From Candidatus Kaiserbacteria bacterium (GTDB lineage: Bacteria > Patescibacteriota > Minisyncoccia > Phycocordibacterales > UBA2100): a DNA stretch of 64,000 nucleotides. A program made the position numbers and the translations under genes. This document shows positions 1 to 64,000 of the stretch, one piece after another (position 1 is the first letter of the stretch; the number at the start of each line of letters is the position of its first letter). Below the pieces are notes generated by a model that saw only the letters and a program-made list of their open reading frames with translations, ran no database searches and had not been told where the DNA came from. The stretch covers positions 130,430 to 194,429 of the forward strand of contig CAVYCR010000001.1 of assembly GCA_963767115.1 (NCBI GenBank), read 5' to 3'.

Positions 1-865
1 TTGTCGCGACAACAAACCCTTTGGAGCGATCCACGGTCGGCGGGTTCGACTCGCCGTCCCAGAAGAGATACGGGTACTCGATGCCATTGTCGAAGATTTC
101 TCCGTCTGGGTACGCGGTCACCTGCCAGCCGTTTCCATAGGCAGGCACTGACTGGTCGATATGCGCCGGGTAGATCGACACTGACACATTTGTTTTCTTT
201 GTCGGATACAGATAAATTACCGGCTTGCCGGGATCGAACGCCTGAAACGTATCACCGCCGGGACCGGTACAATAATAGCCGAGCGTTGAGTCGCAGGTGT
301 TTGGGTTTGAACCGTCCGGGTTTTCGTCGCTATAGAGGAATTCGCCATTATACGATGTGCTAAGCGCTACATTTTGTAGGTTCTCAAGCTTGGCGCGCAG
401 GCGGTAGCTCTGATCAGGGGATGGTAGCGCAGAAGGCATGTATCCGTACGTCTGCGATGGATAGAGCGGGTCTTGTATGGATGGCGTGCTTGCGGCATAC
501 GCTACCGAATCTTCTATAGTAGAAAGCATCTTATCGAGCGGCGATTGCGCGAGGTTCTCTTCTTGTGCGCTCTGCTCCTGTGCTTTGGCGATATCCCCGT
601 CGCTCGTAAGTGTTGTCAAAAGACTCGCCCAGTTCGCCGCCTCGTCAGTATTGTGCATCGAAGGATACTTGCCGTGGCCGATGTAGTAGAGCTCAAGCGC
701 CTCGCTCACGGTGTGTAACTGCGATAAGCGGGCGGCATCCCGCGCCTGTGAGCGTGCTTGGCCGAGCTCGACAAGGATAATACTCGCAAGAATACCGATG
801 ATAGCGATGACGACGAGGAGCTCAATGAGCGTAAAACCAGACGATGTCTTGCGCGCCTTTGTCAT
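1..865 (-). CDS. Type IV pilin-like protein (prepilin-type N-terminal domain); C-terminal end lies beyond the window
   Basis: Absent from the ORF track because the frame is open at the window edge. Reverse-strand ATG at 865-863. Translation starts [31 protein letters not shown], i.e. a G|FTLIE prepilin cleavage motif followed by a hydrophobic helix. The frame stays open to position 1. Confidence 0.8.
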
Positions 866-942
866 ACGATTTCCTTATATCGTATATCGAAAACTGATAA
901 ACCCGCTTCGTGGGTGTTAATAAGCTGGCCCGCATATTCTTG

Positions 943-2130
943 TTACAGGGCCGTCTCACGGTGTGGGGCACACACAGCGACGATGGTTAGTATGCCTGCA
1001 ATAGCAAGAAGTATGCTCGGAAAGCGCAAATCTACATTTACAGAAGAAAGGAATTGAACCTGTGACGAGAGGTACGGCATGTATGCCAGAGTCGAGGCGC
1101 CGACGATGAGTACGGGTAAGTACCAGCGGTGCGGTTTTAAGAATACGTACAAGACGGAGAGCATGTCGGCAAGGTAGAAATAACGCTCATGCATGCGCGG
1201 CAGGAAATACGGCACCAGAAGTACGCATGCAAGTGAGAGAAGAACTATCATTGATGAGTGATGTATCGGCGTCTTTTTTATATACACAATGATTGCGAAT
1301 GCTACAGCGCATGCGATCGCTATCCCCGACCAAAAGAGCACACTCATCGCCAGCGGTGCAAGTGGCAGGTTGTTGACGAAGGCGAAAATACTCGGCGACG
1401 AGACAGAGAGATAGAGATATTCGCCGGATTGTTTCGCATACACCGTGAGCCAATAAAAGAAATCGCCGCCGAAGATTGCTGCCGGTAGGATCGACACGGC
1501 GTATACGATCGGCGGGATCGCTGCGTACCACATCGTGGCGCGGCGTTTTGCTAGGTATCCGATGAGAACCGGTGCAAAGAAGATCGCCTGCACTTTGACA
1601 GAGAGCGCAAGGCCGAAGAGAAGTGCAGCTGCAAGCGGCGCATCAAGGAGTATGCACACAAGCGATGCGAGAATAGGCGCCGCATAGACGGCGTCGGATT
1701 GTCCCCACAGCGAGCTGTTGAGTAGAAAAGTGGGTATGCAAAGAAACACTGCGAAGATCAAAAAGAGCGCGGCGTCACTATAACGGATCGCCGAAAAACG
1801 GCGGACCGTGAATACTGCAATGCCCGCAATAATGATCTCGAAGATGAGCGAAAGTGTCTTCTCGCTTACAAGGCTGCTTGTGGGGATGAATGTCAGTATC
1901 TTGAGAAGATACAGATACATCGGCGCGTAATCAGAGAATGGCTGCGCAAAAGCGCTGAAGCCAGGGCTCTGCAGTGTCGTGAACCACGGTGCGATGAAAT
2001 AAACATAATCAGAAACTGTGATCGGATACCATAAAATACGAACGAGGAATGAAAGTAGTATCAAGATAAAACCGGCGGCAAATAAAAACAGCCGGCGCTC
2101 GGTGGACGCTGTGGACACTGGCACGATCAT
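943..2130 (-). CDS. Polytopic membrane glycosyltransferase-like protein (GT-C fold, mannosyltransferase/DUF2029-like)
   Basis: 395-aa ORF with many hydrophobic segments. The N-terminal region (YPITVSDYVYFIAPWF...FSDYAPMYLYLL) resembles lipid-linked-sugar-dependent GT-C enzymes. The family call is from recall only. Confidence 0.5.
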   Translation of the reverse strand: MIVPVSTASTERRLFLFAAGFILILLSFLVRILWYPITVSDYVYFIAPWFTTLQSPGFSAFAQPFSDYAPMYLYLLKILTFIPTSSLVSEKTLSLIFEIIIAGIAVFTVRRFSAIRYSDAALFLIFAVFLCIPTFLLNSSLWGQSDAVYAAPILASLVCILLDAPLAAALLFGLALSVKVQAIFFAPVLIGYLAKRRATMWYAAIPPIVYAVSILPAAIFGGDFFYWLTVYAKQSGEYLYLSVSSPSIFAFVNNLPLAPLAMSVLFWSGIAIACAVAFAIIVYIKKTPIHHSSMIVLLSLACVLLVPYFLPRMHERYFYLADMLSVLYVFLKPHRWYLPVLIVGASTLAYMPYLSSQVQFLSSVNVDLRFPSILLAIAGILTIVAVCAPHRETAL

Positions 2131-2310
2131 AAATCAATAGTTCAATAGAGATGGTGGAGAAATCATGAATATGAATGTCACTACCAACAAACACTCGCGC
2201 TTCAGACAAACTTAATTTGCATACGCGTATCTTCAGTCTTGACGGACGCATCAGGATCAGAGGCTATCAAATAGTACTGTAATGACTTTCATGCGCGCCC
2301 GTCATTCTTT

Positions 2311-3435
2311 ATGATGAAACCAATTTCGCTCACGGTCTTCTTCCCTGTCTACAATGAAGAGGAAAATATCAGACAAACTATCTTGCACACTATTCGTACA
2401 GTTGAAGATTCGCCATACGTCAGCGAGTACGAGATCATTGCGGTCAACGATGGGAGTGTCGACGCATCACGCAGTATCGCCGAATCACTTGCGCATATTT
2501 TCCCGCAGGTTCGCGTCGTTGATCACGCGGCAAACCGCGGCTACGGCGAAGCATTGAAGACAGGCATCGCGCAAGCGCGCATGGAATACGTCTTCTTCAC
2601 AGACGCCGATATGCAGTTCGATATTCTCGAACTTCAGAACTTACTCGTTCATCTCCCTGAATATCAGGTCGTCATCGGGTATCGCGCGCCGCGCCGCGAC
2701 CCGCTTGTACGTCTCATGAATGCGCGGGTGTGGAATGTCTTGAACCGCACACTCTTTGGCTTGCAGATCCGCGACATCGACTGTGCCTTCAAGATCTTCC
2801 GCACTGACATCGTGCAATCCCTCGATCTGCAATCCCACGGCGCGATGATCAGCGCAGAGACACTGATCAGGCTCACTCGTGCCGGTGTCACTCTCAAGCA
2901 AGTCCCCGTCTCGCACCTGCCCCGCACTGCTGGCTCGCCGACCGGCGCCAAGCCCGCGGTCATCTTGCGTGCGCTTCAGGAGATGGTCGACCTCTATCGC
3001 GGCGATCTCGGCCTCGCTACACAGAAGGAGGCCCTACGATTCATGAGTGTCGGCATCATCAACACACTGCTTGATGCGGTAGCCTACGTGGCGCTCACGC
3101 GCGGCACCATCTACTTCCACGAGCATCTCGTCATCGCGAAGTTTGCATCCTTCCTCGCAGGCACACTCTCAAGTCTCGTATTGAATCGTTCGTGGACCTT
3201 CGGTCTTCCCGGGCGACCAACACTTGTGGAGGTCGTTCGCTTCTACGCGATGACCTCTGTCTCGATCGCCGTCAACGTGGCACTTATGAGTGCCTTGGTG
3301 GGCTTCGGTATGTACGACCTCTACGCGCTCGTTGTCACGACTGTGTTTACCTTTGCCATCAATTTTACTATCTCAAAAATGTGGGTGTTTCGCCGCGCTA
3401 GTACGAGCGCAAAAACCTATGCCATTTCTTCTTAA
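2311..3435 (+). CDS. Family 2 glycosyltransferase (polyprenyl-phosphate sugar transferase type) fused to a GtrA-like membrane domain
   Basis: N-terminal FPVYNEEENI, AVNDGSVD and FFTDADMQ (DxD) motifs are typical of DPM1/ArnC-type GT2. The C-terminal ~120 aa (RFMSVGIINTLLDAVAYVAL...ISKMWVF) looks like a 4-TM GtrA family domain. Confidence 0.8.
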   Translation: MMKPISLTVFFPVYNEEENIRQTILHTIRTVEDSPYVSEYEIIAVNDGSVDASRSIAESLAHIFPQVRVVDHAANRGYGEALKTGIAQARMEYVFFTDADMQFDILELQNLLVHLPEYQVVIGYRAPRRDPLVRLMNARVWNVLNRTLFGLQIRDIDCAFKIFRTDIVQSLDLQSHGAMISAETLIRLTRAGVTLKQVPVSHLPRTAGSPTGAKPAVILRALQEMVDLYRGDLGLATQKEALRFMSVGIINTLLDAVAYVALTRGTIYFHEHLVIAKFASFLAGTLSSLVLNRSWTFGLPGRPTLVEVVRFYAMTSVSIAVNVALMSALVGFGMYDLYALVVTTVFTFAINFTISKMWVFRRASTSAKTYAISS

Positions 3436-3688
3436 CACCACTGTCGCAACCTCGACCAACATCTACAGTTTGAGCGACTCACTCTCGACACTGCAGACCT
3501 ACGACGCGCTTTTCCTCGCTTTTGCTTTTGCTTTCGTCGGACTCTTGCTCGTGGAGGCACGAACGCTCGCGATCATTTATAGGTTTGTGCGGCGCCTTTT
3601 TCGTCGCCAGAGTAAAAGTAAGAGTCAGAGCAATCGCGATATACAGGAGCTTGAGCGAGAGTCCTTGCAAGGTCAACAAATAACCTAA
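3419..3688 (+). CDS. Small hypothetical membrane protein
   Basis: An internal ATG of ORF 3290..3688 overlaps the GT2 stop. There is one clear hydrophobic helix (ALFLAFAFAFVGLLLV) followed by a basic tail. No homology recognised. Confidence 0.35.
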   Translation: MPFLLNTTVATSTNIYSLSDSLSTLQTYDALFLAFAFAFVGLLLVEARTLAIIYRFVRRLFRRQSKSKSQSNRDIQELERESLQGQQIT

Positions 3689-3694
3689 AGAATT

Positions 3695-4918
3695 ATGGCA
3701 ACAAGAACTCTTGGATATCTTCTGCTTATCGCGGCGATCATTGTGGTCGCGGGCGTCGTCTATCGCGATTCGCTCAAGAGCGAAGTACCGCTCGTCTATA
3801 CGCCGACCCAGCTTCTCGAAGCGACATGGCTCAACTACAAGACCGAGTATGTGCAAGCCAACACCTATCGCACCGTCGATACAAGCAGCAACAGCATCAC
3901 AACCTCTGAAGGCCAGAGCTATACGATGCTGCGCGCCGTATGGATGGGCGACAAAACGACCTTCGATGGCGCGTGGCAGTGGACACAAGACAACATACAA
4001 CATTCGAGCGACCATCTCTTTGCATGGGAATGGGGCGAGACCGCGACGGGTACCTACGGTGTCCTCACGGCAGATAACGGGCAGAACAGCGCCTCCGATG
4101 CCGACACTGACATCGCGCTCTCGCTCGTCTTCGCCTATGGGCGCTGGCAGGACCCGACGTATCTTAAGGACGCGCGTGCGATCGTGACTGACATCTGGAA
4201 CGACGACGTGATAGAGGCGCAAGGCAAGCCATACATGAGTGCTGACGATCTCGAGAAAAAATCTCCCACCTGGGCTGTCATCGACCCTTCGTATTTCAAT
4301 CCTGCAGCGTATCGCATCTTCGCTCAGGTCGACCCCACTCATCCCTGGGCTGAACTCGTGACGGACTCTGATGCACTTCTTTTACAAAGCATGGGTGCTG
4401 ATCTCGGTTCATCGAAGAGCGACGGCTTGCCGCCGGATTGGTTCGAGATCAACAAAACGACCGGCGCCTTGCAGGCTGTACCGATCACAAGCGACGACAC
4501 CAACTTCGGCTACGACGCGATGCGTGTTCCCTTCAGACTTGCCCTCGATTACGAGTGGTACAAGGACCCTGAAGACCTCACGATCCTCTCCAAGATGTCT
4601 CTCCTGCAGGAAGTGTGGCACCAAAACGGGACGATCCCCTCGATCTCTGCACATGACGGCACTGTCGTTACTGCAAGCGAAGATGCATCGATCTACGGCG
4701 GCACAATCGGCTATTTTATGGTTGCCGACAAAGCCGACGCAGCAGATGTCTACAACCAAAAGTTGCTCTTCCTCTACAACCCCGGCGCCAACGCATGGAA
4801 GCTGCCACTCTCGTATTACGACGACAACTGGGCATGGTTCGGTATCGCGCTCTACAACGGAGAGCTGCCCAACCTTGTCTCACAGCTTCCTGCTTCCGCG
4901 TTCAGCCAATCATCATGA
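3695..4918 (+). CDS. Glycoside hydrolase family 8 endoglucanase (BcsZ-like), N-terminal membrane anchor
   Basis: ASDADTDIALSLVFAYGRW fits the GH8 active-site signature as I recall it (A-[ST]-D-[AG]-D-x2-[IM]-A-x-[SA]...). SEGQSYTMLRAVW lies upstream of it. The N-terminal TM segment is LGYLLLIAAIIVVAGVV. Confidence 0.85.
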   Translation: MATRTLGYLLLIAAIIVVAGVVYRDSLKSEVPLVYTPTQLLEATWLNYKTEYVQANTYRTVDTSSNSITTSEGQSYTMLRAVWMGDKTTFDGAWQWTQDNIQHSSDHLFAWEWGETATGTYGVLTADNGQNSASDADTDIALSLVFAYGRWQDPTYLKDARAIVTDIWNDDVIEAQGKPYMSADDLEKKSPTWAVIDPSYFNPAAYRIFAQVDPTHPWAELVTDSDALLLQSMGADLGSSKSDGLPPDWFEINKTTGALQAVPITSDDTNFGYDAMRVPFRLALDYEWYKDPEDLTILSKMSLLQEVWHQNGTIPSISAHDGTVVTASEDASIYGGTIGYFMVADKADAADVYNQKLLFLYNPGANAWKLPLSYYDDNWAWFGIALYNGELPNLVSQLPASAFSQSS

Positions 4919-4958
4919 TGAAAACGATTTAATACCTCTATAAATCAAAACCAAACGT

Positions 4959-6506
4959 ATGCAGCCCATCAGAAACATCCGTACCGATTTCCTACGCACC
5001 AACACGCCCAAGATCCTCTTCGCGATCAATGCGCTCCTCGCGATCACTTATTTCTGCGTCCTCACCTTTTTCTTCCCGGTAGGCAACCGCGTGCTCTTCG
5101 GGCTTTTGATAGCCGGCGAGGTCTACCATCTCTGGCAGGTCTTGACCTTCCTCTACACCGTGTGGGACACGAGCGACCCTGATGCGCCTGATGCCTCGTT
5201 CACACCGTCGGTTGATGTATTTATAACGGTCGCAGGAGAGCCGGTAGAGCTCGTTGAGCGGACCGCGCGCGCAGCACTTGCAATGGACTACCCCGCTTTC
5301 AATGTCTATCTCCTCAACGACGGCTACGTCGCACACAAAGACAATTGGGAGGAAATAGAAGGTCTGGCCGCACGACTCGGTATCGGTTGCATCACGCGCA
5401 CAACTCCCGGCGGCGCGAAGGCCGGCAACATCAACAACGCGCTTACGCTTACAGGAAGCTCGCTCGTCGCTATCTTCGATGCCGATCACGTACCGCATCG
5501 TGACTTCCTCATCAAGACCGCCGGCTATTTCAAAGACCCCAAGATGGGGTTCGTGCAGACGCCACAATTCTATAGCAACTACGCGCGTAACTATCTCACG
5601 ATGAGCTCGTGGGAGCAGCAAGAGATTTTCTTCGGTCCGATCTGCAAAGGCAAAAACAGACTGAATGCCGCCACCATGTGCGGCACCAACATGCTCATCA
5701 GCCGCGGAGCACTTACGTCTGTCGGCGGCATGAATACGCATTCGATCGCCGAAGATTTTGTGACCGGCCTTTTGATGCACGCGAGCGGCTATCGCTCGAT
5801 CTACGTGCCTACGGTCTTGGCTGAGGGTTTGGCGACCGAAGACTTACTCACCTATTCCAAGCAGCAGTTCCGTTGGGGACGCGGCGCTCTCGACGTCATC
5901 TTCCGTTGGAACCCGCTTCTTATGCGCGGCCTTACGTTCGCGCAGCGGATACAGTATCTCTCGTCAGCGAGCTTCTACCTCTCGGGGCTCTTTGTACTGA
6001 TTGATGCAATGTTGCCCGTCGTATTCTTCTACACTGGGCTCGTGCCTGTGCAGGTCGCCGGCATGTTTCTTGCGAGCATCTTCCTGCCGTACTTCTTCCT
6101 CACGCTCTATATGATCGAATACTCGTCGAATTTCACGTTCACCTTCTCGTCGCTGTGCTTCTCGATGGGCAGTTTCTCCATCCAGCTCAAGGCGCTCGGA
6201 AGTGCCTTGACTGGGACCAATGCAAAGTTTGAAATCACTGAGAAGCGCCGCAATAGTCAGATGGGTCAAACACCACAACGCACCTCGTATCTCTCGATCG
6301 TGAAATGGCACATCGTCTACATCGCACTTGTGATCGCCGGCATTCCGATCGCCTACTTGCGCGGGGGATTCTCTGCATCTCTCATCAACAATTGTGCGTG
6401 GGCATTCCTCAACATTGTGATATTCCTACCCTTCATCCGCGCGGCACTTCCGCAACAAGAAGCGTTTTATCAAGAAGAAGCTTCGCCCGCGCTCGCGACG
6501 CGGTAG
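4959..6506 (+). CDS. Cellulose synthase-like processive beta-glycan synthase (GT2, BcsA-like catalytic subunit, no PilZ domain)
   Basis: Motifs FDADHVP (DxD), SIAEDFVTG (TED-type) and QQFRWGRGAL (QxxRW), flanked by N- and C-terminal TM helices. The C-terminus is short and has no RxxxR/DxSxxG PilZ motif. Confidence 0.8.
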   Translation: MQPIRNIRTDFLRTNTPKILFAINALLAITYFCVLTFFFPVGNRVLFGLLIAGEVYHLWQVLTFLYTVWDTSDPDAPDASFTPSVDVFITVAGEPVELVERTARAALAMDYPAFNVYLLNDGYVAHKDNWEEIEGLAARLGIGCITRTTPGGAKAGNINNALTLTGSSLVAIFDADHVPHRDFLIKTAGYFKDPKMGFVQTPQFYSNYARNYLTMSSWEQQEIFFGPICKGKNRLNAATMCGTNMLISRGALTSVGGMNTHSIAEDFVTGLLMHASGYRSIYVPTVLAEGLATEDLLTYSKQQFRWGRGALDVIFRWNPLLMRGLTFAQRIQYLSSASFYLSGLFVLIDAMLPVVFFYTGLVPVQVAGMFLASIFLPYFFLTLYMIEYSSNFTFTFSSLCFSMGSFSIQLKALGSALTGTNAKFEITEKRRNSQMGQTPQRTSYLSIVKWHIVYIALVIAGIPIAYLRGGFSASLINNCAWAFLNIVIFLPFIRAALPQQEAFYQEEASPALATR

Positions 6507-6509
6507 CCT

Positions 6510-8141
6510 ATGGAATCCTCTATGGCCAAGAACTCTACACGTGTATCCGGGCTTCGGGGAATGCTTTTTGCGACCCGAACGATAGGCGGAAGCGCGAAAA
6601 ACATTCCCCGAAGCCTGGTCGGTCGCACGTGGAGCACGAGTCGAACTTTCGTTATTTGCGCGCTCATCGCCTGCATGGCGATACCGATCTTCCTTTCCGC
6701 CTTTTTCTTCATGGGACAGAGCCTGCGACTCGACGAGGCGCAGAGCCTCTGGCAGACATCTCGCAGTTTCGGCGACATTTTCACGGTCGTCGCCGGTGAC
6801 GTGCACGTGCCGCTGTATCACCTCTTACTCAGGTTCTGGCGCCTCTATGTCGGCAACACAGTCACTGATGCACGTGCGCTCTCGTTGCTCTTCTATGTCA
6901 TCTCGATCCCAGTGCTTTACATGCTTGGCCGTAGAGCATATGAAAGCCGCACTGCGCTCTTTGCCACCTTCCTCTTCTCGATCTCGCCGTTTATGAATTG
7001 GTACGGCAACGAAGTGCGCATGTACACGCTCTTCACACTCTTCGTCATACTCAACCAATATTTCTACGTCCGTATTTTCAAAGCCAAAGCAGACGGTGGT
7101 GAACCGAGCGACCATATTTGGGCCGGCTATACACTCACCGCTCTCTTCGGCGCGTTTACACATTATTTCTTCTTTCTCAATTTGCTCGCACAAGCCGTCT
7201 TCTATTTCCTCCGCCGCGACCTCTTCCCTATAGGTTCTCTGAAACGATTTATTTTTGCAGCAGTTATCGTCGTCGGTAGTTTCCTACCATGGGGATGGTA
7301 TGTGCTCCACCTCGGCACTGCCGGCTTCCAAGAGCCCGTCTTAGCGCTCCCCTCTTCGGTTGATTTCTTCAGCGCCTTCGGCCAATTCCTCTACGGTTTT
7401 CAGAACGACAACGTCAACACGGTCTTCCTCTCACTCTGGCCGATCGTAGTAGTGCTTGGGCTCATTTCGCTCAGGCGAAGTCATAGACTCCAAGCAGAGA
7501 GCGAATATTTCCTGCTCACGGTGCTGCTCTCGTTTGCGGTAGCTTTCTTCGGGAGCTTCGTGCTCGCACCCGTTTTCGTGAGCCGCTACCTCATCTTCAC
7601 CATCCCCGCTTTCTACCTCTTGCTCGCGAGTCTCTTTGAAAATTATTCGCCGCGTATGCAAGAGCTGGCGCAATGGGGACTCGCGTGCATTATGATAGCG
7701 ACCCTCGGGCTCGAGATTATCAACCCTACGATGCCCGTGAAAGAAGATTACTCGCAGGCGGTCGCATACATCGACACGCACGCGACCTCGCAAGACAGTG
7801 TGATCCTCTCCGCGCCGTTCACCATCTATCCAGTGCAGTATTACTACACGGGCCAAGCACCAGTAACCACGCTCCCTATATGGAACCAATACGCTTACGG
7901 CGGGATTCCGGCTTTTAGCGCAAGTACGCTTGCCTCACAAGTACAGCAAGACGTCGGTGCGAGTCAAAATATTTATCTCTTGCTCTCGTACAACCAAGGC
8001 TACGAGCTCGACATCAAAAACTATTTCGATTCGCACTATCAAATGGTCTACAGTCAGACCTTCTCTGACGATCTCAATCTCTACGTCTACAAAGCCCGCT
8101 ATGACACGGGCGCAACAGCTATTGCAACCACGTTGAAATAA
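6510..8141 (+). CDS. Polytopic GT-C glycosyltransferase (ArnT/PMT, GT39/83-like)
   Basis: 543-aa multi-TM ORF. The N-terminal loop LRLDEAQSLWQTSRSFGDIF...HVPLYHLLLRFW...NEVRMYTLF resembles the ArnT/PMT family. The start is uncertain (6510 or 6522). Confidence 0.6.
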   Translation: MESSMAKNSTRVSGLRGMLFATRTIGGSAKNIPRSLVGRTWSTSRTFVICALIACMAIPIFLSAFFFMGQSLRLDEAQSLWQTSRSFGDIFTVVAGDVHVPLYHLLLRFWRLYVGNTVTDARALSLLFYVISIPVLYMLGRRAYESRTALFATFLFSISPFMNWYGNEVRMYTLFTLFVILNQYFYVRIFKAKADGGEPSDHIWAGYTLTALFGAFTHYFFFLNLLAQAVFYFLRRDLFPIGSLKRFIFAAVIVVGSFLPWGWYVLHLGTAGFQEPVLALPSSVDFFSAFGQFLYGFQNDNVNTVFLSLWPIVVVLGLISLRRSHRLQAESEYFLLTVLLSFAVAFFGSFVLAPVFVSRYLIFTIPAFYLLLASLFENYSPRMQELAQWGLACIMIATLGLEIINPTMPVKEDYSQAVAYIDTHATSQDSVILSAPFTIYPVQYYYTGQAPVTTLPIWNQYAYGGIPAFSASTLASQVQQDVGASQNIYLLLSYNQGYELDIKNYFDSHYQMVYSQTFSDDLNLYVYKARYDTGATAIATTLK

Positions 8142-8168
8142 AAAACGCCCCGCGATTGTGCGGGGCGT
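8141..8168. terminator. Intrinsic terminator hairpin between convergent genes
   Basis: Stem cgccccg / cggggcg (7 bp, 8-nt loop) preceded by an A5 run. This gives a T-run on the minus strand for the 8179..8583 gene. Confidence 0.6.
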
Positions 8169-8178
8169 AAATCGGCTC

Positions 8179-8583
8179 TCATCTGCGCTTTTGTCTGACG
8201 CGAGTCAAGTCGCGGAAGTCACGAAGCGCAGGACAATCGACTCCTGATATGCGAACCCATGGGGGGGTCTCGCCCTCCTCATATTCTCGAATCATTTCTG
8301 CGCCGCGCTCCAAGTCTCTCACGTTCAGTAGAAAGTTGACCCTCCACGTACCGTTATCGGTAGTGATCTGTGCGCGGAATAGCACTCCAGACTGCGATCC
8401 GACAGAATGCGTGTCCCATCTCGTCTCGAGGGTCCCCTCGCATGTGTCACCAATTACAGGCATGCGATTCCATCGCTTGCGATGCAGGTCGCAGGCTGTG
8501 ATTTTCAGCGTATCGCGGACACTTTCGGGCACTATCCCGGGCCCATCCTCATTCAAAAGACAAATCCAAGAATCGTAGGACAT
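8179..8583 (-). CDS. Hypothetical protein (134 aa)
   Basis: Internal ATG of ORF 8179..8814, preceded by AGGAGG 5 nt upstream (caggaggcgataATG). No recognisable family. Confidence 0.5.
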   Translation of the reverse strand: MSYDSWICLLNEDGPGIVPESVRDTLKITACDLHRKRWNRMPVIGDTCEGTLETRWDTHSVGSQSGVLFRAQITTDNGTWRVNFLLNVRDLERGAEMIREYEEGETPPWVRISGVDCPALRDFRDLTRVRQKRR

Positions 8584-8871
8584 TATCGCCTCCTGTTTGT
8601 GCCAGCGAACACAATATCCCCCGACGCATTTAAAGTCCAACAATATAATAAAATGTTGCGCCATTGTGTCGACAAGAAAAAGCCGCTCCAGGGGTGTCTT
8701 TGCCACGCGACCCCGCCTTTCGGGCGGAGCCGCGTGAAATTGGCCTAGGCCAATTTTATACGCGGCTGGCCGACTTGAGCTGGAACCGTGGTCGGTCAAG
8801 GTGGGCTTGACCATTTAGTCTAGTTTTAGATCTTCAAAACGATGCGTCTCGGGCGCTATGCTTTTCGCCAC

Positions 8872-9441
8872 TGATCAGGGGTCTTCGAGTATCCAGTTAA
8901 AAGTGGAAACTTTTACACTGGTAAACACATACCACTTATTACCAAAGAGCTATTCGATCTAGTTCAAATACAGGTCAAAAGCCAGTTCGTAAGATCGGAA
9001 ACAAAGGAGTTTGCCTTCACTAAACTTATGGAGTGCGGCCTTTGTGGATCGGGTATCAGTGCCGATGAGAAGTTTAAGAAACAGAAGAATGGCAACACTC
9101 ATCGTCACGTCTACTACGGATGTACAAAAGTAAGAGACAAAGAATGTAAATGTGGTTACATCAATGAGGTTGATTTGCTCAAGCAATTTGAAGTCCTCAT
9201 GGATAAAATTGATATAGACGAAATTGGTATAAAGGAAAAAATCAAGGAAGAGGTAGAAAGATTCAAGAAATTTCAGCAAGCGCTCCTAGGCAAGAAGGAT
9301 AAAATAACTGTAGGGGATATTGATATCCGAAACTACGCGAAATATCTTCTGCAAGAAGGAAAAGATATTGAAAAAAGAGAATTGTTGGGATGTCTCCGAA
9401 GCGACCTTCAACTCAAAGAAAAGAAGATCTCTTTGGTTTAG
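8872..9441 (+). pseudogene. Large serine recombinase, C-terminal remnant (recombinase + zinc-ribbon + coiled-coil part only)
   Basis: The frame is open from 8872: VFEYPVKSGNFYTGKHIPLITKELFDLVQ...FAFTKLMECGLCGSGISADEKF...HVYYGCTK matches the non-catalytic C-terminal half of large serine recombinases. The N-terminal resolvase catalytic domain is absent, with in-frame stops upstream. Confidence 0.7.
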
Positions 9442-9449
9442 AATTTTAT

Positions 9450-12398
9450 TTATACAGATATTTTTGTGTTCTCTTCCGTGTTATACGTCATATCAAAGAG
9501 AGTATCGGTCATCCATCGACGGAAGTCGGGGTTATCGCTAAATTGTTTGAAAAGTTCTGCATCGTCCTTAAGAACGGCTGCCATCACACGCTTCAAGGCC
9601 TTATCGTGCTCTATACGAGCATTTTGTTTGTCAGAATGTGTCCTCGCATTCTGATAGGCTTTGTCGGCAACTATACGAGCTGGAATCTCCTGTGTTATAA
9701 GACGACCAACTCGATCACGATCTGTCCAGTCAACACCTCCAAATTGATCATTAAAGACCTTGATGATGTTTGAGAGTCGATCAAGTTCTGGCTCTTGCAT
9801 ATGCCCTCCCCCTGATGTTGGTACAGGTTCAATTTCTCCATTTTCGTTTGGGAGTTGTATCTGTCGTGCGGCTCGCTTTTCGACACGATAACTATCCATA
9901 TCGATTGAATCAAGCACTCCTTTTGCAAAATCTGGATCAATCGGTGCCGGAAGTTTCGATACAAGAAAATTTAGGAGTATTGAAAGCTTTTCCCAGTCGG
10001 CATTTGTGTACGGCAAAATTGAAGAAAGGAAGCCATAAGCACGAACGAATGCTTTTGCTTTACCCTTAAAATCCACCTGGCCGTCCTCATCCAGTTGCTC
10101 CAAGTACACAGCAACGCACGCATCTAATATTGGATCGAGCATGTCACGCTCCGCACCCGATAGATACAATTCTACGAGGCGCTCTACTTGCTCGGTTGAA
10201 TAGACATGGTAGTTATCTAGAGCTGCTTTGAGATCGTGGAGTTTGTTCGGATCCGTTTCTCTACTCAAAATAGTGGTGCGGTAATAAGGTGCGAATGACT
10301 TTTCAATTGTATCTACATCATTAAGAAAATCGAGTACGAACGTGTCGTATTTTTTAGGTCGCGCACGATTGAGACGTGAGAGCGTTTGCACCGCTTTGAT
10401 GCCGGAGAGGGGCTTATCGACATACATAGTGTGCAGTAAAGGCTCGTCGTAACCAGTCTGGAATTTGTCCGCACATATCAAGAAGCGATACGGTTCTTCT
10501 TGTATCTTTTCCACAATACCATTGCTGGGAAATCCATTCAGAGATGCCTCTGTAACCTTCGTGCCGCCATACTCGTGTTCGCCAGAAAAAGCCACAATCG
10601 CTTTATAAGGGCTCTTGAGTTCCTTGAGGTATTCATTGAATGCCTGAAAATACTGAATGGCACGCTCGATGCCACTCGTCACTACCATCGCTCGGGCCAC
10701 GCCACCAATCTTTTTTAAGCCGATAACTTGCTCATGAAAGTGGTCGACCATAATCTCGGCCTTAATACGAATCGCGTGGTCGTGGCTCTCAACGTATTTG
10801 CGAAGCTTCTTCTTTGCCCTTTTGGTATCGTATTCTGGATCACTATCGACTGTTTTTATGAGTTTGTAATAACTGTCGACCGGGGTATAGCTCTTGAGCA
10901 CGTCGAGAATAAAACCCTCTTCGATAGCTTGCTTCATGGTGTAGCTGTGGAAAGGACGATGCTTATTCCCTTCGTATGTCTCGCCAAAGATCTCAAGTGT
11001 CTTGTTTTTCGGTGTGGCCGTAAAAGCAAAGTAGCTTGCATTAGGAAGCATTTTCTTCGCTTCCATGATTCGGTTAATCTTATCTTCAAGGGTCTCATCG
11101 TCCTCACCATCCTCTATTTCTGAGAGTGCCATGCTTACGGCCGCGGACGTTCGTCCACCTTGACTTGAATGTGCCTCGTCTATGATCATTGCGAACTTAC
11201 GATTGCGGTGCTCGTTTCCTATCGCATCGAGAATGAATGGAAATTTCTGAACGGTTGAGATAATAATTTTCTTCTCTTCGGCTATGTACTTCTTTAAGTC
11301 ACCGGAGGAGGCCGCATGCCCAACCGTGGCACTGATTTGCCGAAACCCTTTGATAGTCGCCCCGAGCTGACTGTCAAGCGCTTTACGGTCAGTCACTACG
11401 ATAATGGAATCAAAGATATGGCGATCATCTTTAGCGGTACCAATAAGTTGATGCGCAAGCCACGCGATCGAGTTTGACTTACCGCTACCGGCTGAGTGTT
11501 CAATGAGATAACGTTTTCCCGCTCCATGTGTTGCTACATCGGAGAGAAGTTGGCGCACAACTGCAAGTTGATGGTAGCGGGGGAAAATCTGCACGAGCTT
11601 CTTTTTGTGCGTCTTCTCGTCTTTCACTTCCACCATTTGTGCATAGTTCTCGATAATATCGGTGAGACTGTCGCGAGTGAGTGTTTCATCCCATAGATAG
11701 GAGGTTTTGAGACCACTAGGATTCGGAGGATTGCCTGCACCATCATTCCAACCTTTATTGAATGGTAAGAACCAAGAAGCTTTACCTTGCAGGTGTGGAC
11801 AAAATTGCACTTCACTATCGTCGACCGCAAAATGTGCTATACAACGGCCAAGCTGAAAAAGTATTTCCTTTGGGTTACGATCAGTCTTGTATTGTTCAAC
11901 TGCATCTGAAACAGTCTGTTTGGTTAGGCTGTTCTTTAATTCAAAAGTGGCAATCGGAAGTCCGTTTATAAATAGCGCAAGATCTAGCGCGCGTTGCATT
12001 TCATCGAGACTATAGCGAAGTTGGCGCGTAACACTGAATCGATTTTTCTCGTACCGGCCCTTTGCAGTTGTATTGCCAGGGGTTGGGGTACCATAAAAAA
12101 GATCGATGTGATATTGACCATGCTTTACACCATGTCGCAACACGTCCACAACTCCTCGTTTAGCAATCTCACCCTGTAACCGTGTAAGAAATTGTCGTCG
12201 AATGGGACTATCATTGCTAAGGTCGAGTATGTTGAAGAGTTCCTCTTGAGTAGCGTGGATAAAAGCCTGCAATTGTACAGGATCTACCGCAAAAGCCCGA
12301 TCATAGTCATCAGGCTTTCCGAGGTTCCATCCGCCCAATGCTGTTAAATGCTCAATTATTAAGGTTTCGAGGCCTTTTTCGCTTGTATCTGTTTTCAT
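9450..12398 (-). CDS. hsdR: Type I restriction endonuclease subunit R
   Basis: 982 aa. N-terminal nuclease region, DEAD/helicase motifs (IEHSAGSGKSNSIAW Walker A, MIIDEAHSSQGG DEAH box), and operon position downstream of hsdM-hsdS with a 4-nt overlap. Confidence 0.9.
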   Translation of the reverse strand: MKTDTSEKGLETLIIEHLTALGGWNLGKPDDYDRAFAVDPVQLQAFIHATQEELFNILDLSNDSPIRRQFLTRLQGEIAKRGVVDVLRHGVKHGQYHIDLFYGTPTPGNTTAKGRYEKNRFSVTRQLRYSLDEMQRALDLALFINGLPIATFELKNSLTKQTVSDAVEQYKTDRNPKEILFQLGRCIAHFAVDDSEVQFCPHLQGKASWFLPFNKGWNDGAGNPPNPSGLKTSYLWDETLTRDSLTDIIENYAQMVEVKDEKTHKKKLVQIFPRYHQLAVVRQLLSDVATHGAGKRYLIEHSAGSGKSNSIAWLAHQLIGTAKDDRHIFDSIIVVTDRKALDSQLGATIKGFRQISATVGHAASSGDLKKYIAEEKKIIISTVQKFPFILDAIGNEHRNRKFAMIIDEAHSSQGGRTSAAVSMALSEIEDGEDDETLEDKINRIMEAKKMLPNASYFAFTATPKNKTLEIFGETYEGNKHRPFHSYTMKQAIEEGFILDVLKSYTPVDSYYKLIKTVDSDPEYDTKRAKKKLRKYVESHDHAIRIKAEIMVDHFHEQVIGLKKIGGVARAMVVTSGIERAIQYFQAFNEYLKELKSPYKAIVAFSGEHEYGGTKVTEASLNGFPSNGIVEKIQEEPYRFLICADKFQTGYDEPLLHTMYVDKPLSGIKAVQTLSRLNRARPKKYDTFVLDFLNDVDTIEKSFAPYYRTTILSRETDPNKLHDLKAALDNYHVYSTEQVERLVELYLSGAERDMLDPILDACVAVYLEQLDEDGQVDFKGKAKAFVRAYGFLSSILPYTNADWEKLSILLNFLVSKLPAPIDPDFAKGVLDSIDMDSYRVEKRAARQIQLPNENGEIEPVPTSGGGHMQEPELDRLSNIIKVFNDQFGGVDWTDRDRVGRLITQEIPARIVADKAYQNARTHSDKQNARIEHDKALKRVMAAVLKDDAELFKQFSDNPDFRRWMTDTLFDMTYNTEENTKISV

Positions 12399-13801
12399 AT
12401 TGTAATTTTCTCGGCCTCTTTAGAAACGTCATCTGTGGGTTCTTCAGCATCGCTACCATACAACGAGCTATCGCCCTCGTCCATGACTGCGGTAGATTGC
12501 GTCTGCTCTGGCAATTTTGATGCGGCTTCGCGTACATCAAGTTTGCCAGTGACCACATCAGTAACTACGTGAATACGAAACTCATGCAGAAGTTGTATTT
12601 CATTATCAAATAGCTGTAATTGTCTTTCAATTTCCGATAATTCTTGATCTAGCGTCGCGACGATTTTTTCTTGCTCCGGCAATGACGGTATTGGGACTCT
12701 CACATTTTTGAGCCATGGCATATGTATATCGCGCTGTATATCACCAACACCTTTCGACGCGGTGACAAACTGCGATACCATTATTCTCGACTTAAATAGG
12801 TAGTCGGCAAATCTCGGTAACAGAGATGAATCTAAGCCGAGGACCACATAAGCAGGGCTAATGATGCCTAGATATTCAGATACCCCAACAGAGCCACGCC
12901 ATGCTTGTTGATTATTAAGAACAAGATCACCCGGCTTGACTACCTGATAGCCAGACAAATCAAGACTCGGTTTATGAACCTGTCCTCCCCCCTCTCCGTA
13001 ACGAATCACACCCCTACCCAGGAATACCGAGAGAAGATCTAGATCGGTTCGACCTTTTTCCGTTCTAATCCGGGAAATTTCCCATAACCTTGAAATCTTC
13101 CATTCGGAATTTACTTCTTGTTCAGGCGACGATCCGAGGAGTTTCGTCTTTATCTTTGGATCAAGACCGTGAGTAACTACATGACTAACAACATTTTTCT
13201 TTTGTTCCTCTAACAATTTGATTAACTGTTGCTTCGCGTGTATGTATTGTCGGATGCGCCGATCGGCATAGTTGAGAAAACGAATTATTGCGGATTGCTC
13301 ATCATAGGGAGGGAGCGGAACAGGCTGGTTCCCAAAATCTTCAAACCGAAAGTCTGTAGACCTCTCGCGAATACCTTTAGATAAAGCCAGTATCCATTGT
13401 GTACGCGCCATCTCTCGTATAACGTACGCAAAGTATTCTGAAGTGGCCTCCTCAGTTGGCTGACACACTGCGCAAACAGGACTACATTTTCCATTTGAAT
13501 CAGATACACCCACCGCGCCAGCAAAAGCGTCCATCGCATGGATCACAAGATCTCCCTTTAATACCCGCTGATAGCCGATCTCTTGTAGTGCCTCAGTAAA
13601 ACCACGCAGTCGACGATTGCGCCGCAATGTTACGGTGCCATCACGAAAACATGTCACAATCTCATCCCCTGCCTCTACAGGCCTCGAGACTTTGTTAAAA
13701 AGCCATTTAGCTCGTTTGATGCCCCAGTGTTCTGGTATTTCTCCGAGCCACACCACGGCCGAGTCTTTGTATCTTGAATAGGGCTTGAGATCTTTAATCA
13801 T
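12395..13801 (-). CDS. hsdS: Type I restriction-modification specificity subunit S
   Basis: 468 aa with two target-recognition-domain halves separated by conserved coiled-coil spacers (SLPEQEKIVATLDQEL, PPYDEQSAIIRFLN). It lies between hsdM and hsdR. Confidence 0.85.
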   Translation of the reverse strand: MIKDLKPYSRYKDSAVVWLGEIPEHWGIKRAKWLFNKVSRPVEAGDEIVTCFRDGTVTLRRNRRLRGFTEALQEIGYQRVLKGDLVIHAMDAFAGAVGVSDSNGKCSPVCAVCQPTEEATSEYFAYVIREMARTQWILALSKGIRERSTDFRFEDFGNQPVPLPPYDEQSAIIRFLNYADRRIRQYIHAKQQLIKLLEEQKKNVVSHVVTHGLDPKIKTKLLGSSPEQEVNSEWKISRLWEISRIRTEKGRTDLDLLSVFLGRGVIRYGEGGGQVHKPSLDLSGYQVVKPGDLVLNNQQAWRGSVGVSEYLGIISPAYVVLGLDSSLLPRFADYLFKSRIMVSQFVTASKGVGDIQRDIHMPWLKNVRVPIPSLPEQEKIVATLDQELSEIERQLQLFDNEIQLLHEFRIHVVTDVVTGKLDVREAASKLPEQTQSTAVMDEGDSSLYGSDAEEPTDDVSKEAEKITI

Positions 13802-13807
13802 GAAGTG

Positions 13808-15982
13808 CTATCCTTTCGCGATAATTTCATCGAGCAATCCTTCTGTTTCTTTCTCCAATTTAAGGATGTCCCCCTGAATCTCTGTCAGAGGACGTAACGG
13901 TTCCGGTTTGAAGAAATAACGGTTGAAATTGATCTCATATCCAAGTTTGGTCGCACCTTCTGTGGTCCAGGCATCAGGCGCATATGGAAGTACCTCACGC
14001 TTAATAAAATTTTCGATGCCTCCCTTTTCTAACAAAGGCACTTGTTCGTAGTCACGAAGCTCAACATCCGGCTCGTACTCGACGACACTTTTGTTGCTAT
14101 GTATCTCGATTTCAAAAAAACCGTGTAATGGATCGACCTTTGTGAGGGACTTGTGGACTTGTTTGATCACCGGTTCTGCATCCGGATCACGTTCAGCGAG
14201 CACAGTTTGCAAAAACTTAAGACGCTTTGCAGACATCTTAACCTTATTCTCCTTAGCGATACTATCAACTATTTCTAAAAACTTTTGGTAATCCATATGC
14301 GGACCAGTTCCGATTTCCTTCACAACCTTCTCGATGATGGGGACAAGTTGTTCCTCCCCCGCATCTACGCATGCTACGCGAAAACGCTTGAGATGTCCGT
14401 TGCGGAGATCAACCTTTAGTCGTAATGGCCGTTCAATCATGACTTTCCAATAGCCAAATTCCTCATTCGGAAAGATTTTCGATTGTTTGGTCTCCTTGAA
14501 AGAGAGAAAAGTATCCATCACACTCTTTATATTCTCGTCAGTGAGCTCACAGTTCTTTTTGCCCATATTCTTGCGTAACGGTGTAAACCAGCCATTTGTA
14601 TCAATGAGCTGTACTTTGCCCTGGCGTTTGCTTTCTTTACGATTTGAAAGCACCCAAATATAGGTTGCGATACCAGTGTTATAGAACATGTTAAGCGGAA
14701 GTGCCACAATCGCTTCAAGCCAGTCGTTCTCAAGGATCCAGCGACGTATATTACTTTCACCTTGCCCCGCATCACCAGTGAATAGTGAGGAGCCGTTGTG
14801 AACTTCTACAATGCGACTTCCGAGTTTAGTGTCATGCTTCATCTTTGAGAGCATGTTGGCAAGAAAGAGCATCTGCCCATCGCTTGAGCGCGTGACTAAG
14901 GAATACTCCGGATCACCTGCGTGTTCGATGATAAAACGAGGGTCCTTAATGTTCGTTTTCCCACCCATTTTCTCCATATCGCTCTTCCAGCTTTTCCCGT
15001 AAGGGGGGTTCGACAACATGTAGTCAAAACGCATATTAGAGAACGCATCGTTCGTGAGAGTCGAGTATTTGGGACCACCAATGATGTTGTCCGCCTCGTC
15101 GCCGTCACCTTTTAGAAGAAGATCTGCTTTACAGATCGCGTATGTCTCAGCATTGATCTCTTGCCCGTAGAGATGCGTGACTACTTCTTTCTTTCGCTTT
15201 ATTGCGATCTGCTCTAGTGTTTCTTCAGCGACAGTAAGCATGCCGCCGGTCCCTATGGCACCGTCATAGAGAAGATAAGTTCCTGACTCAATTTTATCGG
15301 CGATGGGTCTGAACACCAGCTCAGCCATAAGCTTGACCGCATCACGTGGCGTCCAATGCTCTCCCGCCTCCTCATTGTTTTCTTCGTTGAATATACGCAC
15401 CAATTCCTCGAAGATCGTCCCCATACCGTGGTTGTCGAGGCGCTTGTGCTTGCGTGTACCATCGGGATTAATGACAGCGCGCGGACTGAGATTGATAGAT
15501 GGGTCTAAAAACTTTTCTATGAGCGTACTGAGGACATCAGCATCAGACAAAGTGGATATTTGATTTCGGAATTTAAAGTTGTTTAAAATCTCTTGCACGT
15601 TCGGAGAAAAACCGTCGAGGTACGCCTCAAAATCTTGGCGTAATGCTTGTTGCGTAGTACTTGCGCGTAGATTCTTAAGCGTAAACGGAGAATGATTATA
15701 AAACGCTTGGCCCGCCGCAGATCGCAAAGCATTTTCCTGATTTACTATTCGTGCTTTATCGAGACGCTTTTTTGCATCTATTACGGACTGTTTTGTATCC
15801 TCAAGAACTGCATCAAGGCGACGGATGATGATCATAGGTAAAATTACGTCGCGGTACTTACCGCGCACATAAAGGTCTCGGAGAACATCGTTTGCAATGC
15901 CCCAAATGAAATTTGCTACCCAATGCAGGTCACCGTTTGTCAGAGCTTCATCCTGTTGCGGATTTTCCTTTAAAGAAGACAT
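13808..15982 (-). CDS. hsdM: Type I restriction-modification N6-adenine DNA methyltransferase subunit M
   Basis: HsdM N-terminal domain (FIWGIANDVLRDLYVRGKYRDVILPMIIIRRLD), an AdoMet motif (LYDGAIGTGGML) and the catalytic LSNPPYGKSW (NPPY) motif. Confidence 0.9.
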   Translation of the reverse strand: MSSLKENPQQDEALTNGDLHWVANFIWGIANDVLRDLYVRGKYRDVILPMIIIRRLDAVLEDTKQSVIDAKKRLDKARIVNQENALRSAAGQAFYNHSPFTLKNLRASTTQQALRQDFEAYLDGFSPNVQEILNNFKFRNQISTLSDADVLSTLIEKFLDPSINLSPRAVINPDGTRKHKRLDNHGMGTIFEELVRIFNEENNEEAGEHWTPRDAVKLMAELVFRPIADKIESGTYLLYDGAIGTGGMLTVAEETLEQIAIKRKKEVVTHLYGQEINAETYAICKADLLLKGDGDEADNIIGGPKYSTLTNDAFSNMRFDYMLSNPPYGKSWKSDMEKMGGKTNIKDPRFIIEHAGDPEYSLVTRSSDGQMLFLANMLSKMKHDTKLGSRIVEVHNGSSLFTGDAGQGESNIRRWILENDWLEAIVALPLNMFYNTGIATYIWVLSNRKESKRQGKVQLIDTNGWFTPLRKNMGKKNCELTDENIKSVMDTFLSFKETKQSKIFPNEEFGYWKVMIERPLRLKVDLRNGHLKRFRVACVDAGEEQLVPIIEKVVKEIGTGPHMDYQKFLEIVDSIAKENKVKMSAKRLKFLQTVLAERDPDAEPVIKQVHKSLTKVDPLHGFFEIEIHSNKSVVEYEPDVELRDYEQVPLLEKGGIENFIKREVLPYAPDAWTTEGATKLGYEINFNRYFFKPEPLRPLTEIQGDILKLEKETEGLLDEIIAKG

Positions 15983-15983
15983 A

Positions 15984-16208
15984 TTACTTTACTAGCTCAT
16001 CCAAACTCACGTTGAAAACGTCCGCTATTCTCTTAAGCGTACTGATTCGAGGGTCTTTTGTTGCGCCGCTCTCAATCTTCGCAATTGTGTGATAAGCGAG
16101 TTTTGTTTCTTGAGAGAGAGATCCTTGATTCCACTTATCTCCCTTAAGTCTTTTGAAATTCTTTTTGAGATTCTTAACCACTTTGGTGGCTTCTTTATCT
16201 TTTTTCAT
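15984..16208 (-). CDS. XRE-family helix-turn-helix regulator (possible controller protein of the R-M operon)
   Basis: 74 aa. SLSQETKLAYHTIAKIESGATKDPRISTLKRIADVFNVSLDELV is a Cro/C1-type HTH. It lies immediately upstream of hsdM with a 1-nt gap. Confidence 0.8.
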   Translation of the reverse strand: MKKDKEATKVVKNLKKNFKRLKGDKWNQGSLSQETKLAYHTIAKIESGATKDPRISTLKRIADVFNVSLDELVK

Positions 16209-16417
16209 ATGAGAAAACTTTACTCGTATAATTATATCAAGTATGGAATATGAAATTGGGCGTTATCCCCAATCTTCGTTCTCGAGGGTCTTTAAACACA
16301 AAATCACCCTGTCGGGGTGATTTTGTGTTCTGGTACTGCCCTCAGCAGATGCGCCTTTTCTGAATGGCTCCTGAACTAGTTATCGACGCGACTCGTGCAC
16401 GAGAACCTAGCTCAACT

Positions 16418-16441
16418 TGGCTGAGAGACACGGACTCGAAC
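16418..16441 (-). other. Orphan tRNA 3'-end fragment (T-loop to CCA), candidate att remnant
   Basis: The reverse strand reads G-TTCGAGT-CCGTG-TCTCTCA-G-CCA, i.e. G53, T-loop, T-stem 3' strand, acceptor 3' strand, discriminator and CCA. The sequence 5' of it is not tRNA-like. Confidence 0.35.
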
Positions 16442-16446
16442 AATAA

Positions 16447-16480
16447 CAAAACACCGCCAAGTTAGCGGCGGTGTTTTTTG
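16447..16480. terminator. Bidirectional intrinsic terminator
   Basis: Stem acaccgcc / ggcggtgt (8 bp, 8-nt loop), with T6 on the plus side and an A-run on the other side. It lies just downstream of the GH6 gene on the minus strand. Confidence 0.6.
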
Positions 16481-16496
16481 GCTACAAAGCTTGTCT

Positions 16497-18083
16497 TTAT
16501 AAACCCTGCACCAGTGAGAGCGCGTACTCGGGCCACCAGGTGCCCGCGGAAGGGCCGCCGCTGCACGAGCCGTCGGACTCGCCCGGAGTTTTGATCCAGA
16601 GGAAGGCGTCGACGACACTGTTGCCCGTATTGGTTGTCGGGGAAGTTCCAATCTTCGCTCCGGAGGGATTGCACCACTGTCCGCTCGCGACACTGCCGCC
16701 GTTCCTCGAGGTATCGATCACGAAGTGCTTGCCGCCCACGAGCGCACTCACGGCTTCGCCGTAGGTGATCTCGCTGCTCGTCGGCATGAAGTTCGAGACG
16801 TTGAGTGCGAAGCCGTCGGCTTGCGCGATGCCCGCCTTCTGCAACTCCCCTGCCATCGTGTCAGCATCGATCCAGTCGGAGTGACCCGCGTCGATGTAGA
16901 CCTTCGCGCTGCTATCCTTCTTGATCGAGCTTACCGCGTAGCTGAGCAATTGTTCGCGTGTCGCTTGGTCTGCGCTCGAGAGACAGCTGATCTGCGCGAG
17001 TGCATCCGGTTCGAGGATCACGAGTGCAGGTGCCTGCCCCAAGCCTTGCGAGAAGCTGTCGATCCACGATTGGTAGCCCGAAGGATTATCAGAACCGCCC
17101 GATGAGAATCCGCCGCAATCGCGCTCGGGGATGTTGTAGGCGACCAAGACCGGCATTGCGTTTGAAGCCTGCGCCGAGGCGACGAGCGAATGCACATCGT
17201 CTCGCATGTCAGTGTTCCAATTGCCGAACCATACCGCGGTCGGCTCCTGCGCGAGTGTCTGCATCGCGCTCGCGTCGGTGGCGTTGTTGTCCCCCCATAC
17301 TTTCTGTTGCAGAGACGCCTCGGTATTCGGCTCGATGTAGAAGCTCATAGATGAATTATTGTAGTTCTCGTTGCTGTTTTGATTGCTACTCAGAAGCAGT
17401 GTTTGTGTGGCAATCGTTGTCGCCACCGCGATGACTGATGTCGTTGGCGTTGCAGCAGTCGCTATCGATTGTGTCGTCGTTGCTGTGCTTGTCGCACTCG
17501 CTGTAGTTGCTGGTGTCGACGAAGTAGTCTGATCCGACGAGGTCGCAGAGCTACTCGATGCGTCTGCCGGCATGATAGTGATCACGTTTGGTGAGGCAAG
17601 TGTGCTACTCGCGATACTCCCCTGTGGATCTGTCTGAGCGGGGCTACCGTTATCGACGAAGATAGTCTCCGATTGTTGCGAGATGATCTGGTTGCCTTGG
17701 CGCGCGATGAAGTTGACCGTGTACGGCCCGCTGCCGTCCCACATCCAGCCGGTGAGGTCGACCGATGCCTCCATGTGCGGCGAATCCGTGTCGTTCTCGC
17801 TCATCCAATTCCATGTTCCGTTATCAACCTGCCAGAACATCTGGTACTGCGCGATGTCGAGCCCCGGGATCACCGCCTTGAAGGGTTGCGTGCCGGAGAC
17901 ATGCGCGCCGTTGGTCGGCCACCATACATCGATCGTGTTGTCTGCGAGTGCGATCGCCGGAGTAATGACGCCGCCTATGAGTAATGCTAATAGAATTATG
18001 GATAAGATAAACTGACTCAAGTATTTACTTTTATATTCTTCCATAAACGCTTGTAAGTGTAGCAATGCCCGCTCATTGACCAC
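16497..18083 (-). CDS. Secreted glycoside hydrolase family 6 cellulase with N-terminal accessory domain and Ser/Thr-rich linker
   Basis: The C-terminal catalytic domain carries VLVAYNIPERDCGG, LVILEPDALA (fits the GH6 signature [LIVMYA]-[LIVA]-[LIVT]-[LIV]-E-P-D-[SAL]-[LI]-[PSAG]), VYIDAGHSDW and FLWIKTPGESDG. An N-terminal TM/signal segment and a T/S/A-rich linker are present. Confidence 0.85.
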   Translation of the reverse strand: MVNERALLHLQAFMEEYKSKYLSQFILSIILLALLIGGVITPAIALADNTIDVWWPTNGAHVSGTQPFKAVIPGLDIAQYQMFWQVDNGTWNWMSENDTDSPHMEASVDLTGWMWDGSGPYTVNFIARQGNQIISQQSETIFVDNGSPAQTDPQGSIASSTLASPNVITIMPADASSSSATSSDQTTSSTPATTASATSTATTTQSIATAATPTTSVIAVATTIATQTLLLSSNQNSNENYNNSSMSFYIEPNTEASLQQKVWGDNNATDASAMQTLAQEPTAVWFGNWNTDMRDDVHSLVASAQASNAMPVLVAYNIPERDCGGFSSGGSDNPSGYQSWIDSFSQGLGQAPALVILEPDALAQISCLSSADQATREQLLSYAVSSIKKDSSAKVYIDAGHSDWIDADTMAGELQKAGIAQADGFALNVSNFMPTSSEITYGEAVSALVGGKHFVIDTSRNGGSVASGQWCNPSGAKIGTSPTTNTGNSVVDAFLWIKTPGESDGSCSGGPSAGTWWPEYALSLVQGL

Positions 18084-18179
18084 AATGATTATGCCGTGCC
18101 TTAACGCTTTTTTAATGAAGCACCCATAGTGAGATATATGAATGCATATTCATATATTAATACGAAATGTTTGTGTGCA

Positions 18180-18281
18180 TCGTGAGCCGACTGGTTTTTG
18201 GGGTCGATGCCTCGCGGCGGCGCGAAATAGAGTTCTTTTTCAGCAGAAAAAGAACGACCCCAAAAGCCAGTCGGCTCACGA
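18180..18281. repeat. Long foldback element A (26-27 bp arms, 48-nt interior with nested hairpin)
   Basis: Arms 18181-18206 cgtgagccgactggtttttggggtcg and 18255-18280 cgaccccaaaagccagtcggctcacg are complementary except for one T/G position. The interior contains gttcttttt-cagcag-aaaaagaac. Confidence 0.8.
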
Positions 18282-18309
18282 CGACCGCTGATTTGTTACA
18301 CTTGTACCC

Positions 18310-19245
18310 ATGGCAGCCAGTCTCAAGGATCTCAAGACGCAATTCCTCGAGTATCTCGAGATCGAAAAGGGCCGCGGTGTGAAGACTGTCGAGAATTATG
18401 ATCGTTATCTCACGCGATTCCTCACCTTCTCCAAAGCACAAAAACCCGGCGATATTACCGAGACGATGGTGCGCGAGTTTCGTATTAATCTCAATCGTGC
18501 CGTCGGCACAGCGGGGACCATGAAGAAAAATACGCAGAATTATCATCTGATAGCGCTGCGCGCGTTTCTCAAGTTCTTGCGCAAGCGCGATGTCGAGAGC
18601 CTCAACCCTGAGCGCATTGAGCTTGCCAAGGTCGGCGGCCGCGACCTCGACCTTATTACTGCCGCCGAGCTCGAGCGGCTCATGCGAGGCCCGACTGGAG
18701 AGACACTGAATGCCTTGCGTGATCGCGCGATGCTCGAGCTTCTCTTCTCGACGGGTCTACGTGTCTCCGAACTCTGCAATCTCAATCAGGACCTTGATCT
18801 CTCTCGCGATGAATTCTCGGTGCGTGGCAAAGGCGAGAAGGTGCGTGTCGTCTTTCTTTCTCCTGAGGCCAAGAAAGCGGTCGCCGAATACCTCAAGAAA
18901 CGCGGCGACATGGGCGAAGCGCTCTTTGTAAGTTATAGCCCCGCCTCCGCCAAGGCTTCGGCGGGCAAGAAAGGCACGGGAATGGATCTGCCGAGACTCA
19001 CTCCGCGTTCTGTCGAGCGCATCGTGAAGCAGTATGCGATCAAAGCTGGTATCACGCGCAAGGTGACGCCGCACGTCATCCGCCATAGCTTCGCAACCGA
19101 CCTCCTGCAAAACGGCGCTGACTTGCGCAGTGTGCAAGCGCTCCTCGGCCACGCCAATATCGCAACGACGCAGGTCTATACGCATGTTACAGATAGTCAT
19201 CTACGCGACGTACACAAAGCCTTTCATGGCAAACGTCGACGTTGA
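18310..19245 (+). CDS. Tyrosine site-specific recombinase, XerC/XerD family
   Basis: N-terminal SAM-like domain (FLEYLEIEKGRGVKTVENYDRYL) and catalytic C-terminus HVIRHSFATDLLQNGADLRSVQALLGHANIATTQVYTHV (R..HxxR..Y). Confidence 0.85.
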   Translation: MAASLKDLKTQFLEYLEIEKGRGVKTVENYDRYLTRFLTFSKAQKPGDITETMVREFRINLNRAVGTAGTMKKNTQNYHLIALRAFLKFLRKRDVESLNPERIELAKVGGRDLDLITAAELERLMRGPTGETLNALRDRAMLELLFSTGLRVSELCNLNQDLDLSRDEFSVRGKGEKVRVVFLSPEAKKAVAEYLKKRGDMGEALFVSYSPASAKASAGKKGTGMDLPRLTPRSVERIVKQYAIKAGITRKVTPHVIRHSFATDLLQNGADLRSVQALLGHANIATTQVYTHVTDSHLRDVHKAFHGKRRR

Positions 19246-19259
19246 GGTGCTCGCGTGTC

Positions 19260-19430
19260 GGCCGGAACCTCTGGCATCTCTCTTTGCGAACATGCCGCGA
19301 TAGCTTGCGGCACGACCCCTAAAACAAAAAGCGCCTTGCTAGGCGGTTTTTGTTTTCCACTACTCTATGACGTGGGAATGTGACATCTGCTGCGCGAGGT
19401 TCGCAAAGAGAGATGCCAGAGGTTCCGGCC
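19260..19430. repeat. Foldback element B (conserved-core family; 32-bp perfect arms; embedded bidirectional terminator)
   Basis: Arms 19260-19291 and 19399-19430 are perfect reverse complements. The inner 9 nt of each arm (tttgcgaac / gttcgcaaa) and the 107-nt interior are shared, in inverted orientation, with the elements at 27770-27934 and 51626-51794. The interior hairpin aaaacaaaaagcgcc-ttgcta-ggcggtttttgtttt (19321-19357) is terminator-like on both strands. Confidence 0.85.
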
Positions 19431-19443
19431 CTAGATACCATAG

Positions 19444-19470
19444 AAAACGCCGCGTATGATGCGGCGTTTT
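19444..19470. terminator. Bidirectional intrinsic terminator
   Basis: aaaacgccgc-gtatgat-gcggcgtttt: a 10-bp stem including A/T extensions. Confidence 0.6.
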
Positions 19471-19490
19471 CATACACTGGTAGTTACTGC

Positions 19491-19667
19491 TTAGGCTGTT
19501 CGATAACGTCTGATCGGGATCGTGTTGGTATAACGGGGCTCACTCCTGGCGCGGGGCGAGCGCACCTCAAAACCGTTTTGTCTATCATTGCTTGCGATCT
19601 CGTACGTCTTCCATTCGCTGCCACCTTTCTCGTGCGACCTATCGAAGATGCTCTTGATGTGTTCCAT
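19491..19667 (-). CDS. Small hypothetical protein (58 aa)
   Basis: Below the ORF-track cutoff. Reverse ATG at 19667: MEHIKSIFDRSHEKGGSEWKTYEIASNDRQNGFEVRSP... It ends 20 nt before the 19444-19470 terminator. No clear RBS and no family recognised. Confidence 0.3.
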   Translation of the reverse strand: MEHIKSIFDRSHEKGGSEWKTYEIASNDRQNGFEVRSPRARSEPRYTNTIPIRRYRTA

Positions 19668-19785
19668 GGTTTTATTTGATTAGCGAGACTTCCCCCTCGC
19701 TGCCACTAATTATAGTGACTTACTATGATGCCTCCATGAACGTCCTCTTTTCAATCTCCGCCGCGCTATATGCTATCGTATCTGC

Positions 19786-20583
19786 ATGAGAATCGTTTCA
19801 TGGAACGTCAACGGCCTGCGGAGCGTCCACAAGAAAGGCCTCTTTCTCCCTTTTATTGAAACCTTGCGACCCGATATTGTCGGCCTTCAGGAGACCAAAG
19901 CACAGCAACACGAATCAGAGATTCAATTAGACAGCTATAAGGAATATTGGAATTCAGCCACCAAAAAAGGCTATAGCGGGACAGCGATTTTTAGCCTTGT
20001 TGAGCCATTATCGATCGCTTCCAACTTCCCCGAGAAGATCGTCGAGAAGTTCGATGTACGACCCGATCAATTCGGCGACCCCAATGTCGAGGGTCGGGTA
20101 ATAACGGCAGAATACGAGCATTTTTACCTGGTCAACGTCTACACCCCCAATTCCAAGGGCGACCTAGAGCGCCTCGGGCTCCGCCATAAGCAATGGGATC
20201 CAGCGTTTCTCGCCTATTGCAAGCAGCTTGAGAAGAAAAAGCCCGTAATCTTCTGCGGCGACCTGAATGTAGCGCATACTGTAGACGACCTCGCCAATCC
20301 TAAGGAAAACGAGGGCGAACACGGTTTCACCCCCGAGGAGCGCGAAGGCGTCGACAAGATGATAGAGGCAGGGTTCGTCGATACGTTCCGGCTCTTTACT
20401 CAAGGTAAAGGACACTATAGTTGGTGGACGCCTTGGCGGCAGGCGCGCGAGCGCAATGTGGGTTGGCGGATCGACTATTTCTTCGTAAGCAAATCGCTCG
20501 TCCCGAAGCTCACCGCTGCCACAATCCATAGCGATATCTTTGGTTCCGACCACTGCCCTGTGTCCATCGACCTCGATATATAG
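19786..20583 (+). CDS. xth: Exodeoxyribonuclease III (AP endonuclease)
   Basis: MRIVSWNVNGLRS...LQETK...GDLNVAH...SDHCPV: canonical ExoIII/APE1 family motifs across the full length (265 aa). Confidence 0.9.
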   Translation: MRIVSWNVNGLRSVHKKGLFLPFIETLRPDIVGLQETKAQQHESEIQLDSYKEYWNSATKKGYSGTAIFSLVEPLSIASNFPEKIVEKFDVRPDQFGDPNVEGRVITAEYEHFYLVNVYTPNSKGDLERLGLRHKQWDPAFLAYCKQLEKKKPVIFCGDLNVAHTVDDLANPKENEGEHGFTPEEREGVDKMIEAGFVDTFRLFTQGKGHYSWWTPWRQARERNVGWRIDYFFVSKSLVPKLTAATIHSDIFGSDHCPVSIDLDI

Positions 20584-20590
20584 CCAATTT

Positions 20591-20610
20591 GCAGAGGTCA
20601 GACCTCTGCA
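20591..20610 (+). terminator. Hairpin gcagaggt-caga-cctctgc followed by T-run; repeated at 50465-50483
   Basis: It lies 8 nt after the xth stop, followed by atttta. The 19-nt sequence cagaggtcagacctctgca recurs identically at 50465-50483. Confidence 0.5.
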
Positions 20611-20939
20611 TTTTATAAAGGACAAGTTATCCACACCTATGTCCTTTACAATGTCCTTTAACACGATATTCTTACCACCAGTCGTTCTTCATCATTCTTT
20701 CGCTGTTCAACAACAACGAAATACATAAAGGTACAAAATACCTCAATACAAACAAAAATGTTACGGCCGCCTCTGCAGCCGATTGGATTCGAACGTATTT
20801 TGTCGATATTGTAATTTCGCGCTCTTTCTTGAAGGGCAAAGGATGAAACACTAAGGCGTCTTGTAATGGCAACTTCTCAAATAGAGAAACGAGGAGCTGC
20901 CATACGCAAGACGCCTTTTTATATTTGGTACATAACAGA

Positions 20940-21059
20940 GGGCCGCCTGGCCTGACAGTTACTTTTTCATTCGAGGACCGAACCCGCAGACCGCGAAGCG
21001 GGCGTGAGGGCGCTATGCGTCCCGCAGAATGAAAAAGTAACTGTCAGGCCAGGCGGCCC
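20940..21059. repeat. Long foldback element C (33-bp perfect arms, 54-nt GC-rich interior)
   Basis: 20940-20972 gggccgcctggcctgacagttactttttcattc is the exact reverse complement of 21027-21059. It lies 28 nt downstream of the cca stop (minus strand). Confidence 0.8.
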
Positions 21060-21087
21060 ATATACCGAACGAGCGGCCCCCGCTACA

Positions 21088-22567
21088 TTACGATACGTGG
21101 TGCTTTTTACGTAAGTCCTGTACCGCGGATTCCTCCTCTTGTTCGCGGCGCTCTTTGCCCGCCTCCCCTATTTTCTTAAGGTCTTCGTCGCTTAGTAAAC
21201 GCAGTGCTTCGACACGTTTAGCTAGGTATTCCTCGGTATTTTTCGTCGGATCATCGAGCACTTCCTCCAGAAGCGCATGCAGCATCCACCCTATCCTCGG
21301 GCCTGCACCCTCCCCTATTTCCATGATTTTGGCGCCATTTATCTTGAGCATACCGACCGTTATGGGGTCGCGTAGCGCTTCATCCACCATCGACATGTAT
21401 TTGCGCAGCCTGAAGGGTTGTTCTTTGGGACGGCCGGTGCCAACGCGGTCGCAGATGCGCAGGTCGAGTAGTTCCATGATGTGATCCTTCCCTACGTTGG
21501 CTATGATACGGCGCACAGCGCTCAGGGTGACGGTATCGGGGTCTGAGAAAAACATATGCCACCGGATCAGGGATACGACCGTATCAATCGTTTCCTTGGG
21601 GAAGCGCAGATCGCGCAAGATTTGAGCAGCCATTTTGGCGCCGACTACTTCATGGCCGTAGAAGGTCCAGTCTTTCTTCTCATCTGACCAGCGGCGGGTA
21701 GCAGGCTTCCCGACGTCATGCAGAAGAGCTGCGAGCCGCACCTCTAAAGGCCAATCTTTGTCTGCTGCGCACTGAAGGGAGCGCAGTAGGTGCTCGAAGA
21801 CGTCAAAAGAGTGCGCTTGGTTTTGGTCTATACCGATACCCTCTTCGAGCTCGGGTACTACGTACTTTAAAATACCCAGCTTCTGAGCCACATAAATGGC
21901 TTGCAGCGGCTGCTTGCTCAAGAGGATACGTACAAACTCATCGCGGACACGCTCGCGTGAAATTTTCTCCAATTGCGCTGCGTTCTCCGCTATGCCTTGA
22001 GCTGTCTGCGCATCGATCACGAAATCGAGCTCCGCTGCGATGCGCACCGCGCGCAACATGCGCAGCGCATCTTCATTGAAACGCTCAGAAGGGTTACCGA
22101 CCGCTACGACGACTCTGCGATGCAGGTCTTCCCTGCCGCTATGCTCGTCAACTATCTCGCCGGTATCGGGGTCGTATGCGATCGCGTTGACGGTGAAATC
22201 TCGTCGCTTGAGGTCATCGGAGAGCTTAGTGCTGAAGCGAACCTCGTCAGGATGCCGGGCGTTGGTATACCCGCTCTCGATGCGATACGGCGTCACCTCG
22301 ACTATCTTGAGGCGCGGGTCTATCTGACTCTGTAACGACGCCGACAGTCCCGTAGGAGTTCTCATAGAATGTCTCTGTAAAAAGGCCTTGAATATCTTCA
22401 GGCGTTGCATTGGTCGTAATATCCCAGTCTTTTGGCTCTCGTTTGAGCATGAGGTCGCGCACGCACCCTCCGACGAAGTAGGCTTCAAAACCCGCGCTTT
22501 TGAGTGCTGAGCTGACTGCCAAGACCTCAGACGGCACGTTGAGCGCAATCTTCTCCATGTACTTCAT
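21088..22567 (-). CDS. cca: CCA-adding tRNA nucleotidyltransferase with HD domain; reading frame broken once (+1) as sequenced
   Basis: The N-terminal piece (ORF 22247..22567: AYFVGGCVRDLMLKREPKDWDITT...FYENSYGTVGVV) and the rest (ORF 21088..22548: DPRLKIVEVTPYRIESGYTNARHPDEVRF...RDFTVNAIA...LLHDVGKP) are in different frames. The junction is near 22318-22335. The span is 1480 nt, i.e. 3n+1. Confidence 0.8.
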
Positions 22568-22617
22568 TGTATGCCATTCATTGTGCTGGAGCTAATGCGC
22601 TGTATGATGGACACGAC

Positions 22618-22692
22618 GCTCTCGTAGTGAAACGGATATCACGGCAGTCTTCGGAACTGTTATTCCAGGTTCGAATCCTGGCGGGAGCACCA
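22618..22692 (+). tRNA. tRNA-Arg (anticodon TCG), CCA encoded
   Basis: Manual cloverleaf: acceptor GCTCTCG/CGGGAGC (one G-U), D arm GTGA..TCAC, anticodon arm GCAGT-CTTCGGA-ACTGT, T arm CCAGG-TTCGAAT-CCTGG, then A-CCA. Confidence 0.85.
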
Positions 22693-22697
22693 GGCTG

Positions 22698-22723
22698 AAA
22701 AAGGCAATCTGCATTGCCTTTTT
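22698..22723 (+). terminator. Intrinsic terminator after tRNA-Arg
   Basis: aaaaaggcaat-ctgc-attgccttttt: a 6-bp GC core extended by A/T pairs, followed by a T5 run. Confidence 0.75.
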
Positions 22724-22849
22724 CTGCACTGGTGCTAGTCGGAGCCATGTTCAGCCAGTAGGCTGAACGGCGAGACGGGGTCGCGGAATTTTGCTTGTGG
22801 CGACAGGCAAAATATCCGTGACCACAAGACTTAAAATAAAGACTAGGAA

Positions 22850-22877
22850 TTGCCCCCATCCCCCATTCCTGTATAAT
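22850..22877 (+). promoter_or_regulatory. Candidate sigma70-type promoter for tRNA-Gly(GCC)
   Basis: TTGCCC (22850-22855), a 16-nt spacer, then TATAAT (22872-22877), about 70 nt upstream of the tRNA. Confidence 0.45.
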
Positions 22878-22946
22878 CTAGCGCACTTACCCACCGTCGC
22901 GGTTTCAGCGGGCCTTGCCCGCCGAAGCCCGCTATGGCGGGCGAAG

Positions 22947-23017
22947 GCGGGCATGGTTTAGTGGTAGAACGGCGCCTTGCCAAGGCGCAGACGGGAGTTC
23001 GATTCTCCCTGCCCGCA
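22947..23017 (+). tRNA. tRNA-Gly (anticodon GCC)
   Basis: GCGGGCA...TGCCCGCA acceptor, anticodon arm GCGCC-TTGCCAA-GGCGC, T arm GGGAG-TTCGATT-CTCCC. No encoded CCA. Confidence 0.9.
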
Positions 23018-23296
23018 CAGAAATACAATAGTTCTCGGACATGTACGAGAAAACACGGCGAGAAGTAGTTTCATATAAACCTCATATAAAGGTTTTTTAG
23101 GTAAAACTGGGGAAAACTCTGTGGATATGTGGATTACGGACCATTGATACAGTCCCTTTAGTGTCTTTAATGTCGCTATAAACAGGCTGTTAGACTCTAG
23201 AATCGTGAAATATGTTTCATAAGAAACGTATTTCACGTGAAAAGTATTGTAGGTATATTTGAAAAGTGAGTTAGAATATACCTATGAAATCGGGGT

Positions 23297-23692
23297 ATGG
23301 TTATAAATGATAAGGGTCGCAAAGAGACCGGCCGGATAGGGGAATCCATCGCTGCTCAATTCCTTGAGCGGAAGGGTTTTACAATTCTAGACCGGAATTA
23401 CAGAAAACCGTGGGGCGAGATCGATATAATTGCTGAAAAGGGAGGCGTTGTACGTTTTGTAGAGGTCAAAACCATTTCACGTGAAAACATGGAAGACATT
23501 TCACGTGAAATCTCTGAGTACAGACCCGAAGAGCAGGTACATGCTTTTAAGCTTAAGAAAGTCGCTCGTACAGCAGAAACCTACATGATTGCTCACAAAG
23601 ACAATAGGGAATTCCAGATAGATGTGGTTGGGGTTTTACTCAACAAAAAGACTCGACGCGCACGGTGTCGGCTCTTTGAGCAGGTATTATAG
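23297..23692 (+). CDS. YraN-family (UPF0102) predicted endonuclease
   Basis: GRIGESIAAQFLERKGFTILDRNYRKPWGEIDIIAEKGGVVRFVEVKT matches the conserved YraN core (GE.A..YL...G..I...N.R...GEIDLI......VFVEVK). Confidence 0.8.
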   Translation: MVINDKGRKETGRIGESIAAQFLERKGFTILDRNYRKPWGEIDIIAEKGGVVRFVEVKTISRENMEDISREISEYRPEEQVHAFKLKKVARTAETYMIAHKDNREFQIDVVGVLLNKKTRRARCRLFEQVL

Positions 23693-23786
23693 GGATTGTC
23701 CTATATTGAATATAATGGACATGTGCGTCCTTTAGAGAGTGTTTGACGTCTACCATCCGCCTTCACTTAAGCTTCAGCGGATACTA

Positions 23787-23857
23787 TCGGGCTGCTGGGA
23801 ATCGAACCCAGTCTACATGGTCCCAAACCATGCGTACTACCGGTATACGACAGCCCG
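23787..23857 (-). tRNA. tRNA-Pro (anticodon TGG)
   Basis: Reverse strand: acceptor CGGGCTG/CAGCCCG, anticodon arm CATGG-TTTGGGA-CCATG, T arm CTGGG-TTCGATT-CCCAG, discriminator A. No encoded CCA. Confidence 0.85.
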
Positions 23858-24037
23858 GTTAAGAGATCCTACCACAGAAGTTGAAGTAGGGGAGCCAAAT
23901 GCCAAAGTTTCGTAAGCGAGAAAATCTGATAAGATTGGGCAAACTCGCCGTCGCGAACTACAGCGGGCCTTGCCCGCAGGAGCTCGCTTTGGCGAGCGAG
24001 GGCCCTCCTCCTTCGCCAAGGCTTCGGAGGGGGCAAT

Positions 24038-24108
24038 GCGGGATTAGTTTAGTGGTAAAACGACAGTTTTCCAAACTGTAGTTGGGAGTTCGATTCTCCC
24101 ATCCCGCA
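24038..24108 (+). tRNA. tRNA-Gly (anticodon TCC)
   Basis: GCGGGAT...ATCCCGCA acceptor, anticodon arm ACAGT-TTTCCAA-ACTGT, T arm GGGAG-TTCGATT-CTCCC. No encoded CCA. Confidence 0.9.
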
Positions 24109-24151
24109 CTACTTCGCGACAGAAATGTCGCTTCGAAGTGCACCGCACAAG

Positions 24152-24178
24152 AAAAAACCGTCGATTGAGGGCGACGGT
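24152..24178 (-). terminator. Intrinsic terminator for the 24189..24455 gene
   Basis: The reverse strand reads accgtcg-ccctcaat-cgacggt followed by T6. Confidence 0.65.
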
Positions 24179-24188
24179 TAGTGTGTGA

Positions 24189-24455
24189 TCAAATTTCCTC
24201 GATCACCGTTGAAATTTGGTCTAGAGCGCAGAGAGTTCCAGCTACTTCCTGAAACTCTCTCCTGAAATCAGACGATTTTTCAAAGTACCAACCAAATGTG
24301 CTTCGAACAATATCTCGTTGCTCGGTTGGCTCCATTGCAAACACGTTGTTGAATGCATAAAGCTTTGCATCCCCACGCAGTTTGCTGCAGGTGCAGCAGG
24401 TGTCGCAGTGGTAAAGTTCGACAGAATTGGGCAGCACATGTTTGATGATGTACAT
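24189..24455 (-). CDS. Hypothetical Cys-rich small protein (88 aa)
   Basis: AGGAGG lies 8 nt upstream of the ATG at 24455 (the ORF track starts at the GTG at 24458). A terminator lies directly downstream. The segment is AT-richer. No family recognised. Confidence 0.5.
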   Translation of the reverse strand: MYIIKHVLPNSVELYHCDTCCTCSKLRGDAKLYAFNNVFAMEPTEQRDIVRSTFGWYFEKSSDFRREFQEVAGTLCALDQISTVIEEI

Positions 24456-24679
24456 CACGGCATCCTCCTGTGGCGACGGCCAGTTCTTTGTAAAGATCTG
24501 TTTTCGATGAACTTTCTACGCATAATATACTCTGAATTGAGAATATTGTCAATAACTATGACTATAAATATTTCGATTAATCACTTACTATATCCTTATA
24601 TATAAGCATTTAATCTATATACTCACTATGAGTCATCAAAAATATTGACTATTTATTTTGCTGCCCTATACTTCTATTT

Positions 24680-25414
24680 ATGGAAATAAAAGAGGCTCTT
24701 GCTGCACTTGGTCTGAATGAAAAGGAGGCAGCTGTGTATATGGCGCTTCTCGAGCTCGGGCGGGCTTCCGCTTACTCGGTTTCCACTAGGAGCGGGCTCA
24801 AAAAGCCAACGACCTATGTCATATTGGATGAGTTGATTCGCAAAGGTCTCGCAGTGCAGGTCCCGCGGGAGAAAAAGCAGCTGTATGTGGCGCGGTCGGC
24901 GGAAGAAGCCTTTGGGGTCGCACAAGAACGACTCGATCTCGCGAAAAAGAAACTACCCGAAATCCTTGCACTTACCAAGGGCGAATCGACGAAGGTTAGC
25001 ACGATTTACTTCGAAGGCATTCGTGGCATACAGCAGACGATGGAATACGGGCTCAAAGCGATGAAAGGGAAAGAGATCGTAGGATTTTATGCGATCGCGC
25101 CGGATGAAAACACGGATCTGAATGCATATTTCAAAGAATGGAACGACTTGCGCCACTCACTCGGCATCCGGATGCGCGGTATCGCGCCGGAACATGCGAA
25201 TCTCAAGGAATATCGAGATGACGACGCTGAAATGGGCCGTGAATTCAAATCAGTGCCATACGAGGAGTTCTCATCGGAGATCGCAATCGATGCGACCGAC
25301 ACGACGGTCCGCATTCAAGATTACAAGAATTTGCAAGGGATCGTCATTGAAAATAGGGAAGTCGCCAAGACTTTGCGGGAGATCTTCGAGATGGCATGGA
25401 AGAATTTGCGCTAG
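24680..25414 (+). CDS. TrmB-family transcriptional regulator
   Basis: N-terminal winged HTH LGLNEKEAAVYMALLELGRASAYSVSTRSGLKKPTTYVILDELIRKGLA is typical of the TrmB family. 244 aa. Confidence 0.8.
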   Translation: MEIKEALAALGLNEKEAAVYMALLELGRASAYSVSTRSGLKKPTTYVILDELIRKGLAVQVPREKKQLYVARSAEEAFGVAQERLDLAKKKLPEILALTKGESTKVSTIYFEGIRGIQQTMEYGLKAMKGKEIVGFYAIAPDENTDLNAYFKEWNDLRHSLGIRMRGIAPEHANLKEYRDDDAEMGREFKSVPYEEFSSEIAIDATDTTVRIQDYKNLQGIVIENREVAKTLREIFEMAWKNLR

Positions 25415-25478
25415 ATGTGGTATGGAACACAAAACCCGCCTTGCGGGCGAGTCTGTGCGTTCTCGAGAAAGTAAGAAT

Positions 25479-25756
25479 CTATTTCACTGCGTCCTTCAAG
25501 GTCTTCGAAGCGCGGAATTTCGGCACTTTCATCGTCTTGATCTGAATCGTCTGCGCCGGTGCGCGGGTTGCGACCCGTGCGACCGGCGCGGGTCTTCGCC
25601 TCAAAAATTCCCAAGCCTGCGATAGAAACTTCTTCGCCGCTGCTTGAGATGCTCGGTAATGGCCATGATGATCGCCTCTACCGCGCGCTCGCCGTCGGCC
25701 TTGGTGCAGCCGATCGTTGAGGCAACCTTCTCAACCAAATCCATTTTATTTGCCAT
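25479..25756 (-). CDS. hup: HU-family DNA-binding protein; reading frame broken twice (+1, +1) as sequenced
   Basis: Three consecutive frames together spell a complete HU protein: MANKMDLVEKVASTIGCTKADGERAVEAIIMAITEHLKQ | GEEVSIAGLGIFEAKTRAGRTGRNPRTG | QTIQIKTMKVPKFRASKTLKDAVK*. Junctions lie near 25636-25642 and 25551-25557. The span is 278 nt, i.e. 3n+2. Confidence 0.8.
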
Positions 25757-25896
25757 ATGTTTTATCGTTATGATGAATAAATGCATTATATCCCTCGACC
25801 AAACCTAAGTACCATTTTGAGCCCTATTTTGATGATGTCAATCAAAAATCATTGTGCTATCCACAGGTAGGAATTGGCTTAACAAAGGCTTGAATA

Positions 25897-26068
25897 TGGC
25901 AATTCGCCACGTCGCAGGGGTTTTGCAAACTGTTCGTACTTGCCCAAGTGACGTACCTAAAAAATTATCAAGGTGAAGCCTTGATAATTTTTTCTACTGC
26001 CAATTTCATAGCCGTCTCTTTTTCGCTGCGCGAGGTTCGCAAAACCCCTGCGACGTGGCGAATTGCCA
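25897..26068. repeat. Foldback element D (variant of the conserved-core family; 34-bp arms, 1 mismatch)
   Basis: Arms 25897-25930 and 26035-26068 are complementary except for one A/C position. It shares the termini ttttgcaaac ... gctgcgcgag-gttcgcaaaa with element B but has a different interior hairpin, aaaaaattatcaagg-tgaag-ccttgataatttttt. Its right arm abuts the rny stop codon at 26069. Confidence 0.8.
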
Positions 26069-27602
26069 CTATCTCGCGTATTCGATCACGCGTGTCTCGC
26101 GGATAACGCTCACTTTGATTTCGCCCGGATATTGCATCTCTTCTTGAATCTTGTCGGCGATGTCACGTGCGATCTTGCGCGCGTCGAGGTCGGTGACGTT
26201 TTCGGGCTTCACAATGACGCGGATCTCGCGACCGGCCGCTATCGCGTAACTCTTGTCGACGCCGGGAACGTTGTTGGCGATCGCTTCGAGTTCTTCGAGG
26301 CGCTTGATGTAGTTCTCGACGCTGTCGCGGCGCGCGCCGGGGCGGCCGCCGGAGATCGCATCGGCGACCTGCACGATCATGCTTTCGGGCGTCTCGTACG
26401 GATATTCCTCATGGTGTGCTTGCATAGCTTTTACGACTCGCTCGTCGACGCCGAACTTCTGCAAGTATACGACGCCCGATCTCGACGTGAGTGCCCGGCA
26501 CTTCGTGGTCGACTGCCTTGCCGATATCGTGAAAGAGCGCGCCGGCGCGTGCGATAGCAGGATCGGCACCAAGCTCCTCGGCAAGCATGCCTGCGAGGTG
26601 TGCGACTTCGACTGAGTGGTCGAGGACGTTTTGGCCGTAGCTCGTACGGAAGTAGAGGCGGCCGAGGATCATGATGAGCTTCGGGTCGAGGTCGGGGACG
26701 CGTGCGGCGTACGCTGCCTCCGCGCCTTTCTTCTTGATGATGGTGTTGATCTCAGCTTCGGCTTTCTGCACGGCCTCTTCAATCTTCGCGGGTTGGATAC
26801 GACCGTCGAGAATGAGATTCTCAAGCGCGATGCGCGCGACCTGGCGGCGTATCGGATCGTATGAGGAGAGGGTAATGGTGCCCGGCGTATCATCGACGAT
26901 GACGTCGACGCCGGTGGAGCGCTCGAATTGGCGGATATTGCGGCCTTCCTTGCCGATGATCTTGCCCTTGATCTCGTCGTTGGGAAGCGTGACGGTCGTT
27001 GCAAGTACATCTGAGACGACGGAATTGCCGAGGCGATGCACGGCGGTCGTGAGGATTTCCTTGGCGCGCTGCTCAAGGCGCTGGTCGCCCGAGATCTCAA
27101 GCTTGCGCATGCGGCTCTCGATGTCGCTCTCGTAGCGGCGTTCGACTGCTTTGATCAGCTCTGACTTCGCGTCATCAGCCGAGAGATTGGCGATGCGCTC
27201 GAGTTGTTCTTGCTGGCCGCGCGCGGCTTCCTCGAGAGCCTGGCGTGCCGCTGAGAGATCCTCGTTCTTGCGGGCGAGGTTTTCCTGTTCGGCATCGAGG
27301 TTGGTCTGGCGATTATCGAGCAATTCTTCCTTGCGGACGAGGCGTTCCTCGACGCTCTTGAGCCCGCGCTCGCGCTCTTTGAATTCGTCGCCGATCTCAC
27401 GGGCTTTTTCTTCGGCACGGGCCTGTGAATCTTCGGTGATCTGCTTTGCCTTTTCTTCGGCGTCAAGCATCATCTTGCGGACTTGCAGCTCCATCGAGCC
27501 GCGTTTGCCGAGACTAATAATATATCGGAGAAAGTAGCCTATTCCGACGCCCGCCAAACCCACAAGGGCGAGAAGAGCGAGCAAAAGTTTGACTGAAATC
27601 AT
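26069..27602 (-). CDS. rny: Ribonuclease Y; reading frame broken once (+1) as sequenced
   Basis: N-terminal TM segment, coiled coil, KH domain (IKGKIIGKEGRNIRQFE) and HD domain (ALFHDIGKAVDHEV) are in ORF 26409..27602. The remainder (QKFGVDERVVKAMQAHHEEYPYETPESMIVQVADAISGGRPGAR...) is in ORF 26069..26584. The junction is near 26458-26466. The span is 1534 nt, i.e. 3n+1. Confidence 0.85.
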
Positions 27603-27769
27603 ACGCGGCTAAACCGCGCGGGCATTGAGCGCTAAAAAACGGCTGTAAATATAACTATTTTATCTACTGCAGTAAGTGGACGCATATGCTCGATCGCGGA
27701 GAATGAAAATTAATTAATGGATGGTACGCAGATGAGTATAGCACGCAGACTAAAAGCTACTAGTAGTGC

Positions 27770-27934
27770 GCCGCCGCTCTGGTTAGGTGTTTGCGAACCT
27801 CGCGCAGCAGATGTCACATCCCCACGTCATATAGTAGTGGAAAACAAAAACCGCCCAGCAGGGCGCTTTCTGTTTTGAGGGTCGGTATCTAAGCTATTGC
27901 GGTATGTTCGCAAACACCTAACCAGAGCGGCGGC
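27770..27934. repeat. Foldback element E (conserved-core family; 29-bp perfect arms)
   Basis: Arms 27770-27798 and 27906-27934 are perfect complements. The 107-nt interior is near-identical to those of elements G and B (B inverted). It ends 5 nt from the clpP stop (minus strand). Confidence 0.85.
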
Positions 27935-27939
27935 AGCAA

Positions 27940-28542
27940 CTAACTCAACACCTTATCGACAATACCGTACTTCAGGGCCTCCTCGGCCGTCATGAAGAAG
28001 TCGCGGTCGACGTCGTTCTCGATCTTTTTGAGGGCTTGGCCGGTGGATGCGGAGAGAATCTTGTTGAGACGCTCACGGAGCTTCAAGATCTGCTTAGCTG
28101 TGATTTCGATATCGGCAGCCTGACCTTCTGCTCCTCCGTGTGGCTGATGGATCATGACCTCGGCGTTTGGCAAGATATAACGCTTGCCCTTCTCGCCCGC
28201 AGCGAGCATTACCGCTGCCATACTTGCTGCCATGCCGACGCATACGGTAGAGACGGGCGGTTGCATATGGCGCATGGTGTCGATGATAGCAAGGCCGGCC
28301 GTGACTACGCCGCCGGGGGAGTTGATATAGAGGGAAATCTCTTTCTTCGGGTCTTCAGACTGCAAGAAGAGCAACTGGGCTATCACGAGGTTGGCCACTT
28401 CGTCGTTGATCGGGCCACCGAGGAAGATGATGCGCTCGCGGAGCAAGCGGCTGAAGATGTCGTATGCGCGTTCGCCCATCGAAGTCTTCTCGACGACCAT
28501 GGGTACGAGCATTTGTGCTTTGATCTGAGGGATGTTTTGCAT
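27940..28542 (-). CDS. clpP: ATP-dependent Clp protease proteolytic subunit
   Basis: Full-length match to ClpP: [22 protein letters not shown]...[18 protein letters not shown]...[14 protein letters not shown]...MIHQP. Confidence 0.95.
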
Positions 28543-28595
28543 GTCGAAAGGGTATCAAAGAAAAGATACGCGAGCAAATCCTCCCATGTTAATCG

Positions 28596-29012
28596 ATGGG
28601 AATGCTATCTGGAAAATGTGAGAATCTTATATATACTTCCCGTATGGAACACCTAGAAGGTAGACAGCAACCACCAATCAAAATCGAAGAAGCTTGGGAA
28701 AAAGATCCCCATATTTCGGATCCGAGAAAGTTCTATAGTGTACAAACAATGTTTGCACAGCTTCGCTATGCTAAGCGCCACCCGGAACAAAAGGTAGATC
28801 TAGACAATCGTACTGGAAATCCGAAAGAGTTGAGACTTGCCATTGGTGCTTCTTGGACGCAACAGGATTCAGAAGATTTTGAAAAATTTATAGGGGAACC
28901 TGCTCGTGCAGAATACCTAAACGCCGACCTAAAAAATAGGCAATCGATCGAGGCACTACTCGAGCTATTTTTTGCAGAGTATCCAAGAGCTAAAGAGGAA
29001 ACTCGGCATTGA
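28596..29012 (+). CDS. Hypothetical protein
   Basis: 138-aa ORF in an AT-richer segment. No RBS or family recognised, and the start is uncertain (28596 or 28644). Confidence 0.35.
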   Translation: MGMLSGKCENLIYTSRMEHLEGRQQPPIKIEEAWEKDPHISDPRKFYSVQTMFAQLRYAKRHPEQKVDLDNRTGNPKELRLAIGASWTQQDSEDFEKFIGEPARAEYLNADLKNRQSIEALLELFFAEYPRAKEETRH

Positions 29013-29071
29013 AAAGACCTGTGTTCCCGATGGGCTCGGAGCTGTCTTCGTGCAGTGTAGACATGCCGCGT

Positions 29072-29464
29072 CTATAATGCGGTACTTCCTTCCTCAAGCC
29101 ATCTGGCAATCTCGTCGATGTGAGGCTTTTGAGTAACAATCCAGATCATAAATGTCTCTATCTCGCCCGATTGCGGCGCTAGGTCGTATTCATTGAGTTT
29201 CAAAAAATATGCGCCAATGAGATAGGAGGTGCGTTTGTTCCCGTCGACGAATGTGTGGTTGCGCGCGATACTATCGATGAGCGCTGCTGCTTTTGCAAAC
29301 GGCCCGGCAAACATTTCTTCGCCGCCGTTTGATGTTTTTGGTCGCTCTAAGCACCTCAATAAACTATTCATGTCGCGCACGCCGAGCGTACCATTGGTAA
29401 GTCCCAGAACGGTTGCATGAAGCGCGAGTGCTTCCTCGATGTGTATGTATCTTATTGACCCCAT
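29072..29464 (-). CDS. doc: Doc (death-on-curing) / Fic-family toxin
   Basis: The HTFVDGNKRTS motif (Fic/Doc HxFx[D/E]GNxR), 130 aa, located directly downstream of an AbrB-type antitoxin gene. Confidence 0.85.
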   Translation of the reverse strand: MGSIRYIHIEEALALHATVLGLTNGTLGVRDMNSLLRCLERPKTSNGGEEMFAGPFAKAAALIDSIARNHTFVDGNKRTSYLIGAYFLKLNEYDLAPQSGEIETFMIWIVTQKPHIDEIARWLEEGSTAL

Positions 29465-29471
29465 AAAATTG

Positions 29472-29711
29472 TCATTTGTCGGAAAGTGCCTCGAAATCCT
29501 TGCGATATTTTTCTACGTAAGCGGTTGCCCAAGTGACTGCATCGGCAATCTTGGGGTTCTTGCCTTCACGCACGCGTTCAACTACCACGCGATCGGGACC
29601 TTCCGCGCGCACATCCACTGCTTGTCCAAGCTCAAAACCGAACTCTTCCGCCAGAGGCTTGGGGAATACGACGCCGATTGAGCTGCCGATATTGATTATC
29701 TTTTGAGCCAT
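29472..29711 (-). CDS. AbrB/MazE/SpoVT-family antitoxin (Phd-like partner of Doc)
   Basis: 79 aa. IINIGSSIGVVFPKPLAEEFGFELGQAVDV is a swapped-hairpin AbrB-type DNA-binding fold motif. There is an 8-nt gap to doc. Confidence 0.75.
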   Translation of the reverse strand: MAQKIINIGSSIGVVFPKPLAEEFGFELGQAVDVRAEGPDRVVVERVREGKNPKIADAVTWATAYVEKYRKDFEALSDK

Positions 29712-29771
29712 ATATTTAGACTTCCAAGTGATTATAATGCAATTATAATCATCTTACTTTCGAAATGCAAG

Positions 29772-30872
29772 CTATGTGCTGTGCTGGTGGGTGGTGTGGC
29801 CTACCGGCTCGGTGTTGCCCTCGAGGAAGCGGAGGGTCATTTCGTTGCGAAGGGCATGACGGACGTGGGCGCGGAGGGATTCACGGTCGGCTTGCGGGTA
29901 GTGCTCTTGGGCGTGGTCGAGCTCGTGTTCGACGACGTCGGTTTCCGGCTCGATGTTCTCTTTGCGAGCTATTTCGGCAAGTAGTAGCCGCACTTTGGCG
30001 CGGTTGTCAGCAGCGGGACGCCATTCCTCGCGGAGCTCCTCGCGGGTCTTCTTGGTATCGATGAGGTACTTCTCGTAGGTCATGCGCATGCGCTGCAGAT
30101 CGTCCTTGAGGCGCGACTCGATCTCATCGAGCTCGTAGCTGAGGAGTGACGCTGGGTAGCGGACGGTCGAGGCCTTAACTATCTCGTCGAGAATCGCGTT
30201 GCGAAGCTTCTGCTGCGCCTGCATCGTCTTTTCGTTCATTATATTGTCATGCAACGCCTCGGAGAACTTCGAAGCGCTCTCGTAGCCGACCGATTGCGCG
30301 AATGCATCGTCAAGCTCGGGCAGCTCGTCCGCTTTCATCTCGCGGGATTCCTCAGCGGCCTTCGGCGGCTCGACGCCGTTCTCGATCTTGTCGATGCGTG
30401 CTCGCTCGCGGCGCAGGTGTAAGAGGGCTTCGTCGTGCTCCGCGTCGGTCACGGTGATCTCTTCTTTGCTTTCACGCTGTTTCTTGGCGATCTTCGCGTA
30501 GTCGCCAAGCTCGATCTGCGGCGCTAGGCCTGCACGCGCGGTGAAATGAAGCGGCTTGCCGCTTTGCGGTTCGTCGGTCGACACACGCGGCGTCTCGACT
30601 ATGGCGATGCTTTCCTTGGCGAGAATTTCGGGCAACTCTTCTTGGATGGCGCGCTCAGCGGCGCGGCGCATGATCTGATCCTCGCCGTATATAGCGAGGA
30701 TCTTATCGACCGGCGCCTTGCCGGGGCGGAAGCCGTCGATCTTCGCGGTCTTCTGCATGTCCTTCAAGACATCGGCGCGATATTTCTCAAGCGAGGCAGC
30801 GTCGATCTGCGTGGAGATTTCCGCTTCCCAGTTTTTCTCGTCCTTTGTAACTCTCACATCGCTATATGACAT
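29772..30872 (-). CDS. tig: Trigger factor (short form without recognisable FKBP/PPIase domain)
   Basis: The N-terminal ribosome-binding domain with IDGFRPGKAP (compare the E. coli IDGFRKGKVP signature) and a C-terminal chaperone domain. 366 aa versus ~430 aa for typical Tig. Confidence 0.8.
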   Translation of the reverse strand: MSYSDVRVTKDEKNWEAEISTQIDAASLEKYRADVLKDMQKTAKIDGFRPGKAPVDKILAIYGEDQIMRRAAERAIQEELPEILAKESIAIVETPRVSTDEPQSGKPLHFTARAGLAPQIELGDYAKIAKKQRESKEEITVTDAEHDEALLHLRRERARIDKIENGVEPPKAAEESREMKADELPELDDAFAQSVGYESASKFSEALHDNIMNEKTMQAQQKLRNAILDEIVKASTVRYPASLLSYELDEIESRLKDDLQRMRMTYEKYLIDTKKTREELREEWRPAADNRAKVRLLLAEIARKENIEPETDVVEHELDHAQEHYPQADRESLRAHVRHALRNEMTLRFLEGNTEPVGHTTHQHST

Positions 30873-30918
30873 TGCGCGAGTTTACCCTGTGGAAGCACTT
30901 GCGTCTAGGTTGTTGGGT

Positions 30919-31155
30919 CTACGGCAACGCCGATGAAGTACTGGTCCGCACAGGTAGAGTGGTCGTACCAGCAGGAATGTATGGCACTTGGTCGATCGGA
31001 TTGCTGACACTATAGAAAGCCTTGTGCCAGACAAAGCACAGATCACCTACTATCAATACGAGCAAAATGATCACGATACCGATAGTTGGCCCGGCCTTTT
31101 TTGGAGGTGCGGGGAGCAGATGATCAGGGTCTTTGATAGGTTTGAGATCACTCAT
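30919..31155 (-). CDS. Small hypothetical membrane protein
   Basis: 78 aa with a single TM helix (PTIGIVIILLVLIVGDLCFVW). No RBS recognised. Confidence 0.4.
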   Translation of the reverse strand: MSDLKPIKDPDHLLPAPPKKAGPTIGIVIILLVLIVGDLCFVWHKAFYSVSNPIDQVPYIPAGTTTLPVRTSTSSALP

Positions 31156-31220
31156 GCCGACAGTATAGCTTTCAGGTTTCAGTTGTCAGCTTTCAATGAT
31201 AGGGGACAACCCCGATTCAA

Positions 31221-31757
31221 TTAGCGGGCGAATTTCTCTTTGTAGAGCTCGACGGATTTCTTGACCGCTTCGAGCGCGGCAGCGCGATCACGGATGCCGT
31301 TGATCTTGACCGGCGCGGGCTTACCCTTGAGCGCCTTGTAGGTCTCGAAGAAGTGCTGCCATTCTTTCAGGGTATGCTTGTTTATATCGGCTAGGTCCTT
31401 CACGTCTTCCCAGCGCTTATCATTTACCGGAACGCAGATTATTTTTGCGTCAGATTCACCGCTGTCAACCATATCCATTATGGCGATCGGACGAACCGTG
31501 ACAAGAATGCCGGTCGCGATGGGGAACGTTGCCAGTATCAAGATGTCGAGGGCGTCACCGTCTTCCCATAAGGTTTGCGGTGCGAAACCATACTCCATCG
31601 GATACGGCGCGTCGGAATAATTAGCGCGGTCGAGCTTGATGAGACCAGTCTCTTTGTCGATCTCGTATTTGTTATGCGATCCTTTCGGGATCTCGACGAT
31701 CACGTTGATTTCTTCGGGCGCATCATCGCCAAGGGGAACGTCGTGCCAGAGGTTCAT
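31221..31757 (-). CDS. ppa: Inorganic pyrophosphatase (family I)
   Basis: The internal ATG at 31757 gives MNLWHDVPLG...INVIVEIPKGSHNKYEIDKETG...YPMEYGFAPQTLWEDGDALDILIL, which are canonical family I PPase motifs. Confidence 0.9.
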   Translation of the reverse strand: MNLWHDVPLGDDAPEEINVIVEIPKGSHNKYEIDKETGLIKLDRANYSDAPYPMEYGFAPQTLWEDGDALDILILATFPIATGILVTVRPIAIMDMVDSGESDAKIICVPVNDKRWEDVKDLADINKHTLKEWQHFFETYKALKGKPAPVKINGIRDRAAALEAVKKSVELYKEKFAR

Positions 31758-31859
31758 AGTGTTATAGATATGAAATATTATAAATAAGTAAGGAAATTCT
31801 AGCAAGAAAATAGTTCACACGCATAATGTGCACATATTGTTTTTGTTTATGTACATCAA

Positions 31860-32133
31860 ATGAAGATCTTTCTAAAAACGGGGGCAACCATGGCAACGAC
31901 TGGACTGGTCACGATCCAAGAAAATAAGTTAGACATCCTCATTGGATGCATCTTATATCTCGGTTTTGCACTTGGTGTATTTATTCCGTTGGTTAAACAA
32001 CTTGCGTGGCAAATTGTTCCTGCGCATAGCCTCTGGTATTAAGGGTATTGCATTTGTTCCATTAGTGGTCGGAATACTAGCGATCGTCATAATTCCAGAG
32101 AAGTATTCTTTCTTGAGCAAGATACGCATTTAA
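31860..32133 (+). CDS. Possible small two-TM membrane protein split over two frames (+1)
   Basis: ORF 31860..32042 and ORF 31942..32133 are both hydrophobic and would join by skipping one nt near 32008-32016. Weak evidence; AT-rich segment. Confidence 0.3.
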
Positions 32134-32170
32134 AAACAGCCGGGCGCATCACTGCGCCCGGCTGAATCTT
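32131..32170. terminator. Bidirectional intrinsic terminator (downstream of nusA)
   Basis: cagccgggcgca-tcac-tgcgcccggctg: a 12-bp stem with A5 upstream and a T-rich tract downstream. Confidence 0.7.
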
Positions 32171-32185
32171 TTGTATTCTTAGGGG

Positions 32186-33575
32186 TTATTCAGTCTCTGT
32201 CTTCGGTTCGACATCGACCTCAGAAGGCTCTTCGCCGCCACCCTGGTCGGTCTCTGCGTTGACGGCATCCGACGGGACGTCGCGGTCTTGGTTGATGGCT
32301 TCGGCGTTCTCGACACCAGTGTCAGCTGCTTCGTCATCGTCACCGGAAATATCCGACTTCGCTTCGGCGAACGCGTCCTGCGTGTTGATCGAACCTTCAT
32401 CGGTTATTTCCAGTACGGGCACGGTGCTTTCAACGGGAGTCTCGGCCTTCGGCGCGACAGTAGCGACTGATTCGCCGCCGACGCCGCGAATGTCGATCTT
32501 CCAGCCGGTAAGCCGTGCCGCCAAGCGGACGTTCTGCCCGCCGCGGCCGATTGCGAGCGACTGCTGGTCTTCGTCGACCTGTACGATCGCGCGGCTTTCA
32601 TCTTCAAAGAGCTCGATGTCGAGAATCTGTGCGGGCTTGAGCGCTTCTTTGACGATAATCGCCCGCGTTTTCGCTCCATTCCACGACGTCGATCTTCTCG
32701 CCGCCGAGCTCCGAGGTGACGACCGCGACGCGCACGCCGCGCTGGCCGACCAAGGCGCCGACCGGGTCGACGTGCTCATCGTGAGCTCTTGACCGCGATC
32801 TTGGCGCGACTTCCCGGCTCGCGTACGATGCCCTTGACCTCGACGACGCCACTTGCCATTTCGGGCACTTCGGTCTCGAAGAGTTTCGCCAAGAAGCGCG
32901 GGATGCGAGCGAGAAAGACGGATGAAGGTGCCGCGAGCGCCTTCGTCGACGCGCAAGAGCAGCGCGCGGACGCGCTCTCCTTGGCGATACCGCTCGCCGG
33001 GGATCTGCTCGTCGTAGGGGAGGATGGCGGTCGCGCGGCCGAGGTCGATGAAGAGATTGCCGCGCTCGAAGCGCTGCACATGGCCGGTGACGATCTCGCC
33101 TTCGCGCATCGCCGTACTCCTCGATGATAGAAGCGCGCTCGGCTTCGCGGATCTTCTGCATGATCACTTGCTTCGCCGCTTGCGCGGCGATGCGGCCGAA
33201 ATCGTCTCGCGTCTCGAGGGGGAAGGAGATCTCCTCGTCGAGCTGCGCGTCGCGCTTGATGCGACGTGCGTCCTCGATCATGATGTGCTGCTCGGGGTTG
33301 AAGCGGGAGCGGTGGTCTTCGTCGCTCTTCTGCTCTTCGTCTTCGCGGCGCACGAGCGTGTCGTCGACGACGATCTTGGCCTGGCGGAACTCCATGTCGC
33401 CGGTCTCGGGGTTAAACGTTGCGCTGACAATTTGTCCGCGCTTGCCGTATTCGCGGCGGTAGGCGGCGGCGAGCGCCGTAGCGAGCGCTTCAACCACGCT
33501 TTCGCGGCTGATGCCGCGCTCGGCCTGCAGCTCGTCGAGCGCGCCGTTTAGTGTCTTGAGGTCAAAAAGTGCCAT
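32186..33575 (-). CDS. nusA: Transcription termination/antitermination factor NusA; reading frame broken four times (+1 each) as sequenced
   Basis: Successive conserved NusA segments sit in rotating frames: N-terminal domain to REAERASIIEEYGD | REGEIVTGHVQRFERGNLFIDLG (S1) ...SRSHP | FLAKLFETEVPEMASGVVEVKGIVREPGSRAKIAVK | HDEHVDPVGALVGQRGVRVAVVTSELGGEKIDVVEWSENA | IIVKEALKPAQILDIEL...LAIGRGGQNVRLAARLTGWKIDI (KH2) plus an acidic tail. Junctions lie near 33103-33112, 32896-32903, 32781-32790 and 32660-32668. The span is 1390 nt, i.e. 3n+1, which fits four extra nt. Confidence 0.85.
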
Positions 33576-33696
33576 ATGGATTGTGTTGTCAATTGTTAAT
33601 TATTTGTGTTAATTTCTTGGCTCTAATACAATAATTTGCCAATAAAAATTCCGGCAGGTGCCGGATCGATGGGTAGAGTATATATGACTTCGGTGA

Positions 33697-33727
33697 AATG
33701 TAAAGGCGCCCGCGGTCAGCGGGCGCC
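33697..33727 (-). terminator. Intrinsic terminator after the 33733..34095 gene
   Basis: Stem ggcgcccgc / gcgggcgcc (9 bp, 5-nt loop), followed on the minus strand by TTTACATTT. Confidence 0.6.
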
Positions 33728-33732
33728 ATCGG

Positions 33733-34095
33733 TTAGGCGGCATGCAAGCGCCTGGTCGGATCGCCGTGAATCCAACAACACGCTTCTTGGCCGAGGGCAA
33801 CGCAGAACTTGTGTACGCGCACGAGTATTTCATGCCCACATGCTTCGATGCTCCGCAGGCTCTCGACTATCTCGCGTATTTGAGGCCCTATTTCGCTCCA
33901 TGGCCGTATTTCTTCATGTCCGAGTCGACTTAACACGAATCGAAAGAATCTTACGTCTCTCTCACCCGCGGATTCCAGGGCTGTGATCAGAGGTCGCAAG
34001 CCGTCAGGGTTGTACGGCTGATCTTCTTTTTTGCACGCAACTTCCAAGAGAGCGTCAGCTGCACAGCCGACGATGTGTGTATACGACACTTGCAT
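33733..34095 (-). CDS. Hypothetical Cys/His-rich protein (120 aa)
   Basis: The internal ATG of ORF 33733..34425 is preceded by AAAGGAG 7 nt upstream. A terminator lies downstream. No family recognised. Confidence 0.5.
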   Translation of the reverse strand: MQVSYTHIVGCAADALLEVACKKEDQPYNPDGLRPLITALESAGERDVRFFRFVLSRLGHEEIRPWSEIGPQIREIVESLRSIEACGHEILVRVHKFCVALGQEACCWIHGDPTRRLHAA

Positions 34096-34153
34096 GTGTA
34101 GGGCTCCTTTCTCCCAAGATATTCTCACATATTGATATATAATAGAAGCGCGT

Positions 34154-35909
34154 ATGTACATTTCTGACACGCATCTCAAATCCTTTCTCGCTGACGCGGG
34201 TCTTGTCTCCGCAAAAGACTTCGACGCCGCAGAAAAAGAAGCGAAAGACGGCGGCAAGACAGTCGGCGATGTCTTGACCGCCAAGAACGTGATCGGCGAA
34301 GACGAACTGCGCCGCACGTACGCATACATCCTCGGCATCCCGTTCGTCTCGCTCTCTGGCACGATGATCAAATACGACACGCTCTCGCTGATCCCCGAGC
34401 CGGTCGCGCGTCGCAACAACATCATCGCCTATAGCAAGAAGGCCGACGAGCTCGAAGTAGCGATGCTCGACACCGACGACCTCGCCGCGATCGACTTCAT
34501 CAAGAAGAAGACGCGGCTCAAGGTGCTCCCGAGGCTCACCGACGCCGCCTCGATCAAGACGGCGCTCAAGCTCTACCAGCAGGGACTCAAGGACAACCTT
34601 GGCGACGTGATCGAGCGTGAGACGGCAGCGCTCGCGCAGTCTGCCGCCGCTGCGGGCTCCGGCGAGGCAAAGGAAGAGGAGCTCAAGCTCGCCGAGGGCG
34701 TGCCCGCGGTGCGTATCGTCGACACGTTGCTGCGCCACGCCAACGCGCAGGGCGCCTCCGACATCCACATCGAGCCATTGGAGGGCTCACTCCTCATCCG
34801 GTATCGCATCGACGGCATCCTGCATGACGCGATGGAGCTGCCCAAGCACGCCGCCGCTGCTGATGACTGCGCGCATCAAGGTACTCGCGAGCATGAAGCT
34901 CGACGAGAAGCGTCTTCCCGCAAGATGGCCGCTTCACCGCCGAGGGTGACGGAGAGAAAGTCTCTTTCCGCGTCTCGATCTTGCCGACGTACTTCGGAGA
35001 GAAGATCGTCATGCGCTTGCTGCGCGACAACGTCTCGGGCTTCACGCTCGAGTCGGTCGGCTTCCATGGCACTCGCGCTCGAGCGCATGCATGAAGCGGT
35101 GCAAGAAAACGACCGGCCTGATACTCACCACGGGCCCCACCGGCGCGGGCAAATCGACGACACTCTACACGCTCCTCGACATCGTCAACACGCCGAACGT
35201 GAACATCTCCACCATCGAAGACCCGATCGAATACCAAATGGCGCGCGTCAACCAGACGCAGGTGCGCCCCGAGATCGGCTTCACCTTCGCACAAGGCTTG
35301 CGCGCGCTCGTACGCCAAGACCCAGACATCGTCATGGTCGGCGAGATCCGCGACAAAGAGACGGCAAGCCTCGCGGTCAACGCCGCACTCACCGGGCACT
35401 TGGTGCTCTCTACTCTTCACACCAACTCTGCGGCGGGTGCTGTGGCGCGCTTGCTCGACATGGGTATCGAGCCCTTCTTGCTCGTCTCGACCTTGCGGAT
35501 CATCATCGGCCAGCGCCTCGTGCGCAAGCTTGATGCCACCAAGGAGAAATACGAACTCTCGCGCGACGAGCAGGGGAGCTTGGAGCGCGTAGTCGATCAA
35601 GGTGTCGTCTTGAAAGCGCTCAAGGATGAGAAGATCGTGCCCGCAACCGCCACTTGGAAAAACGTGCCGTTCTTTCACCCTAAGGTAAGCGAAGAACACC
35701 CGTCGGGATACACCGGCCGCGTCGGCATCTACGAAGTATTACCCGTCACCTCGACCATCAAGGAACTGATCATGAGTAACGGCACCGGCGATATGATCGA
35801 GGCGCAAGCGCGCAAGGAAGGTATGCTCTCCATGAGCGAAGACGGAATCTTCAAAGCCGCTCAAGGTGTCACTACTATTGAGGAAGTGCTGCGTGTAATC
35901 ACGGAATAG
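34154..35909 (+). CDS. pilB: Type IV pilus assembly ATPase PilB (GspE family); reading frame broken four times (+1 each) as sequenced
   Basis: N-terminal T2SSE_N-like domain to [21 protein letters not shown] | [20 protein letters not shown] | [50 protein letters not shown] | [10 protein letters not shown] | [23 protein letters not shown] (Walker A) ...[12 protein letters not shown]...LVLSTLHTN. Junctions lie near 34856-34863, 34916-34922, 35066-35072 and 35098-35104. The span is 1756 nt, i.e. 3n+1. Confidence 0.85.
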
Positions 35910-36462
35910 TATAGTAAATCAGTCAATATTCGGAGGTGACGCATCTGAAATTCGGCAACATAAGCATATCGACTCATGTCCGGAGAAACTGTTGCTCGAC
36001 GCAAATCGTGACTTTTATAAGTGCCCATTGTAGTCTTGTAATCGGACTACTTATAGAAACCCGTTCAGGCGAACGGGTAATCTGAGCTCGGAGGTACCAG
36101 TGATGAGAGAATTGCCGGACGGCACGACGATCACCCTTGAAATGGTTCGAAGGAATCTCAAGGTAAATCCTCCGGGGTAAAGTGTCTTGCATATGGAGAT
36201 CGGAGACGCGTACAACGCACCCTTCTTCATCGCGTACCTGCTCGAACGTCTTGAGGATGCGCAGCGGCCTTGGTGGCGAAAAGCATTAGCGCGAGTCGGG
36301 CGATGGTATCGCTCTCACTCAGCGGCAGCAACAAATGCTGAGCGAGGAAAACAACACAGATCGGTAACAGTGATTGATTCGGCAGATGAGCGGGACGCTT
36401 GCACTCTCGCGGCAAGATAGCTTACGAAAGTCACCAGTAGGCCATGTTGACCGAAGTACATC

Positions 36463-36493
36463 ACGCGCGTCCGAAAGACGCGCGTTTTGATTT
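36463..36493 (+). terminator. Strong intrinsic terminator
   Basis: acgcgcgtc-cgaaa-gacgcgcgt (9-bp GC-rich stem) followed by TTTTGATTT. Confidence 0.8.
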
Positions 36494-36541
36494 GAGAGAA
36501 ACTGTTTCCCTCGTACTAAAGGGATAATTGGAACCAAAAGA

Positions 36542-36574
36542 AAAGGCCAGAGCGTTTTTAGCGCTCTGGCCTTT
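36542..36574. terminator. Bidirectional intrinsic terminator
   Basis: aaaaggccagagcg-tttttag-cgctctggccttt: a 10-bp stem flanked by A- and T-runs, downstream of the minus-strand gene ending at 36604. Confidence 0.75.
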
Positions 36575-36603
36575 CTGGTTAGGAACAATTCGATGCTGAA
36601 ACT

Positions 36604-37197
36604 TTATACCCCAGAGACTTGGTGAATTTGCGCCAAGCGCCCTTGAGCTTCTTTCAGTTGCTGCTCGAGATCATTCGCGACTTGCTCAAAGTGGCGGCAG
36701 CGAGCAGCAAGTTTGATTTCGCGTCGAGCCGCCGAAGAAATCTTGATGAGTTGCTCGTGCGTAATTATTCCCGCAACGAACTTCAAGATGCTCGATGCGT
36801 CAGCGACGCGCACATTCGGCGACGCACTCTTCGACGAGGTGAATCGGACGTCCAGCGATGTTGCCTCGATTCTGTCGCCATAGACGACGAAGTCTTTATC
36901 CGCGCCGACTGCCTTATCAGGGTCTTCGGGATCTTCCACTGCGATCAGCTTATCGCCATCACGGATGACATGGATCACCTTAAGATCCCTCATATGTGTG
37001 GTCCTCGCCATGAGGACTATGATGTGCGCCTTCTCATTTTCCGGTGGGAGAATGCGGAAGGTGCGAGCCAGTGAGGTCGCTCCGACCCGCAGTGTTACGG
37101 GGCATGTTGCTCCGAGCAGCTCGACTTCGTCATAGAGGCCAAGTGATGCAGTGATAACATTGCTCTTGGCCTTGTAGGTAAGTTTCCAAGAAGACAT
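36604..37197 (-). CDS. Hypothetical protein (197 aa) with C-terminal coiled coil
   Basis: The internal ATG at 37197 (MSSWKLTYKAK...) has GGAG about 10 nt upstream. The ORF track extends to 37278. No family recognised. Confidence 0.45.
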   Translation of the reverse strand: MSSWKLTYKAKSNVITASLGLYDEVELLGATCPVTLRVGATSLARTFRILPPENEKAHIIVLMARTTHMRDLKVIHVIRDGDKLIAVEDPEDPDKAVGADKDFVVYGDRIEATSLDVRFTSSKSASPNVRVADASSILKFVAGIITHEQLIKISSAARREIKLAARCRHFEQVANDLEQQLKEAQGRLAQIHQVSGV

Positions 37198-37569
37198 CGT
37201 CTTTTTCTCCGTATGGAAGAGCATCACCCTTCCTGCGCTACTGGACCTGCCGTAACGCCTTGCAGGGACATCGTCCATAAGTATATTACATCGTTATATA
37301 ATTTTGTCAAATTATCATTATCCGATCTATTTCTCTCCCGAATTGTAACCAACCATTCAATTCAAAAACCAACTTGTTCCAGTTTTGTCCCACTTGGGTC
37401 ACAAAAGCGCGAGTGTGAAAAGACTGAACTGCTTCAGTCTTTTCCGCTTTTGTGAAGACGGAGCGATGTGAGCTCAGCAGAGCGAGCCGCGAGTCCGGGG
37501 CTGGAAAATTTTCGAGTGTCGACGAGAAAATTATTGTGGCTCACGTAGCTCTTCTGATAAGATTTGGTG

Positions 37570-38073
37570 ATGCAAAGACTGATAATTATCCGGGGATATC
37601 CGGGTTCAGGTAAGACAACTGCCGGCAAGCTCTTAGAGCAGAATGGCTGCGGGACTTTTATCGATCACAATGCGATTCTGAATTTTATTGCAGGAATTAT
37701 TGGTGATGATGAAGATATCCAGAAAGAAATACACGATTTGGAAAAAGCGATGGTTCGTAAGCTTTTACTTGATAAAAGATCAGTGATCGTCGCGAGAGGT
37801 TTTAGTAGCGAACGCAGAATTAACGAATACGTTGATATTGCGAAACATCTCAACGTTGAGGCACTCGTCTTCAGACTTTCAGTTCCCATGAATCTGCTAG
37901 AGAAAAGAGTAGAAAATGATGAACGAAAGTCTGACTTTAATCCGACGACGAGGCCCGATGCGTTGCATAAGTGGGTTAGCTCAAATCCTCTTGAGGAATA
38001 CCCAGGAGAGATTGTGATCGACGCACAAAACAGTGCTCAGGAGGTCTTTTCAGCGATAAGAGCATATCTTTGA
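37570..38073 (+). CDS. P-loop NTPase / AAA-family kinase-like protein
   Basis: The Walker A motif IIIRGYPGSGKTTAGK lies near the N-terminus. At ~167 aa it resembles small nucleotide or zeta-like kinases. Confidence 0.65.
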   Translation: MQRLIIIRGYPGSGKTTAGKLLEQNGCGTFIDHNAILNFIAGIIGDDEDIQKEIHDLEKAMVRKLLLDKRSVIVARGFSSERRINEYVDIAKHLNVEALVFRLSVPMNLLEKRVENDERKSDFNPTTRPDALHKWVSSNPLEEYPGEIVIDAQNSAQEVFSAIRAYL

Positions 38074-38082
38074 GACTGACAT

Positions 38083-38230
38083 ATGCAAATAAAAAGCGTC
38101 GGAATAATAGGCTTTGGCGACTTCGGCCAGTTTCTTTTTACGCTTGCTAGAGAGCGCTTTCCAGACTTGCAGGTCAAAGTCTTTTCTTCGCGCAAAAATC
38201 CAGATAACAAAGATTTCTTTTCGTTTGTGC
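38083..38230 (+). pseudogene. Possible remnant of an NAD(P)-binding (Rossmann, prephenate-dehydrogenase-like) gene
   Basis: MQIKSVGIIGFGDFGQFLFTLARERFPDLQVKVFSS has a GxGxxG dinucleotide-binding start. Beyond ~50 aa the ORF turns into low-complexity sequence antisense to the 38276..38596 gene. Confidence 0.3.
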
Positions 38231-38275
38231 CACCTGAGAGAAACAGTTTCTCTCATGCTCAAAAAGTAAGCCGCA

Positions 38276-38596
38276 TCAGTCATGATGCGGCTTATCGAAT
38301 CCGGCTTCGTGGTCTGCGCGGACGTGGTTTCTGGTCATCGTATTATTCCAGACACTATGTAGCTCAATATAGGCGAATACCCAACCCATCCATCGCGCGG
38401 CCTTAAGAGCTTCATCGATGGATGTGGTGTCCATTCGCCCGACCTCGTCGCACATCCAGAGGAGATACGGAAGCGGAGCAAGCTGTCCCTCTATAATCTC
38501 TGAGCATGCGGCCTGCGTACCGGGGTAGTGCTCCTCTATCGCAGCCCGGAGCGCTGTGATGGTTCCTCGATAGAACATAGTACCTCTCATCTCCAT
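38276..38596 (-). CDS. Hypothetical protein (106 aa)
   Basis: The ORF has plausible composition (EALKAARWMGWVFAYIELH). No RBS seen and no confident family. Confidence 0.4.
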   Translation of the reverse strand: MEMRGTMFYRGTITALRAAIEEHYPGTQAACSEIIEGQLAPLPYLLWMCDEVGRMDTTSIDEALKAARWMGWVFAYIELHSVWNNTMTRNHVRADHEAGFDKPHHD

Positions 38597-38694
38597 AGAA
38601 GACTAGGCAAAACCTACCATATATAAGAACCGTTTCTCTCATGTTCTGTGCTTTTTCTGCCAAAATATGCTAACGTGCCGGCGGTCACGACCAG

Positions 38695-38931
38695 TTGGCC
38701 AAAACAAGAAGGTTGGTTCTAATGACAAGAGAAAACGAAGTCAAATCCACGGTCAGAGACTCTTTTCTATCCCACTGCGTCGAAAATCGTACTCACTTGA
38801 CGCTATTCCTTATGAACGGGGTCAAGCTGCAAGGGTGTATCACCGAATTTGATGGCGTTGGCGTCCTGCTTGAGCGTGACCGTAAGAAGCAGTTCGTCCA
38901 CTATGGGGCGATATCATCTTTCTTTCCGTGA
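38695..38931 (+). CDS. hfq: Hfq-like (Sm-fold) RNA-binding protein
   Basis: VRDSFLSHCVENRTHLTLFLMNGVKLQGCITEFDGVGVLLERDRKKQFVHYGAISSFFP parallels the Hfq Sm1/Sm2 pattern (QD.FLN..R......V.I.L.NG..L.G.I..FD.F..LL.....Q.VYKHAIST..P). The start may be the ATG at 38722. Confidence 0.65.
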   Translation: MAKTRRLVLMTRENEVKSTVRDSFLSHCVENRTHLTLFLMNGVKLQGCITEFDGVGVLLERDRKKQFVHYGAISSFFP

Positions 38932-39074
38932 CCGTCGGCTGATTCAGCGCAACAAGAAAAGCCCGCGTTTTCGGAAGGAATGCGGGCGTATTTTCTTGTT
39001 TATGCACTCCGGTTGTTGCGCGGACAAGGTGAGGTGTGTAATAGTGTCTGAAGCCGGCAAAAAGGAGGCCGCTC

Positions 39075-39278
39075 ATGTTACGGAGACGCAATGATTCGAG
39101 GTACGAAGTACCACCGTCGGTCATCATCGAAGCGACTAAACGTTCAAGATGGGAAGACGGATTTCTCGACGGTAAAAACGGGAGGGAATCTGCTAGCGAC
39201 GACGCGAGTTATATGAATGGTTTTTGGGCAGGAAAACTGAAGAGGGCGATCGAATCTCCAATGGTTGTTCACATGTAG
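39075..39278 (+). CDS. Hypothetical small protein (67 aa)
   Basis: AAGGAGG lies 7 nt upstream of the ATG. No family recognised. Confidence 0.45.
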   Translation: MLRRRNDSRYEVPPSVIIEATKRSRWEDGFLDGKNGRESASDDASYMNGFWAGKLKRAIESPMVVHM

Positions 39279-39378
39279 AGTATATTCGACCCTGCATTAG
39301 GAGAAAATTTTTGTACAACGCATCGCGTATCGGCGCGCTCGGGATCGAGCGCGCTTTTTTCATATATAATTAATCGCG

Positions 39379-40599
39379 ATGGCGCACTTTTCTTACACGG
39401 CACAGAAGACCGACGGCGAGACGTACCAGGGCGTCGCCGAGGCTCCCGATCGTTTCCAGCTCTACGAGATCATCCGGCGCGAAGGCGGCAAGGTGATCTC
39501 GGTCGACGAGCAAAAGCATACCGGCGTGTGGAGCGCCGACTATTGGAACCAGAAGATGACGCGCGTGAAGGAGTACGAGAAGATACTCTTCGCGAGAAAC
39601 TTGGGCGCCATGCTCTCCGCCGGTCTCGCGCTCTCCCGCGCGCTCTCGGTCATGGAGCGCCAGACCAAGAACATCAAGCTCAAGGCGATCATCGCGGACA
39701 TTGGCAGCGAAGTGCGCCGGGGCAATCCGCTCCACGCGGGGCTCGAGAAGTTTCCGAAGGTATTCCCGAAGCTCTTCGTCGCGATGGTGCGCGCGGGCCA
39801 GGAGGGCGGCGACCTGCCCGCTTCGCTCACGCTGGTAGGCGACCAGATGGAGCGCATGTACGACCTCAAGAAGAAAGTGAAAGGCGCCCTGATCTACCCT
39901 TCGATAATCGTGGTCGCGATCGTTGGCATCGGTATCGTAATGATGATCGTGGTCGTGCCGACTCTCGCAGCTACCTTTGAACAGAGTCATGAGACATTAC
40001 CGGCCTCGACGCAGTTTGTCATCAACGTAAGCAACTTCCTCGTGCATTACACCGTGCTTGCGATAGGTGGCATGATCGGGTCCGTGGTGCTTGTGTATCT
40101 TGCTAGCAAGACTAAGGTGGGGGGTCGCGCTTTTGAGTTTCTCTTTTTGCATACACCGGTTGTCGGCAATCTCATGCGCGAGGTGAACGCAGCTCGTACC
40201 GCGCGCACGCTCGGCTCGCTGCTTGCCTCCGGCGTCGACGTGCTTACCTCACTCACGATCGTGCACGAGGTCTTGCAAAATTCGTATTTCAAGCAAGTGA
40301 TCGACGAAGCGCAGGCCGCGGTACGCGCCGGCGAGCAGCTCTCGACGGTCTTCGAGAAGCGCGTCGATCTCTACCCGCCCTTTGTAGGAGAGATGATCGC
40401 GGTGGGCGAGGAGACCGGCGCCACGACCGAGATGCTCAAGCGCATCGCCGTGTACTACGAAGACAATGTCGACCGTTCCACCAAAGACATGTCGACGATC
40501 ATCGAACCCTTCCTCATGATCATCATCGGGTGCGCTGTCGGCTTCTTTGCGGTCTCTATGATCACGCCGATCTATCAGCTCTCGTCTAATATAAATTAA
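39379..40599 (+). CDS. pilC: Type IV pilus / type II secretion platform protein (PilC/GspF family)
   Basis: 406 aa with two T2SSF repeats (ILFARNLGAMLSAGLALSRAL...; LGSLLASGVDVLTSLTIV...) and three TM segments. It ends IIGCAVGFFAVSMITPIYQL. Confidence 0.9.
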   Translation: MAHFSYTAQKTDGETYQGVAEAPDRFQLYEIIRREGGKVISVDEQKHTGVWSADYWNQKMTRVKEYEKILFARNLGAMLSAGLALSRALSVMERQTKNIKLKAIIADIGSEVRRGNPLHAGLEKFPKVFPKLFVAMVRAGQEGGDLPASLTLVGDQMERMYDLKKKVKGALIYPSIIVVAIVGIGIVMMIVVVPTLAATFEQSHETLPASTQFVINVSNFLVHYTVLAIGGMIGSVVLVYLASKTKVGGRAFEFLFLHTPVVGNLMREVNAARTARTLGSLLASGVDVLTSLTIVHEVLQNSYFKQVIDEAQAAVRAGEQLSTVFEKRVDLYPPFVGEMIAVGEETGATTEMLKRIAVYYEDNVDRSTKDMSTIIEPFLMIIIGCAVGFFAVSMITPIYQLSSNIN

Positions 40600-40638
40600 C
40601 GAGCTTCTCGGGACTAGTCGCTAGCTTCTAGTGAAATC

Positions 40639-42372
40639 ATGAAAAAACAGCTTTCAACTGTCCCACGCGGCCTCACGCTCATCGATACGATGGTCGGCAT
40701 CGCGCTTATGGTGCTGGTCTTCGTCGGGATCTACGGCACCTTCCAGCTGACTGTCGATGTAGTGACCAACGAAAAGGCACAAGCCGGTGCGCTCGGGCTT
40801 GCCGATGAGCGGATGGAATACCTGCGCTCGCTCGGCTACAGCGCTGTCGGCACGGTAGGCGGTGTGCCCTCGGGGAATCTCCCGCAGACGGAGAGTCTCT
40901 CGCTCAACGGGATTAGTTACACGCGACGTACCTATATCGAATACGACGATGATCCGGCAGATGGTCTGGGTAGTAGCGATACCAACGGCATCATCGAAGA
41001 TTACAAATCCGCCAAGGTAGAAGTGCTCTGGAGCTTGAAGGGGATCACGCACAGCGTCGTGCTTGTCGCACGCTTCTCTCCGACGACTGGTATGGAATCA
41101 GCGGTGCCCGGCGGCACGCTCATAATCAATGCAGTCAATTCTGTCGGAGCGCCGATCTCCGGCGCGTCTGTAGCAATCGTGGCAACCTCTGCCTCGCCCA
41201 CGGTCAACATAAATACCTTCACCAATGCGAGCGGCACCGCGACCGTACTCGGCGCGCCCGCGTACTCGGGCTATCAGGTCACGGTGACTGCTTCCGGCTA
41301 TTCGACCGCAAGCACCTACAGCGTGACGAGCCAAAACACCAACCCCAATCCCGGCAATCTTTCGGTCACCAAGAACCATACGACATCCGCAACTTTCGCG
41401 ATCGATCTCCTCGGCACCAAGACCGTTAACACTTGGACACAGGTACTCAGTGGCACATCGACCGACCCCTTCAACAACACAAGCGAGATAGCAACATCAA
41501 CCGGCATTTCTGTGACTGGTGGCGCGGCACAACTTGCCGTAGGCTCGACTACTGGCGAAGTACAATCGGTCGCGTTTAGTCCTTCATATCTTGCCGATTG
41601 GGGGACCTTCACCTGGAGCGATACTCAGCCTGCGAGCACCTCGATCCGCTATCGACTCTACAGCGGCGACGGCACGACCCTCGTTCCTGATTCATATGTG
41701 CCAGGAAATGCCGCGGGTTTTGTGAGCGGCAGCGTGAGTCTTTCCGGTGTTCCAACCAGCACCTATCCTTCACTGCGCCTTGATGCGGTCTTCTCTTCGG
41801 CAAGTACTACGACGACACCATCGCTCACGCTCTGGAGTATCACCGACTCGTACGGCCCTGTGCCGCTTCCCAACATCGCCTTCAATCTCCAAGGCGGCAA
41901 GACAATCGGCAGCGGCCCCGGCGGTACGCTTTACAAATACAGTCAGAACTTCAGCACCGCGGGCAACGGGAGCATCACCATCCCAGGTCTTGAGTGGGAC
42001 AATTACACGGTCACGATCAGCGGCTCAAGCGGCTACGATGTGGCTTCAGCTTGCAACCCGCAGCCCGAGAGTCTTTCGCCGGGATCTACCATGACCAGCA
42101 ACTTCTATCTCGCGGCGCATACGGGGAACTCGCTTCTAGTAGACGTGCGCGGTGCGACAAGTGGCGCCCTGATCCCGAACGCCTCGGTACAGCTCTCGAT
42201 CGCGGGCTACAATAAGACGATACCGACTGATAACTGCGGACAGGCGTTCTTCTCGGGTGTCTCCGCATCAAGTAATTATTCGATCAGTGTGTCTGCGCCA
42301 GGATATTCGACATACAATGGAAGTGCGGTGAGCGTGAACGGCACTTCGAGACTCTCAGTGTCGTTGAATTAA
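40639..42372 (+). CDS. Large pseudopilin-like protein (prepilin-type N-terminus, Ig/CarboxypepD_reg-like repeats)
   Basis: MKKQLSTVPRG|LTLIDTMVGIALMVLVFVGIYG is a pilin-like leader and helix. The remainder is rich in T/S/G beta-type repeats (GAPISGASVAIVATS..., GALIPNASVQLSIAG...). Confidence 0.7.
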   Translation: MKKQLSTVPRGLTLIDTMVGIALMVLVFVGIYGTFQLTVDVVTNEKAQAGALGLADERMEYLRSLGYSAVGTVGGVPSGNLPQTESLSLNGISYTRRTYIEYDDDPADGLGSSDTNGIIEDYKSAKVEVLWSLKGITHSVVLVARFSPTTGMESAVPGGTLIINAVNSVGAPISGASVAIVATSASPTVNINTFTNASGTATVLGAPAYSGYQVTVTASGYSTASTYSVTSQNTNPNPGNLSVTKNHTTSATFAIDLLGTKTVNTWTQVLSGTSTDPFNNTSEIATSTGISVTGGAAQLAVGSTTGEVQSVAFSPSYLADWGTFTWSDTQPASTSIRYRLYSGDGTTLVPDSYVPGNAAGFVSGSVSLSGVPTSTYPSLRLDAVFSSASTTTTPSLTLWSITDSYGPVPLPNIAFNLQGGKTIGSGPGGTLYKYSQNFSTAGNGSITIPGLEWDNYTVTISGSSGYDVASACNPQPESLSPGSTMTSNFYLAAHTGNSLLVDVRGATSGALIPNASVQLSIAGYNKTIPTDNCGQAFFSGVSASSNYSISVSAPGYSTYNGSAVSVNGTSRLSVSLN

Positions 42373-42373
42373 T

Positions 42374-42459
42374 ATGAGAAAACAGCTTTTAGCTTCTAGC
42401 TCACAGCTTCTAGGAAAAATACGTCGGCGTTCTTTGTATTTTCTAGAAGCTAGAAGCTC
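42374..42459 (+). repeat. 86-nt 5' module, copy 1 (hairpin built from GCTTCTAG / CTAGAAGC units)
   Basis: It differs from 43066-43151 at one position by manual alignment. It contains 2x gcttctag, aaaatac-loop-gtatttt, then 2x ctagaagc, giving a ~23-bp imperfect hairpin at 42391-42458. Confidence 0.85.
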
Positions 42460-43069
42460 TTCACTAGAAGCTCGTTCTCGGGGCATGACCCTCATCGAAA
42501 CGGTAGTGTGGATCGCGGTGCTTTCCTTCGCCATGCTCGCGCTCACTACCTCGCTTCTGTATTTCTACCGGACCGATCGGTACGAAATACAGGAAGAGTA
42601 CGCCGTCTCGACGGCACAGCATGCGATGGATGCGATGGTCCGCGCGCTGCGCACGGCCGCGTTTTCCAACAACGGCGCGTATCCCATCCTGTCGATCGCG
42701 CCCGACCAGATCTCTTTTTATGCGAGTGTGTTGCCCAACGATCCTCTGATACAACAGGTGCGCTTCTTCGTCTCCGGCAACTCTATCGAAGAAGGTATCA
42801 TCGAGCCGCAAGGAGACCCGCTCACCTACGCCTCGTCGTCGGAGAGCATTACTGACCTCGGCAATTACGTCCTCAATGCGACACTCGCGACATCGACGTT
42901 CTACTATTACGATCAAAACGGCAATCAAATAACCGACGATTCGCAGTCTGACCAAGTACGCTTCGTAGTGGTGAACCTCGTTGTCGATGTCTCTACCTCG
43001 TCCTTGCCGTCGCAGCTCACGCTCGTTTCTTCCGCGGCGCTGCGCAACTTGCTCAATCTCAATATATGA
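42374..43069 (+). CDS. Pseudopilin-like protein with unusually long 37-aa leader
   Basis: ...EARSRG|MTLIETVVWIAVLSFAMLAL has G at -1 and E at +5. The ATG lies 1 nt after the previous stop. The first 86 nt are duplicated at 43066. Confidence 0.7.
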   Translation: MRKQLLASSSQLLGKIRRRSLYFLEARSSSLEARSRGMTLIETVVWIAVLSFAMLALTTSLLYFYRTDRYEIQEEYAVSTAQHAMDAMVRALRTAAFSNNGAYPILSIAPDQISFYASVLPNDPLIQQVRFFVSGNSIEEGIIEPQGDPLTYASSSESITDLGNYVLNATLATSTFYYYDQNGNQITDDSQSDQVRFVVVNLVVDVSTSSLPSQLTLVSSAALRNLLNLNI

Positions 43070-43151
43070 GAAAACAGCTTTTAGCTTCTAGCTCGCAGCT
43101 TCTAGGAAAAATACGTCGGCGTTCTTTGTATTTTCTAGAAGCTAGAAACTA
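43066..43151 (+). repeat. 86-nt 5' module, copy 2
   Basis: See 42374-42459. The ATG overlaps the previous stop (ATGA). Confidence 0.85.
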
Positions 43152-43192
43152 CTTCAGCTACCGAAGCTCGTTCCCGGGGTGTCACGACACTC

Positions 43193-44611
43193 ATGGTCAT
43201 TATTTTCATGGGAATATTCCTACTCATTCTCGCGAGTGTGACAGGCTTCGCTCTTGAGGAGGGCAAGTACGGTCGCGCGCTCATCGGCCGCGAGCAGGCG
43301 CTCGACGTCGCCGAGAGCGGTCTCGAATACTACCGGTGGTTTCTTGCGCATTTCCCCGGTAATCTCACCAACGGCACCGGGGGAAGCGGCCCGTATTCGT
43401 ACACCGTGAGCGACCCTGAGACTGGTGGGTCGATCGGCACTGCTTCGATTGCGATAACGGGCAACCTGCAGTGCGGACAGATCCAGTCGATCGACATTAC
43501 CTCGACAGGCAACTCCACAAACTACCCCGGCTTCCCGCGCACGCTTTTCGCGCGCTACATGCAGCAGAGTGTAGCGGCCTACGCCTATCTTCTCAACAGC
43601 AATGTATGGGCTGGCAGCACGCTCTCGATCACCGGACCGTACTTCAGCAACGGCGGCATACGCATGGACGCGACCAACAACTCGACCGTACAGAGTGCCG
43701 TATCGACTTGGGTGTGCAGCACGAGCTACGGTTGTTCGCCGGCCCAAAACAGCGCGCCGGGCGTCGTGGGCAGCGGCAGCGGCTCGTCACTCTGGCAGTA
43801 TCCCGCCTCGTCGATTGATTTCAACGGCATTACTTCCAACCTCTCCAGTATCAAGACTTATGCGATGAACAACGGCGGCCTGTATTTTCCGAAAGCGTCC
43901 GGTGTTGCCAACCAGCGCGGCTACCATCTTATCTTCAGGTCAAACGGCACGGTCGACGTGTACCGCGTCACCTCGACGGTCGGCGTCCCCGCCTATCCTG
44001 TCTCGGGTACCGGCGTCGCACAGACCGATTACAATATCATCAACGCGCAAACCTATCTGGGCAATTACACGATTCCCACCAACTGCTCGGTGATCTTCGT
44101 CGAAGATCGCGCATGGGTCGAGGGAACTGTCGCGGGCAAGGTAACCGTCGCGGCGGCTGACTTCGTCGATTCCAATTACAGCCCCGATGTATATATTGCC
44201 AACAACATCTACTATGGTGCCTACGACGGAAGTGTCGGTCTCACGGTGATAGGCGAGGGCAACGTCTTGATCCCGCTCAATTCACCGAACAACCTCGAGA
44301 TCCACGGCATCTTCGTAGCTGACGGCGGGAGCTTCGGTCGTGATTTCTACACCAACAATTCGTCACTGGGTACACCGGTGCCGTCCTCATACAACGCCGA
44401 CGTGATGGAGAACGACCTCTTGATCGACGGCACTATCGTCTCAAATGGCCGCACGGGGACCGCATGGTTATGCGGCTCACCCGGCACGTTCTGCTCAGGG
44501 TATCAAAACCGCACGACTTCTTATGACGAGTTGCAAGCCTTGAACCCGCCTCCTTTTACACCGGCTGCCTCCGACAACTTCGGATTCATCGAGTGGAAGG
44601 AGATAAATTAA
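43193..44611 (+). CDS. PilX-like / large pilus-associated protein; upstream pilin-type leader is in a different frame
   Basis: ORF 43193..44611 starts MVIIFMGIFLLILASVTGFAL. In the same frame, without any start codon, the upstream sequence reads LETTSATEARSRG|VTTL. The duplicated leader ORF (43066..43257) is one frame behind, so joining them needs a +1 shift between about 43150 and 43180. Confidence 0.6.
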   Translation: MVIIFMGIFLLILASVTGFALEEGKYGRALIGREQALDVAESGLEYYRWFLAHFPGNLTNGTGGSGPYSYTVSDPETGGSIGTASIAITGNLQCGQIQSIDITSTGNSTNYPGFPRTLFARYMQQSVAAYAYLLNSNVWAGSTLSITGPYFSNGGIRMDATNNSTVQSAVSTWVCSTSYGCSPAQNSAPGVVGSGSGSSLWQYPASSIDFNGITSNLSSIKTYAMNNGGLYFPKASGVANQRGYHLIFRSNGTVDVYRVTSTVGVPAYPVSGTGVAQTDYNIINAQTYLGNYTIPTNCSVIFVEDRAWVEGTVAGKVTVAAADFVDSNYSPDVYIANNIYYGAYDGSVGLTVIGEGNVLIPLNSPNNLEIHGIFVADGGSFGRDFYTNNSSLGTPVPSSYNADVMENDLLIDGTIVSNGRTGTAWLCGSPGTFCSGYQNRTTSYDELQALNPPPFTPAASDNFGFIEWKEIN

Positions 44612-44643
44612 CCGCGAAAAAATCGGTGTGATACAATCGACGC

Positions 44644-45396
44644 ATGAAATCGATGATCGTCGCGAACTGGAAGATGAATCCGCCGACGTTCAGGGAAGCG
44701 AAGGCACTTCTTGAGGCCACCAAGAAGGCCGCCGATGTCGGCAAAAGCATCTCGATCGTTGTGGCGCCTCCTGCGATCTACTTGCGCGATCTGCGCGCGA
44801 GCTATCGCGGCAAAAGGCTCGCCTTCGCCGCGCAAAACGCGCACTACGAAAAGAGCGGTGCCTATACTGGCGAGACCTCGCTCGTCCAGCTCAAGGACGC
44901 TGGCGTCGGCTACGTGATCGTGGGCCACGCCGAGCGTCGTGCGATGGGTGAGACCGACGACGACACGCGCAAGAAAGTCGCCGCATCACTCGCGCTTTCG
45001 ATCACACCGGTCTTGTGTGTCGGAGAGCTCAAGCGCGGAAGCGACGGCGAGCATTTGAGCTTCGTCAAAGAACAGCTCCGTGCAGGGTTTGCCGATGTTC
45101 CTGTAGCGAAGATCGCACGCGTGATCGTCGCGTATGAACCGGTGTGGGCGATTGGTGCCACGACACCCATGGGTCCGCGCGACATGCACGAGACTGCCAT
45201 TTTCATACGCAAGACGATCGTGGAGCTCTACGGCAAGGTCGGTATGTCAGTGAAGATTCTCTACGGCGGTTCGATTGACGAGGTCAGCGCTCCGGCAATG
45301 CTCCAACAAGGAGACGTCGACGGGCTGCTCGCGGGGCGCGCGAGCGCTGAAGGCAAAAGAATGCTCGCACTCGTGCGTGCGATGCAAAACGCCTGA
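44644..45396 (+). CDS. tpiA: Triosephosphate isomerase
   Basis: IVANWKMN...VVAPP...AQN...GAYTGE...VIVGHAERR...YEPVWAIGT...YGGS: full set of TIM motifs. Confidence 0.9.
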   Translation: MKSMIVANWKMNPPTFREAKALLEATKKAADVGKSISIVVAPPAIYLRDLRASYRGKRLAFAAQNAHYEKSGAYTGETSLVQLKDAGVGYVIVGHAERRAMGETDDDTRKKVAASLALSITPVLCVGELKRGSDGEHLSFVKEQLRAGFADVPVAKIARVIVAYEPVWAIGATTPMGPRDMHETAIFIRKTIVELYGKVGMSVKILYGGSIDEVSAPAMLQQGDVDGLLAGRASAEGKRMLALVRAMQNA

Positions 45397-45398
45397 CT

Positions 45399-46526
45399 AT
45401 GAAATTCATCAACGACGTACCAGAAGCAGAGTTGCGCGGCAAGTGCGTCTTGGTGCGCGCGGGGCTTGACGTACCGCTTGATGCGCACGGCGAAGTCGCC
45501 GATATTTTTAGGGTCAAACGCGCGGCAGAGACGCTTCGTTTCCTTAGTGCGCAGGGTGCGAAGGTCATCGTACTCTCGCATATCGGCCGCGACCCCTCCG
45601 AGACCAACGAGCCGGTTTCGCGTGCCTTGAATAAAGAATTGCCGGTAACCTACATGCCCGAGGTAACGGGCCCCGCTGTCACTGGCGCGATAGGGGCGAT
45701 GCGCGAAGGCGAAGTGCTCCTCTTGGGCAACTTCCGCAGCGACGAGCGCGAAGCGGCAAACGACGATGGCTTCGCCCGCGAGCTCGCCGCTCTCGGCGAT
45801 ATCTATGTCGACGACGCATTCTCCGTGGCGCACCGCGCACATGCCTCTATCGTCAGTATGCCGAAGTATCTGCCAAGCTATGCGGGCATCCTCATGCGCG
45901 AAGAGATCAATAGTCTACAGAAGGCACTCGCGCCGGAGTCACCGTCATTAGCAATCCTTGGGGGTGCGAAGTTTGAGACCAAGTCGCCGCTCATCAAAGT
46001 ACTCCTCGAGAAGTACGATCATCTTTTCATCGCCGGTGCTTTGGTTAATGATGTATTGAAAGCAAAAGGGTTCCCTGTCGGTGTCTCGTTGATATCCAAA
46101 GAAATTCCGACACCGGAGATCCTCAATCATCCGCGTCTCGTAGTACCTGTCGACATCACCGTAGAGAGCGCTGACGGTCAGGCCCGCGTGAAGAAGCCCG
46201 CAGAAGTCGCTGTAGACGAGCGCATTGTCGACATCGGCCCTGACTCCATCGCCCTCATCGCGCCGCTTATCATGAGCGCCAAATACATACTGTGGAACGG
46301 TCCTACCGGATTATATGAACACGGATTCACACAGTATACGCACGCGATCGCGGAGCTCGCTGGCAAAAGCGGCGCACAGACCGTGATCGGCGGCGCCGAC
46401 ACGATCGCCTCGATAGACGAAGCAGGCGGGCAAGTTAGCCCCAACATTTTCTACTCCACCGGCGGCGGCGCGATGCTCGACTATCTCATCGACGGCACGC
46501 TCCCCGGCATAACCGCGCTCGGGTAA
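45399..46526 (+). CDS. pgk: Phosphoglycerate kinase
   Basis: LRGKCVLVRAGLDVPL...RVKRAAETLRFL...KVIVLSHIGR...VDDAFSVAHRAHAS...GGAKFETK...WNGPTGLYE...GGADT. Confidence 0.9.
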   Translation: MKFINDVPEAELRGKCVLVRAGLDVPLDAHGEVADIFRVKRAAETLRFLSAQGAKVIVLSHIGRDPSETNEPVSRALNKELPVTYMPEVTGPAVTGAIGAMREGEVLLLGNFRSDEREAANDDGFARELAALGDIYVDDAFSVAHRAHASIVSMPKYLPSYAGILMREEINSLQKALAPESPSLAILGGAKFETKSPLIKVLLEKYDHLFIAGALVNDVLKAKGFPVGVSLISKEIPTPEILNHPRLVVPVDITVESADGQARVKKPAEVAVDERIVDIGPDSIALIAPLIMSAKYILWNGPTGLYEHGFTQYTHAIAELAGKSGAQTVIGGADTIASIDEAGGQVSPNIFYSTGGGAMLDYLIDGTLPGITALG

Positions 46527-46557
46527 TAAAAAGCGGCGGCGCATTTCGCGCCGCCGT
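46527..46557. terminator. Hairpin terminator between convergent pgk and dnaA
   Basis: gcggcggcgc-atttc-gcgccgccgt with A5 upstream, which gives a T-run on the minus strand. Confidence 0.6.
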
Positions 46558-46561
46558 TGCC

Positions 46562-48061
46562 TCAGTTTTGAAGCATTCGTTTGAGCATTTCAAGTTCGTC
46601 ACGCAGCTCTGTATTGGTTTGACAGAGCCCGTCGATCTTACGCACCGCATGGAGCACTGTCGTGTGATCCCTCCTGCCGAAGCGCATCCCGATCTCCGGA
46701 AGCGAGCGCAGGGTCAGGATCTTGCAGAGATACATGGCGATCTGACGCGGCAAGACGACCGCGGCAGTCCTTCTCGATGAGAGGAGATCAGTACGTGAGA
46801 CATTGTAATGATTCGCGACGAGTTTCTGTATCTCTTCGAACTTCACCCGCTTGGGCTCTCGCTGGCGGATCAGGTCCCTGATCGCGTTCTCTGCGGCCGA
46901 GACTGTGAGTGCCGTACCGTTGTATTGAGTATGCGCGATGAGCCGATTCATCGCGCCCTCGAGATCGCGACCATTTGAATCAATCACGTTTGCGACATAC
47001 GCAAGGGCTTCAGGGCTCACCTCAAGATCGGGATGCGTTGATTTTGCCGCCGCATACCGAGCCTTGAGGATCTTGAGACGCAGAGTCTCGTCAAAGCCGT
47101 GCATCTCGACACACAGACCTCCAGCGAGCCACGAACGTACGCGCTCGTCGACACTTTCAAGCTCCGATGGCGGCCGGTCCGCACCGATCACCACCTGTTT
47201 GCCTGCCTCAATGAGTGAGTGAAGTACTTTGCCAAACTCACTCTGTATCACGCGGCCTTGCAGGAACTGCACGTCGTCGAAAATCAGTACCTCTATCGAG
47301 CGCAACGACTCCTTGAAGGCATGTGCCGTTTGGCTGCGGAGCGCCGTCACGAAACTGTACATGAAAGTCTCGGCGGTCAAGTAAACGACTGCTCGCCAAC
47401 GTGCTAGCACTGCGTGTGCGATCGCCTGCAGCAAGTGCGTCTTGCCATGGCCGACTGGCGCATGGATGTAGAGGGGTGTCATGACGGCATCGTTGCGCTC
47501 TCCTTCCGCCAATTTTTGGGCGAGTGACAACGCCAGCTGGTTCGCTTGCCCTACTACAAAAGTCGAGAAGGTCAGCCGCCGATCGAGTGGTGATCCGAGA
47601 CCTGTGTTGACCTGCACTCGTGCTCCGCTCTGGGCAGTGCTCGGGTGTGCGGCCTGTGCAGCGGGCCTTGGCCCAACAATATTCGGCTTTTCGCGTGCTG
47701 GTGTCTCACGATGTGCGACACCATGCAGTGATCGGGCCGAGATCTCGATCGCTGTTACTCCTTCGTACTCTGCCTCGAATGCAGCGATGATCTTGGCTGC
47801 ATAATGGCCCTCGAGCCAGCTCTTGAGGAAGCGTGTCGAGACTGAGAAACGAGCGCGGCCGTCGACATACTCGTCGAGTCGTAAGCTCCCGAACCAACTG
47901 GTATATACGTCGTCGCCCAGGATCTGGCGTAGTCTCCCGCTTGCGCGGTCCCATGCCTCACTAACGATCTTTGATAGCGGCACCACGTCAGTACTAACCT
48001 GTATAGCCTTGCTAGCCGGTCTCCTGCCAGTATCTGTAGTATCAACGTGCAGTGTGCTCAT
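46562..48061 (-). CDS. dnaA: Chromosomal replication initiator protein DnaA
   Basis: The AAA+ core has LYIHAPVGHGKTHLLQAIAH (Walker A), LIFDDVQFL (Walker B) and the C-terminal DNA-binding helix RSLPEIGMRFGRRDHTTVLHAVRKI. The ATG at 48061 has GGAGGA 5 nt upstream (the ORF track starts at 48115). Confidence 0.9.
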   Translation of the reverse strand: MSTLHVDTTDTGRRPASKAIQVSTDVVPLSKIVSEAWDRASGRLRQILGDDVYTSWFGSLRLDEYVDGRARFSVSTRFLKSWLEGHYAAKIIAAFEAEYEGVTAIEISARSLHGVAHRETPAREKPNIVGPRPAAQAAHPSTAQSGARVQVNTGLGSPLDRRLTFSTFVVGQANQLALSLAQKLAEGERNDAVMTPLYIHAPVGHGKTHLLQAIAHAVLARWRAVVYLTAETFMYSFVTALRSQTAHAFKESLRSIEVLIFDDVQFLQGRVIQSEFGKVLHSLIEAGKQVVIGADRPPSELESVDERVRSWLAGGLCVEMHGFDETLRLKILKARYAAAKSTHPDLEVSPEALAYVANVIDSNGRDLEGAMNRLIAHTQYNGTALTVSAAENAIRDLIRQREPKRVKFEEIQKLVANHYNVSRTDLLSSRRTAAVVLPRQIAMYLCKILTLRSLPEIGMRFGRRDHTTVLHAVRKIDGLCQTNTELRDELEMLKRMLQN

Positions 48062-48174
48062 TACATCCTCCACTAGTACTCTTGAACGGTATAGTCCGAA
48101 GCCATTTAAGCACATAAAAATGAGCGTCGCTATGCGCGAGCACCTCTGGATTGAGAGCCTCGACAGTTTTGGGT

Positions 48175-48588
48175 CTAGGAGAGTTGCGCACGAATCTTTT
48201 CCTTTACTGCCTCTGCTTCACCCTCCTTATACACGCCATGCGGCCAGAGCTTGAGACCGTCGCCCTTGAAGCGGGGGATGAGATGGATGTGCGGATGGTC
48301 GACGACTTGGCCTGCGTGCTCGCGGTTGTTCATCATGAGGTTGACGCCATCGGCATCGAGCGCTTTCTCGAGGCCGATAGCGACTTTGCGTGCTGCTTCA
48401 CAGGTCGCAGCCCAGTCTTCGCTCGCTATGTCGAAGATGTTTGAGCAGTTCCTGCTCTTTGGAATTATCAGCGTATGTCCCGGAGCGACTGGGTGGATGT
48501 CCAGAAAGGCGAGCGTCGCGCCGTCTTCGTAGACTTTGTACGAAGGCAACTCTCCGGCAACGATTTTGCAAAAGATGCAATCTTGCAT
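48175..48588 (-). CDS. HIT-family (histidine triad) nucleotide hydrolase
   Basis: CIFCKI...YEDGATLAFLDIHPVAPGHTLIIPK...VDHPHIHLIP (HxHxHxx). Confidence 0.85.
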   Translation of the reverse strand: MQDCIFCKIVAGELPSYKVYEDGATLAFLDIHPVAPGHTLIIPKSRNCSNIFDIASEDWAATCEAARKVAIGLEKALDADGVNLMMNNREHAGQVVDHPHIHLIPRFKGDGLKLWPHGVYKEGEAEAVKEKIRAQLS

Positions 48589-48616
48589 ATGCGGAGTATA
48601 GGATAGAATCTACCGG

Positions 48617-50320
48617 ATGGAAACGGCCGTAATTTCTGATTTGATCCGCACTTTGCTCGCGCGCCGCAACGTCACCTCGGATGAAGACATTGCAGCATTT
48701 CTCGCGCCGGACTATGTCGCGCATACGCACGATCCGTTTCTCATGCGTGATATGCATAAAGCGGTCGATCGAATCTTCGCGGCGATCGAGAAAAGCGAGC
48801 GCATCGCGGTGTATGCGGACTTTGATTGTGATGGGATTCCCGGCGCTTCAATTTTATCTGATTTCTTCAACAAGATCGGTTACTCGAACTTCGAGATATA
48901 TCTGCCGCATCGCGATCGCGAAGGGTACGGTTTCCACACGAGCGCGATCGACGTGCTCGCATCAAGCGGCGTCTCGCTCATCATCACGGTCGATGTGGGC
49001 ACGGTCGCGTACGAAGGGATCGCGCATGCCAGAGAAAAGGGAATAGATGTCATCGTCACCGATCATCATGAGATCCCGCCCGGAGGCGGGCAGGCATCAG
49101 CTGAACCGGAGGCATTCGCGCTGCTGAATCCGAAGATTGCGCCCTATCCATTCCCCGATCTTTGCGGCGCAGGTGTCGCTTTTAAATTGGTTTGCGCGCT
49201 CCTTGTCGAAGGACGGCGCAGAAATATGAATGCTTTTTCAAGTATCCCCGAAGGCTGGGAGAAGTGGCTGCTCGACCTCGTCGCGATCGCGACGGTCGCC
49301 GACATGGTGCCTTTAGTTGGTGAGAACCGCGCGCTCGCATATTGGGGCATGCGCGTTCTTCGCAAATCGAAGCGTGCGGGGATCATCGCGCTGTGCAATC
49401 GCGTGCGGCTCAAGAGGTCGGAGATCACTGAAGATGACATCGGTTTCTCGATCGCTCCGCGCATCAATGCCGCTTCGAGAATGGATGAGCCCGACCTCGC
49501 GCTTACATTGTTGACCACTCATTCAGAAATAGAAGCAGACCAGATCGCGGCGCGTCTTGAAGAGCTCAACGCTTCACGCAAGGGGATCGTGAGTGGCATC
49601 GTACGCGCTGCGCGCAAGTCGGTACACGAGCGATACAATGATGCTGATCGCGTAGTCGTTTTGGGCAACACCGAATGGAAGCCCGCGCTTCTCGGACTTG
49701 CTGCCAACTCCATCATGGGAGACCGCGGCGGCGTCGTGTGCTTGTGGGGCCGCGATGCAAACGGCGTGCTCAAAGGCTCGTGCCGCTCCGACGGCGCGAT
49801 CGCCCTGCCTGATCTCTTTGCATCCGCGCGCGATGCGTTTATCGAATGCGGCGGCCACAACGCTTCGGGCGGATTCTCAGTCTCGCACGAAAAAGTGCAC
49901 CTGCTTCGGGAGGCGCTCCAAGCGGCAGCTGCAAGTGTGCCGCACGCGACAGGGCAAGCGCCGGCGCGCAGCGACGATGCCGTCATCACGCTGAATGAAA
50001 TCTCGTGGCCGCTTCTTGGCGAGGTCGCGCGACTCGCGCCCTTCGGCATAGGGAACCCGAAGCCTGTTTTCAAAATCGCGCGAGCACAGATCGCGAGCGT
50101 GCGGAGTTTCGGCAAGGAGAAGAACCATATCGAAGTCATTCTTACGGATAGCGCGGGCGCGGCATCGATGCGCGCGTTCGACTTCTTCCGGAGGATCGAT
50201 GATTTCACGCATCAACCGCGCGAGCGTGAAACCGCGGCGGTATTGGCAACGCTCGAGCGCGACTCCTTCCGCTCTCCGGCGCGCCTCGCCCTGCGCCTCG
50301 TCGATATCACATCTTCGTGA
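48617..50320 (+). CDS. recJ: Single-stranded-DNA-specific exonuclease RecJ
   Basis: DHH motifs: RIAVYADFDCDGIPG, ITVDVG, VIVTDHH. DHHA1 region: GGHNASGG. 567 aa. Confidence 0.85.
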   Translation: METAVISDLIRTLLARRNVTSDEDIAAFLAPDYVAHTHDPFLMRDMHKAVDRIFAAIEKSERIAVYADFDCDGIPGASILSDFFNKIGYSNFEIYLPHRDREGYGFHTSAIDVLASSGVSLIITVDVGTVAYEGIAHAREKGIDVIVTDHHEIPPGGGQASAEPEAFALLNPKIAPYPFPDLCGAGVAFKLVCALLVEGRRRNMNAFSSIPEGWEKWLLDLVAIATVADMVPLVGENRALAYWGMRVLRKSKRAGIIALCNRVRLKRSEITEDDIGFSIAPRINAASRMDEPDLALTLLTTHSEIEADQIAARLEELNASRKGIVSGIVRAARKSVHERYNDADRVVVLGNTEWKPALLGLAANSIMGDRGGVVCLWGRDANGVLKGSCRSDGAIALPDLFASARDAFIECGGHNASGGFSVSHEKVHLLREALQAAAASVPHATGQAPARSDDAVITLNEISWPLLGEVARLAPFGIGNPKPVFKIARAQIASVRSFGKEKNHIEVILTDSAGAASMRAFDFFRRIDDFTHQPRERETAAVLATLERDSFRSPARLALRLVDITSS

Positions 50321-50326
50321 ACAGGA

Positions 50327-50438
50327 CTGCCCCGTCCCAACCCCATTATGCCGGCTACGCAGGCCCGGCGGGGCCGAGTCCGAGCGCTGGGCGAGCACGC
50401 CCAGATAGCGACGGCATAATGGGGTCGGGACGGGGCAG
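50327..50438. repeat. Long foldback element F (27-bp arms with one A/C position, 58-nt GC-rich interior)
   Basis: 50327-50353 ctgccccgtcccaaccccattatgccg pairs with 50412-50438 cggcataatggggtcgggacggggcag. It starts 7 nt after the recJ stop. Confidence 0.8.
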
Positions 50439-50464
50439 ACACCGACTTATCCCCATTTTGACTA

Positions 50465-50483
50465 CAGAGGTCAGACCTCTGCA
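50465..50483. repeat. Second copy of the cagaggtcagacctctgca hairpin
   Basis: Identical 19-mer to 20592-20610. The self-complementary stem is cagaggt/acctctg. Confidence 0.7.
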
Positions 50484-50570
50484 ATACGGGGTTGTTATGT
50501 TTCGCGCCATGTATGTAACCGCGGTGGATACGGCGATGGCGTTTTCTAGCCTTCATGCTACCGTTTCCGT

Positions 50571-51200
50571 ATGAATACATTTTCAACGGGTTCGTCATTG
50601 CGTTTCGGCTGGGAGACCTTCAAGAAGCGTCCATGGTTTTTCATCGGCGTCACGTTTCTCGTGATGCTTATTTCAGTGATCGTGAAACCGGCTGCCGGAC
50701 AGCAGGGGAGCGCGGCATGGGACGTGTGGCATGTCGTTTCTTTCGTTCTGCTCATCCTCCTCGACATGGGCTCGACGGCACTCATGCTGCACGCGCACGA
50801 CGATGCGGCTTCGGCCAAAGTCTCCGATCTCTGGCATCCGCATCCGTTTCTCAACTATCTCGGCGCCGTCATACTGAGCGCGATAGCGATCGTTGCCGGA
50901 CTCTTTCTCTTCGTCGTTCCCGGCATCTTTTTTATTCTCATGTGGATGTTCGTAAAATATTCCGTGATCGATAAAAACCTCGGCCCGATCGAGGCGATGC
51001 AATACAGCGCTCGTATCGGCGGGGGCAAGCGCTGGGAACTCCTGCTCTTTCTTTTCGCGGTCATTCTTCTCAATGTCTGCGGCGCGATACTGCTCCTTGT
51101 TGGCCTGCTCGTGACCATTCCTGTCACAGCGCTCGCGATGACGCACGCGTATCGTACTCTCTCAGGTGGCACGAGTATCCCCGCCGCGACAACCGCATAG
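50571..51200 (+). CDS. Hypothetical integral membrane protein
   Basis: 209 aa with ~5 TM helices. The N-terminus FGWETFKKRPWFFIGVTFLV resembles DUF975-type membrane proteins (recall only). Confidence 0.5.
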   Translation: MNTFSTGSSLRFGWETFKKRPWFFIGVTFLVMLISVIVKPAAGQQGSAAWDVWHVVSFVLLILLDMGSTALMLHAHDDAASAKVSDLWHPHPFLNYLGAVILSAIAIVAGLFLFVVPGIFFILMWMFVKYSVIDKNLGPIEAMQYSARIGGGKRWELLLFLFAVILLNVCGAILLLVGLLVTIPVTALAMTHAYRTLSGGTSIPAATTA

Positions 51201-51203
51201 CGC

Positions 51204-51617
51204 ATGTCTGAAGTTGTCATCTATACCGACGGCGGTGCCCGTGGCAACCCTGGGCCCGCCGGGGCTGGTGCCGTGATCATCAAGGGTGATGTTGTTGTTG
51301 CAGAAATAAAAAAATTCTTAGGAGCGATGCAGACCAACAATTGGGCAGAATACGAAGCCGTCTTTCTTGCGCTCACACATGCCAAAGAACTCGGCCTCAA
51401 TGTTGACTCGACAGAAGTGCGGCTTGATTCGAAACTTGTTGCCGAACAATTAATGGGCAATTGGAAAGTGAAAGAGCCGACTCTCAAACCGCAATGGATG
51501 AAAGTCCGTTCATTGATGGCAGATTTCAAAGCAGTACGTTGCGTCTATGTGCCCCGCGCCCAAAACGCGCATGCCGACCGCTTGGTCAACGAGGCACTCG
51601 ACGAAGCGGGACATTAG
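51204..51617 (+). CDS. Ribonuclease H (RNase HI family)
   Basis: VIYTDGGARGNPGPAGAG...TNNWAEYEAVFLAL...NAHADRLVNEAL provides the DEDD catalytic residues of type 1 RNase H. Confidence 0.8.
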   Translation: MSEVVIYTDGGARGNPGPAGAGAVIIKGDVVVAEIKKFLGAMQTNNWAEYEAVFLALTHAKELGLNVDSTEVRLDSKLVAEQLMGNWKVKEPTLKPQWMKVRSLMADFKAVRCVYVPRAQNAHADRLVNEALDEAGH

Positions 51618-51625
51618 AATGTCGA

Positions 51626-51794
51626 CAGAAACGTAAGCAGTGCGGTGTTTGCGAACCTCGCGCAGTAGATGTCACATCCCCACGTCATACAGTAGTGGAA
51701 AACAAAAACCGCCCAGCAGGGCGCTTTTTGTTTTGAGGGTTTTCACATGACTCATCGCGGTATGTTCGCAAACACCGCACTGCTTACGTTTCTG
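51626..51794. repeat. Foldback element G (conserved-core family; 31-bp perfect arms)
   Basis: Arms 51626-51656 and 51764-51794 are perfect complements. The interior is near-identical to element E. It starts 9 nt after the RNase H stop. Confidence 0.85.
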
Positions 51795-51818
51795 CCGCAT
51801 ATGTTAGAGTAATCACAT

Positions 51819-53309
51819 ATGGGGTCGGGGGTCCTCAAGGCAATTACACTTGGATTTTTGTGCGGCGTCTTTATCCGATCATTTTGCTTGGTTGGATTTT
51901 CTTTTACGCTCTACATGGTCATGCTCGCGCTCGTGGTGCTCGGTTGCGCGCGCTTCGACCCCGCGCGTGCGCGGTCGCTCATCGTGGTAGCGCTCGCGCT
52001 TGCCTCATGCGTGGGCGGGATCATGCGAATGAACGCGGCCGTACTCACCGGCGATCCGCATCTCACTGCAACAATCGGCACGGAGGTGACGCTCATCGGC
52101 GCCGTATCTGCGGAGCCCGATGTGCGCGAGAGTGAGGTGCGCGTCGATCTTGACGCAACGCAGATCGTCGAAGGTTCGACGACGATTCCGATTGATGCCG
52201 GCGTGCTCGCAGAGCTTCCACCTCATGCAGATCTACACTACGGCGATCTCGTGCGAGTCCGTGGCGCACTCGGTCTGCCGCAGTCATTTAGTGTTGGGGG
52301 TGGTGAGCCGTTTGATTATCCCGACTATCTCGCGGTGAGTGGCATTGGTTATGAGCTCTCATTCGCGCAGGGTTCGAGTACCGGTGAGCGCTACGGCAAT
52401 CCGCTTCTTGCCGAAGCGATCGCGATCAAAGAGAAATATGTGGACGCGCTCGAGGCTGTCTTACCCGAGCCGGAAGCCGGACTCGCTGCGGGCATCACGG
52501 TCGGTGACAAGCGCTCGATCGGGCCCGAGCTTTCAAGTGATTTCCAAAAAGTAGGCTTGCTGCAGATAGTCGTGCTTTCTGGATACAATATCACGGTCGT
52601 TGTCGATTTCATCTCATATATCTTCGCTTGGGCGCCACAAAGATTACGCTTCTGCGTAGGTATCATGATCGCTGGCTTCTTCGTTGCGATCTCCGGCGGC
52701 GGCTCGAGCGCACTGCGTGCCGCGATCATGGCGGTGATCGCAATGTATGCTCGTATGAGCGGGCGTTCGTTTGACGCACTGCGTGCGCTTCTGAGCGCCG
52801 CCTTCTTGATGGTACTGGTCGACCCGTTTATCCTCGCATACGATCCCGGCTTCCAGCTCTCTTCGATTGCAATGCTGGGGCTTACGACACTCGCGCCGCT
52901 CTTAGACCCTTACATGCAATGGATTCCCTCACGGCTCGGCCTGCGCGAGATTATCGTATCGACTCTAGCGACGCAGATTGCTGTCACACCACTCATTTTG
53001 CATCAAGACGGCGCACTCTCGATACTTTCGCTTCCTGCCAATATACTCGCAATGCTCCCGGTCCCGCTCGCGATGCTCGCGTCTTTTATCGCGGCCGTCG
53101 CCGCGATGATATACGGAAGAATTGCTACGCCTCCTGCTCTTCCCGCATATGTGCTCCTTCATTACATCGTAATCACGGGCCACTTTTTCGCGTCGCTTCC
53201 GTTTGCATCGGTTCCGCTCGGCACGATAGGGGCAGTACCGATGGCCTTCATGTATTCATTTATCGCAGGCGGTACATGGCTTATCAACAAACAAAAAAGC
53301 CGCGTTTGA
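51819..53309 (+). CDS. comEC: ComEC/Rec2-family DNA internalisation channel protein (no fused MBL domain)
   Basis: N-terminal DUF4131-like OB region plus a polytopic Competence domain (GLAAGITVGDKRSI...LQIVVLSGYNITVV...SGGGSSALRAAIMA). 496 aa. Confidence 0.8.
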   Translation: MGSGVLKAITLGFLCGVFIRSFCLVGFSFTLYMVMLALVVLGCARFDPARARSLIVVALALASCVGGIMRMNAAVLTGDPHLTATIGTEVTLIGAVSAEPDVRESEVRVDLDATQIVEGSTTIPIDAGVLAELPPHADLHYGDLVRVRGALGLPQSFSVGGGEPFDYPDYLAVSGIGYELSFAQGSSTGERYGNPLLAEAIAIKEKYVDALEAVLPEPEAGLAAGITVGDKRSIGPELSSDFQKVGLLQIVVLSGYNITVVVDFISYIFAWAPQRLRFCVGIMIAGFFVAISGGGSSALRAAIMAVIAMYARMSGRSFDALRALLSAAFLMVLVDPFILAYDPGFQLSSIAMLGLTTLAPLLDPYMQWIPSRLGLREIIVSTLATQIAVTPLILHQDGALSILSLPANILAMLPVPLAMLASFIAAVAAMIYGRIATPPALPAYVLLHYIVITGHFFASLPFASVPLGTIGAVPMAFMYSFIAGGTWLINKQKSRV

Positions 53310-53321
53310 AGCGGCTTTTTT
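53293..53321. terminator. Bidirectional intrinsic terminator
   Basis: aaaaaagccgc-gtttgaa-gcggctttttt, overlapping the comEC stop. Confidence 0.75.
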
Positions 53322-53346
53322 GTTTGCGAGAAAGAAATTGCGAAGA

Positions 53347-53817
53347 TTACATTTGATGACTCCCGGCGCTTCCCGAGTGCATCATGCCACCTTTGGGCTG
53401 GAGCCACCAACCAATGAGAGCTGCTGGTATGACCCAGTAGCCCAAGAGGACCAAGGTCGACCAGCTCCAGAGGTACGGGCCGAAATTCGGCAAGACCGAC
53501 ATGAGTGTCGAGACTGAGCCGGTCTGTGCAAGGACTCCCGAGATGCCTGAGACGAAGGTTGTAAGGACCGAGATCACAAATCCGCCGATGCCAAAGACCA
53601 CTGCCCATTTGAGAGCCATTGCTTTGGAGAGCGGGCGGAAGTACCACATCGTAAGCAATGCCACGACGATCGCCGCAAGGACGATGAACGTGACGTACTG
53701 CACCGTGATCACCGAGCCCGCCGCTCCTGCCGGCAGAAGCGAGGCGATACCTGCGACTACATTGTTGATAACATAATTACCGAAAAACGCGATAAGAAAC
53801 CACCGTTCCCATTTCAT
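53347..53817 (-). CDS. Hypothetical integral membrane protein (156 aa)
   Basis: The internal ATG at 53817 (MKWERWFLIAFFGNYV...) gives four clear TM helices. The ORF-track N-terminal extension is non-hydrophobic, basic and unlikely to be real. Confidence 0.5.
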   Translation of the reverse strand: MKWERWFLIAFFGNYVINNVVAGIASLLPAGAAGSVITVQYVTFIVLAAIVVALLTMWYFRPLSKAMALKWAVVFGIGGFVISVLTTFVSGISGVLAQTGSVSTLMSVLPNFGPYLWSWSTLVLLGYWVIPAALIGWWLQPKGGMMHSGSAGSHQM

Positions 53818-53879
53818 AATTAATTGGATATTAAATAAATAGCGGATAATGTAATTGTCTACGACCCCGTAATGGTACC

Positions 53880-54491
53880 TTACCCTAGGAGCTTGGCAAA
53901 CCGGTTGTCCACTGCTGCCCAATTGAGGTTTTTGAAGAAAGCGTCTATGTATTTGCCCTTGCCCTGAGCGCCTTGGTCGAGGATGAAGGCGTGTTCCCAT
54001 ACGTCGAGGGCAAGCACGATCGGGAGCGTTGCGAAATGTCCCTGATGCTGCTCACCGACGAAGCCCGCGAGGAAAGTCTTTGCGATAGTATCCCAATAGA
54101 GGATCGCCCAGCCGGGGCCGCGCGTGCCCGCGATAGCCTTCAGGTACGGCATCACGTGGCTCGGGTCGCCGTACTCCTTGGTGAGAGCGTCAAAGAGGGC
54201 GCCGCTCGTGGGCATGCCAGAGGCACTCCCTTCGAGCTGTTCAAAGTACAGCTCGTGGAGGCGCATACCGTCAAATTCGAACGCTCTCCGGCGGAAGATC
54301 TCGGCGAGCGCGAGTGTATTTTTATCGTCTTTCGCGTACTCCGGCATGAGAGCCGACATCGCGTTGAAATTCTTCACGTATCCCTGGTACAGGCCTACGT
54401 GTTCATCGATTGATTTCTGCGAGATGCCGTCGAGTGTCGGGATATTGAATGTTTTGGCTGTGTATTCCATAGGTAATTTGTTAGCACCCAT
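53880..54491 (-). CDS. Fe/Mn superoxide dismutase-family protein
   Basis: The four metal ligands align with E. coli SodB: IDEH (H26), MRLHELYF (H73) and LDVWEHAF (D156, H160). The start may be the ATG at 54470. Confidence 0.7.
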   Translation of the reverse strand: MGANKLPMEYTAKTFNIPTLDGISQKSIDEHVGLYQGYVKNFNAMSALMPEYAKDDKNTLALAEIFRRRAFEFDGMRLHELYFEQLEGSASGMPTSGALFDALTKEYGDPSHVMPYLKAIAGTRGPGWAILYWDTIAKTFLAGFVGEQHQGHFATLPIVLALDVWEHAFILDQGAQGKGKYIDAFFKNLNWAAVDNRFAKLLG

Positions 54492-54540
54492 TAATTAATG
54501 AAAGCATCATACCACCCTCAGGTGGTGCTAAAATGAAGGC

Positions 54541-55404
54541 ATGCGCATGAGCGCACGGATCGTGGGGGTCGCGATCGCGATACTCCTTTTCGCATGCGTT
54601 GTCGTTTGGACAGCGGCTTTTGACGTGAGGCAAGGCGTCCTGAGCGTATCTTTTCTCGACGTCGGCCAAGGCGACTCGATATTCATACGATCGCCCTCGG
54701 GCCGGACGGTGCTCATAGACGGCGGCCCCGACGACAGTGTGCTGCGACAACTATCTCAAGAAATGCCTCTATTGAGCCGTTTTTTAGACGTCGTGATCGC
54801 GACCCACCCTGACAGCGACCACATCACCGGCCTTATCGACGTACTTGAGCGCTATAAGGTCACCTATGTAGTGCAGTCGAGCGTCTTGGGCGATACGCCG
54901 GTCTGGGATTCGCTTGAGAATGTGATTGCTGATGATCAAAAAGAGGGGACAAAGCTGGTCACCGCGCTTCGCGGGCAGGTGATCGACCTTGGTGACGGCG
55001 CGTATCTCGAGGTTTTGTCACCCGATCGAAGTGTTCCAAATGTCGCGACCAACGAAGGCTGTGTCGTCACGAGGCTCGTCTATGGCAAGACATCCTTCCT
55101 GCTGCCATGTGACGCGCCGAGCGATATCGAGCAGTATCTCGTCTATCTCGACGGCCCGGGCCTCTCCTCGACCGTGCTCAAGGCAGGGCATCACGGCTCT
55201 GCTTACTCGTCATCACCTCTCTTCGTCGGCTTCGTCGATCCACAATACGCAGTCTATTCCCGCGGCTGCAACAATAAGTACGGTTTCCCGGCGACCTCGA
55301 CCGTCGCCACATTCAAGTCATTCGGTATTCCGACCCTCGACACCTGCCTCGACGGGACGGTCACATTCGTGAGTGATGGCCAAACCGTATCAGAAAGACA
55401 GTAA
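54541..55404 (+). CDS. MBL-fold metallo-hydrolase (ComEC C-terminal-domain-like), membrane anchored
   Basis: SVSFLDVGQGDSIFIRSPSGRTVLIDGG...ATHPDSDHITG...KAGHHGS is the ComEC-type beta-lactamase-fold motif set, preceded by an N-terminal TM helix. Confidence 0.8.
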   Translation: MRMSARIVGVAIAILLFACVVVWTAAFDVRQGVLSVSFLDVGQGDSIFIRSPSGRTVLIDGGPDDSVLRQLSQEMPLLSRFLDVVIATHPDSDHITGLIDVLERYKVTYVVQSSVLGDTPVWDSLENVIADDQKEGTKLVTALRGQVIDLGDGAYLEVLSPDRSVPNVATNEGCVVTRLVYGKTSFLLPCDAPSDIEQYLVYLDGPGLSSTVLKAGHHGSAYSSSPLFVGFVDPQYAVYSRGCNNKYGFPATSTVATFKSFGIPTLDTCLDGTVTFVSDGQTVSERQ

Positions 55405-55523
55405 AACAATCACTCCTGCAAATTCACCAATTGGGTAAATTACTGGAGCACCACAGAATCAATCAAAAGTCCGCGATTTTCCCAATTGGGTATTTTACGG
55501 ACTTCTGTAATCTCCACCCCTGC

Positions 55524-56642
55524 TCAAAGACCGGTTTGTGTGGCATCTCTCGTGCCGAGAATGTTTTTCACGACGTTGCTTAAGTGATTCGCCCGATCCA
55601 AGCTTTGTCCGGGGATATTTATTCCACTTTGGGCGATCTTGTTACGACCAACCACTTGTGAGCCTGCAGCGTTCTGAATCTTCGTGGTCGCCAGTCCAAA
55701 GACACGCTCGACGATACCTTGCGATACGACGACGTCTTGGATGGTGTGATACGGCACATGCACTTCGGAGCGGCCAATGACGCCCGTTCTCATGACGATG
55801 TATTCCGGCAGGAATGCAAAAGAATAAGTACTACGCCAAAGAATTGCATACACGATATGGAAGACATAGATCACAATGAACAAAACGATACATGCGCTTG
55901 CGAATGAAAATCCAAAAGTGTTCGCGATCGTTGTCGTCGAATCGTCGCGCGGAGCGGAAGCGTAAAAAGACAAAAGAGCCGCAAGAAATGCGGAAGAAAA
56001 GAAGTACATCACGATTTGCTGTGCCATCCATGAGCTATTGAGCGGGTACGTCTTGCTCGAAATCTCTTCGCTCAATTGCACGGGAGGCATAGGGGAAGTG
56101 GAAGAGCTTGAAACTCCCGCTGCGGAATTTGCGGGGCCTGTCGGATGCCCCTGGATCTTAGCGAGCAAGAATTCCTTGAGTCCTTCCGCGGCCGGCTGCT
56201 CCACGCCGTCGATATGCGCTTCGATACCGGAGGTCGCCGTAGCGCTCGCGATGTGCACGTCGTAGAGACCCATGATGCGATCGAGAATATCCTGATCGAC
56301 ATATACGTCTTGGATCTTCGTGTACTGCACGTGTATCTCAGTGGGGGCAAAGACGCCTTTCTTGATGGTCACAAAAGCGTCGTTGGCATCATAGAAATAG
56401 CGCTTGATATAGGTGCTGATGTACCACGCATAGAGCAAGAGCCCGCCGCCGACGACTATCGTCCAGCCCATGAGCGCAAGCGTGAAATCGATCCGTAGCG
56501 ACGGGTCGTATACCCCGCTCATGAGCAAAGAGCTCACACCGGAGACGAACGCCCAAATGATAACCCATGCGATAAGGCTGAAGAGATACTTTTTCCAAAA
56601 CTTCTTCGGGCTTAGGGGGTATTGCTCTTGGAGCGATGTCAT
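55524..56642 (-). CDS. Membrane protein with bacterial PH (bPH_2 / YdbT-like) domains
   Basis: Two TM-pair plus bPH modules (VTIKKGVFAPTEIHVQYTKIQDVYVDQDILDRIMGLYDVHI; VMRTGVIGRSEVHVPYHTIQDVVVSQGIVERVFGLATTKI). Confidence 0.65.
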   Translation of the reverse strand: MTSLQEQYPLSPKKFWKKYLFSLIAWVIIWAFVSGVSSLLMSGVYDPSLRIDFTLALMGWTIVVGGGLLLYAWYISTYIKRYFYDANDAFVTIKKGVFAPTEIHVQYTKIQDVYVDQDILDRIMGLYDVHIASATATSGIEAHIDGVEQPAAEGLKEFLLAKIQGHPTGPANSAAGVSSSSTSPMPPVQLSEEISSKTYPLNSSWMAQQIVMYFFSSAFLAALLSFYASAPRDDSTTTIANTFGFSFASACIVLFIVIYVFHIVYAILWRSTYSFAFLPEYIVMRTGVIGRSEVHVPYHTIQDVVVSQGIVERVFGLATTKIQNAAGSQVVGRNKIAQSGINIPGQSLDRANHLSNVVKNILGTRDATQTGL

Positions 56643-56722
56643 AGGGTTACTTATGCGATTAACCGCTTATATCTCTTCATGATAGCACAAAGGAGGGTCG
56701 TGCGTTGTATCGAATGCGAGAA

Positions 56723-57358
56723 TTATCGAACGAAGTAGCTTGTCGTTTTGTCACCGATCAGAGCGATAATTTCTTCAAGTAAGTCGCGAACGTCTTGATC
56801 TGGAGCCGTCTTTTCGCGTTTGTTGGCATAGAGGTGATTCGCTGCGACATTCATGCGCTTCCAAGTGCGGCCGTTTTGCGCAAAGTTCGACAATACCGGC
56901 TCTACCTTATCGAACGCCTTGATGAATCGACTCTCGGCATCTTCTTGTCGCTCGTATGCTTCAATGGTCTCTTGTAATTCCTCGAATTCAGGAAATTCCG
57001 AGGCGATCCGTTTTTGTGCATCTTTCTCGCGCTTTGCCTTGGTCTTTTTCGCTTCCTCATCGAGAATGTATGTATCGCCGGCATATGCCTCGACGAGATC
57101 GTGCGCAAGCGCATAACGCATGACCAAACCTTTGTCGAGCGGGAGCTTGAACGCATCGACGACATACCACGCGAGCATCGCGATCTTGTAGCTGTGTTCG
57201 ACATCATTCTCGGGGTTATCGCGCTCAGGGATATCTGCCACGCGCTCGACAAGCGCGAATCGGTGCAAAAGAGCCTGAAACTCCAGTACTTTTTGCGGAT
57301 CAATCTTGGATTTCATCGCGCAAGTATAACAAAGGATGGTGATGCTGTTGTAAGTCAT
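56723..57358 (-). CDS. HD-domain phosphohydrolase (YfbR-like 5'-nucleotidase family)
   Basis: ENDVEHSYKIAML...LAHDLVEAYAGDT gives H...HD...D. AAGGAGG lies 8 nt upstream of the ATG at 57358. Confidence 0.75.
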   Translation of the reverse strand: MTYNSITILCYTCAMKSKIDPQKVLEFQALLHRFALVERVADIPERDNPENDVEHSYKIAMLAWYVVDAFKLPLDKGLVMRYALAHDLVEAYAGDTYILDEEAKKTKAKREKDAQKRIASEFPEFEELQETIEAYERQEDAESRFIKAFDKVEPVLSNFAQNGRTWKRMNVAANHLYANKREKTAPDQDVRDLLEEIIALIGDKTTSYFVR

Positions 57359-57655
57359 TACTTTTGCCTCCTTGCGGCGAAAAGAATTCCGTGTGCCAGG
57401 GCCGGCAATTTGCCACGCGTGATCGGGTTATCCGGGAGCATTGGCCCGAGATACTGGACAGACTTGTGGTCAGAGACGACTGGGGTGATGCATTTAATAC
57501 GGCTCTTCAACGTGACAATTTCTTTGCCGAATTAAATCGTATCGGCGAGGAAGAGCTGCGTAACAGATGTTCACCCCGCATTGGTTTCTACTGGATAGCG
57601 CTCGGGGGCGGGCACATGTCCATTTCACGATTCGAAGGATTCACTTGCCCATAAG

Positions 57656-57699
57656 AAAGCGCCACGCGGACTTTATCTCTGCGTGGCGCCTCGTTTTTA
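57656..57699. terminator. Hairpin terminator
   Basis: gcgccacgc-(13 nt)-gcgtggcgc followed by ctcgttttt. It lies downstream of rpmB (minus) and of a doubtful plus-strand ORF. Confidence 0.55.
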
Positions 57700-57716
57700 T
57701 TAATACGTTTCTTGAT

Positions 57717-57959
57717 TTAGACCAATCCCGCCTTTTGGAGTGTGATGAAAGCGCCACGCTTCTTCATGGTCTTGAGGCCCTTTGCCGAGACCTTGATCGT
57801 GATTTTCTTGCCTATTTCAGGCACAAAAAGCGTCTTCTTTTGGAGGTTGACTTGGCGGCGGCGCTTGCCCGTCGGGTTGAACTTCGTAGCGCGGACACGG
57901 TTGGAGTACCCGCCTCCTACCTGCGAAGTCTTGCCTGTGATGTCGCAAACGCGTGCCAT
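57717..57959 (-). CDS. rpmB: 50S ribosomal protein L28
   Basis: The internal ATG at 57959 gives MARVCDITGKTSQVGGGYSNRVRATKFNPTGKRRRQVNLQKK, a canonical L28 N-terminus. Confidence 0.9.
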   Translation of the reverse strand: MARVCDITGKTSQVGGGYSNRVRATKFNPTGKRRRQVNLQKKTLFVPEIGKKITIKVSAKGLKTMKKRGAFITLQKAGLV

Positions 57960-58029
57960 AGTGGTCAGATAATACGGCATTTTGCACAAAAAGCAACTTC
58001 ACAACGGTCGTCGTGGTATATTACGCAGT

Positions 58030-58386
58030 ATGCAAAGCAAGAAGGATTCGGTTACCAACGAGAAAATATTCGGTCTCCTCTTGGATATGGATGAACGTAT
58101 CACGTCAATGGACGAGCGCATTGCCTCAATGGACGAGCGCATTACATCTATGGACGAGCGCATTATATCTATAGATGGACACGTTAATTCCATTGATGAG
58201 CGGATGGCAACCAAGGCCGATCTTCGCGAGTACGCCACCAAGAATGATCTTGAACGATTCAGGGATGAGATCCTTAAGGAAGTACGACCGCTCCATAGGG
58301 CGGTCGATACGGATGCCGAGACCATTATCGACCATGGCAGGCGCATTACCGCTCTCGAAAAACACGCAGGCATCGCGCCCCGATAA
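58030..58386 (+). CDS. Hypothetical coiled-coil protein with 7-aa tandem repeats
   Basis: MDERI[TA]S occurs four times, followed by two degenerate units (21-bp tandem repeats at 58087-58212). The start is taken at the ATG at 58030. Confidence 0.5.
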   Translation: MQSKKDSVTNEKIFGLLLDMDERITSMDERIASMDERITSMDERIISIDGHVNSIDERMATKADLREYATKNDLERFRDEILKEVRPLHRAVDTDAETIIDHGRRITALEKHAGIAPR

Positions 58387-58399
58387 CCGCTCAAATCAT

Positions 58400-58918
58400 A
58401 TGCGCATTTATACAAAAAAGATGTATACGGGTGCCTTTGCCGCCATTCTAATCTTCTTGCCGTTTGCCGCCCAAGCGCAAACCGTTGCAACCTCATCAGG
58501 TTCAATTCTCGATCAGGTATTGTCATTACAGCAGCTCGTCGATTCGCTCCAGCAACAGATCAGCCAACTCGAAGCGCAGATCAATACGCTCACTGGGGGC
58601 GGCGGCACCGACTCCCAGCCGGCACAGATCACTGGTTCGTCATCATCATTACCCAATATCTTCGCGCCGGTGAACGATAACTCCTCCGCGTATAGTAATT
58701 ATGGCAGCTATGGTGATGATGTAGGCACGGCCGCACAGAATCTCCTGCAGGCGCTGCAGAGCCCGACTGGTTTTCTCGTGCCATCTGCTGTTCCTGTTGC
58801 GGCAACCACGACCGCTACCACCACGACGTCGGTAGCGCCGCCTATAAACAACGATTCAATGTGCCCAATCGGCGAAGTGTTTCTCTATAGCGTGTGCATG
58901 ATGGCTCCTTCGCCATAA
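58400..58918 (+). CDS. Hypothetical secreted protein
   Basis: The internal ATG gives MRIYTKKMYTGAFAAILIFLPFAAQAQ, a signal peptide with an AQA cleavage-like site, followed by a coiled-coil and a T-rich region. Confidence 0.5.
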   Translation: MRIYTKKMYTGAFAAILIFLPFAAQAQTVATSSGSILDQVLSLQQLVDSLQQQISQLEAQINTLTGGGGTDSQPAQITGSSSSLPNIFAPVNDNSSAYSNYGSYGDDVGTAAQNLLQALQSPTGFLVPSAVPVAATTTATTTTSVAPPINNDSMCPIGEVFLYSVCMMAPSP

Positions 58919-58945
58919 AAGCTCCCAGTTTGGTATAGTAGTGCG

Positions 58946-59575
58946 ATGGACATCGGCACTACTATTTTTGTCGTCGCGATAGTCATCATCTCCTCGATCA
59001 TTCATGAGGTGATGCACGGGGTCGCGGCGGACAAGCTCGGTGACCCGACCGCGCGCTATGCAGGCAGACTCACCTTGAACCCACTCGTGCATCTTGATCC
59101 TTTTGGCTCGGTAATACTGCCGTTTCTTCTCGTCTTCTCGGGCTCGCCGATCTTCTTCGGCTATGCGAAGCCCGTACCGTACAACCCCTACAACCTGCGC
59201 CCCGGCCGCTTCTCGGAAGCGATCGTTGCCATAGCAGGTCCCGCGTCCAACGCCGTCATCGCGCTTATCGGCGCGCTCGTCATACGGCTCAATTTCTTTG
59301 GCGAGACGGTAAACGAAGTCGTATTTCTCATCGTCGTCATCAACATCATGCTCTGTTTCTTCAACCTCATCCCGATCCCGCCACTCGACGGCTCCAAAGT
59401 ACTGGCCTCGATCCTGCCCGGGCCCCTTGAGAGGGGATACGGGAAGATCCGCTACGCGCTTGAGCGCAATCCTTTGATCGGCATGATCATCGTCGTTCTC
59501 ATCGTATATAGTCTCGGCTCAGTATGGAGCAACTTCATCTACGATATCGCAGGCTTCCTCGCCGGCGGGCAGTGA
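58946..59575 (+). CDS. Site-2 protease family (M50) zinc metalloprotease
   Basis: The HEVMHG (HExxH) motif lies in the first TM region, a polytopic layout follows, and NLIPIPPLDG is the second conserved motif. Confidence 0.8.
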   Translation: MDIGTTIFVVAIVIISSIIHEVMHGVAADKLGDPTARYAGRLTLNPLVHLDPFGSVILPFLLVFSGSPIFFGYAKPVPYNPYNLRPGRFSEAIVAIAGPASNAVIALIGALVIRLNFFGETVNEVVFLIVVINIMLCFFNLIPIPPLDGSKVLASILPGPLERGYGKIRYALERNPLIGMIIVVLIVYSLGSVWSNFIYDIAGFLAGGQ

Positions 59576-59680
59576 CACAAGGCTCCTATTTGACAGCCGA
59601 GGACCGAAAAGTCCATAGTGTCTCCAGTGAATTGAGTGACCGGCACTGTGCCGACACAATTCGCATGAACGGAGGTTCTC

Positions 59681-60040
59681 ATGCTTTCGCGAGTTCTCGG
59701 ACCAGTCTTTCTTTCGTTGGCGTTGCTCTCGGTCCCGACGCACGCCGCCGTCAAGTCGACACCAGAGAGAAGTTCGGCTCCGCCCCGCCTCTATTGCATG
59801 GGGGACGAAGTGCTTACGGCAATCATCGAGAATAAGGTCGAAATGTCAGACACGACTGCAATGTTAACTCTCAAGCTCAATCCGGGGATAACGTGCAAGA
59901 TGTGGTCTCGAAACGACCTTGAATTCGTTAAGGTGTCCGGCCTCACCGTTGGTGACCTTTTCACGGTCGCGTACGAAGAGTATTCAGATGGAAAGAATAC
60001 GTGGTATCGATGGGATTATAGCCCAGTACATAGGGAATGA
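59681..60040 (+). CDS. Hypothetical secreted protein
   Basis: GGAGG RBS upstream and the signal peptide MLSRVLGPVFLSLALLSVPTHA. A terminator lies downstream. Confidence 0.5.
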   Translation: MLSRVLGPVFLSLALLSVPTHAAVKSTPERSSAPPRLYCMGDEVLTAIIENKVEMSDTTAMLTLKLNPGITCKMWSRNDLEFVKVSGLTVGDLFTVAYEEYSDGKNTWYRWDYSPVHRE

Positions 60041-60055
60041 CGCTCTTTATCCCGC

Positions 60056-60079
60056 AAGCGCCGCTTCACAGCGGCGCTT
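60056..60079 (+). terminator. Hairpin terminator
   Basis: aagcgccgc-ttcaca-gcggcgctt (9-bp stem). Confidence 0.55.
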
Positions 60080-60219
60080 AGCTTTCAGGCTTCGGGACGT
60101 ATGACAAGGGTGTTTTCCCCTAACTGGATTCGTCGTACAAATTCGCATGCCTCCATCGAATCGCAGTTCAATCTCAAAAGGTTCCAACGTCGTACCAAAT
60201 TTGGCTGGTTATTTATAGT

Positions 60220-60246
60220 AAAGACCGCCCAATCACTTGGGCGGTC
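60220..60246 (-). terminator. Hairpin terminator after the ASCH gene
   Basis: gaccgcccaa-tcac-ttgggcggtc (10-bp stem), 3 nt from the gene's stop. Confidence 0.55.
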
Positions 60247-60248
60247 GG

Positions 60249-60578
60249 TCAGGATCCATCTAATTTTGCGAGTTCGAATACGAGGCATTTTTTGCGGTAA
60301 ATCCCAGCACCCCAAATTCTTACGAAGAGCCTCTCGATCTCAAATGTTGTTTTGTTCGGCAGTATGCGTTGAAGCGGCTCGTTTGCAAGGAGCGCAGGTA
60401 TATTTGGGTATGTGCGGATGGCAACAACCCGCCGGTGAATCGTTTGGTTAAAGATGATTGTATCGCCCATCTCAATAGTTCTCATGAACGATGAATTGAG
60501 CCGTACTTCCAAGGATTTCAGCCCCGATTCGATGAGGGGTAAAATCCACGGTCTTACCGAGAGTTCTTGTTCTTTCAT
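60249..60578 (-). CDS. ASCH-domain protein
   Basis: AGGAGGAG RBS. LSVRPWILPLIESGLKSLEVRLNSSFMRTIEMGDTIIF resembles the ASCH beta-barrel N-terminus (recall only). Confidence 0.6.
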   Translation of the reverse strand: MKEQELSVRPWILPLIESGLKSLEVRLNSSFMRTIEMGDTIIFNQTIHRRVVAIRTYPNIPALLANEPLQRILPNKTTFEIERLFVRIWGAGIYRKKCLVFELAKLDGS

Positions 60579-60659
60579 CGCTCACTCCTCCTGCTGGCCG
60601 GCAGGGTATCACCAAAACATCTTGCAGTCGACCCGAGGCCGCAAGGTCGACTCTGATAC

Positions 60660-60688
60660 TTGCGCTTTAGCAGTCCCAGTAGTATATT
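60660..60688 (+). promoter_or_regulatory. Candidate sigma70-type promoter of the rpsL operon
   Basis: TTGCGC (60660-60665), a 17-nt spacer, then TATATT (60683-60688), 44 nt upstream of the rpsL ATG. It is followed by a small cccc-ttcg-gggg hairpin with a T-run at 60694-60712. Confidence 0.5.
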
Positions 60689-60731
60689 CCTAGCACCCCT
60701 TCGGGGATTTTTAATTGTCGCTGACAGTCTC

Positions 60732-61148
60732 ATGGCTACCATCAACCAGCTCACGCGCAAAGGACGCACTAACCCTGTGCGCAAGACGAAGACCCTCGCA
60801 CTCGCGCGTGGCTTCAATTCATTGAAAAATCGCCCGAGCTTCTATCCTTCGCCTTTCAAGCGCGGCGTCTGCACGCGCGTGACCACCAAGACTCCCCGCA
60901 AGCCAAACTCCGCTATCCGAAAGATCGCCCGCGTACGCCTGACCAACGGCATGGAAATCACCGCCTACATCCCGGGAGAGGGACACAACCTCCAGGAGCA
61001 CTCGGTCGTCTTGGTGCGCGGTGGCCGCGTGAAGGACATCGGTATCCGTTACACGATCGTGCGCGGCAAGCTTGATGCGACCGGTGTCGACAAGCGCCGC
61101 CGCGGCCGTTCACGCTATGGCGCGAAGCGCCCGAAGGCAGCCAAATAA
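60732..61148 (+). CDS. rpsL: 30S ribosomal protein S12
   Basis: [12 protein letters not shown]...[31 protein letters not shown]...[21 protein letters not shown]. The ORF-track start at 60660 is an upstream extension. Confidence 0.95.
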
Positions 61149-61180
61149 TCTCAAAGTTCAAATCTAAAATCTCAAATCTT
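61147..61180 (+). repeat. AATCTCAAAG-TTCAAATCT-AAAATCT repeat, copy 1 (rpsL-rpsG spacer)
   Basis: The 25-26 nt atctcaaagttcaaatctaaaatct recurs inverted at 62091-62116 and, with two changes, at 61654-61681. Confidence 0.8.
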
Positions 61181-61642
61181 ATGCGACGACCAGTTAAAAA
61201 CCGCAACATGGTGCAGCCCGACGAGGTGTATAGCTCGACCAAGGTGTCGAAGCTCATCAACTACGTCATGGAACGCGGCAAGAAGGACACTGCTCGTAAG
61301 GTGGTCTACAAGGCATTTGAAGAGCTCAAGAAGGAGGGTGATCCGCTCGTTATCTTCGAAGAAGCACTCGAAAACGCAGGACCAACTGTGGAAGTACGCT
61401 CCCGCCGCGTCGGTGGCGCCAACTACCAGGTACCGCGCGAGGTGCGTCCGGAACGCCGCCTTAGCTTAGGTATGCGCTGGATGGTAGAAGCGGCCGAAGG
61501 CACGAAGGGCAAGCCGATGCACGAATCGCTCGCCGCTGAGATCCTTGCCGCCAAGAAGGGCGAGGGTACTGCCGTCTCCAAGAAAGAGACTACCCATCGT
61601 ATGGCTGATGCCAACAAGGCATTTGCCCACTTTGCTTGGTAG
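61181..61642 (+). CDS. rpsG: 30S ribosomal protein S7
   Basis: PDEVYSSTKVSKLINYVMERGKKDTARKVVY...VEVRSRRVGGANYQVPREV...KAFAHFAW. Confidence 0.95.
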   Translation: MRRPVKNRNMVQPDEVYSSTKVSKLINYVMERGKKDTARKVVYKAFEELKKEGDPLVIFEEALENAGPTVEVRSRRVGGANYQVPREVRPERRLSLGMRWMVEAAEGTKGKPMHESLAAEILAAKKGEGTAVSKKETTHRMADANKAFAHFAW

Positions 61643-61653
61643 GTTTCAAAATT

Positions 61654-61681
61654 AAATCTCAAAGATCAAATCTCAAATCTA
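61654..61681 (+). repeat. AAATCTCAAAG repeat, copy 2
   Basis: aaatctcaaagatcaaatctcaaatcta. It also forms the 5' arm of the rpsG terminator hairpin. Confidence 0.75.
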
Positions 61682-61704
61682 GGTGACTAGGTTTGAGATT
61701 TTTT
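61668..61704 (+). terminator. Intrinsic terminator after rpsG
   Basis: aaatctcaaa-(tcta ggtgac tagg)-tttgagattt followed by TTT. It overlaps the stop of the minus-strand four-helix-bundle gene. Confidence 0.65.
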
Positions 61705-62049
61705 CATTGTGCGGACGCTTGCTCCTAAGATGTTGGCTATCTCACGACTTTCCTGCTTGAGTTTGTCAGCATCTTTAATCGAAGGATTTGAATCACATAG
61801 TAATGCGAGCCAAAAAGTTGATTCATTGGCTGACTTGAGGGCATGTGTATAAAAGTTAATGTAGTCTTTTCTAGAACTTGCCGCTCGCGCCTCCGTCACG
61901 TTCGCTGCGACCGATGTACCACTGCGAACAAGTTGTTTTCCTAACTCCCTCGAAGCAGTATCGTTCGGGAGTTTGCTCACAAATCGTACGACACCAAGCG
62001 AATAATCGTAAAAGCGCTTCTCAAACATTTTCTTGTCTGCTGACCCCAT
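61687..62049 (-). CDS. Four-helix-bundle protein (family formerly called 23S rRNA intervening-sequence protein)
   Basis: FEKRFYDYSLGVVRFVSKLPNDTASRELGKQLVRSGTSVAANVTEARAASSRKDYINFYTHALKSANESTFWLALL matches the conserved pattern of this family (recall). Confidence 0.8.
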   Translation of the reverse strand: MGSADKKMFEKRFYDYSLGVVRFVSKLPNDTASRELGKQLVRSGTSVAANVTEARAASSRKDYINFYTHALKSANESTFWLALLCDSNPSIKDADKLKQESREIANILGASVRTMKKSQT

Positions 62050-62090
62050 AGCAGTTCAAAATTTACCTGATATGCAAAAAGTATATCAGG

Positions 62091-62120
62091 TAGATTTTAG
62101 ATTTGAACTTTGAGATCTGC
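62091..62120 (-). repeat. AATCTCAAAG repeat, copy 3 (inverted)
   Basis: The reverse complement reads gcagatctcaaagttcaaatctaaaatcta. Confidence 0.8.
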
Positions 62121-62123
62121 TTA

Positions 62124-62456
62124 TTAAGTAAGCAGGGTCTTCTTGCGCTCCTCGTATTCTTCCTTATTGATCTCGCCTTTTGCGTAGCGCTCGTTGAGTA
62201 TGCCTATCGCATCGTGTGTGTGCCACATGCCGGGGCCGTGCATCATGCCATGGCGTCCGTGCCGGCGTCCGCCAAACATCCACATGAAAAGCCAGACCAC
62301 GATAGCGATGATAAGGATGTCGCCTGCGATATGGATCAGGCCGGACCAGGGGTCTCCGTAGCCGTAAGGGTAATTATTCATAGGTGGGATGATTAGATTG
62401 GGTAATCGTCTGTAATACTCCTCGTCGGCGCCAATTCTTTCATGAGGTGCCGTCAT
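62124..62456 (-). CDS. SHOCT-domain membrane protein
   Basis: The C-terminus ILNERYAKGEINKEEYEERKKTLL is a SHOCT motif, preceded by one TM helix and a G/H/M-rich segment. Confidence 0.7.
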   Translation of the reverse strand: MTAPHERIGADEEYYRRLPNLIIPPMNNYPYGYGDPWSGLIHIAGDILIIAIVVWLFMWMFGGRRHGRHGMMHGPGMWHTHDAIGILNERYAKGEINKEEYEERKKTLLT

Positions 62457-62511
62457 TTCGCATGAAGTCGTAAAGCGAAGTTCAAACTCACTTCAATAGT
62501 TCATTTGACCT

Positions 62512-62757
62512 TTGCCTTCGAGTGTTTATCATTACGATATGACTGACGCGGCACTACAGAAGCGGCTTGCGCGCATGCAGGCCGATATAGACACGCTTAA
62601 AGAACGGTTGAAAACCAACGCAGCTGTCGAAAAAGCACGCGAGCGTCTGCGAGCCATGTTGCGCGAGGGGATTGAGAGTGGTCCGGGCAAACCGATGGAC
62701 GCGGCGTATTGGAAAAAACTAAAAACCGTTGCCCAACGCAAGAAAACTGCGAAATAG
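62512..62757 (+). CDS. Putative ParD-like antitoxin
   Basis: It lies 3 nt upstream of a ParE/RelE toxin gene. The C-terminus AMLREGIESGPGKPMDAAYWKKLK resembles the ParD C-terminal region. The N-terminal RHH is not evident and the start is uncertain. Confidence 0.5.
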   Translation: MPSSVYHYDMTDAALQKRLARMQADIDTLKERLKTNAAVEKARERLRAMLREGIESGPGKPMDAAYWKKLKTVAQRKKTAK

Positions 62758-62760
62758 TAC

Positions 62761-63075
62761 ATGAAACATATTCGGGGTCGCAAGAAGGTACAGCAGGATA
62801 TTTATCACATTATAGAGTTTTACAGAGACGAAAGCCCCGTGCTTGCAGTCAGATTCGTCGAAGAAATACATAAGGCTAGTGCTCGAATCGAAGCCATGCC
62901 CAGTCTTGGTTCGTTGCGATTTGCAAGTGAACTCGGCATGCGCGGATTGCGGATGTATTTGGTCCAGGGTTTCCCATACGTTTTACTCTATCTGGAGCGC
63001 GAAGATCATATCGACCTCGTGCGCGTGCTGCACACGCATCGCGATATACTCGACCTTTTGCTTGGAGACGGCTGA
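62761..63075 (+). CDS. parE: ParE/RelE-family toxin
   Basis: 104 aa. DIYHIIEFYRDESPVLAVRFVEEIHKASARIEAMPSLG...GLRMYLVQGFPYVLLYLEREDHIDLVRVLHTHRD has the typical ParE layout. Confidence 0.8.
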   Translation: MKHIRGRKKVQQDIYHIIEFYRDESPVLAVRFVEEIHKASARIEAMPSLGSLRFASELGMRGLRMYLVQGFPYVLLYLEREDHIDLVRVLHTHRDILDLLLGDG

Positions 63076-63123
63076 GCAATAGAGCGAGTATTGACCTTGC
63101 AGGCGCAATGGTAAACTGTGGTT

Positions 63124-63342
63124 ATGTTTTCACTCAAAAACACGTGGGTGAGGTTAGGAATTTTGGTCGGTATCTTAGTTATCCTACAAGCTGTTCGTAT
63201 TGTCACTTTACCCGAAAGCGCCCGACAAGCTTGTTTGTCGAGATTCTATGGTGGTACCTATCCTTACGGAATCAATGGTCAATTCGAAAGTACCGTCGCA
63301 GTACCGTCACTTCTTAACTGTTTCAATAGTGGTGGACCTTAA
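63124..63342 (+). CDS. Small hypothetical secreted/membrane protein
   Basis: MFSLKNTWVRLGILVGILVILQAV is a signal/anchor segment. A terminator lies 40 nt downstream. No family recognised. Confidence 0.4.
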   Translation: MFSLKNTWVRLGILVGILVILQAVRIVTLPESARQACLSRFYGGTYPYGINGQFESTVAVPSLLNCFNSGGP

Positions 63343-63382
63343 AAATCTTTGCAATTCCCGGAATTTCGGATACAGTAATGCC

Positions 63383-63400
63383 ACGCCACAGGCGTTTTTT
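63383..63400 (+). terminator. Intrinsic terminator immediately upstream of fusA
   Basis: acgcc-aca-ggcgt followed by T6. Confidence 0.55.
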
Positions 63401-63421
63401 ATTTTGTAATTATCTTATAGT

Positions 63422-64000
63422 ATGTCTCGTGATTATCCATTGGAGAAAGTCCGCAACTTCGGCATCGTCGCGCACGTCGACGCAGGGAAGACCACCACGT
63501 CGGAGCGCATCCTTTTCTACACCGGCGAGAGCCACAAGATCGGCGAAGTGCACGACGGCAACACGGTCACCGACTGGATGGAACAGGAGCGCGAGCGCGG
63601 CATCACCATCACCGCCGCCGCCATCACCTGCTTCTGGAACCCGACCTACATGGGCGCCGACACTTCGCAAAAGGTCCGCTTCAATATCATCGACACGCCG
63701 GGGCACATCGACTTCACTTCTGAAGTGAAGCGCTCGATGCGCGTGCTCGACGGCGCGGTCGTCGTCTTCGACGGCGTCGCAGGCGTCGAGCCGCAGTCCG
63801 AGACCAACTGGCGCTATGCCGAAGAGGCCAACGTGCCGCGCATCTGCTACATCAACAAGCTCGACCGCACGGGCGCGTCGTTTGAAAAATCCTACGCATC
63901 CATCCTCGACCGGCTTTCCAACAAAGCCGTGCGCTTGCAGCTCCCGATCGGTGCTCGAGGACCAATTCGAAGGCGTCATCGATCTCTTGCACATGAAGGC
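63422..64000 (+). CDS. fusA: Elongation factor G (N-terminal part; continues beyond window); one +1 frame break near the window end
   Basis: Absent from the ORF track because there is no stop in the window. [35 protein letters not shown]...[14 protein letters not shown]...INKLDR. After LQLPIG the conserved [15 protein letters not shown] is one frame ahead, with the junction near 63950-63958. Confidence 0.9.

Follow-up and report, generated by a model that had tools for sequence, protein, structure and literature searches.

Terminator-like hairpins of a Kaiserbacteria-like bacterium with a common core and copy-specific perfect arms, possibly made and renewed by snap-back DNA synthesis

How can dispersed hairpins share a nearly identical interior and carry stems that are unrelated from copy to copy and perfectly complementary within each copy? 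This question is raised by three loci in the window, the stretch of 64,000 nucleotides analysed here from a Kaiserbacteria-like CPR bacterium. A preliminary description had reported for these loci a 9-nt inner inverted repeat around an interior of about 107 nt, few substitutions between copies B and C in the early core, a bidirectional intrinsic terminator in the interior, arms that are private to each copy, positions 5-15 nt past the stop codons of xerC-family, clpP and RNase H genes, and no recognised class of non-coding RNA; these observations were borne out by the data given below.

The motif pair TTTGCGAAC-N(90-120)-GTTCGCAAA occurs exactly three times in the window, each time as a unit of 125 nt, and was not found in 100 dinucleotide shuffles; outward extension from these units (copies A, B and C) runs into perfect Watson-Crick arms of 23, 20 and 22 nt, respectively, and reproduces the limits of the three loci exactly (Table 1). 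The arms of A-C have no 11-mer in common with one another or with the rest of the window. A diverged fourth member, copy D, shares CTGCGCGAGGTTCGCAAA with copies A-C, and the arms of the four copies together comprise 89 base pairs, with neither G-T pairs nor mismatches. The terminal inverted repeat is perfect over 9 bp in A, B, C and L017, one nucleotide off in D and L117, and reaches about 17-20 bp if imperfect matches are counted. Elements of this focal family are dispersed and measure 165-172 bp, and their predicted folds are very stable; total stem lengths of the long-stem hairpins in the window are 27-34 bp (folds: copy B as RNA, -100.2 kcal/mol, z = -13.3; copy C as DNA, -60.3 kcal/mol, z = -11.3). 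In the other long-stem hairpins of similar kind, together with the copy D end motif, seven mismatches were counted (six in arms, one at the copy D end), all of them transitions. The cores are identical at 110/125 (A/B), 107/125 (A/C) and 111/125 (B/C) positions, with only three differences between B and C in the first 87 nt, and the differences cluster within a stretch of 29 nt on the 3' side of the terminator (55-66% identity), the remainder, that is, the left segment and the terminator, being 94-96% identical.

Table 1. Long-stem hairpin elements of the window and their parts (coordinates in the window; a dot marks features given without strand)
Feature	Coordinates	Strand	Description
Copy A, whole hairpin element	19260-19430	-	Core inverted relative to B and C; 23-nt perfect arms
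Copy A, left arm	19260-19282
Copy A, TTTGCGAAC	19283-19291
Copy A, interior	19292-19398
Copy A, GTTCGCAAA	19399-19407
Copy A, right arm	19408-19430
Copy A, internal bidirectional terminator-like hairpin	19321-19356	.	Called on both strands
Copy B, whole hairpin element	27770-27934	+	Left arm 27770-27789; core 27790-27914; right arm 27915-27934; 20-nt perfect arms
Copy B, internal bidirectional terminator-like hairpin	27841-27876	.	AAAACAAAAACCGCCCAGCAGGGCGCTTTCTGTTTT
Copy C, whole hairpin element	51626-51794	+	Left arm 51626-51647; core 51648-51772; right arm 51773-51794; 22-nt perfect arms
Copy C, internal bidirectional terminator-like hairpin	51699-51734	.
Copy D, diverged fourth member	25897-26068	-	24-nt perfect arms, 25897-25920 and 26045-26068
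Copy D, end TTTTGCAAAC	25921-25930
Copy D, end GTTCGCAAAA	26035-26044
Copy D, own bidirectional terminator	25959-25993		Differs from A-C
Related long-stem hairpin	18180-18281	.	27-nt arms, one transition mismatch; 48-nt core with AGCA-loop hairpin
Related long-stem hairpin	20940-21059	.	33-nt perfect arms; 54-nt core; insertion relative to L123 and L113
Related long-stem hairpin, 54-nt family	50327-50438	-	27-nt arms, one transition mismatch; 7 nt past recJ stop codon

All four copies lie at the 3' ends of genes. Copy A starts 14 nt past the stop codon (19245) of a xerC-like gene for a Xer-type recombinase, copy B follows the stop codon of clpP (27940, minus strand) at a distance of 5 nt, copy C is placed 8 nt behind the stop codon of RNase H (51617) and 25 nt ahead of a comEC-like start codon, and copy D directly abuts the stop of a frameshifted RNase Y gene. 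The orientation relative to the flanking genes is inverted in three and direct in two of the five independent focal copies. In A, B and C alike, the central hairpin, CGCCC-AGCA-GGGCG between A- and T-runs, conforms on either strand to the consensus of an intrinsic terminator, a GC-rich stem-loop with a T-run behind it; in copy A the pair that closes the loop is T-A in place of the C-G of B and C, a double change. As judged from this consensus, elements located just 3' of stop codons are putative terminators of transcription arriving from either side. Regarding the neighbouring genes, the Xer protein beside copy A is conserved at 80-87% identity in its 120 nearest homologues in the database, of which several are named Kaiserbacteria, and this tyrosine recombinase is a housekeeping Xer protein; the RVT_3 match beside copy C is an RNase H domain, and an exact look-up of the ClpP protein of the window returned no record.

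The extent of the family was surveyed by scanning the exact 18-mer TTTGCGAACCTCGCGCAG in GTDB species representatives, JGI metagenomes and IMG/VR. Among the GTDB representatives one of 36 matches was real (L017), two of 70 in the JGI metagenomes were real, both identical to L017, and the three in IMG/VR were all due to chance, so that the only other carrier in these exact-match scans also belongs to Kaiserbacteria. The feature is not an assembly artefact, since an independent Logan contig, which ends inside the repeat, includes the left arm and runs on into the core, and related elements are present in several independent assemblies. Beyond the focal family, a lineage-specific perfect stem extension of like kind is borne by cores of at least two further families and by one tRNA gene, the latter in L113, where the acceptor stem of tRNA-Pro is lengthened to a 22-bp perfect inverted repeat that neither L123 nor the window has in its orthologous tRNA gene. 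The window and L017/L117 are rich in long-stem hairpins, and L123 is poor in them. Hairpin 18180-18281 is homologous to element L126a of a relative (alignment score 56 versus a shuffle maximum of 22), and hairpin 50327-50438 matches the profile of the 54-nt family, of which it is itself a member, with an nhmmer E-value of 1.8e-18. Between the focal family and either the 54-nt family or hairpin 20940-21059 sequence homology is not significant, and the architecture alone is shared.

Several known classes of repeats and structured RNAs resemble these elements in part. Bacterial MITEs such as Correia/NEMIS, RUP and Nezha are likewise non-coding, multi-copy and intergenic, of about 100-200 bp, with terminal inverted repeats and a long hairpin fold, and they often carry or create terminators or promoters. 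The elements described here do have terminal inverted repeats common to all copies; however, in the known MITEs the whole stem belongs to the element and is common to all copies, whereas here only the inner 9 bp are common and the outer 20-24 bp are unique to each copy. Known MITEs are also flanked by direct target-site duplications, which these elements lack: 13 of 14 have no abutting direct repeat of 2 nt or longer, the exception being 4 nt in L017, and their flanks are inverted rather than direct. A candidate 9-bp direct duplication in L017 (TGATTTCGT / CGGTCTCGT) was discarded, with 6/9 direct and 6/8 inverted matches and nothing alike at other copies. The REP, BIME and REPIN sequences mobilised by RAYT are also palindromes of extragenic regions that cluster behind genes and play a part in termination or mRNA stability, but their stems are conserved and bear a GTAG-type motif, while in the present elements the stem is the variable part, no outer-stem 11-mer being common to the copies. 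In integron attC sites the outer R''/R' boxes are conserved around a variable centre and linked to an integron integrase and attI, the reverse of the architecture found here, and this candidate was rejected, the neighbouring recombinase being the housekeeping Xer. A retron msr-msd, in which a1/a2 inverted repeats surround a non-coding RNA immediately adjoining a reverse transcriptase gene, was rejected too, as no such gene lies beside any copy. A Pfam scan of 40 ORFs of the 64-kb window detected no transposase, reverse transcriptase, HUH-family, RAYT (Y1 HUH) or Nop-domain gene. Against Rfam, only four tRNAs of the window reach the gathering thresholds, and permissive scans of the elements gave sub-threshold matches to generic hairpins only.

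The condition of the sites before they were occupied can be approached through orthologous positions in relatives. No long palindrome is found at the copy A site in L123, L113 and L131, at the copy D site, which is empty, in L122 and L123, at the site of hairpin 20940-21059 in L123 and L113, at the L017/L117 element site in L126 and L129, or at the L126a/b site in L117; the copy B site in L123 holds a short imperfect hairpin. In the nearest relative, L131, both 9-mer end motifs are kept at the copy A site, separated by 8 nt and without arms; instead of being a remnant, they could represent a target motif. That this mini-palindrome beside xerC is a dif/Xer (IMEX-like) site was considered unlikely, xerC lying only about 28 kb from dnaA and the other copies not being near xer genes. 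The lengths at the A and D sites are consistent with a net gain of the core together with roughly one arm. Relatives as near as 88-89% amino-acid identity lack copy D and hairpin 20940-21059, which indicates that whole elements have been gained on that timescale. Since every clearly unoccupied orthologous site is without a long palindrome, insertion into pre-existing palindromes of 40-60 bp, one of the two routes proposed in the preliminary description, is disfavoured, and the full palindrome lacking the core, which had been named there as the observation that would speak against arms made de novo, was not encountered in the empty sites of relatives.

The other proposed route, the snap-back copying of the flank, is directly visible at one site, L117. 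The empty L126 site reads TAG followed by CGGTTTCGC-TTGGTGAGGAG, and the filled L117 site reads GCGAAACCG-(inner arm-core-inner arm)-CGGTTTCGC-TTAGCGAGAAG; the outer 9 nt of the L117 right arm (CGGTTTCGC) are thus the native sequence of the empty L126 site, and the outer 9 nt of the left arm are their reverse complement, a placement at which MAFFT arrives independently by setting the empty site against the outer right arm of L117. A native arm with its inverted copy, as expected from template switching, is accordingly found for the outer 9 bp of the L117 arms in comparison with both empty L126 and empty L129. This is the only site with a clean native-flank assignment, and 9 of the 20 arm nucleotides are traceable there. 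For the arms of A, B and D, no significant similarity to the spacers of relatives was detected (B and D versus shuffles, p = 0.2-0.95), in a test whose power is low, given that identity to the nearest relative is only 58% at neutral sites; matches between arms and spacers picked by eye (CTCTGG..TTA, GGCA) were dropped as no better than shuffles. At hairpin 20940-21059 the relatives have almost no spacer, so neither of its 33-nt arms can be local flank as now present.

Orthologous elements indicate that the arms have also changed after they were formed. Between the focal copies of L017 and L117, 12 arm pairs are shared, of which eight are unchanged and four have changed on both sides, with no one-sided change; identity is 8/12 in the arms, 51/74 in the core and 225/362 at the 4-fold sites of the adjacent gene. 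In a second orthologous pair, from another family, 15 arm pairs are unchanged, three show double and two single changes, so that both pairs together give seven double versus two single changes in 32 arm pairs, at about 38% synonymous-site divergence; multi-base changes on both sides of the stem with few one-sided intermediates are the pattern sought for template switching. As the orthologous arms have diverged yet are still paired, they have been kept complementary over time. The earlier proposal that the arms are made anew at each insertion thus agrees with the copying seen at L117 but has to be widened, because they are not made only once at insertion and change later in a coupled fashion. 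In the 54-nt family the arms are 80% and the core 87% identical, versus 62% for synonymous sites, and selection may therefore also act on both.

The reading that we favour, tentatively and as somewhat short of an even chance, is that of a MITE-like terminator hairpin of Kaiserbacteria in which snap-back (template-switch) DNA synthesis both makes the arms and renews them. The shared unit would be the 125 bp that comprise the 9-bp perfect terminal inverted repeat and the central bidirectional, presumably Rho-independent, terminator, and the copy-specific arms of 20-24 bp would be of local origin, neither carried by the element nor derived from pre-existing palindromes. During DNA synthesis, the terminal inverted repeat would fold back and the nascent strand would prime itself and copy the adjoining flank as its reverse complement (intrastrand template switching, or snap-back synthesis), probably with or soon after insertion, so that one arm would consist of native flank and its partner of an inverted duplicate of that flank; in later switches one arm would be re-copied onto the other, and the arms would consequently drift in sequence yet stay Watson-Crick paired. 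Template switching is an established one-event route to creating and repairing perfect hairpin stems (PMC8794818). In the quasipalindrome mutations treated by Monttinen and Loytynoja (2022, PMC8794818), adjacent sequence is likewise copied as its reverse complement, and a perfect stem or several 'compensatory' changes appear in one event, which fits the inverted flank copy and the coupled arm changes found here; the descriptions of these mutations, however, concern sporadic cases in rRNA and other genes and in reporters of E. coli and yeast, and not a regular property of dispersed repeats with stems of 20-33 bp. In E. coli, quasipalindrome template switching is suppressed by 3' exonucleases. 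The snap-back reading is further supported by the stem extension on an unrelated nucleus, the L113 tRNA-Pro, and by the lack of both direct target duplications and a transposase in the window. Counted against it are the armless end motifs of L131, the untraceable arms of A, B and D, the spacer shortage at hairpin 20940-21059, the conservation within the 54-nt family, and total stem lengths in the window that are rather uniform for an undirected mutational process. The core could reach new sites either through a transposase acting in trans or through template switching or conversion between hairpins. A stricter version, somewhat unlikely in our estimation, holds that the hairpins of Kaiserbacteria propagate and rebuild purely by replication template switching, without a transposase: the nascent strand would copy the core from another hairpin, snap back on the terminal repeat of that core and then copy its own flank, giving a new terminator hairpin with a site-specific stem in a single event.

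Part of this evidence would be equally expected if a dedicated enzyme (transposase, nuclease or polymerase) inserted the core and synthesised an inverted target duplication of 20-30 bp, that is, a foldback insertion. The native flank and inverted copy of L117 versus L126 fit such an enzyme equally well, and the complete 20-24-bp arms of all four young or perfect copies, the narrow range of total stem lengths (27-34 bp) and the sharp boundary of identity between copies at the 9-bp ends speak for it; nevertheless, it is unlikely in view of the absence of transposase, reverse transcriptase and HUH-family genes from the 64-kb window, the like perfect stem extension on a tRNA gene and on unrelated cores, and the coupled arm change that continues long after insertion. 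No enzyme is known to produce inverted target duplications as long as 20-30 bp. The mosaic identity of the cores points in a different direction, to old locus-specific hairpins whose young cores have been homogenised or swapped by conversion or inter-locus template switching, with the conserved 9-18-bp ends serving as microhomology. Such exchange would place unrelated arms beside near-identical cores without recent transposition, and it agrees with the retention of both end motifs at the copy A site of the nearest relative and with an A core whose similarity to B and C goes far beyond what the synonymous-site identity of 58% to that relative would permit. It leaves the origin of each hairpin and its arms unexplained, though, the homology tracts of 9-18 bp are short for conversion, and the absence of copy D and hairpin 20940-21059 from relatives at 88-89% amino-acid identity implies whole-element gain, so that we regard it as quite improbable.

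The location of all elements at the usual positions of terminators, together with the many perfect 11-16-bp terminator stems elsewhere in the same genome, would suit a MITE that targets palindromes, whose core enters the loop or centre of existing hairpins, e.g. terminators, the arms being old stems. IS1397 and ISKpn1 insert into REP loops, and with these and the IS110-family REP inserters the inserted DNA is also flanked by two hairpin halves; their targets, however, are pre-existing conserved palindromes, and none of the unoccupied orthologous sites examined here has a palindrome of 40-50 bp. The short imperfect hairpin at the copy B site in L123 and the nesting of L117a within an outer 10-bp inverted repeat can be cited in favour of this explanation, but the similarity between the B arm and the L123 hairpin is no better than chance, and the arms are longer than native terminators and lack their succession of A-run, GC-stem and T-run, which makes it very unlikely. 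Selection for perfect functional RNA helices, either as RNase III processing or stabilising stems or as the closing helix of a multi-copy small RNA, would be in line with the very stable predicted folds, the covariation of the internal hairpins of the 54-nt family, whose core is more conserved than synonymous sites, and the fact that all seven mismatches are transitions, compatible with G-U tolerance on one strand. Yet these transitions put the G-T on different strands relative to transcription, G-U accounts for 0 of the 89 arm pairs in A-D, orientation to the flanking genes is mixed, and there is no Rfam match; moreover, an RNA-level reason for perfect arms is weak because the internal terminator, reached before the second arm from either side, would stop the transcripts, and we give this explanation very little credence. 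Finally, the arms might be captured foreign sequence, held as a spacer-like hairpin memory or as guides of a TIGR- or bridge-RNA-like system. Their lengths of 20-33 nt are indeed spacer-like, and TIGR stem-loop arrays, known from phages and parasitic bacteria, combine a conserved interior with self-complementary flanking stems that are 'variable but consistently palindromic' (PMC12045711). TIGR units are, however, tandem, encode RNAs of about 36 nt with box C/D motifs and lie beside a Tas (Nop-domain) gene (PMC12045711), while the elements here are dispersed and far longer. A TIGR array was rejected, as no element contains a box C (RTGATGA) motif, no tandem array occurs at the elements, and no Nop-domain match was obtained among the ORFs scanned. 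The only tandem repeat in the window is an unrelated array of four 21-nt units (58086-58172). None of the four arms (A-D) has an exact match in IMG/VR, part of one arm is native flank, and orthologous arms drift rather than turn over; capture is thus largely refuted and hardly tenable.

Dispersed bacterial repeats are usually recognised by their common stems; in the present case the copies differ in their stem and agree in their loop, and standard repeat and MITE finders would therefore miss or mis-delimit these elements. In practice they also cause contigs to break when CPR genomes are assembled. Should the arms indeed stem from snap-back synthesis, the elements would constitute a rare natural record of template-switch mutation making long perfect hairpins and then keeping their pairing, with a direct bearing on a long-standing question, the origin of stems in RNA and DNA and the persistence of their complementarity. 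Transposase-free spread, if true, would be a previously undescribed mode of DNA mobility and would allow the birth of new structured hairpins by template switching to be observed in a natural system, and a dedicated enzyme making inverted target duplications of 20-30 bp would be equally new. For the organisms themselves, the elements appear to supply bidirectional terminators to the very compact genomes of CPR bacteria.

The pattern TTTGCGAAC-N(90-120)-GTTCGCAAA has three matches in the window, copies A, B and C of the hairpin element, all of exactly 125 nt, and none in 100 shuffles. Outward from the 9-mers that end this core, the arms are perfectly complementary within each copy; no 11-mer is common to the arms of different copies, nor to the arms and the rest of the window. 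The preliminary description of the three loci is thus confirmed in coordinates, perfect arms, 9-mer ends and unrelated arms, and also in the position of the copies 5-15 nt past stop codons, the distances being 14 nt for A (Xer-type recombinase), 5 nt for B (ClpP) and 8 nt for C (RNase H). Its near-identical cores (pairwise, 107-111 of 125 positions) hold for the left segment and the central hairpin, which are 94-96% identical, but not for the 29 nt 3' of that hairpin, where identity is just 55-66%. This hypervariable segment contains its own 6-bp hairpin in A (TGCCGC..GCGGCA), a direct repeat in B (CGGTAT..CGGTAT) and a small palindrome in C (ATGAnTCAT), and its sequence suggests local templated remodelling. 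The central hairpin consists of a 5-bp GC stem and an AGCA loop, lengthened by A- and T-runs; in A, B and C alike, both of its strands were scored as terminator-like, in agreement with the bidirectional terminator first proposed. The whole element folds far better than shuffles, both as RNA (-100 kcal/mol, z = -13) and as DNA (z = -11), and G-T pairs are absent from the 89 arm pairs of A-D. Neither gathering nor permissive thresholds gave a match to any Rfam family, in line with the preliminary description, which assigned the element to no described ncRNA class.

Positions of the elements and associated features in the window and in loci of related genomes (L-numbers)
Feature	Position	Remarks
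Copy A	window 19260-19430	core inverted; perfect arms 23 nt
Copy B	window 27770-27934	perfect arms 20 nt
Copy C	window 51626-51794	perfect arms 22 nt
Copy D	window 25897-26068	inverted-repeat scan; 24-nt perfect arms, ends TTTTGCAAAC/GTTCGCAAAA
Hypervariable 29-nt segment 3' of terminator (A, B, C)	window 19292-19320, 27877-27905, 51735-51763	
Long-stem hairpins with interiors unrelated to A-D	window 18180-18281, 20940-21059, 50327-50438	inverted-repeat scan
dnaA	window 46562-48115	
L017 element	L017 5945-6062	13-nt perfect arms, 74-nt interior, 9 nt past stop codon
L131 mini-site	L131 2305-2345	directly after xerC stop codon; orthologous to window about 19246-19440
Conserved non-coding region	L017 6130-6450; L117 12440-12700; L126 2830-3100; L129 12270-12500	

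Copy D, a diverged member, shares the 18-mer CTGCGCGAGGTTCGCAAA with A-C and differs from them in its interior, which holds its own bidirectional terminator. It begins directly 3' of the stop codon of RNase Y, whose gene (26069-27602, minus strand) is split in the window into two ORFs (26409-27602 and 26069-26584) and encodes a single 510-aa protein in relatives; the cause is a frameshift or else an indel error, and similar splits seem to affect the genes of NusA (32186-33575) and a PilB-like ATPase (34154-35909), a hint that the assembly contains indel errors. Total stems in the window, those of A-D included, measure 27-34 bp, and many perfect terminator stems of 11-16 bp also occur in the source genome. 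All seven mismatches across long-stem hairpins of this kind (six in arms, one in an end motif of D) are transitions. Between the exonuclease and CCA-adding enzyme genes, a conserved hairpin (20853-20917) has 11-bp arms and a 43-nt loop with CTTCTCAAATAGAGAAA, followed by a T-run; its stem sequence varies among the window, L123 and L131 with pairing kept, Rfam gives no match at gathering thresholds, and the hairpin is perhaps a structured RNA, perhaps a terminator.

The host is a Kaiserbacteria-like CPR bacterium; the 120 database proteins closest to the window Xer protein, several of them named Kaiserbacteria or Paceibacterota, show 80-87% identity to it, with no closer strain on record in the database. 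A census with the exact 18-mer common to A-D gave chance matches only in IMG/VR, one real element among 185,579 GTDB species representatives (the L017 element, in Candidatus Kaiserbacteria RIFCSPHIGHO2_02_FULL_55_25) and two further matches in JGI metagenomes, both identical to L017. As set by this 18-mer, the family appears to be rare and so far to occur in Kaiserbacteria only. The window also contains a complete type I restriction-modification operon (hsdR, hsdS, hsdM; 9450-15982, minus strand) and a single tandem array (58086-58172, 4.1 copies of a 21-nt repeat, TATGGACGAGCGCATTACATC).

Syntenic loci of relatives were obtained by look-up of the flanking proteins. Copy D is not present in L122 (RNase Y 88% identical, spacer of 34 nt) or L123; A, B and the hairpin 20940-21059 are not present in L123, and A and that hairpin are not present in L113 either. 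The L017 element has a same-site orthologue in L117-L120 (flanking protein 85% identical), while L126 (79-81%) and L129 (73-77%) have an empty site there; by the identity matrix, the insertion took place in the ancestor shared by L017 and L117. Two other hairpin elements lie directly 3' of gatB in L126, where L117 is empty. Palindrome targeting is a rival to arms arising de novo, and the preliminary description took full palindromes at empty sites as the sign of it; no long palindrome is found at any clearly unoccupied site, nor at the remnant site of L131, so that de novo arms are not refuted on this count. The empty site of L126 reads TAG, then CGGTTTCGC-TTGGTGAGGAG, and the filled site of L117 reads TGA-TACCT-[GCGAAACCG-CCCCGATTTTG-core-CAAAATCGGGG-CGGTTTCGC]-TTAGCGAGAAG; in L117 the right arm therefore has native sequence as its outer 9 nt, of which the left arm carries an inverted copy in its own outer 9 nt. 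Unguided MAFFT likewise sets the empty site on the right arm. The arms of the window copies resemble the spacers of relatives at chance level, in a test of low power, since identity to the nearest relative is just 58% at 4-fold sites. Length bookkeeping at the A and D sites is consistent with a net gain of the core plus roughly one arm; at 20940-21059 the spacer of relatives is almost nil, and the local flank therefore cannot be the source of those arms.

Once formed, the arms change in a coupled manner. Between L017 and L117, eight of 12 in-register arm pairs are unchanged, the other four differ on both sides and still pair, and one-sided changes are absent; left-arm identity (8/12) is near that of the 4-fold sites of the adjacent gene (225/362, 62%) and of the core (51/74). 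A second orthologous pair (L117 145-238, L117a, and L017 2237-2331) shows 15 unchanged arm pairs, three double and two single changes, with arms 80% and core 87% identical, both above 4-fold sites. Seven double versus two single changes over both pairs are far from the expectation if the sides evolved independently. L117a is nested in an outer 10-bp inverted repeat (L117 126-135 and 259-268, GCATGTTTGA...TCAAACATGC), imperfect in L017, with unpaired spacers of 9 and 20 nt; the element may have inserted into a hairpin that was already there, or palindromes may have grown in layers.

This second pair belongs to a family with another, 54-nt core, for which a profile recovered five members (window 50327-50438, two in L117, one each in L126 and L017) with the layout GTCGCTRTCT, hairpin 1 (7 bp, TGCT loop), AGCGCTC..TCTCG, hairpin 2 (5 bp), CTGCGAA; both small hairpins show covariation and the outer arms are copy-specific. 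The hairpin 18180-18281 is homologous to L126 7689-7800. The architecture common to all families combines an outer arm private to each copy with a T-run, an inner inverted repeat that is short and conserved, and a core that is asymmetric and, in most of the families, includes a hairpin whose loop is AGCA/TGCT; in sequence, the families show no significant homology to each other. In L113, the acceptor stem of tRNA-Pro(TGG) (6497-6596) is continued by 15 bp of perfect flank complementarity into a 22-bp perfect inverted repeat; neither the orthologue in L123 (13649-13719) nor that in the window (23787-23857) has this extension. L123 shares synteny with the window for 21 kb and contains no perfect inverted repeat whose arms reach 16 nt. 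Two near-loopless palindromes of L017 (6778-6814 and 7469-7509) are alike in their inner 15 nt, CCCATTTAGGACACG, with outer ends that differ yet remain complementary (AAG/CTT and TAGCA/TGCTA), a conserved-inner, private-outer pattern in miniature. In four lineages the O-antigen ligase gene is followed on its 3' side by a TATATAnT box and a non-coding region of strong conservation (GTGGGTGCCACAAnCTGTGGC...GGAGGGCGGCGGCACTCACATAAGACTTTCACTTTTTGGAGCTCGC...); this region has no Rfam match and looks like an RNA gene.

The favoured reading is a MITE-like terminator element whose terminal inverted repeat would nucleate intrastrand template switching, which would make the arms and later renew them; template switching is documented to produce perfect stems and multi-base compensatory changes in a single event (PMC8794818). 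It explains why empty sites have no palindromes and why native flank recurs in inverted form in L117, and likewise the coupled arm changes, the young copies without G-T pairs, the tRNA-Pro stem extension and the absence of direct target duplications. Not explained are the narrow range of stem lengths, the inner 11-nt arm parts of L117, which have no counterpart at the empty sites examined, and both arms of 20940-21059, likewise without counterpart at empty sites. A rival is a dedicated enzyme producing inverted target duplications; Pfam scans of 40 window ORFs found no transposase, reverse transcriptase or HUH enzyme. An RNA-level role of the arms as functional stems is unlikely, since orientation relative to flanking genes is mixed and the internal terminator comes before the second arm from either side. 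Spacer-like or guide arms are largely excluded; CRISPR- or TIGR-type tandem arrays are absent from the window. The elements would work like MITE/REP-type terminator hairpins but lack their defining direct target duplications and common stem sequence, and the signature of template-switch-generated hairpins is found at the one readable site. Membership of TIGR, attC and retron systems was tried and rejected for each.

Core conversion among old hairpins is kept alive by the mosaic identity of the cores and by L131, the nearest relative, from the same sample as L122, which reads TAG-TGCGCCGC-TTTGCAC-ATCAGAGT-GTTCGCAAAA at the exact site of copy A: both end motifs are kept, 8 nt apart, without complementary arms. 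Other occurrences of the exact 9-mer among 270 kb of Kaiserbacteria loci are in elements, apart from one in L132 that is probably due to chance. The mini-site may be what a deletion left behind, or else a proto-site or target motif. The well-conserved part of the A core is 94% identical to B and C, and by this measure the core is far younger than the split from the L131 lineage; either the site was re-invaded or cores were overwritten from other copies. In L131, cas1 (289-1311) lies immediately upstream of xerC, a position taken in the window by a GH6 glycosyl hydrolase and the hairpin 18180-18281. There is a modest but genuine chance that the way in which cores spread or arms form is mechanistically new. 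Given the unrelated cores and the stem extension of tRNA-Pro, some of these lineages seem to have a general process by which any hairpin nucleus can gain a longer stem.

Follow-up and report, generated by a model that had tools for sequence, protein, structure and literature searches.

Between rny and hup, in a genome assigned to Candidatus Kaiserbacteria, lies a long DNA foldback, here termed D, whose right arm ends directly at the rny stop codon. This locus raises the question of what kind of element D is, how its arms came to match each other so closely, and what it may do in the narrow space between two genes. The analysis covered a stretch of 64,000 nucleotides, called the window in the following, and homologous loci in related genomes and in public sequence collections. 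The named homologues of RNase Y, RNase H and ClpP encoded in the window belong to Candidatus Kaiserbacteria or Paceibacterota.

The two arms of D are located at 25897-25930 and 26035-26068 and comprise 34 nt each, with 33 of the 34 positions complementary and 104 nt between them. The 34-mer is found at these two places only within the window, and shuffled sequences lead to an expectation of 0. The single mismatch (A-C) lies in the inner nine positions of the arms (TTTGCAAAC vs GTTCGCAAA) and, like other single-base details, should be read with caution because rny and hup carry frameshifts in the window. On the minus strand, which is the strand of rny, the mismatch becomes a G-U pair, so that the whole stem is predicted to pair (-101.9 kcal/mol, z = -14.2); the plus strand is predicted to fold at -91.6 kcal/mol with the mismatch position open. 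Both the arm length of 34 bp and the change from A-C to G-U on the rny strand had been part of the original prediction and are borne out by pairing and folding.

Each arm consists of 9 bp of sequence that is common to a repeat family and 25 bp that are specific to this locus. The outer part on the hup side (25897-25921, plus strand TGGCAATTCGCCACGTCGCAGGGGT) is unique to D and pairs perfectly with the outer part on the rny side (26044-26068), which is its exact reverse complement. The latter adjoins rny: the arm ends at 26068 and the stop codon occupies 26069-26071, just as had been described. The outer parts enclose a core of 122 nt (25922-26043), which begins with the inner terminal repeat of the left end (25922-25930, TTTGCAAAC), one substitution away from the family consensus TTTGCGAAC, and closes with a right-end block (26025-26043, GCTGCGCGAGGTTCGCAAA) containing the inner repeat GTTCGCAAA at 26035-26043. 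Inside the core, an A-tract, a hairpin and a T-tract form a unit at 25959-25993, in which AAAAAATTATCAAGG (25959-25973) and CCTTGATAATTTTTT (25979-25993) build a stem of 15 perfect pairs with a loop of 5 nt. It resembles a bidirectional intrinsic terminator, as had been proposed from the A/T-flanked sequence, and the stem proved to be perfect. The block TTTTCTACTGCC occupies 25990-26001.

Upstream of D in the direction of transcription lies rny (26069-27602, minus strand), which encodes RNase Y and whose C-terminal frame ends in VIEYAR followed by the stop codon. A frameshift of 1 nt is present near 26463, since tblastn with the protein P0002 returned one piece in frame -3 and another in frame -1, with the junction at 26463/26464. 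The hup reading frame, which encodes HU, is frameshifted in the window as well, and both frameshifts are probably assembly errors. The hup start codon is located at 25754-25756 and is preceded by a promoter-like site on the minus strand (25814-25841, TTGACA-16-CAAAAT), 56 nt downstream of D in the direction of transcription. The two hexamers TTGACA and CAAAAT are retained in the relatives L128, L133 and L134 and are present in L129, too.

D is one of four foldbacks of this kind in the window, the others being A (51623-51797), B (19260-19430) and C (27770-27934). Copy A, with unique arms of 25 bp, begins 5 nt downstream of the RNase H stop codon; copy B, with unique arms of 23 bp, begins 14 nt downstream of the stop codon of a XerC/D-like gene; and copy C, whose unique arms of 20 bp enclose a core of 125 nt, begins 5 nt downstream of the clpP stop codon. 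Together with one copy in L135 and one in L014 they constitute a family of six copies from four genomes, with cores of 92-125 nt, entire foldbacks of 118-175 nt and no conserved reading frame. The cores are bounded by a 9-bp inverted repeat, TTTGCGAAC ... GTTCGCAAA. The exact 9-mer GTTCGCAAA, including its reverse complement TTTGCGAAC, occurs seven times in the window, always within A-D, where 0.94 occurrences would be expected, and the pattern TTTGCRAAC-N(80-110)-GTTCGCAAA matches A, B, C and D only. When the six copies are aligned, the nine inner pairs are invariant with the A of D as the sole exception.

The similarity continues beyond the 9-mer on one side. GCTGCGCGAG adjoins one inner 9-mer end in all of A-D, GCGCGAGGTTCGCAAA is exact in these four copies, and the right-end 18-mer CTGCGCGAGGTTCGCAAA is exact in A, B, C, D and L014 and differs by one substitution in L135; the ends of the copies outside the window read TTTGCGAAC ... 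GCTGCGCGCGGTTCGCAAA in L135 and TTTGCGAAC ... GCTGCGCGAGGTTCGCAAA in L014. The observation that the arm-proximal sequences of D match those of B thus holds for A and C, too. Of the ends of about 20 nt that had been proposed as a candidate recognition sequence, the inner 9 bp and about 10 nt more on one side are conserved; the rest of the long arm is locus-specific.

D had been thought to share only its termini with the other copies and to combine conserved ends with an exchangeable terminator cassette. Its membership in the family is supported by the shared ends and by the match of its core to a six-core profile (nhmmer, E = 5e-24), but neither of these two claims withstood the comparison of the interiors. 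The cores of A, B and C are 87-89% identical to each other; that of D is 72% identical to L135, 55-61% to A, B and C and 55% to L014. D and L135 can be aligned over their full length with the right half better conserved, which reads TTTTTCTACTGCC(A/G)ATTTCATAGC ... GCTGCGCG(A/C)GGTTCGCAAA. Ahead of the hairpin, a block C(C/T)TAAAA is common to D (CCTAAAA), L135 and A/B/C, and behind it a block TTTTCYACTRC is found as TTTTCTACTGCC in D and L135, as TTTTCTACTGCG in L014 and as TTTTCCACTACT in A/B/C, while the right end of 19 nt of D is a further block common to the family. In most copies, an A-tract and a T-tract flank a central hairpin, and only the hairpin stem differs between the subfamilies (TTATCAAGG in D, TACCGAG in L135, GCGCC in A/B/C), being paired and flanked by A/T-tracts in each of these. 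Since blocks on both sides of the hairpin are kept and D aligns with L135 over the full length, D is, as judged from these alignments, a member of a diverged subfamily whose nearest known relative resides in another genome, and this is simpler than a swap of modules.

A census in other genomes and sequence collections was performed in order to find further copies. The right-end 18-mer had 36 matches in a collection with one genome per species, of which 35 were chance matches, and 70 matches in JGI metagenome contigs, among which only L061 and L067 are real, both being identical to L014. The scans with the 18-mer thereby yielded one further true locus, in the Kaiserbacteria metagenome-assembled genome L014. 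The sixth copy was detected in the Logan contig L135, which encodes an RNase H with 82% identity to that of the window. The end similarity, on whose recurrence in other genomic copies the link between D and the family had been made to depend, is thus found again outside the window in L014 and L135. A search with the six-core profile (nhmmer) over 166 kb, comprising the window and its relatives, returned exactly six copies. A foldback after ClpP in L134 had seemed by eye to be a distant family member; it was not detected by the profile and is not counted. The scan of metagenome contigs with the two-part pattern returned nothing, the 16-mer, the D-arm 20-mer and the D-type block gave nothing relevant in viral contigs, and neither D among phages nor B among plasmids had a match by blastn. 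An assembly artefact was considered and rejected since like elements are present in independent JGI and Logan assemblies and in an NCBI metagenome-assembled genome. So far, the family has been found only in Candidatus Kaiserbacteria-like genomes of the CPR (Patescibacteria).

The corresponding sites of the relatives were compared likewise. L129, L130, L131 and L134 retain the gene order ClpP-rny-HU ... CCA enzyme-ExoIII-Xer, and L128, L132 and L133 retain part of it. All of these genomes are without a member of the family at sites B, C and D. Specifically, a copy is missing at site B in L129, L130 and L134 and at site C in L129, L132, L133 and L144. In L128, whose rny is 91% identical, about 30 unrelated nucleotides replace D plus 5 further nucleotides, and the downstream sequence aligns well. 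In L144, whose ClpP is 98% identical, C is missing and the ClpP-rny spacer measures 63 nt compared with 194 nt in the window, with both flanks alignable. The family element thus represents an insertion/deletion polymorphism. Sites may also be occupied differently. Between RNase H and ComEC, the window carries A, while L135 carries a D-type copy in opposite orientation and with unrelated arms; the arms of the two copies show no significant homology (p = 0.45), whereas their downstream flanks are homologous (p = 0.005). Between ClpP and rny, the window carries C, and L134 carries an unrelated foldback that abuts the stop codon.

Each of the six copies is wrapped in an additional near-perfect inverted repeat of 13-25 bp (20-25 bp in A-D) that is unique to its locus. 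When the copies are aligned by the 9-mer, all 13 outer pairs that were scored change on both sides, and 94.7% of the cells are paired with a single G-U among them. The arms of A-D contain 1 mismatch in 93 positions, compared with a divergence of 11-13% among the cores of A, B and C. Covariation at all outer pairs, together with very stable folds (z = -12 to -14), is what a family of structured small RNA genes would show, if its unique arms were leader and trailer stems for processing that co-evolve locus by locus, as around rRNAs and around the tRNA-Pro gene of L132, which is a real RNA gene with the same type of stem. Such a gene family is nevertheless improbable. Starting 0-14 nt from the stop codons, the elements leave no room for a promoter of their own, which makes a sense-specific RNA product unlikely; with both orientations occurring relative to the upstream gene, such an RNA would often be made as antisense, and the central terminator would halt transcription ahead of the 3' arm. 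Rfam models reached their threshold in the window for four tRNAs only, and D and B matched just generic long-hairpin models, far below threshold. The pairing is restricted to Watson-Crick pairs save for the one G-U cell and is close to perfect despite the divergence of the cores, which argues for copying of DNA rather than for slow co-evolution of an RNA.

If the arms are copies, the question arises of what they were copied from. They have no match of more than 12 nt in the rest of the window, so that an origin from another sequence of the window was rejected. Arms of this kind, i.e. unique duplexes of 20-25 bp within a conserved scaffold, could also be conceived as acquired guide- or spacer-like sequences, whose expression as double-stranded RNA would be directed at foreign or host targets. 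This is hardly credible, given that nothing longer than 12 nt matches elsewhere in the window, that the D-arm 20-mer is without a match in IMG/VR, and that the arm of D resembles a local, native sequence in L133.

In gene direction, the hup-side arm of D reads ACCCCTGCGACGTGGCGAATTGCCA (beginning with ACCCCTGCGACGTGGCGA) and matches 15 of 17 positions of the native L133 sequence CCCCTGCCCCGTGGCGA, located 15 nt downstream of the rny stop codon. A score as high was reached by only 7 of 20000 shuffles, corresponding to about 0.01 after correction for about 30 tests. The rny-side arm has no counterpart of 15/17 in the same orientation in L133, although its outer ATTCGCC does occur after the L133 stop codon. 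Because the L133 counterpart exists only in the orientation of the other arm, the rny-side arm, which lies next to the conserved right end, would be the copy and the hup-side arm, next to the left end, the native sequence. This case is based on one significant match, that of D with L133. L128, the closest relative at the D site, has no clear homologue of the D arm. The ClpP-side arm of C, which lies next to the left end, starts with GCCGCCGC, where GCCGCGC is found in L144 at the same distance from the stop codon; this similarity is not significant (p = 0.08-0.10), and neither is that of the B arm with L129 (p = 0.07). A deletion from a D-like state could just as well have given rise to the state of L133.

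A rival view is that the core is a mobile element which inserts into the centre of long palindromes that existed beforehand downstream of genes, with the unique arms being the stems of old hairpins. A precedent is given by IS1397 and ISKpn1, which insert into the loops of palindromic units, so that the ends of the element are flanked by the two halves of a hairpin. These are full insertion sequences with a transposase and their targets are a conserved repeat family, whereas the halves that flank the D family are unique and the empty sites are without them. In line with such targets, L138 has a loopless perfect palindrome of 44 nt plus T5 and no core at the RNase H-ComEC site, where A and the L135 copy reside, these genomes frequently contain long hairpins that are specific to their locus and have a different interior, and the native hairpin after rny in L133 involves the sequence that matches the arm of D. 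However, in the nearest relatives no palindrome made of the arms is present at the empty site, be it that of D (L128), of C (L144) or of B (L129 and L134). The match in L133 is moreover inside-out compared with D, as CCCC...GCGAC comes first in L133 and after the core in D, and the outer arms are without the A/T-tracts seen in the native terminators of this genome. Finally, a palindrome cannot have been the insertion target of a tRNA gene, and yet tRNA-Pro of L132 has the same kind of arms: its acceptor stem is extended by a leader/trailer inverted repeat of 15 bp that is absent in the window, L129 and L134. Insertion into older palindromes is thus considered rather unlikely, though it deserves more weight than the small RNA gene discussed above.

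According to the mechanism favoured here, the arms would be neither carried by the element nor pre-existing, but would arise when one flank is copied in inverted form, with the 9-bp repeat seeding fold-back or template-switch synthesis. Short inverted copies are known to result from template switching at imperfect inverted repeats, and in quasipalindrome mutagenesis such a repeat becomes more perfect as the nascent strand uses the opposite arm as its template (PMC7202029; PMC9435742). Such events occur at isolated hotspots, with usual lengths between a few bases and about 20 nt, whereas in the D family arms of 13-25 bp are present at every copy and also at the tRNA gene and at other hairpins of the lineage. 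In accordance with a wider occurrence, long inverted repeats, defined by arms of 20 nt or more with 90% or more of the positions paired, amount to 8-9 per 100 kb in the window and the related genomes compared with 1-2 per 100 kb in unrelated comparison genomes. The evidence for an origin of the arms by inverted copying is thin.

With regard to position, the six copies start 0, 5, 5, 9, 9 and 14 nt after the stop codon of the upstream gene, which differs from random placement within each intergenic region (Fisher combined p = 4.6e-4, where the term contributed by D becomes slightly smaller with the hup start corrected to 25756). With regard to orientation, the conserved right end points towards the upstream gene in A and D and the other way in B, C, L135 and L014. 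The four copies of the window, with their mixed orientations, all lie on one side of dnaA.

The internal hairpin of D is predicted to fold at -15.7 kcal/mol on the rny strand and at -17.3 kcal/mol on the other strand, and it is accompanied by T6 and A6 tracts, so that at 25959-25993 a G+C-containing hairpin with a directly following U-tract, as in intrinsic terminators, is present on both strands. The hairpins of the family range from -15 to -21 kcal/mol on both strands, and stand-alone bidirectional terminators with the same architecture are found elsewhere in the window, e.g. at 53288-53326 and 16295-16329. A simple terminator scanner overlooked the hairpin of D because the T-tract is part of the stem. 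The simplest function of D would be to end transcription of rny: transcription coming from rny would enter D and stop at the internal hairpin with its U-tract, upstream of the hup promoter. RNA that results from read-through would form a duplex of 34 bp and might be a substrate for a double-strand-specific RNase. Since terminator and stem are symmetrical, the element would work alike in both orientations. Copy B lies just upstream of a native terminator (19443-19470), and at least this copy is therefore not needed for termination.

The inverted repeats around an asymmetric segment, and the occurrence of both core orientations across loci, also bring to mind an invertible DNA switch, in which a recombinase flips the core between the repeats and thereby alters expression of the neighbours. 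Foldbacks are indeed oppositely oriented in different genomes at the RNase H-ComEC and ClpP-rny sites, and a gene for a XerC/D-like recombinase adjoins B. Flipping would change nothing obvious, however, as the only content that looks functional is the symmetric terminator and no promoter-like site lies within D. The Xer gene, a conserved housekeeping neighbour, is found also at sites without the element, each locus has one orientation in the assemblies examined, and the elements at shared sites differ in their arms and subfamily. The Logan contig L136 ends within element A. This break is explained by the inverted repeat itself and does not speak for a switch. In sum, an invertible switch is very improbable.

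Among known elements, the closest functional analogues are SPRITE, a terminator-like repeat of pneumococci, and the Correia and ERIC elements, which form RNase-sensitive hairpins in mRNAs (PMC3049150, PMC2649163, PMC2229807, PMC10969869). SPRITE resembles the D family in being a short, non-coding, interspersed intergenic repeat that has no gene of its own and contains a sequence like an intrinsic terminator. It belongs to a different phylum, has no sequence similarity to the family, and its copies are without long stems unique to the locus. It is not known to prefer positions next to stop codons. The Correia repeat-enclosed elements (CREE) of Neisseria and the ERIC elements of enterobacteria are MITE-like and co-transcribed with adjacent genes, and their inverted ends give rise to long RNA hairpins that can be bound and cut by RNase III, with effects on the expression of flanking genes (PMC2649163; PMC2229807). 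CREE have conserved terminal repeats of 26 bp at every copy and a TA target duplication, whereas in the D family conservation is limited to 9 bp, the remaining 13-25 bp of the stem differ from locus to locus and no direct duplication is seen. The family is accordingly not a CREE; its ends are different, the TA duplication is missing, and its host is a CPR bacterium instead of Neisseria. It is not a REP or REPIN element either, as the long palindromic part is not conserved between copies and no RAYT-like gene is among the annotated ORFs of the window.

A comparison with MITEs yields a closer correspondence. The family units are short (below about 300 bp) and non-coding, their terminal inverted repeats are conserved among copies (9 bp, though short for a MITE), and several dispersed copies are polymorphic for their sites, with four copies in 64 kb. 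The family hence fits a MITE by size, terminal repeats, copy number and site polymorphism, and departs from it in the lack of a direct target duplication: the sequences flanking the 9-bp repeat are inverted copies, and no direct repeat was found outside the arms. No transposase or other mobilising gene is among the ORFs of the window. A parent element with the same ends was sought by scanning the genome and metagenome collections with the 18-mer, which returned only one more small copy, and we know of no parent element for the family.

Taken together, the reading preferred here, to which we assign about an even chance, is that D belongs to a family of MITE-like repeats that would supply a bidirectional terminator and whose outer arms would result from inverted copying of flanking DNA at the DNA level. 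A more specific and more daring version is possible, but on the whole doubtful. In this version, each new copy would build its own stem by inverted copying of 13-25 nt of target DNA beside the conserved right end, e.g. by fold-back priming from the paired 9-bp ends, and would thereby create an inverted duplication of the target site; the same process would act on other hairpin seeds of Kaiserbacteria including the tRNA gene. A search of the literature for CPR MITEs and for inverted target duplications gave nothing relevant. To our knowledge, perfect arms specific to each locus in combination with adjacency to stop codons have no precedent.

Small repeats that carry a terminator are already known, and D as such is ordinary. 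What is unusual is the perfect stem, unique to the locus, that surrounds every copy and abuts a stop codon, and the same trait in unrelated hairpins and a tRNA gene of the lineage. In practical terms, elements of the family break short-read assemblies at predictable points, as in L136. If the specific version were true, insertion would leave an inverted duplication of the target, unlike the direct duplication produced by known transposases. If the arms are inverted copies of the target, they would represent either a new outcome of transposition or a growth of palindromes by template switching that acts as a major shaper of intergenic DNA in the CPR; the reduced sets of repair genes in these bacteria are perhaps behind such growth, which is speculation. 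The family also bears on how transcription is ended within the very short intergenic spaces of tiny genomes.

Besides the copies of the terminator-bearing repeat family (elements A to D), three long foldbacks with unique, perfect or near-perfect arms were located in the window, at 20940-21059 (33-bp arms), 18180-18281 and 50327-50438 (27-bp arms each). Their interiors of 48-58 nt are unrelated, and the three foldbacks do not belong to the family. The foldback at 50327-50438 begins 6 nt past the stop codon of RecJ; in L137, just 7 nt separate RecJ from the next gene.

Inverted repeats were also identified in relatives at two of the sites which in the window are occupied by family copies. In L138, a loopless perfect 44-nt palindrome (TTACATAGGTCGGACCTTGGTA/TACCAAGGTCCGACCTATGTAA; 3452-3495) followed by TTTTT is positioned 3′ of the RNase H stop codon, where the window has element A. 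In L134, a foldback of 131 nt (4851-4981), whose unique arms pair perfectly over 20 bp, starts with the base directly after the ClpP stop codon, which is the site of element C in the window. By eye, its ends bear a faint likeness to those of the family (AACCTCGC, GCGGT.TG.GTT), but it was not detected with the family profile.

Among the shorter palindromes, the 12-nt sequence TTTCACGTGAAA is present three times in the window (23231-23242, 23475-23486 and 23499-23510; 0.03 copies expected), upstream of and within a UPF0102-family gene (23297-23692); in L134 (10565-10836), palindromes resembling it occur inside this gene and shortly past its 3′ end. The Kaiserbacteria contig L067, which also bears the L014 copy of the family, contains two copies of the near-loopless palindrome CCCATTTAGGACACG-C-CGTGTCCTAAATGGG (10439-10475 and 11130-11170) at a spacing of ~690 nt. 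The tRNA-Pro of L132 (8975-9046, minus strand) is enclosed by a 22-bp helix (8962-9061) composed of the acceptor stem and an inverted repeat in which leader and trailer pair over 15 bp with a single mismatch; comparable flanks are absent from the same tRNA-Pro in the window, L129 and L134.

Upstream of hup, the motif CTGTGGATAG (25862-25871, minus strand) was found ~20 nt upstream of the -35 hexamer. Unlike the surrounding intergenic DNA, which has diverged among the relatives, it is kept in all five relatives compared (as TGTGGATAG in L129) and may be a regulator binding site. The type I restriction-modification operon (hsdR, hsdS, hsdM; 9450-15982) was probably acquired horizontally; the G+C content of the stretch that holds it is about 45%, versus 52-58% elsewhere.

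On the minus strand, single-base frameshifts interrupt rny (26463-26464) and hup (about 25645; start codon 25754-25756). The parts downstream of both are still highly conserved, with the C-terminal 131 aa of rny being 97% identical to the RNase Y homologue P0002, and the frameshifts probably represent assembly errors rather than pseudogenes. Several more overlapping ORF pairs suggest further assembly errors in the window. In the short-read unitig L136 (Logan ERR11630394), whose RNase H is identical to that of the window, the contig ends at 1269, inside element A, where the two arms begin sharing 31-mers. Foldbacks such as element A break up de Bruijn assemblies, and do so at predictable places.

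Follow-up and report, generated by a model that had tools for sequence, protein, structure and literature searches.

A small interspersed repeat with copy-specific palindromic arms and a terminator-like hairpin lies between clpP and rny in a Kaiserbacteria-type bacterium

The 64-kb stretch of DNA analysed here (hereafter, the window) belongs, judging from homologues of its ClpP and RNase HI, to the Kaiserbacteria/Paceibacterota section of the CPR. Between its clpP and rny genes lies a 165-nt foldback, E, made up of a 125-nt core that is flanked on each side by a unique arm. The foldback as a whole was delimited using the sequence, a repeat search and fold energies. The features of the locus are as follows.

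27770..27934, no strand assigned: foldback E, whole
27940..28542, minus strand: clpP, 200 aa (Pfam CLP_protease, E=1e-83), whose 3' end abuts E
26409..27602, minus strand: rny (RNase Y) N-terminal ORF (Pfam RNase_Y_N+KH+HD), the downstream neighbour of E
27770..27789, no strand assigned: rny-side unique arm of E, distal to clpP, 20 nt, GCCGCCGCTCTGGTTAGGTG
27915..27934, no strand assigned: clpP-side unique arm of E, CACCTAACCAGAGCGGCGGC, the end of which is 5 nt from the clpP stop codon
27790..27914, plus strand: conserved core of E from left to right terminus, defined by alignment and profile search
27790..27808, plus strand: best-conserved block, the 19-nt left end TTTGCGAACCTCGCGCAGC, which includes the 9-bp left terminal repeat
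27906..27914, plus strand: right terminal repeat of E, GTTCGCAAA, defined by alignment
27841..27876, no strand assigned: central two-way terminator-like module, with an A-rich run at 27841-27850 and a T-rich run at 27866-27876
27735..27743, minus strand: extended -10-like box of the putative rny promoter, TGCTATACT, inferred from conservation and not flagged by our consensus scan

In the repeat search, the arms of E extended over 37 nt (27770-27806 / 27898-27934) with a complementarity of 92%. Their outer 29 bp (27770-27798 / 27906-27934) are perfect, with 29 Watson-Crick pairs, no G:T pair and no mismatch, as the initial annotation of this DNA had stated. The same annotation had called these arms unique, which is correct for the outer 20 bp, GCCGCCGCTCTGGTTAGGTG, for which we found no second match with up to 5 mismatches in the window or in related loci, but not for the inner 9 bp, TTTGCGAAC, which turned out to be the terminus of a repeat family. 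With the arm ending at 27934 and the clpP stop codon at 27940-27942, the earlier observation that E ends 5 nt from the stop codon was likewise borne out. Only short, spurious ORFs were found in E, none of them of note. To place the foldback against expectation, we counted perfect inverted repeats of at least 16 bp with a loop of up to 220 nt, and found six in the window versus none in 20 window shuffles, while the fold energy of E (about -100 kcal/mol) corresponded to z-scores of -10.6 (minus strand) and -10.9 (plus strand). In light of these shuffle counts and z-scores, we conclude that the foldback did not arise by chance.

A profile built from the members of the family and searched over the window identified exactly four of them, B, D, E and F, of which B, D and F are listed here.

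19260..19430, minus strand: copy B, 14 nt past the xer stop codon and followed by a canonical terminator at 19443-19471
25897..26068, minus strand: copy D, whose termini are those of the family but whose centre is divergent; its arm touches the rny stop codon (26069-26071)
51623..51797, plus strand: copy F, between rnhA and comEC, 5-8 nt past the rnhA stop codon

E had previously been described as the second full copy of a conserved core. The core is indeed repeated; since the profile search returns three full copies, E among them, together with one divergent copy, E is not merely a 'second' one. The F core (51648-51772) lies on the same strand as E, which it matches at 97% over 97 nt (51644-51740), whereas the B core (19283-19407) is inverted relative to E and shows 88% identity over 125 nt, and the D core (25922-26043) lies on the opposite strand to E and has the same ends around a different centre. 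Across the family, core length ranges from about 92 to 125 nt. When the copies were aligned, their identity ended abruptly at 9-bp terminal inverted repeats, TTTGCGAAC...GTTCGCAAA, which are perfect in B, E and F as well as in two copies from other assemblies (L020 and L082), and which carry one mismatch in D. In E and F four additional bases per side are held in common, giving 13 bp, GGTGTTTGCGAAC. Within the window and the related loci, the terminal 9-mers were found only in the four short copies. The 19-nt left end is identical in B, D, E and L020, with one mismatch each in F and L082, and an AGTAG-AAAA motif in the core precedes the central hairpin. Outside the termini, by contrast with this shared core, each copy has specific arms of 20-25 bp (GCCGCCGCTCTGGTTAGGTG in E, GGCCGGAACCTCTGGCATCTCTC in B, CGACAGAAACGTAAGCAGTGCGGTG in F and TGGCAATTCGCCACGTCGCAGGGG in D), and no other occurrence of the B, D, E or F arms was found with up to 5 mismatches in the window or related loci. 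Just inside the termini the pairing is imperfect (CTCGCGCA versus TGCGGTAT) in the same way in B, E and F, a conserved imperfection that argues against rampant 'perfecting' of the palindromes.

A foldback with a terminator-like hairpin at a gene 3' end could be an ordinary terminator that arose in situ, or a chance palindrome, and in either case would be neither a repeat nor mobile. This explanation, to which we assign almost no probability, is already refuted by the multi-copy evidence: there are four copies in 64 kb with 88-97% identity over 125 nt, including the non-palindromic parts, and more copies in other metagenomes; E is absent from the corresponding spacer of a close relative (L004), and shuffles never yield such repeats.

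We then searched for the family beyond the window. The pattern formed by both termini, TTTGCGAACCTCGCGC-N85-115-GTTYGCAAA, gave nothing genuine in 185,579 species-representative genomes, its two hits being orthologous coding sequence of Thermoguttaceae MAGs and hence chance matches, and had no match in metagenome and viral collections; nor did the central 22-mer match anything in the viral collection. A metagenome scan with the left-end 18-mer returned 70 loci. Only two of them, L014 and L020, also have the right terminus and the foldback; the other 68 lie in unrelated sequence, most of it coding, and were rejected as chance matches. Members outside the window thus come from two other metagenomic lineages only. 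In the first of these, L014 and L020 are identical in sequence and represent a 92-nt deletion derivative with 13-bp unique arms; the L020 copy follows the stop codon of a 738-aa gene, and a separate canonical terminator lies after the copy. In the second, L082 (Logan SRR22808010), the RNase H of which is 82% identical, a D-type core with imperfect arms occupies the rnhA-comEC spacer. The family is therefore restricted to a narrow group of Kaiserbacteria/Paceibacterota-like CPR bacteria. At the gathering threshold, Rfam recognised four tRNAs only in the whole window, and a permissive Rfam scan of 27600-27960 reached at best 14.6 bits, against thresholds of 47-70. A blastn search against plasmids and phages gave only a 32-nt generic terminator-hairpin match to Ralstonia megaplasmids. 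A tRNA-like origin of GGTTCGCAAA, which we also considered, was ruled out by the absence of a T-arm stem.

Apparent frameshifts in rny and in the HU gene indicate that the sequence quality of the window is imperfect, and E might in principle be an assembly or polishing artefact, for example a foldback chimera in the MAG contig. An independent short-read assembly, L003 (Logan ERR11630394), reproduces the clpP stop codon, the proximal arm and 77 nt of the core of E exactly before its contig stops inside the repeated core, and this exact match makes an artefact unlikely for E. In the same way, the L081 short-read contig reproduces the arm that copy F has on its rnhA side, as far as the terminus, and stops in the core, as expected of a genuine repeat, and family members are present in the unrelated assemblies L014, L020 and L082. 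We regard an artefact as extremely improbable.

All six known copies lie between co-directional genes, directly past the upstream stop codon, at distances of 0 nt (D), 5 nt (E), 5-8 nt (F), 6-9 nt (L020), 9 nt (L082) and 14 nt (B). Relative to the upstream gene, the right terminus is entered first in B, E, L020 and L082, and the left terminus first in D and F. The orientation of E had been reported as opposite to that of B, in keeping with a terminator that works in both directions. This opposition holds on the plus strand only, because xer (plus) and clpP (minus) are also on opposite strands; relative to incoming transcription B and E are alike, and the argument drawn from them does not stand. 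Use of the element in both orientations is instead evidenced by D (after rny) and F (after rnhA), and by the comparison of F with the L082 copy, which sits at the F-orthologous site in the opposite orientation to F.

At the centre of the E core is a stem of five G-C pairs (27852-27856 / 27861-27865, CGCCC/GGGCG) with the loop AGCA; the stem is short, and its extra A:U pairs come from the U-tract itself. In the consensus scan, the clpP strand reads CGCCC-TGCT-GGGCG followed by GTTTTTGTTT, and the other strand carries the mirror site followed by CTTTCTGTTT. The sequence part of the earlier claim of a two-way terminator was thereby upheld, as the E core hairpin fits the intrinsic-terminator consensus on both strands. 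The scan made terminator-like calls on both strands in B, E and F. The hairpin is CGCCC/GGGCG in E and F and CGCCT/AGGCG in B, a compensatory change, while unrelated perfect hairpins occupy the same position in D (ATTATCAAGG/CCTTGATAAT) and in L082 (ATACCGAG/CTCGGTAT). The module of A-run, hairpin and T-run is thus found in five of the six known copies, the exception being the L020 copy, which is without a central hairpin. When RNAalifold was run on five cores, the consensus added little beyond the terminal helix, because MAFFT misaligns the unrelated central hairpins.

The hairpin of E was the sole terminator-like site that the consensus scan detected between clpP and the rny promoter, and E probably acts as a bidirectional terminator, as judged from its sequence. 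Since copies B and L020 are each followed by a separate canonical terminator, and L020 has no hairpin, such a role is not general to the family. Transcription from clpP enters the E core from the right terminus. The transcripts would cover first the proximal arm, next the right-hand half of the core, then the hairpin CGCCC-UGCU-GGGCG and GUUUUUGUUUU, and for most of them the 3' end would fall some 95-100 nt after the stop codon, near 27845-27841. Because they would end at the central hairpin, E would supply clpP with its terminator and insulate the rny promoter. No promoter-like site was found in or beside the E core by the consensus scan. A promoter inside the core, suggested by TATAGT in E, was considered and rejected, since D, L082 and L020 lack the motif and it has no -35 partner.

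When the predicted terminated clpP RNA was folded, the proximal arm was left without a strong partner. If transcripts stop at the central hairpin, the rny-side arm is untranscribed, so the 29-bp outer stem cannot shape the terminated clpP RNA. In this model, a role for the outer stem is confined to read-through RNA and to DNA that is single-stranded or cruciform. Read-through RNA alone would hold both arms, and would be expected to fold into a 29-37-bp duplex, a plausible substrate for RNase III.

Comparison of orthologous loci indicated that these elements come and go. In the window, the clpP-rny spacer measures 337 nt. The spacer is shorter, at 199 nt, in L004, which has a 98% identical ClpP; here E is absent, its rny-side arm has no counterpart, and a decayed remnant of an L007-type hairpin is found instead. 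In L007 (225 nt) E is absent and that other hairpin is intact, with a 16-bp stem; it belongs to the GGTCGGGCCTT family, which itself has copy-specific outer pairs. The L009 spacer (217 nt) has neither E nor a long hairpin, and that of L005 (308 nt) holds a different foldback, which begins right at the clpP stop codon and has unique arms of 20 bp. Across the related loci, the clpP 3' end holds three different types of element. Further downstream, about 27 nt beyond the distal arm of E, the box TG(C/G)TATACTC is kept in all five related loci, and the rny leader that follows it is conserved as well. E therefore occupies the sole variable stretch, from the clpP stop codon to the rny promoter. Copies B and D, too, are additional sequence when compared with the orthologous spacers (xer-exonuclease and rny-HU, respectively) of L005 and L007, and in L084, a more distant relative, the rnhA-comEC spacer contains nothing but an ordinary terminator. 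On this comparative evidence, E appears to have been gained after the split from the relative with the 98% identical ClpP, arriving, as we propose, in the short permissive interval that separates the clpP stop codon from the rny promoter. This pattern of presence and absence among the spacers of relatives implies that the family is duplicative, that it is young at the clpP-rny site and that it is dispensable.

We next consider the arms. Over 13 foldbacks in the clade, about 96% of arm pairs are Watson-Crick, and G:T accounts for 4 of the 19 pairs that are not, making it no commoner than other mismatches. These pairing statistics suggest a process at the level of DNA rather than selection on one RNA strand, and point to the arms being a DNA-level feature and not an RNA-selected stem. 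The same architecture surrounds other cores. A second core family has unique perfect arms of 27-33 bp in the window (50327-50438), in L009 (10545-10656) and in L007 (17256-17368); further foldbacks with unique perfect arms lie at 18180-18281, 20940-21059 and 6547-6618 and in L005 (4851-4981), and small palindrome families with unique arms are present in L007 and L020. Overall, the window contains 0.28 perfect inverted repeats per kb (arm of at least 10, spacer of up to 8), versus about 0.01 in shuffles. According to published work, no other phylum equals this clade in its density of perfect inverted repeats, for which 9.7 per kb is quoted. Our figure is far lower, presumably owing to different counting rules, and a direct comparison of the two densities is not warranted.

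These data bear on the idea that E is an RNA-level device, in which the outer stem would be an RNase III site that separates the clpP and rny messages and frees the core as a stable small RNA or, in a variant, a protective 3' structure for the clpP message, with the 19-nt left end as the functional part. The very stable fold on both strands would suit such a device, as would the position of six out of six copies between co-directional genes right past a stop codon, the stronger conservation of the left end relative to the remainder, and the precedent of Correia-element transcripts that are bound or cleaved by RNase III (PMC2649163). A working central terminator would, however, leave the distal arm untranscribed, the arms show no enrichment of G:U pairs, and both a promoter-like site in or beside the core and an Rfam match are absent. 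Moreover, copies occur in both orientations relative to transcription, so that host transcripts could not yield a strand-specific RNA at all sites, and E is absent from a very close relative (L004) and must therefore be dispensable. An RNA-level device is accordingly improbable as an explanation.

How, then, might the arms have been made? Replication template switching can generate a perfect stem in a single event and subsequently keep it perfect (PMC8794818, PMC5941160). We speculate that replication of the hairpin-forming core is prone to an intrastrand template switch (snap-back), which would copy one flank as its reverse complement on the other side and so produce a perfect arm in one event. 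Taken as a whole, then, our leading account, which we put forward tentatively, is that E is a non-autonomous interspersed repeat that lands past stop codons and carries a terminator hairpin, with arms made by template switching. A classical cut-and-paste MITE mechanism is unsupported, because target-site duplication is not visible: there was no direct duplication either at the termini or outside the arms, and the flanks are instead reverse complements of one another for 13-25 bp. In addition, no transposase-sized element bounded by the family termini was found in the 64-kb window, and no Y1 transposase was found by Pfam among the genes adjoining the foldbacks.

The order of events could also have been the reverse, with the arms older than the core: the lineage would generate long perfect palindromes downstream of its genes. 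By this structure-targeted route, the core would insert at the symmetry centre of a palindrome, for instance at a hairpin tip in single-stranded DNA, the arms would be the two halves of the target palindrome, and the other core families would behave likewise. Unoccupied palindromes with 16-26-bp arms and 0-4-nt spacers do exist in relatives (L007 15579-15632 and 9916-9955; L009 3347-3385; L020 10439-10475 and 11130-11170). Sites are also re-used, as seen from the three types of element at the clpP 3' end and from the rnhA-comEC spacer, which holds an E-type core in the window and an opposite D-type core in L082. Both arms of B and both arms of D are extra relative to the outgroups, and the pairing runs unbroken from the terminal repeat into the arm. 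Against insertion into a palindrome, the 64-kb window has no unoccupied palindrome with arms of more than 16 bp alongside eight to nine occupied ones with cores of 20-112 nt, and the arms do not resemble the genome's canonical terminators, with their A-run, GC-stem and T-run; both observations favour template switching. Among the compared loci we found no occupied/empty pair with the same arms, and our analysis identified no enzyme that recognises arbitrary palindrome centres; to our knowledge, none is known. We consider insertion into a pre-existing palindrome unlikely, if still a serious competitor.

Arm ancestry was tested by shuffling. An ancestral status of the E proximal arm, judged against the L004 flank, gave p = 0.06-0.14, and homology with compensatory changes between the arms of F and L082 gave p = 0.37 and 0.05; both ideas are suggestive at most and were set aside, and the arms of F and L082, despite their orthologous site, are not demonstrably homologous, which does not help the case for insertion into a palindrome. 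For B and D, neither arm has a recognisable counterpart in the more distant relatives L005 and L007. Since these ancestry tests were non-significant and the imperfection inside the termini is conserved, we prefer the template-switch model over insertion at a palindrome centre only slightly. It is a doubtful extension that Kaiserbacteria-type CPR bacteria have a distinct way of propagating or building palindromes, whether through a class of hairpin-shaped mobile cores whose insertion, by hairpin-primed (snap-back) synthesis, duplicates the target flank in inverted form, or by insertion at the symmetry centres of arbitrary palindromes.

In our best reading, the E family is a SPRITE-, MITE- or REP-like small interspersed repeat that bears a terminator, and repeats of this kind are known already. 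By analogy, the closest functional counterpart is SPRITE of S. pneumoniae, a terminator-like interspersed repeat that is enriched near CDS 3' ends and has possibly been co-opted (PMC3049150). Both are shorter than 200 bp, non-coding and predicted to fold like an unusually long intrinsic terminator, and for both a transposase partner is not identified and target duplication not established. However, the termini of SPRITE are no more than AAAA/TTTT, and its 18-bp stem is conserved from copy to copy, whereas the E family has a 125-nt, mostly non-palindromic core, 9-bp termini and a long stem that is copy-specific; the two have zero sequence similarity and come from different phyla.

CREE/NEMIS elements of Neisseria resemble the E family in being intergenic, about 100-155 bp long, and built of a conserved core with inverted-repeat ends (PMC2649163, PMC10969869). 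They are co-transcribed with neighbouring genes, whose expression they influence, and their transcripts, once folded, are substrates of RNase III (PMC2649163, PMC10969869). Their inverted repeats, however, are about 26 bp long and alike in all copies, and they can create promoters. CREE are flanked by a TA target duplication and have an IHF site. In the E family, the conserved repeat is only 9-13 bp, the TA duplication and a promoter-like site are absent, and the host is a CPR bacterium.

REP/BIME and REPIN sequences, which RAYT transposases (TnpA-REP, Y1 HUH) mobilise, are similarly extragenic palindromes past stop codons that can stabilise or terminate transcripts, REPINs being doublets that fold into long hairpins (PMC2229807, PMC3184786). 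In REP and REPIN the whole palindrome is conserved, a GTAG head stands at its 5' end and the genome has a RAYT gene, whereas in the E family the stem is copy-specific and the GTAG-containing AGTAG lies inside the core before the central hairpin, not at the head of the palindrome. With MITEs the E family has in common that it is short, non-coding, multi-copy and intergenic, with terminal inverted repeats and predicted stable stem-loop transcripts, and that its presence or absence varies between relatives (PMC10969869). It differs from them in that its flanks are inverted and not direct repeats (13-25 bp), and a parent IS with matching ends was not seen in the window. Integron attC sites, which lie downstream of genes and function as folded single strands, are imperfect palindromes (57-141 bp) with conserved ends (RYYYAAC...GTTRRRY) and a variable centre. 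The E family has the converse arrangement of a conserved centre and variable ends; its GTTCGCA breaks GTTRRRY at position 4, and an integrase and a cassette array are absent. Finally, the hairpins made by template switching and quasipalindrome correction are like the arms of E in having a perfect Watson-Crick stem with no G:U intermediates (PMC8794818, PMC5941160), although template switching has been described as a general mutational mechanism and not as the regular companion of an interspersed repeat.

What is unusual about the E family is that every copy lies within its own perfect 20-25-bp palindromic arms, that the same arm architecture is found around unrelated cores of the same clade, and that this clade is the one reported to have the top density of perfect inverted repeats. 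Were it true that insertion or replication makes the arms, these elements would offer a natural system for studying template-switch palindromes or a new mode of insertion, and the process could be the cause of the record perfect-inverted-repeat density of these phyla, a striking compositional feature of the CPR. Genes would at the same time gain ready-made two-way terminators. The elements are also useful for annotation: in organisms whose transcripts have not been mapped, they flag the 3' ends of genes and the probable boundaries of transcripts. Short-read assemblies are broken by them, as illustrated by L003 and L081, both of which end in the core.

Inverted repeats in which a conserved core lies inside copy-specific arms are not limited to the family of E, the foldback between clpP and rny. 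A second core family has members in the window and in two loci from relatives, L007 and L009:

Window 50327-50438: foldback of the second core family
L009 10545-10656: foldback of the second core family
L007 17256-17368: foldback of the second core family

The core, of about 55 nt (GCTATCTGGGCG..CGCCCAGCGCT), contains a covarying inner hairpin and likewise lies within unique perfect arms, here of 27-33 bp. In L007 and L009 these copies occupy an orthologous site, 3' of the gene for the CCA-adding enzyme. The orthologous site in the window, where the exonuclease and CCA-adding enzyme genes converge, also carries a foldback (20940-21059; 33-bp perfect arms, 54-nt loop), whose arms are unrelated to those in L007 and L009 and whose loop is just vaguely similar.

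The same design is seen on a smaller scale in L007, where a family of small hairpins shows a conserved inner stem (GGTCGGGCCTT / AAGGCCCGACC), a loop that is found in either orientation, and outer pairs that are copy-specific:

L007 8364-8420: small hairpin
L007 8687-8736: small hairpin
L007 10603-10644: small hairpin
L004 ~1214-1240: remnant of a small hairpin

Two perfect, almost spacer-less palindromes in a further locus, L020 (10439-10475 and 11130-11170), have a common inner sequence, CCATTTAGGACACG|CGTGTCCTAAATGG, and outer pairs that differ; they stand at both ends of a 221-aa ORF.

Turning to the placement of these elements, a canonical symmetric terminator (GAAAACGCCGC-gtatgat-GCGGCGTTTTC, window 19443-19471) was identified 12 nt past copy B, the member of E's family downstream of xer. 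This arrangement indicates that B entered the gap between the stop codon of xer and a terminator that was already there; in L007, half of this terminator can still be recognised. On the other side of xer, a foldback with 27-bp arms (18180-18281) contains a terminator-like hairpin within its loop (18232-18255). This foldback separates xer from a divergently transcribed GH6 gene. A terminator would serve no purpose there, so the foldback's position argues that terminator function is not the sole determinant of foldback placement in this genome. Another unique foldback in the window (6547-6618; 26-bp arms with 2 G:T pairs and 1 mismatch, 20-nt loop) is found about 40 nt past the stop codon of the gene at 4959-6506. 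In L005, whose ClpP is 92% identical, a different foldback (4851-4981) begins right at the clpP stop codon, and its 20-bp unique perfect arms enclose a core of 91 nt that includes a terminator-like hairpin of its own.

Upstream of rny, a leader of about 130 nt (window 27603-27743, minus strand) is conserved block-wise across five relatives (the window, L004, L005, L007 and L009). The conserved blocks are TG(C/G)TATACTC, TTAATTA, GAGCATATGCGT, TAGCCGTTTTGTAACGC and CGCGG...CCGCGTATG. The leader had no match in Rfam and could have a role in regulating RNase Y. The rny gene itself (26069-27602, minus strand) is divided in the window between two overlapping ORFs, of 397 aa and 171 aa; in relatives it is a single gene of 510 aa. 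A 118-aa fragment (P0248) is also present in the source's own annotation. The HU gene downstream (25411-25786) is apparently split too (61 aa and 67 aa). These splits represent either assembly frameshift errors or pseudogenes.

The window contains other repeats. Two 43-nt sequences (CAGCGGGCCTTGCCCGC...; 22906-22948 and 23961-24003), 86% identical, each precede a tRNA gene (22947-23017 and 24038-24108). An 87-nt direct repeat (42372-42458 and 43064-43150; 98% identical, 692 nt apart) contains many CTAGAAGCT units and lies at the borders of consecutive ORFs, with related motifs at 40598-40659. Tandem repeats of 21 nt (ATGGACGAGCGCATT...; 58087-58212) run in frame within a coding region. Finally, a perfect AT-rich inverted repeat of 25 bp (61148-61172 and 62092-62116) surrounds 919 nt containing two small opposed ORFs, and may mark a small invertible or mobile segment.

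Follow-up and report, generated by a model that had tools for sequence, protein, structure and literature searches.

In a 64-kb stretch of DNA from an uncultured CPR bacterium, Candidatus Kaiserbacteria (the window, i.e., the whole stretch that was analysed), the nusA gene is spread over several reading frames, and the question is whether such breaks are a real feature of the organism or errors in the deposited sequence. The window has 13 frame breaks in six genes (four each in nusA and pilB, two in hup and one each in cca, rny and fusA), and each break consists of exactly one surplus nucleotide; the nine outside nusA were confirmed by DNA alignments after a frame-aware comparison with the genes of 80 related loci. 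The DNA alignments bore out the gene-by-gene count given in the earlier note on this DNA, as well as its statement that all the breaks are net gains of one nucleotide (13/13). The affected genes and the positions of the surplus bases are the following:

33575..32186, minus strand: nusA, five frame segments, four surplus nucleotides
33107-33110, minus strand: nusA junction 1, GATG (coding strand), a single codon in relatives (GAG in 16/30)
32899-32902, minus strand: nusA junction 2, CCCG, a single Pro codon in relatives, mostly CCG
32781-32784, minus strand: nusA junction 3, TCAC instead of a single codon, at a variable residue
32654-32657, minus strand: nusA junction 4, TATC, where relatives have TAC, TAT, TTC or TTT
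21088..22567, minus strand: cca (CCA-adding enzyme), one surplus base within GATA at 22321-22324
25479..25756, minus strand: hup (HU), two surplus bases, in the 4-mers 25639-25642 and 25551-25554
25640 and 25554, minus strand: the surplus bases of hup, CA[G]CGG and GGC[G]CAG respectively, both missing from the independent contig L086 (see below)
26069..27602, minus strand: rny (RNase Y), one surplus base at 26462 (CTT[G]CAG; 4-mer 26462-26465), also missing from L086
34154..35909, plus strand: pilB-like T2SSE ATPase gene, four surplus bases, at 34859-34862, 34917-34920, 35071-35074 and 35099-35102
63422..64000, plus strand: 5' part of fusA, which continues beyond the window, one surplus base within GCTC at 63953-63956

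There were 12 different 4-mers across the 13 sites, CCC-G being common to two of them; those at the ten sites that L086 does not cover were GATG, CCCG (twice), TCAC, TATC, GCTG, ACTC, GTGC, GATA and GCTC. Dropping the 13 bases gave full-length proteins, which could be aligned gap-free to intact CPR/Kaiserbacteria orthologues (81-93% identity), and the best matches of the corrected NusA, RNase Y and HU were proteins from metagenome-assembled genomes (MAGs) of Candidatus Kaiserbacteria / Paceibacterota (81-97% identity).

The nusA gene had been described in the earlier note as requiring four consecutive +1 shifts through frames X, X+1, X+2, X and X+1. Three-frame translation agreed, placing the segments on the minus strand in frames 0, 1, 2, 0 and 1: the N-terminal domain in frame 0, S1 in 1, the start of KH1 in 2, the remainder of KH1 in 0, and KH2 plus the acidic tail in 1. 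The junctions proposed there (33107, 32900, 32786 and 32664) were accurate to about 10 nt. Removal of one base from each of the four 4-mers restored a protein of 461 amino acids with Pfam scores past the cut-offs for NusA_N (1.7e-31), KH_5 (3.3e-26) and S1 (2.4e-8); KH_NusA_C was sub-threshold, at 25.9 bits against a cut-off of 34.2. Against 11 intact orthologues the corrected protein aligned without gaps at residues 1-370 (81-84% identity), and gaps were confined to the variable, acidic C-terminal tail. When the nusA DNA was aligned with that of 30 relatives, exactly four columns were occupied by the window alone, and the window had no gap. By its domains and alignments the corrected product is a NusA, with NusA_N, S1 and KH architecture and full-length collinearity with its orthologues.

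None of the relatives compared carried any of the 13 insertions (30 relatives for nusA, 25 for pilB, 23 for rny, 18 for hup, three for cca and two for fusA). A search for the same breaks in sibling genomes had been among the checks suggested earlier, and it came out empty with up to 30 relatives per gene. The best match for Rny, with 93% identity, came from a different sample and was intact. In a collection of 5.8 billion proteins, neither NusA nor Rny had a near-identical match that approached full length, and the frameshifted nusA ORFs (323 and 307 aa) had no exact match on record. The frameshifted fragments of RNase Y (397 aa) and PilB (272 aa) were recorded only from the NCBI/ENA contig of 200,265 bp, to which exact protein look-ups assign the window, and not from Logan.

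As an independent sequence we used the Logan k-mer assembly of run ERR11630394, in which 18.2 kb could be compared with the window. The population represented by the window is present in this assembly, since three contigs (L081, L085 and L082) matched it at 100%, 100% and 99.97% over 12.2 kb. The contigs compared were the following:

L081, window 35332-42401: 0/7070 mismatches, no indels
L085, window 19401-20654: 0/1254 mismatches, no indels
L082, window 27840-31733: 3893/3894 identical, one mismatch, no indels
L084, window 59357-63562: 4195/4206 identical, 11 mismatches, no indels
L086 (1751 bp), window 25232-26987: 98.98% identity, 13 SNPs and four indel events

The first four contigs reach none of the break sites. 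The fifth, L086, was found by a homology search with the corrected HU, which recovered from the same run an intact HU of 91 aa (P0249, 97% identity). This contig spans three of the 13 break sites (rny and both hup sites) and is without the surplus base at all three, so that it has an intact hup and, for rny, an intact run of the final 305 codons. The fourth indel event is an additional 2-nt surplus of the window in the spacer upstream of hup. In all four indel events between the window and Logan the surplus is on the window side, and every one of them lies in the SNP-dense contig L086, an arrangement with p = 8.6e-5 under a uniform model. Of the 11 mismatches with L086 that fall in coding sequence, about 8 were synonymous, as read from codon contexts, which argues that they are real polymorphisms under purifying selection and not noise, and that L086 represents a sibling haplotype with ~0.7% divergence (98.98% identity with indels counted); at least two strains would therefore coexist in the ERR11630394 sample. 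Strictly, what is intact is a 99%-identical strain, since L086 is not provably the window's own haplotype. The earlier note held that independent sequence devoid of the extra bases would speak against any biological mechanism, and at three of the 13 sites this sibling haplotype is such a sequence.

The remaining ten sites, in nusA, pilB, cca and fusA, were covered by no independent contig in either exact protein look-ups or homology searches. Exact look-ups of the reconstructed intact Rny, Hup (four variants) and Cca (four variants) gave no match, and neither ppa nor one gene adjoining hup had a record; the true Hup of the Logan assembly differs from the reconstruction by strain SNPs and surfaced by homology search only. 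The contig L084 ends 393 nt ahead of the fusA break. At the 5' end of fusA (63457-63528) it differs from the window at six positions in 72 nt, four of them C/T differences at third codon positions, as compared with five differences in the preceding 4.1 kb, which suggests either a haplotype with local divergence or a patch of recombination in fusA. The sole mismatch in the 3.9 kb of L082, at window position 28266 in clpP, is nonsynonymous (Met in the window, Val in L082) and is further evidence of strain microdiversity.

The breaks are neither random in direction nor evenly spread. The observation of 13/13 breaks in a single direction has a two-sided p of ~2e-4, and their clustering, noted earlier as short patches, was matched in 0/100,000 simulations. 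Local G+C at the break sites averaged 0.61 versus 0.526 for the window, and the nusA patch, with 64-66%, lies at the 98th-99th percentile of 300-nt windows. Some 45 genes neighbouring the broken ones are intact. A codon-usage scan of the whole window detected no further frame break and no break of the deletion type, and no 1-nt indel occurred within any of eight control genes; both results agree with the earlier remark that the long neighbours are intact. The one single-base column among the controls, column 8 of the alignment for tig, lies at its 5' border and looks like alignment-edge noise. A candidate extra break at 57.97-58.9 kb (near 58.3 kb) was rejected, as two separate genes lie there. 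The longest homopolymer at any junction was CCC, and no motif was common to the 13 sites besides G/C-rich contexts. The GC/GCA context that the earlier note had seen at many sites was present at the three resolved ones (T[G]CAG, A[G]CGG and C[G]CAG), the only sites at which G before C was verified. A codon-phase test gave no significant preference (3/12 best-scoring corrections at codon position 2), and with this null result we dropped the claim that the insertions are restricted to wobble-adjacent slots. A version of the explanation based on cross-mapping in hyper-conserved segments is likewise unsupported because, compared with gene-internal 61-nt windows, the junctions do not lie at the highest DNA conservation.

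We then considered the codons at which the breaks occur. In a null test, random bases were put at random positions of the corrected genes, and we counted the single-base deletions that gave only residues found in the window or its relatives. At least three such natural readings were available at 10/11 real junctions versus 18% of random insertions (p = 3.5e-7), and at least two at 11/11 versus 58% (p = 0.002). The breaks therefore sit on naturally variable codons, which fits an origin at polymorphisms and would not be expected of random read errors. At the three resolved sites both alleles can be named: CTTG in rny is CTT, the Logan allele, plus TTG, both encoding Leu and both found in relatives; CAGC in hup is CAC (His, Logan) plus CAG; and GCAG in hup is CAG (Gln, in Logan and in the closest relative, L083) plus GCG (Ala, the commonest residue in relatives). 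The remaining ten 4-mers are likewise readable as two overlapped natural codons.

We infer from these patterns how the surplus bases may have been introduced. An assembler or polisher, likely one with a long-read, graph-type consensus, would have collapsed two haplotypes, and alleles differing at or beside the wobble base would have been aligned as one insertion and one deletion. If the consensus then retained the bases of both alleles (e.g., CTT+TTG giving CTTG, CAC+CAG giving CAGC, GCG+CAG giving GCAG and CCC+CCG giving CCCG), one base would be added every time. Such a step would explain why the breaks share one direction, lie outside homopolymers, come with no other damage and cluster in polymorphic patches.

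Taken as a whole, the evidence leads us to a probability of about 0.85 that the 13 surplus bases arose as consensus errors in the 200-kb metagenome contig as deposited, where two strains were collapsed and the codon alleles of both retained. The 13 one-base frameshifts are almost certainly assembly errors and not a new way of reading genes; the frame breaks are not a real biological feature. The surplus base is missing from an independent assembly at 3/13 sites, none of them in nusA, it is missing from relatives, and the corrected ORFs are conserved. For the four sites in nusA, which no Logan contig crosses, the same origin is proposed by analogy, and for the ten uncovered sites together an artefact would be the expected reading, given the analogy, the lack of these insertions in relatives and the gap-free reconstruction. 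Insertion-biased consensus error, preferred to recoding in the earlier note, is supported by the intact sibling contig at three sites and by the relatives, none of which carries an insertion; as to the source of the error, the evidence favours patches of two collapsed close haplotypes, which are a likelier cause than the low coverage suggested there.

Both parts of this explanation have precedents. Gene calling suffers frameshift errors from the consensus indels of long-read assemblies (Sereika et al. 2022, PMC9262707), and the window resembles such cases (PMC9262707; proovframe preprint 10.1101/2021.08.23.457338) in that indels of one base break up conserved genes, correction gives ORFs of full length and the indels are missing from independent sequence. 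The classic errors, however, are homopolymer indels in both directions, whereas here there are insertions only, outside homopolymers, at polymorphic codons and in SNP-dense patches; the lack of the homopolymer context typical of nanopore or 454 indels points to another error mode. Strain-oblivious long-read assemblers merge strains of ~98.7% identity into one consensus (Strainberry paper, PMC8302730), and in our case two haplotypes of ~99% identity coexist in the sample, with a single contig standing for both. That paper describes the collapse and the mixed consensus; the 4-mer holding both alleles at the cost of one added base is our own proposal.

An artefact without strain mixture, i.e., a generic bias of reads or consensus towards insertions in G+C-rich patches with poor coverage, would account for the G+C-rich break sites (the nusA patch among them) and for the shortness of the Logan contigs, which end 229-1668 nt from the uncovered sites, and long-read consensus indels are well known (PMC9262707). 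It does not account for a set of sites with none in homopolymers, no deletions and no excess of substitutions at conserved residues, nor for the strong enrichment on naturally variable codons and the restriction of the observed indels to the SNP-dense contig; moreover, the region at 44-50 kb has a similar G+C content (56-58%) and is free of breaks. We regard this explanation as improbable, at roughly one chance in ten.

It is very unlikely that the insertions are real mutations in a decaying or defective lineage in which nusA, fusA, rny, hup, pilB and cca have been pseudogenised. The room for this explanation comes from the sole independent contig over any site, which belongs to a slightly different haplotype, so that the intactness of the window's own haplotype was not directly observed. 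Against it stand 13 frameshifts in six genes that include the essential nusA and fusA, in proteins which after correction have no stops, deletions or loss of invariant residues, just as the earlier note had reported no secondary decay. Changes after inactivation should also vary in kind and direction, yet all 13 are +1, and the genes around them are intact.

Recoding of real bases would have to resemble one of the known systems, and it resembles none closely. In prfB-type +1 frameshifting, a CUU-UGA-like slippery codon is combined with a stop and with an SD stimulator. The likeness is that expression would require a +1 shift between frames intact on both sides; here, in contrast, no slippery P-site codon with a stop of the prfB/oaz type is shared, no SD stimulator is present, the sites are not conserved in relatives, and there are 13 heterogeneous sites, four of them in nusA. 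The earlier note had likewise reported no shared slippery motif, no in-frame stop as at prfB and no SD-like stimulator, and the 12 different 4-mers support this. In endosymbionts, transcriptional slippage rescues frameshifts at long poly(A) tracts, and it needs long homopolymer tracts. Many seemingly frameshifted essential genes still under selection are common to those genomes and to the window, but the breaks have no long A/T homopolymer, CCC being the longest run at any site. The variety of the quadruplets, 12 in all, speaks against quadruplet decoding by a suppressor tRNA. None of the four tRNAs encoded in the window has an expanded anticodon loop. Perfectly kept frames on either side of each break, and CCC-G at two sites, a context slightly prone to +1 slippage, are what can be said for efficient +1 ribosomal frameshifting, quadruplet decoding or transcript deletion editing, and we give these next to no credence when the 4-mers share no motif, shift-codon stop or upstream SD-like element, the sites are unconserved in up to 30 relatives and in the 99%-identical sibling haplotype, four serial shifts in nusA would multiply any inefficiency, and the anticodon loops of the window's four tRNAs are normal. 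It is just as hard to believe that the window haplotype truly has the 13 bases and makes full-length NusA, EF-G, RNase Y, HU, PilB and CCA-adding enzyme by motif-independent +1 bypass or transcript correction, next to a 99%-identical sibling without them.

Several other features of the window were recorded. Four tRNA genes (Arg-TCG, Gly-GCC, Pro-TGG and Gly-TCC) lie between cca and hup at 22618-24109; they have normal Rfam scores, and no insertion artefact is evident in them. The spacer between rny and hup (25897-26068) contains a 34-nt inverted repeat, 97% complementary, with arms 104 nt apart that enclose a perfect 15-nt hairpin (AAAAAATTATCAAGG/CCTTGATAATTTTTT). The closest relative, L083, lacks a segment of ~146 nt of this spacer, and the Logan sibling haplotype has it; in appearance the segment resembles a small MITE-like insert or a nested terminator. 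Downstream of T2SSF, an exact direct repeat of 30 nt (42372-42401 and 43064-43093; ATGAGAAAACAGCTTTTAGCTTCTAGCT...) marks the starts of two consecutive genes, probably with paralogous pilin-like N-termini, and one copy coincides with the end of the Logan contig L081. In the rpsL-rpsG-fusA (str) operon (60660-63422), genes with Pfam matches to 23S_rRNA_IVP, SHOCT and ParE-toxin are located between rpsG and fusA, according to the annotation of L084. A complete type I restriction-modification system (HsdR, HsdS and HsdM by Pfam) occupies 9450-15982, an island with 45% G+C in a genome of ~53%, which suggests horizontal acquisition.

For the biology of the organism the frame breaks have no significance; their practical meaning concerns the quality control of metagenome-assembled genomes. 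Where strain mixtures are collapsed, conserved genes can come to carry series of +1 'frameshifts' that all go in one direction and lie outside homopolymers; these can be mistaken for pseudogenisation or recoding, and they reduce apparent gene completeness. The signature described here, a 4-mer composed of two overlapping natural codon alleles, with a net gain of one base and only in SNP-dense patches, could be used to flag or repair such errors.
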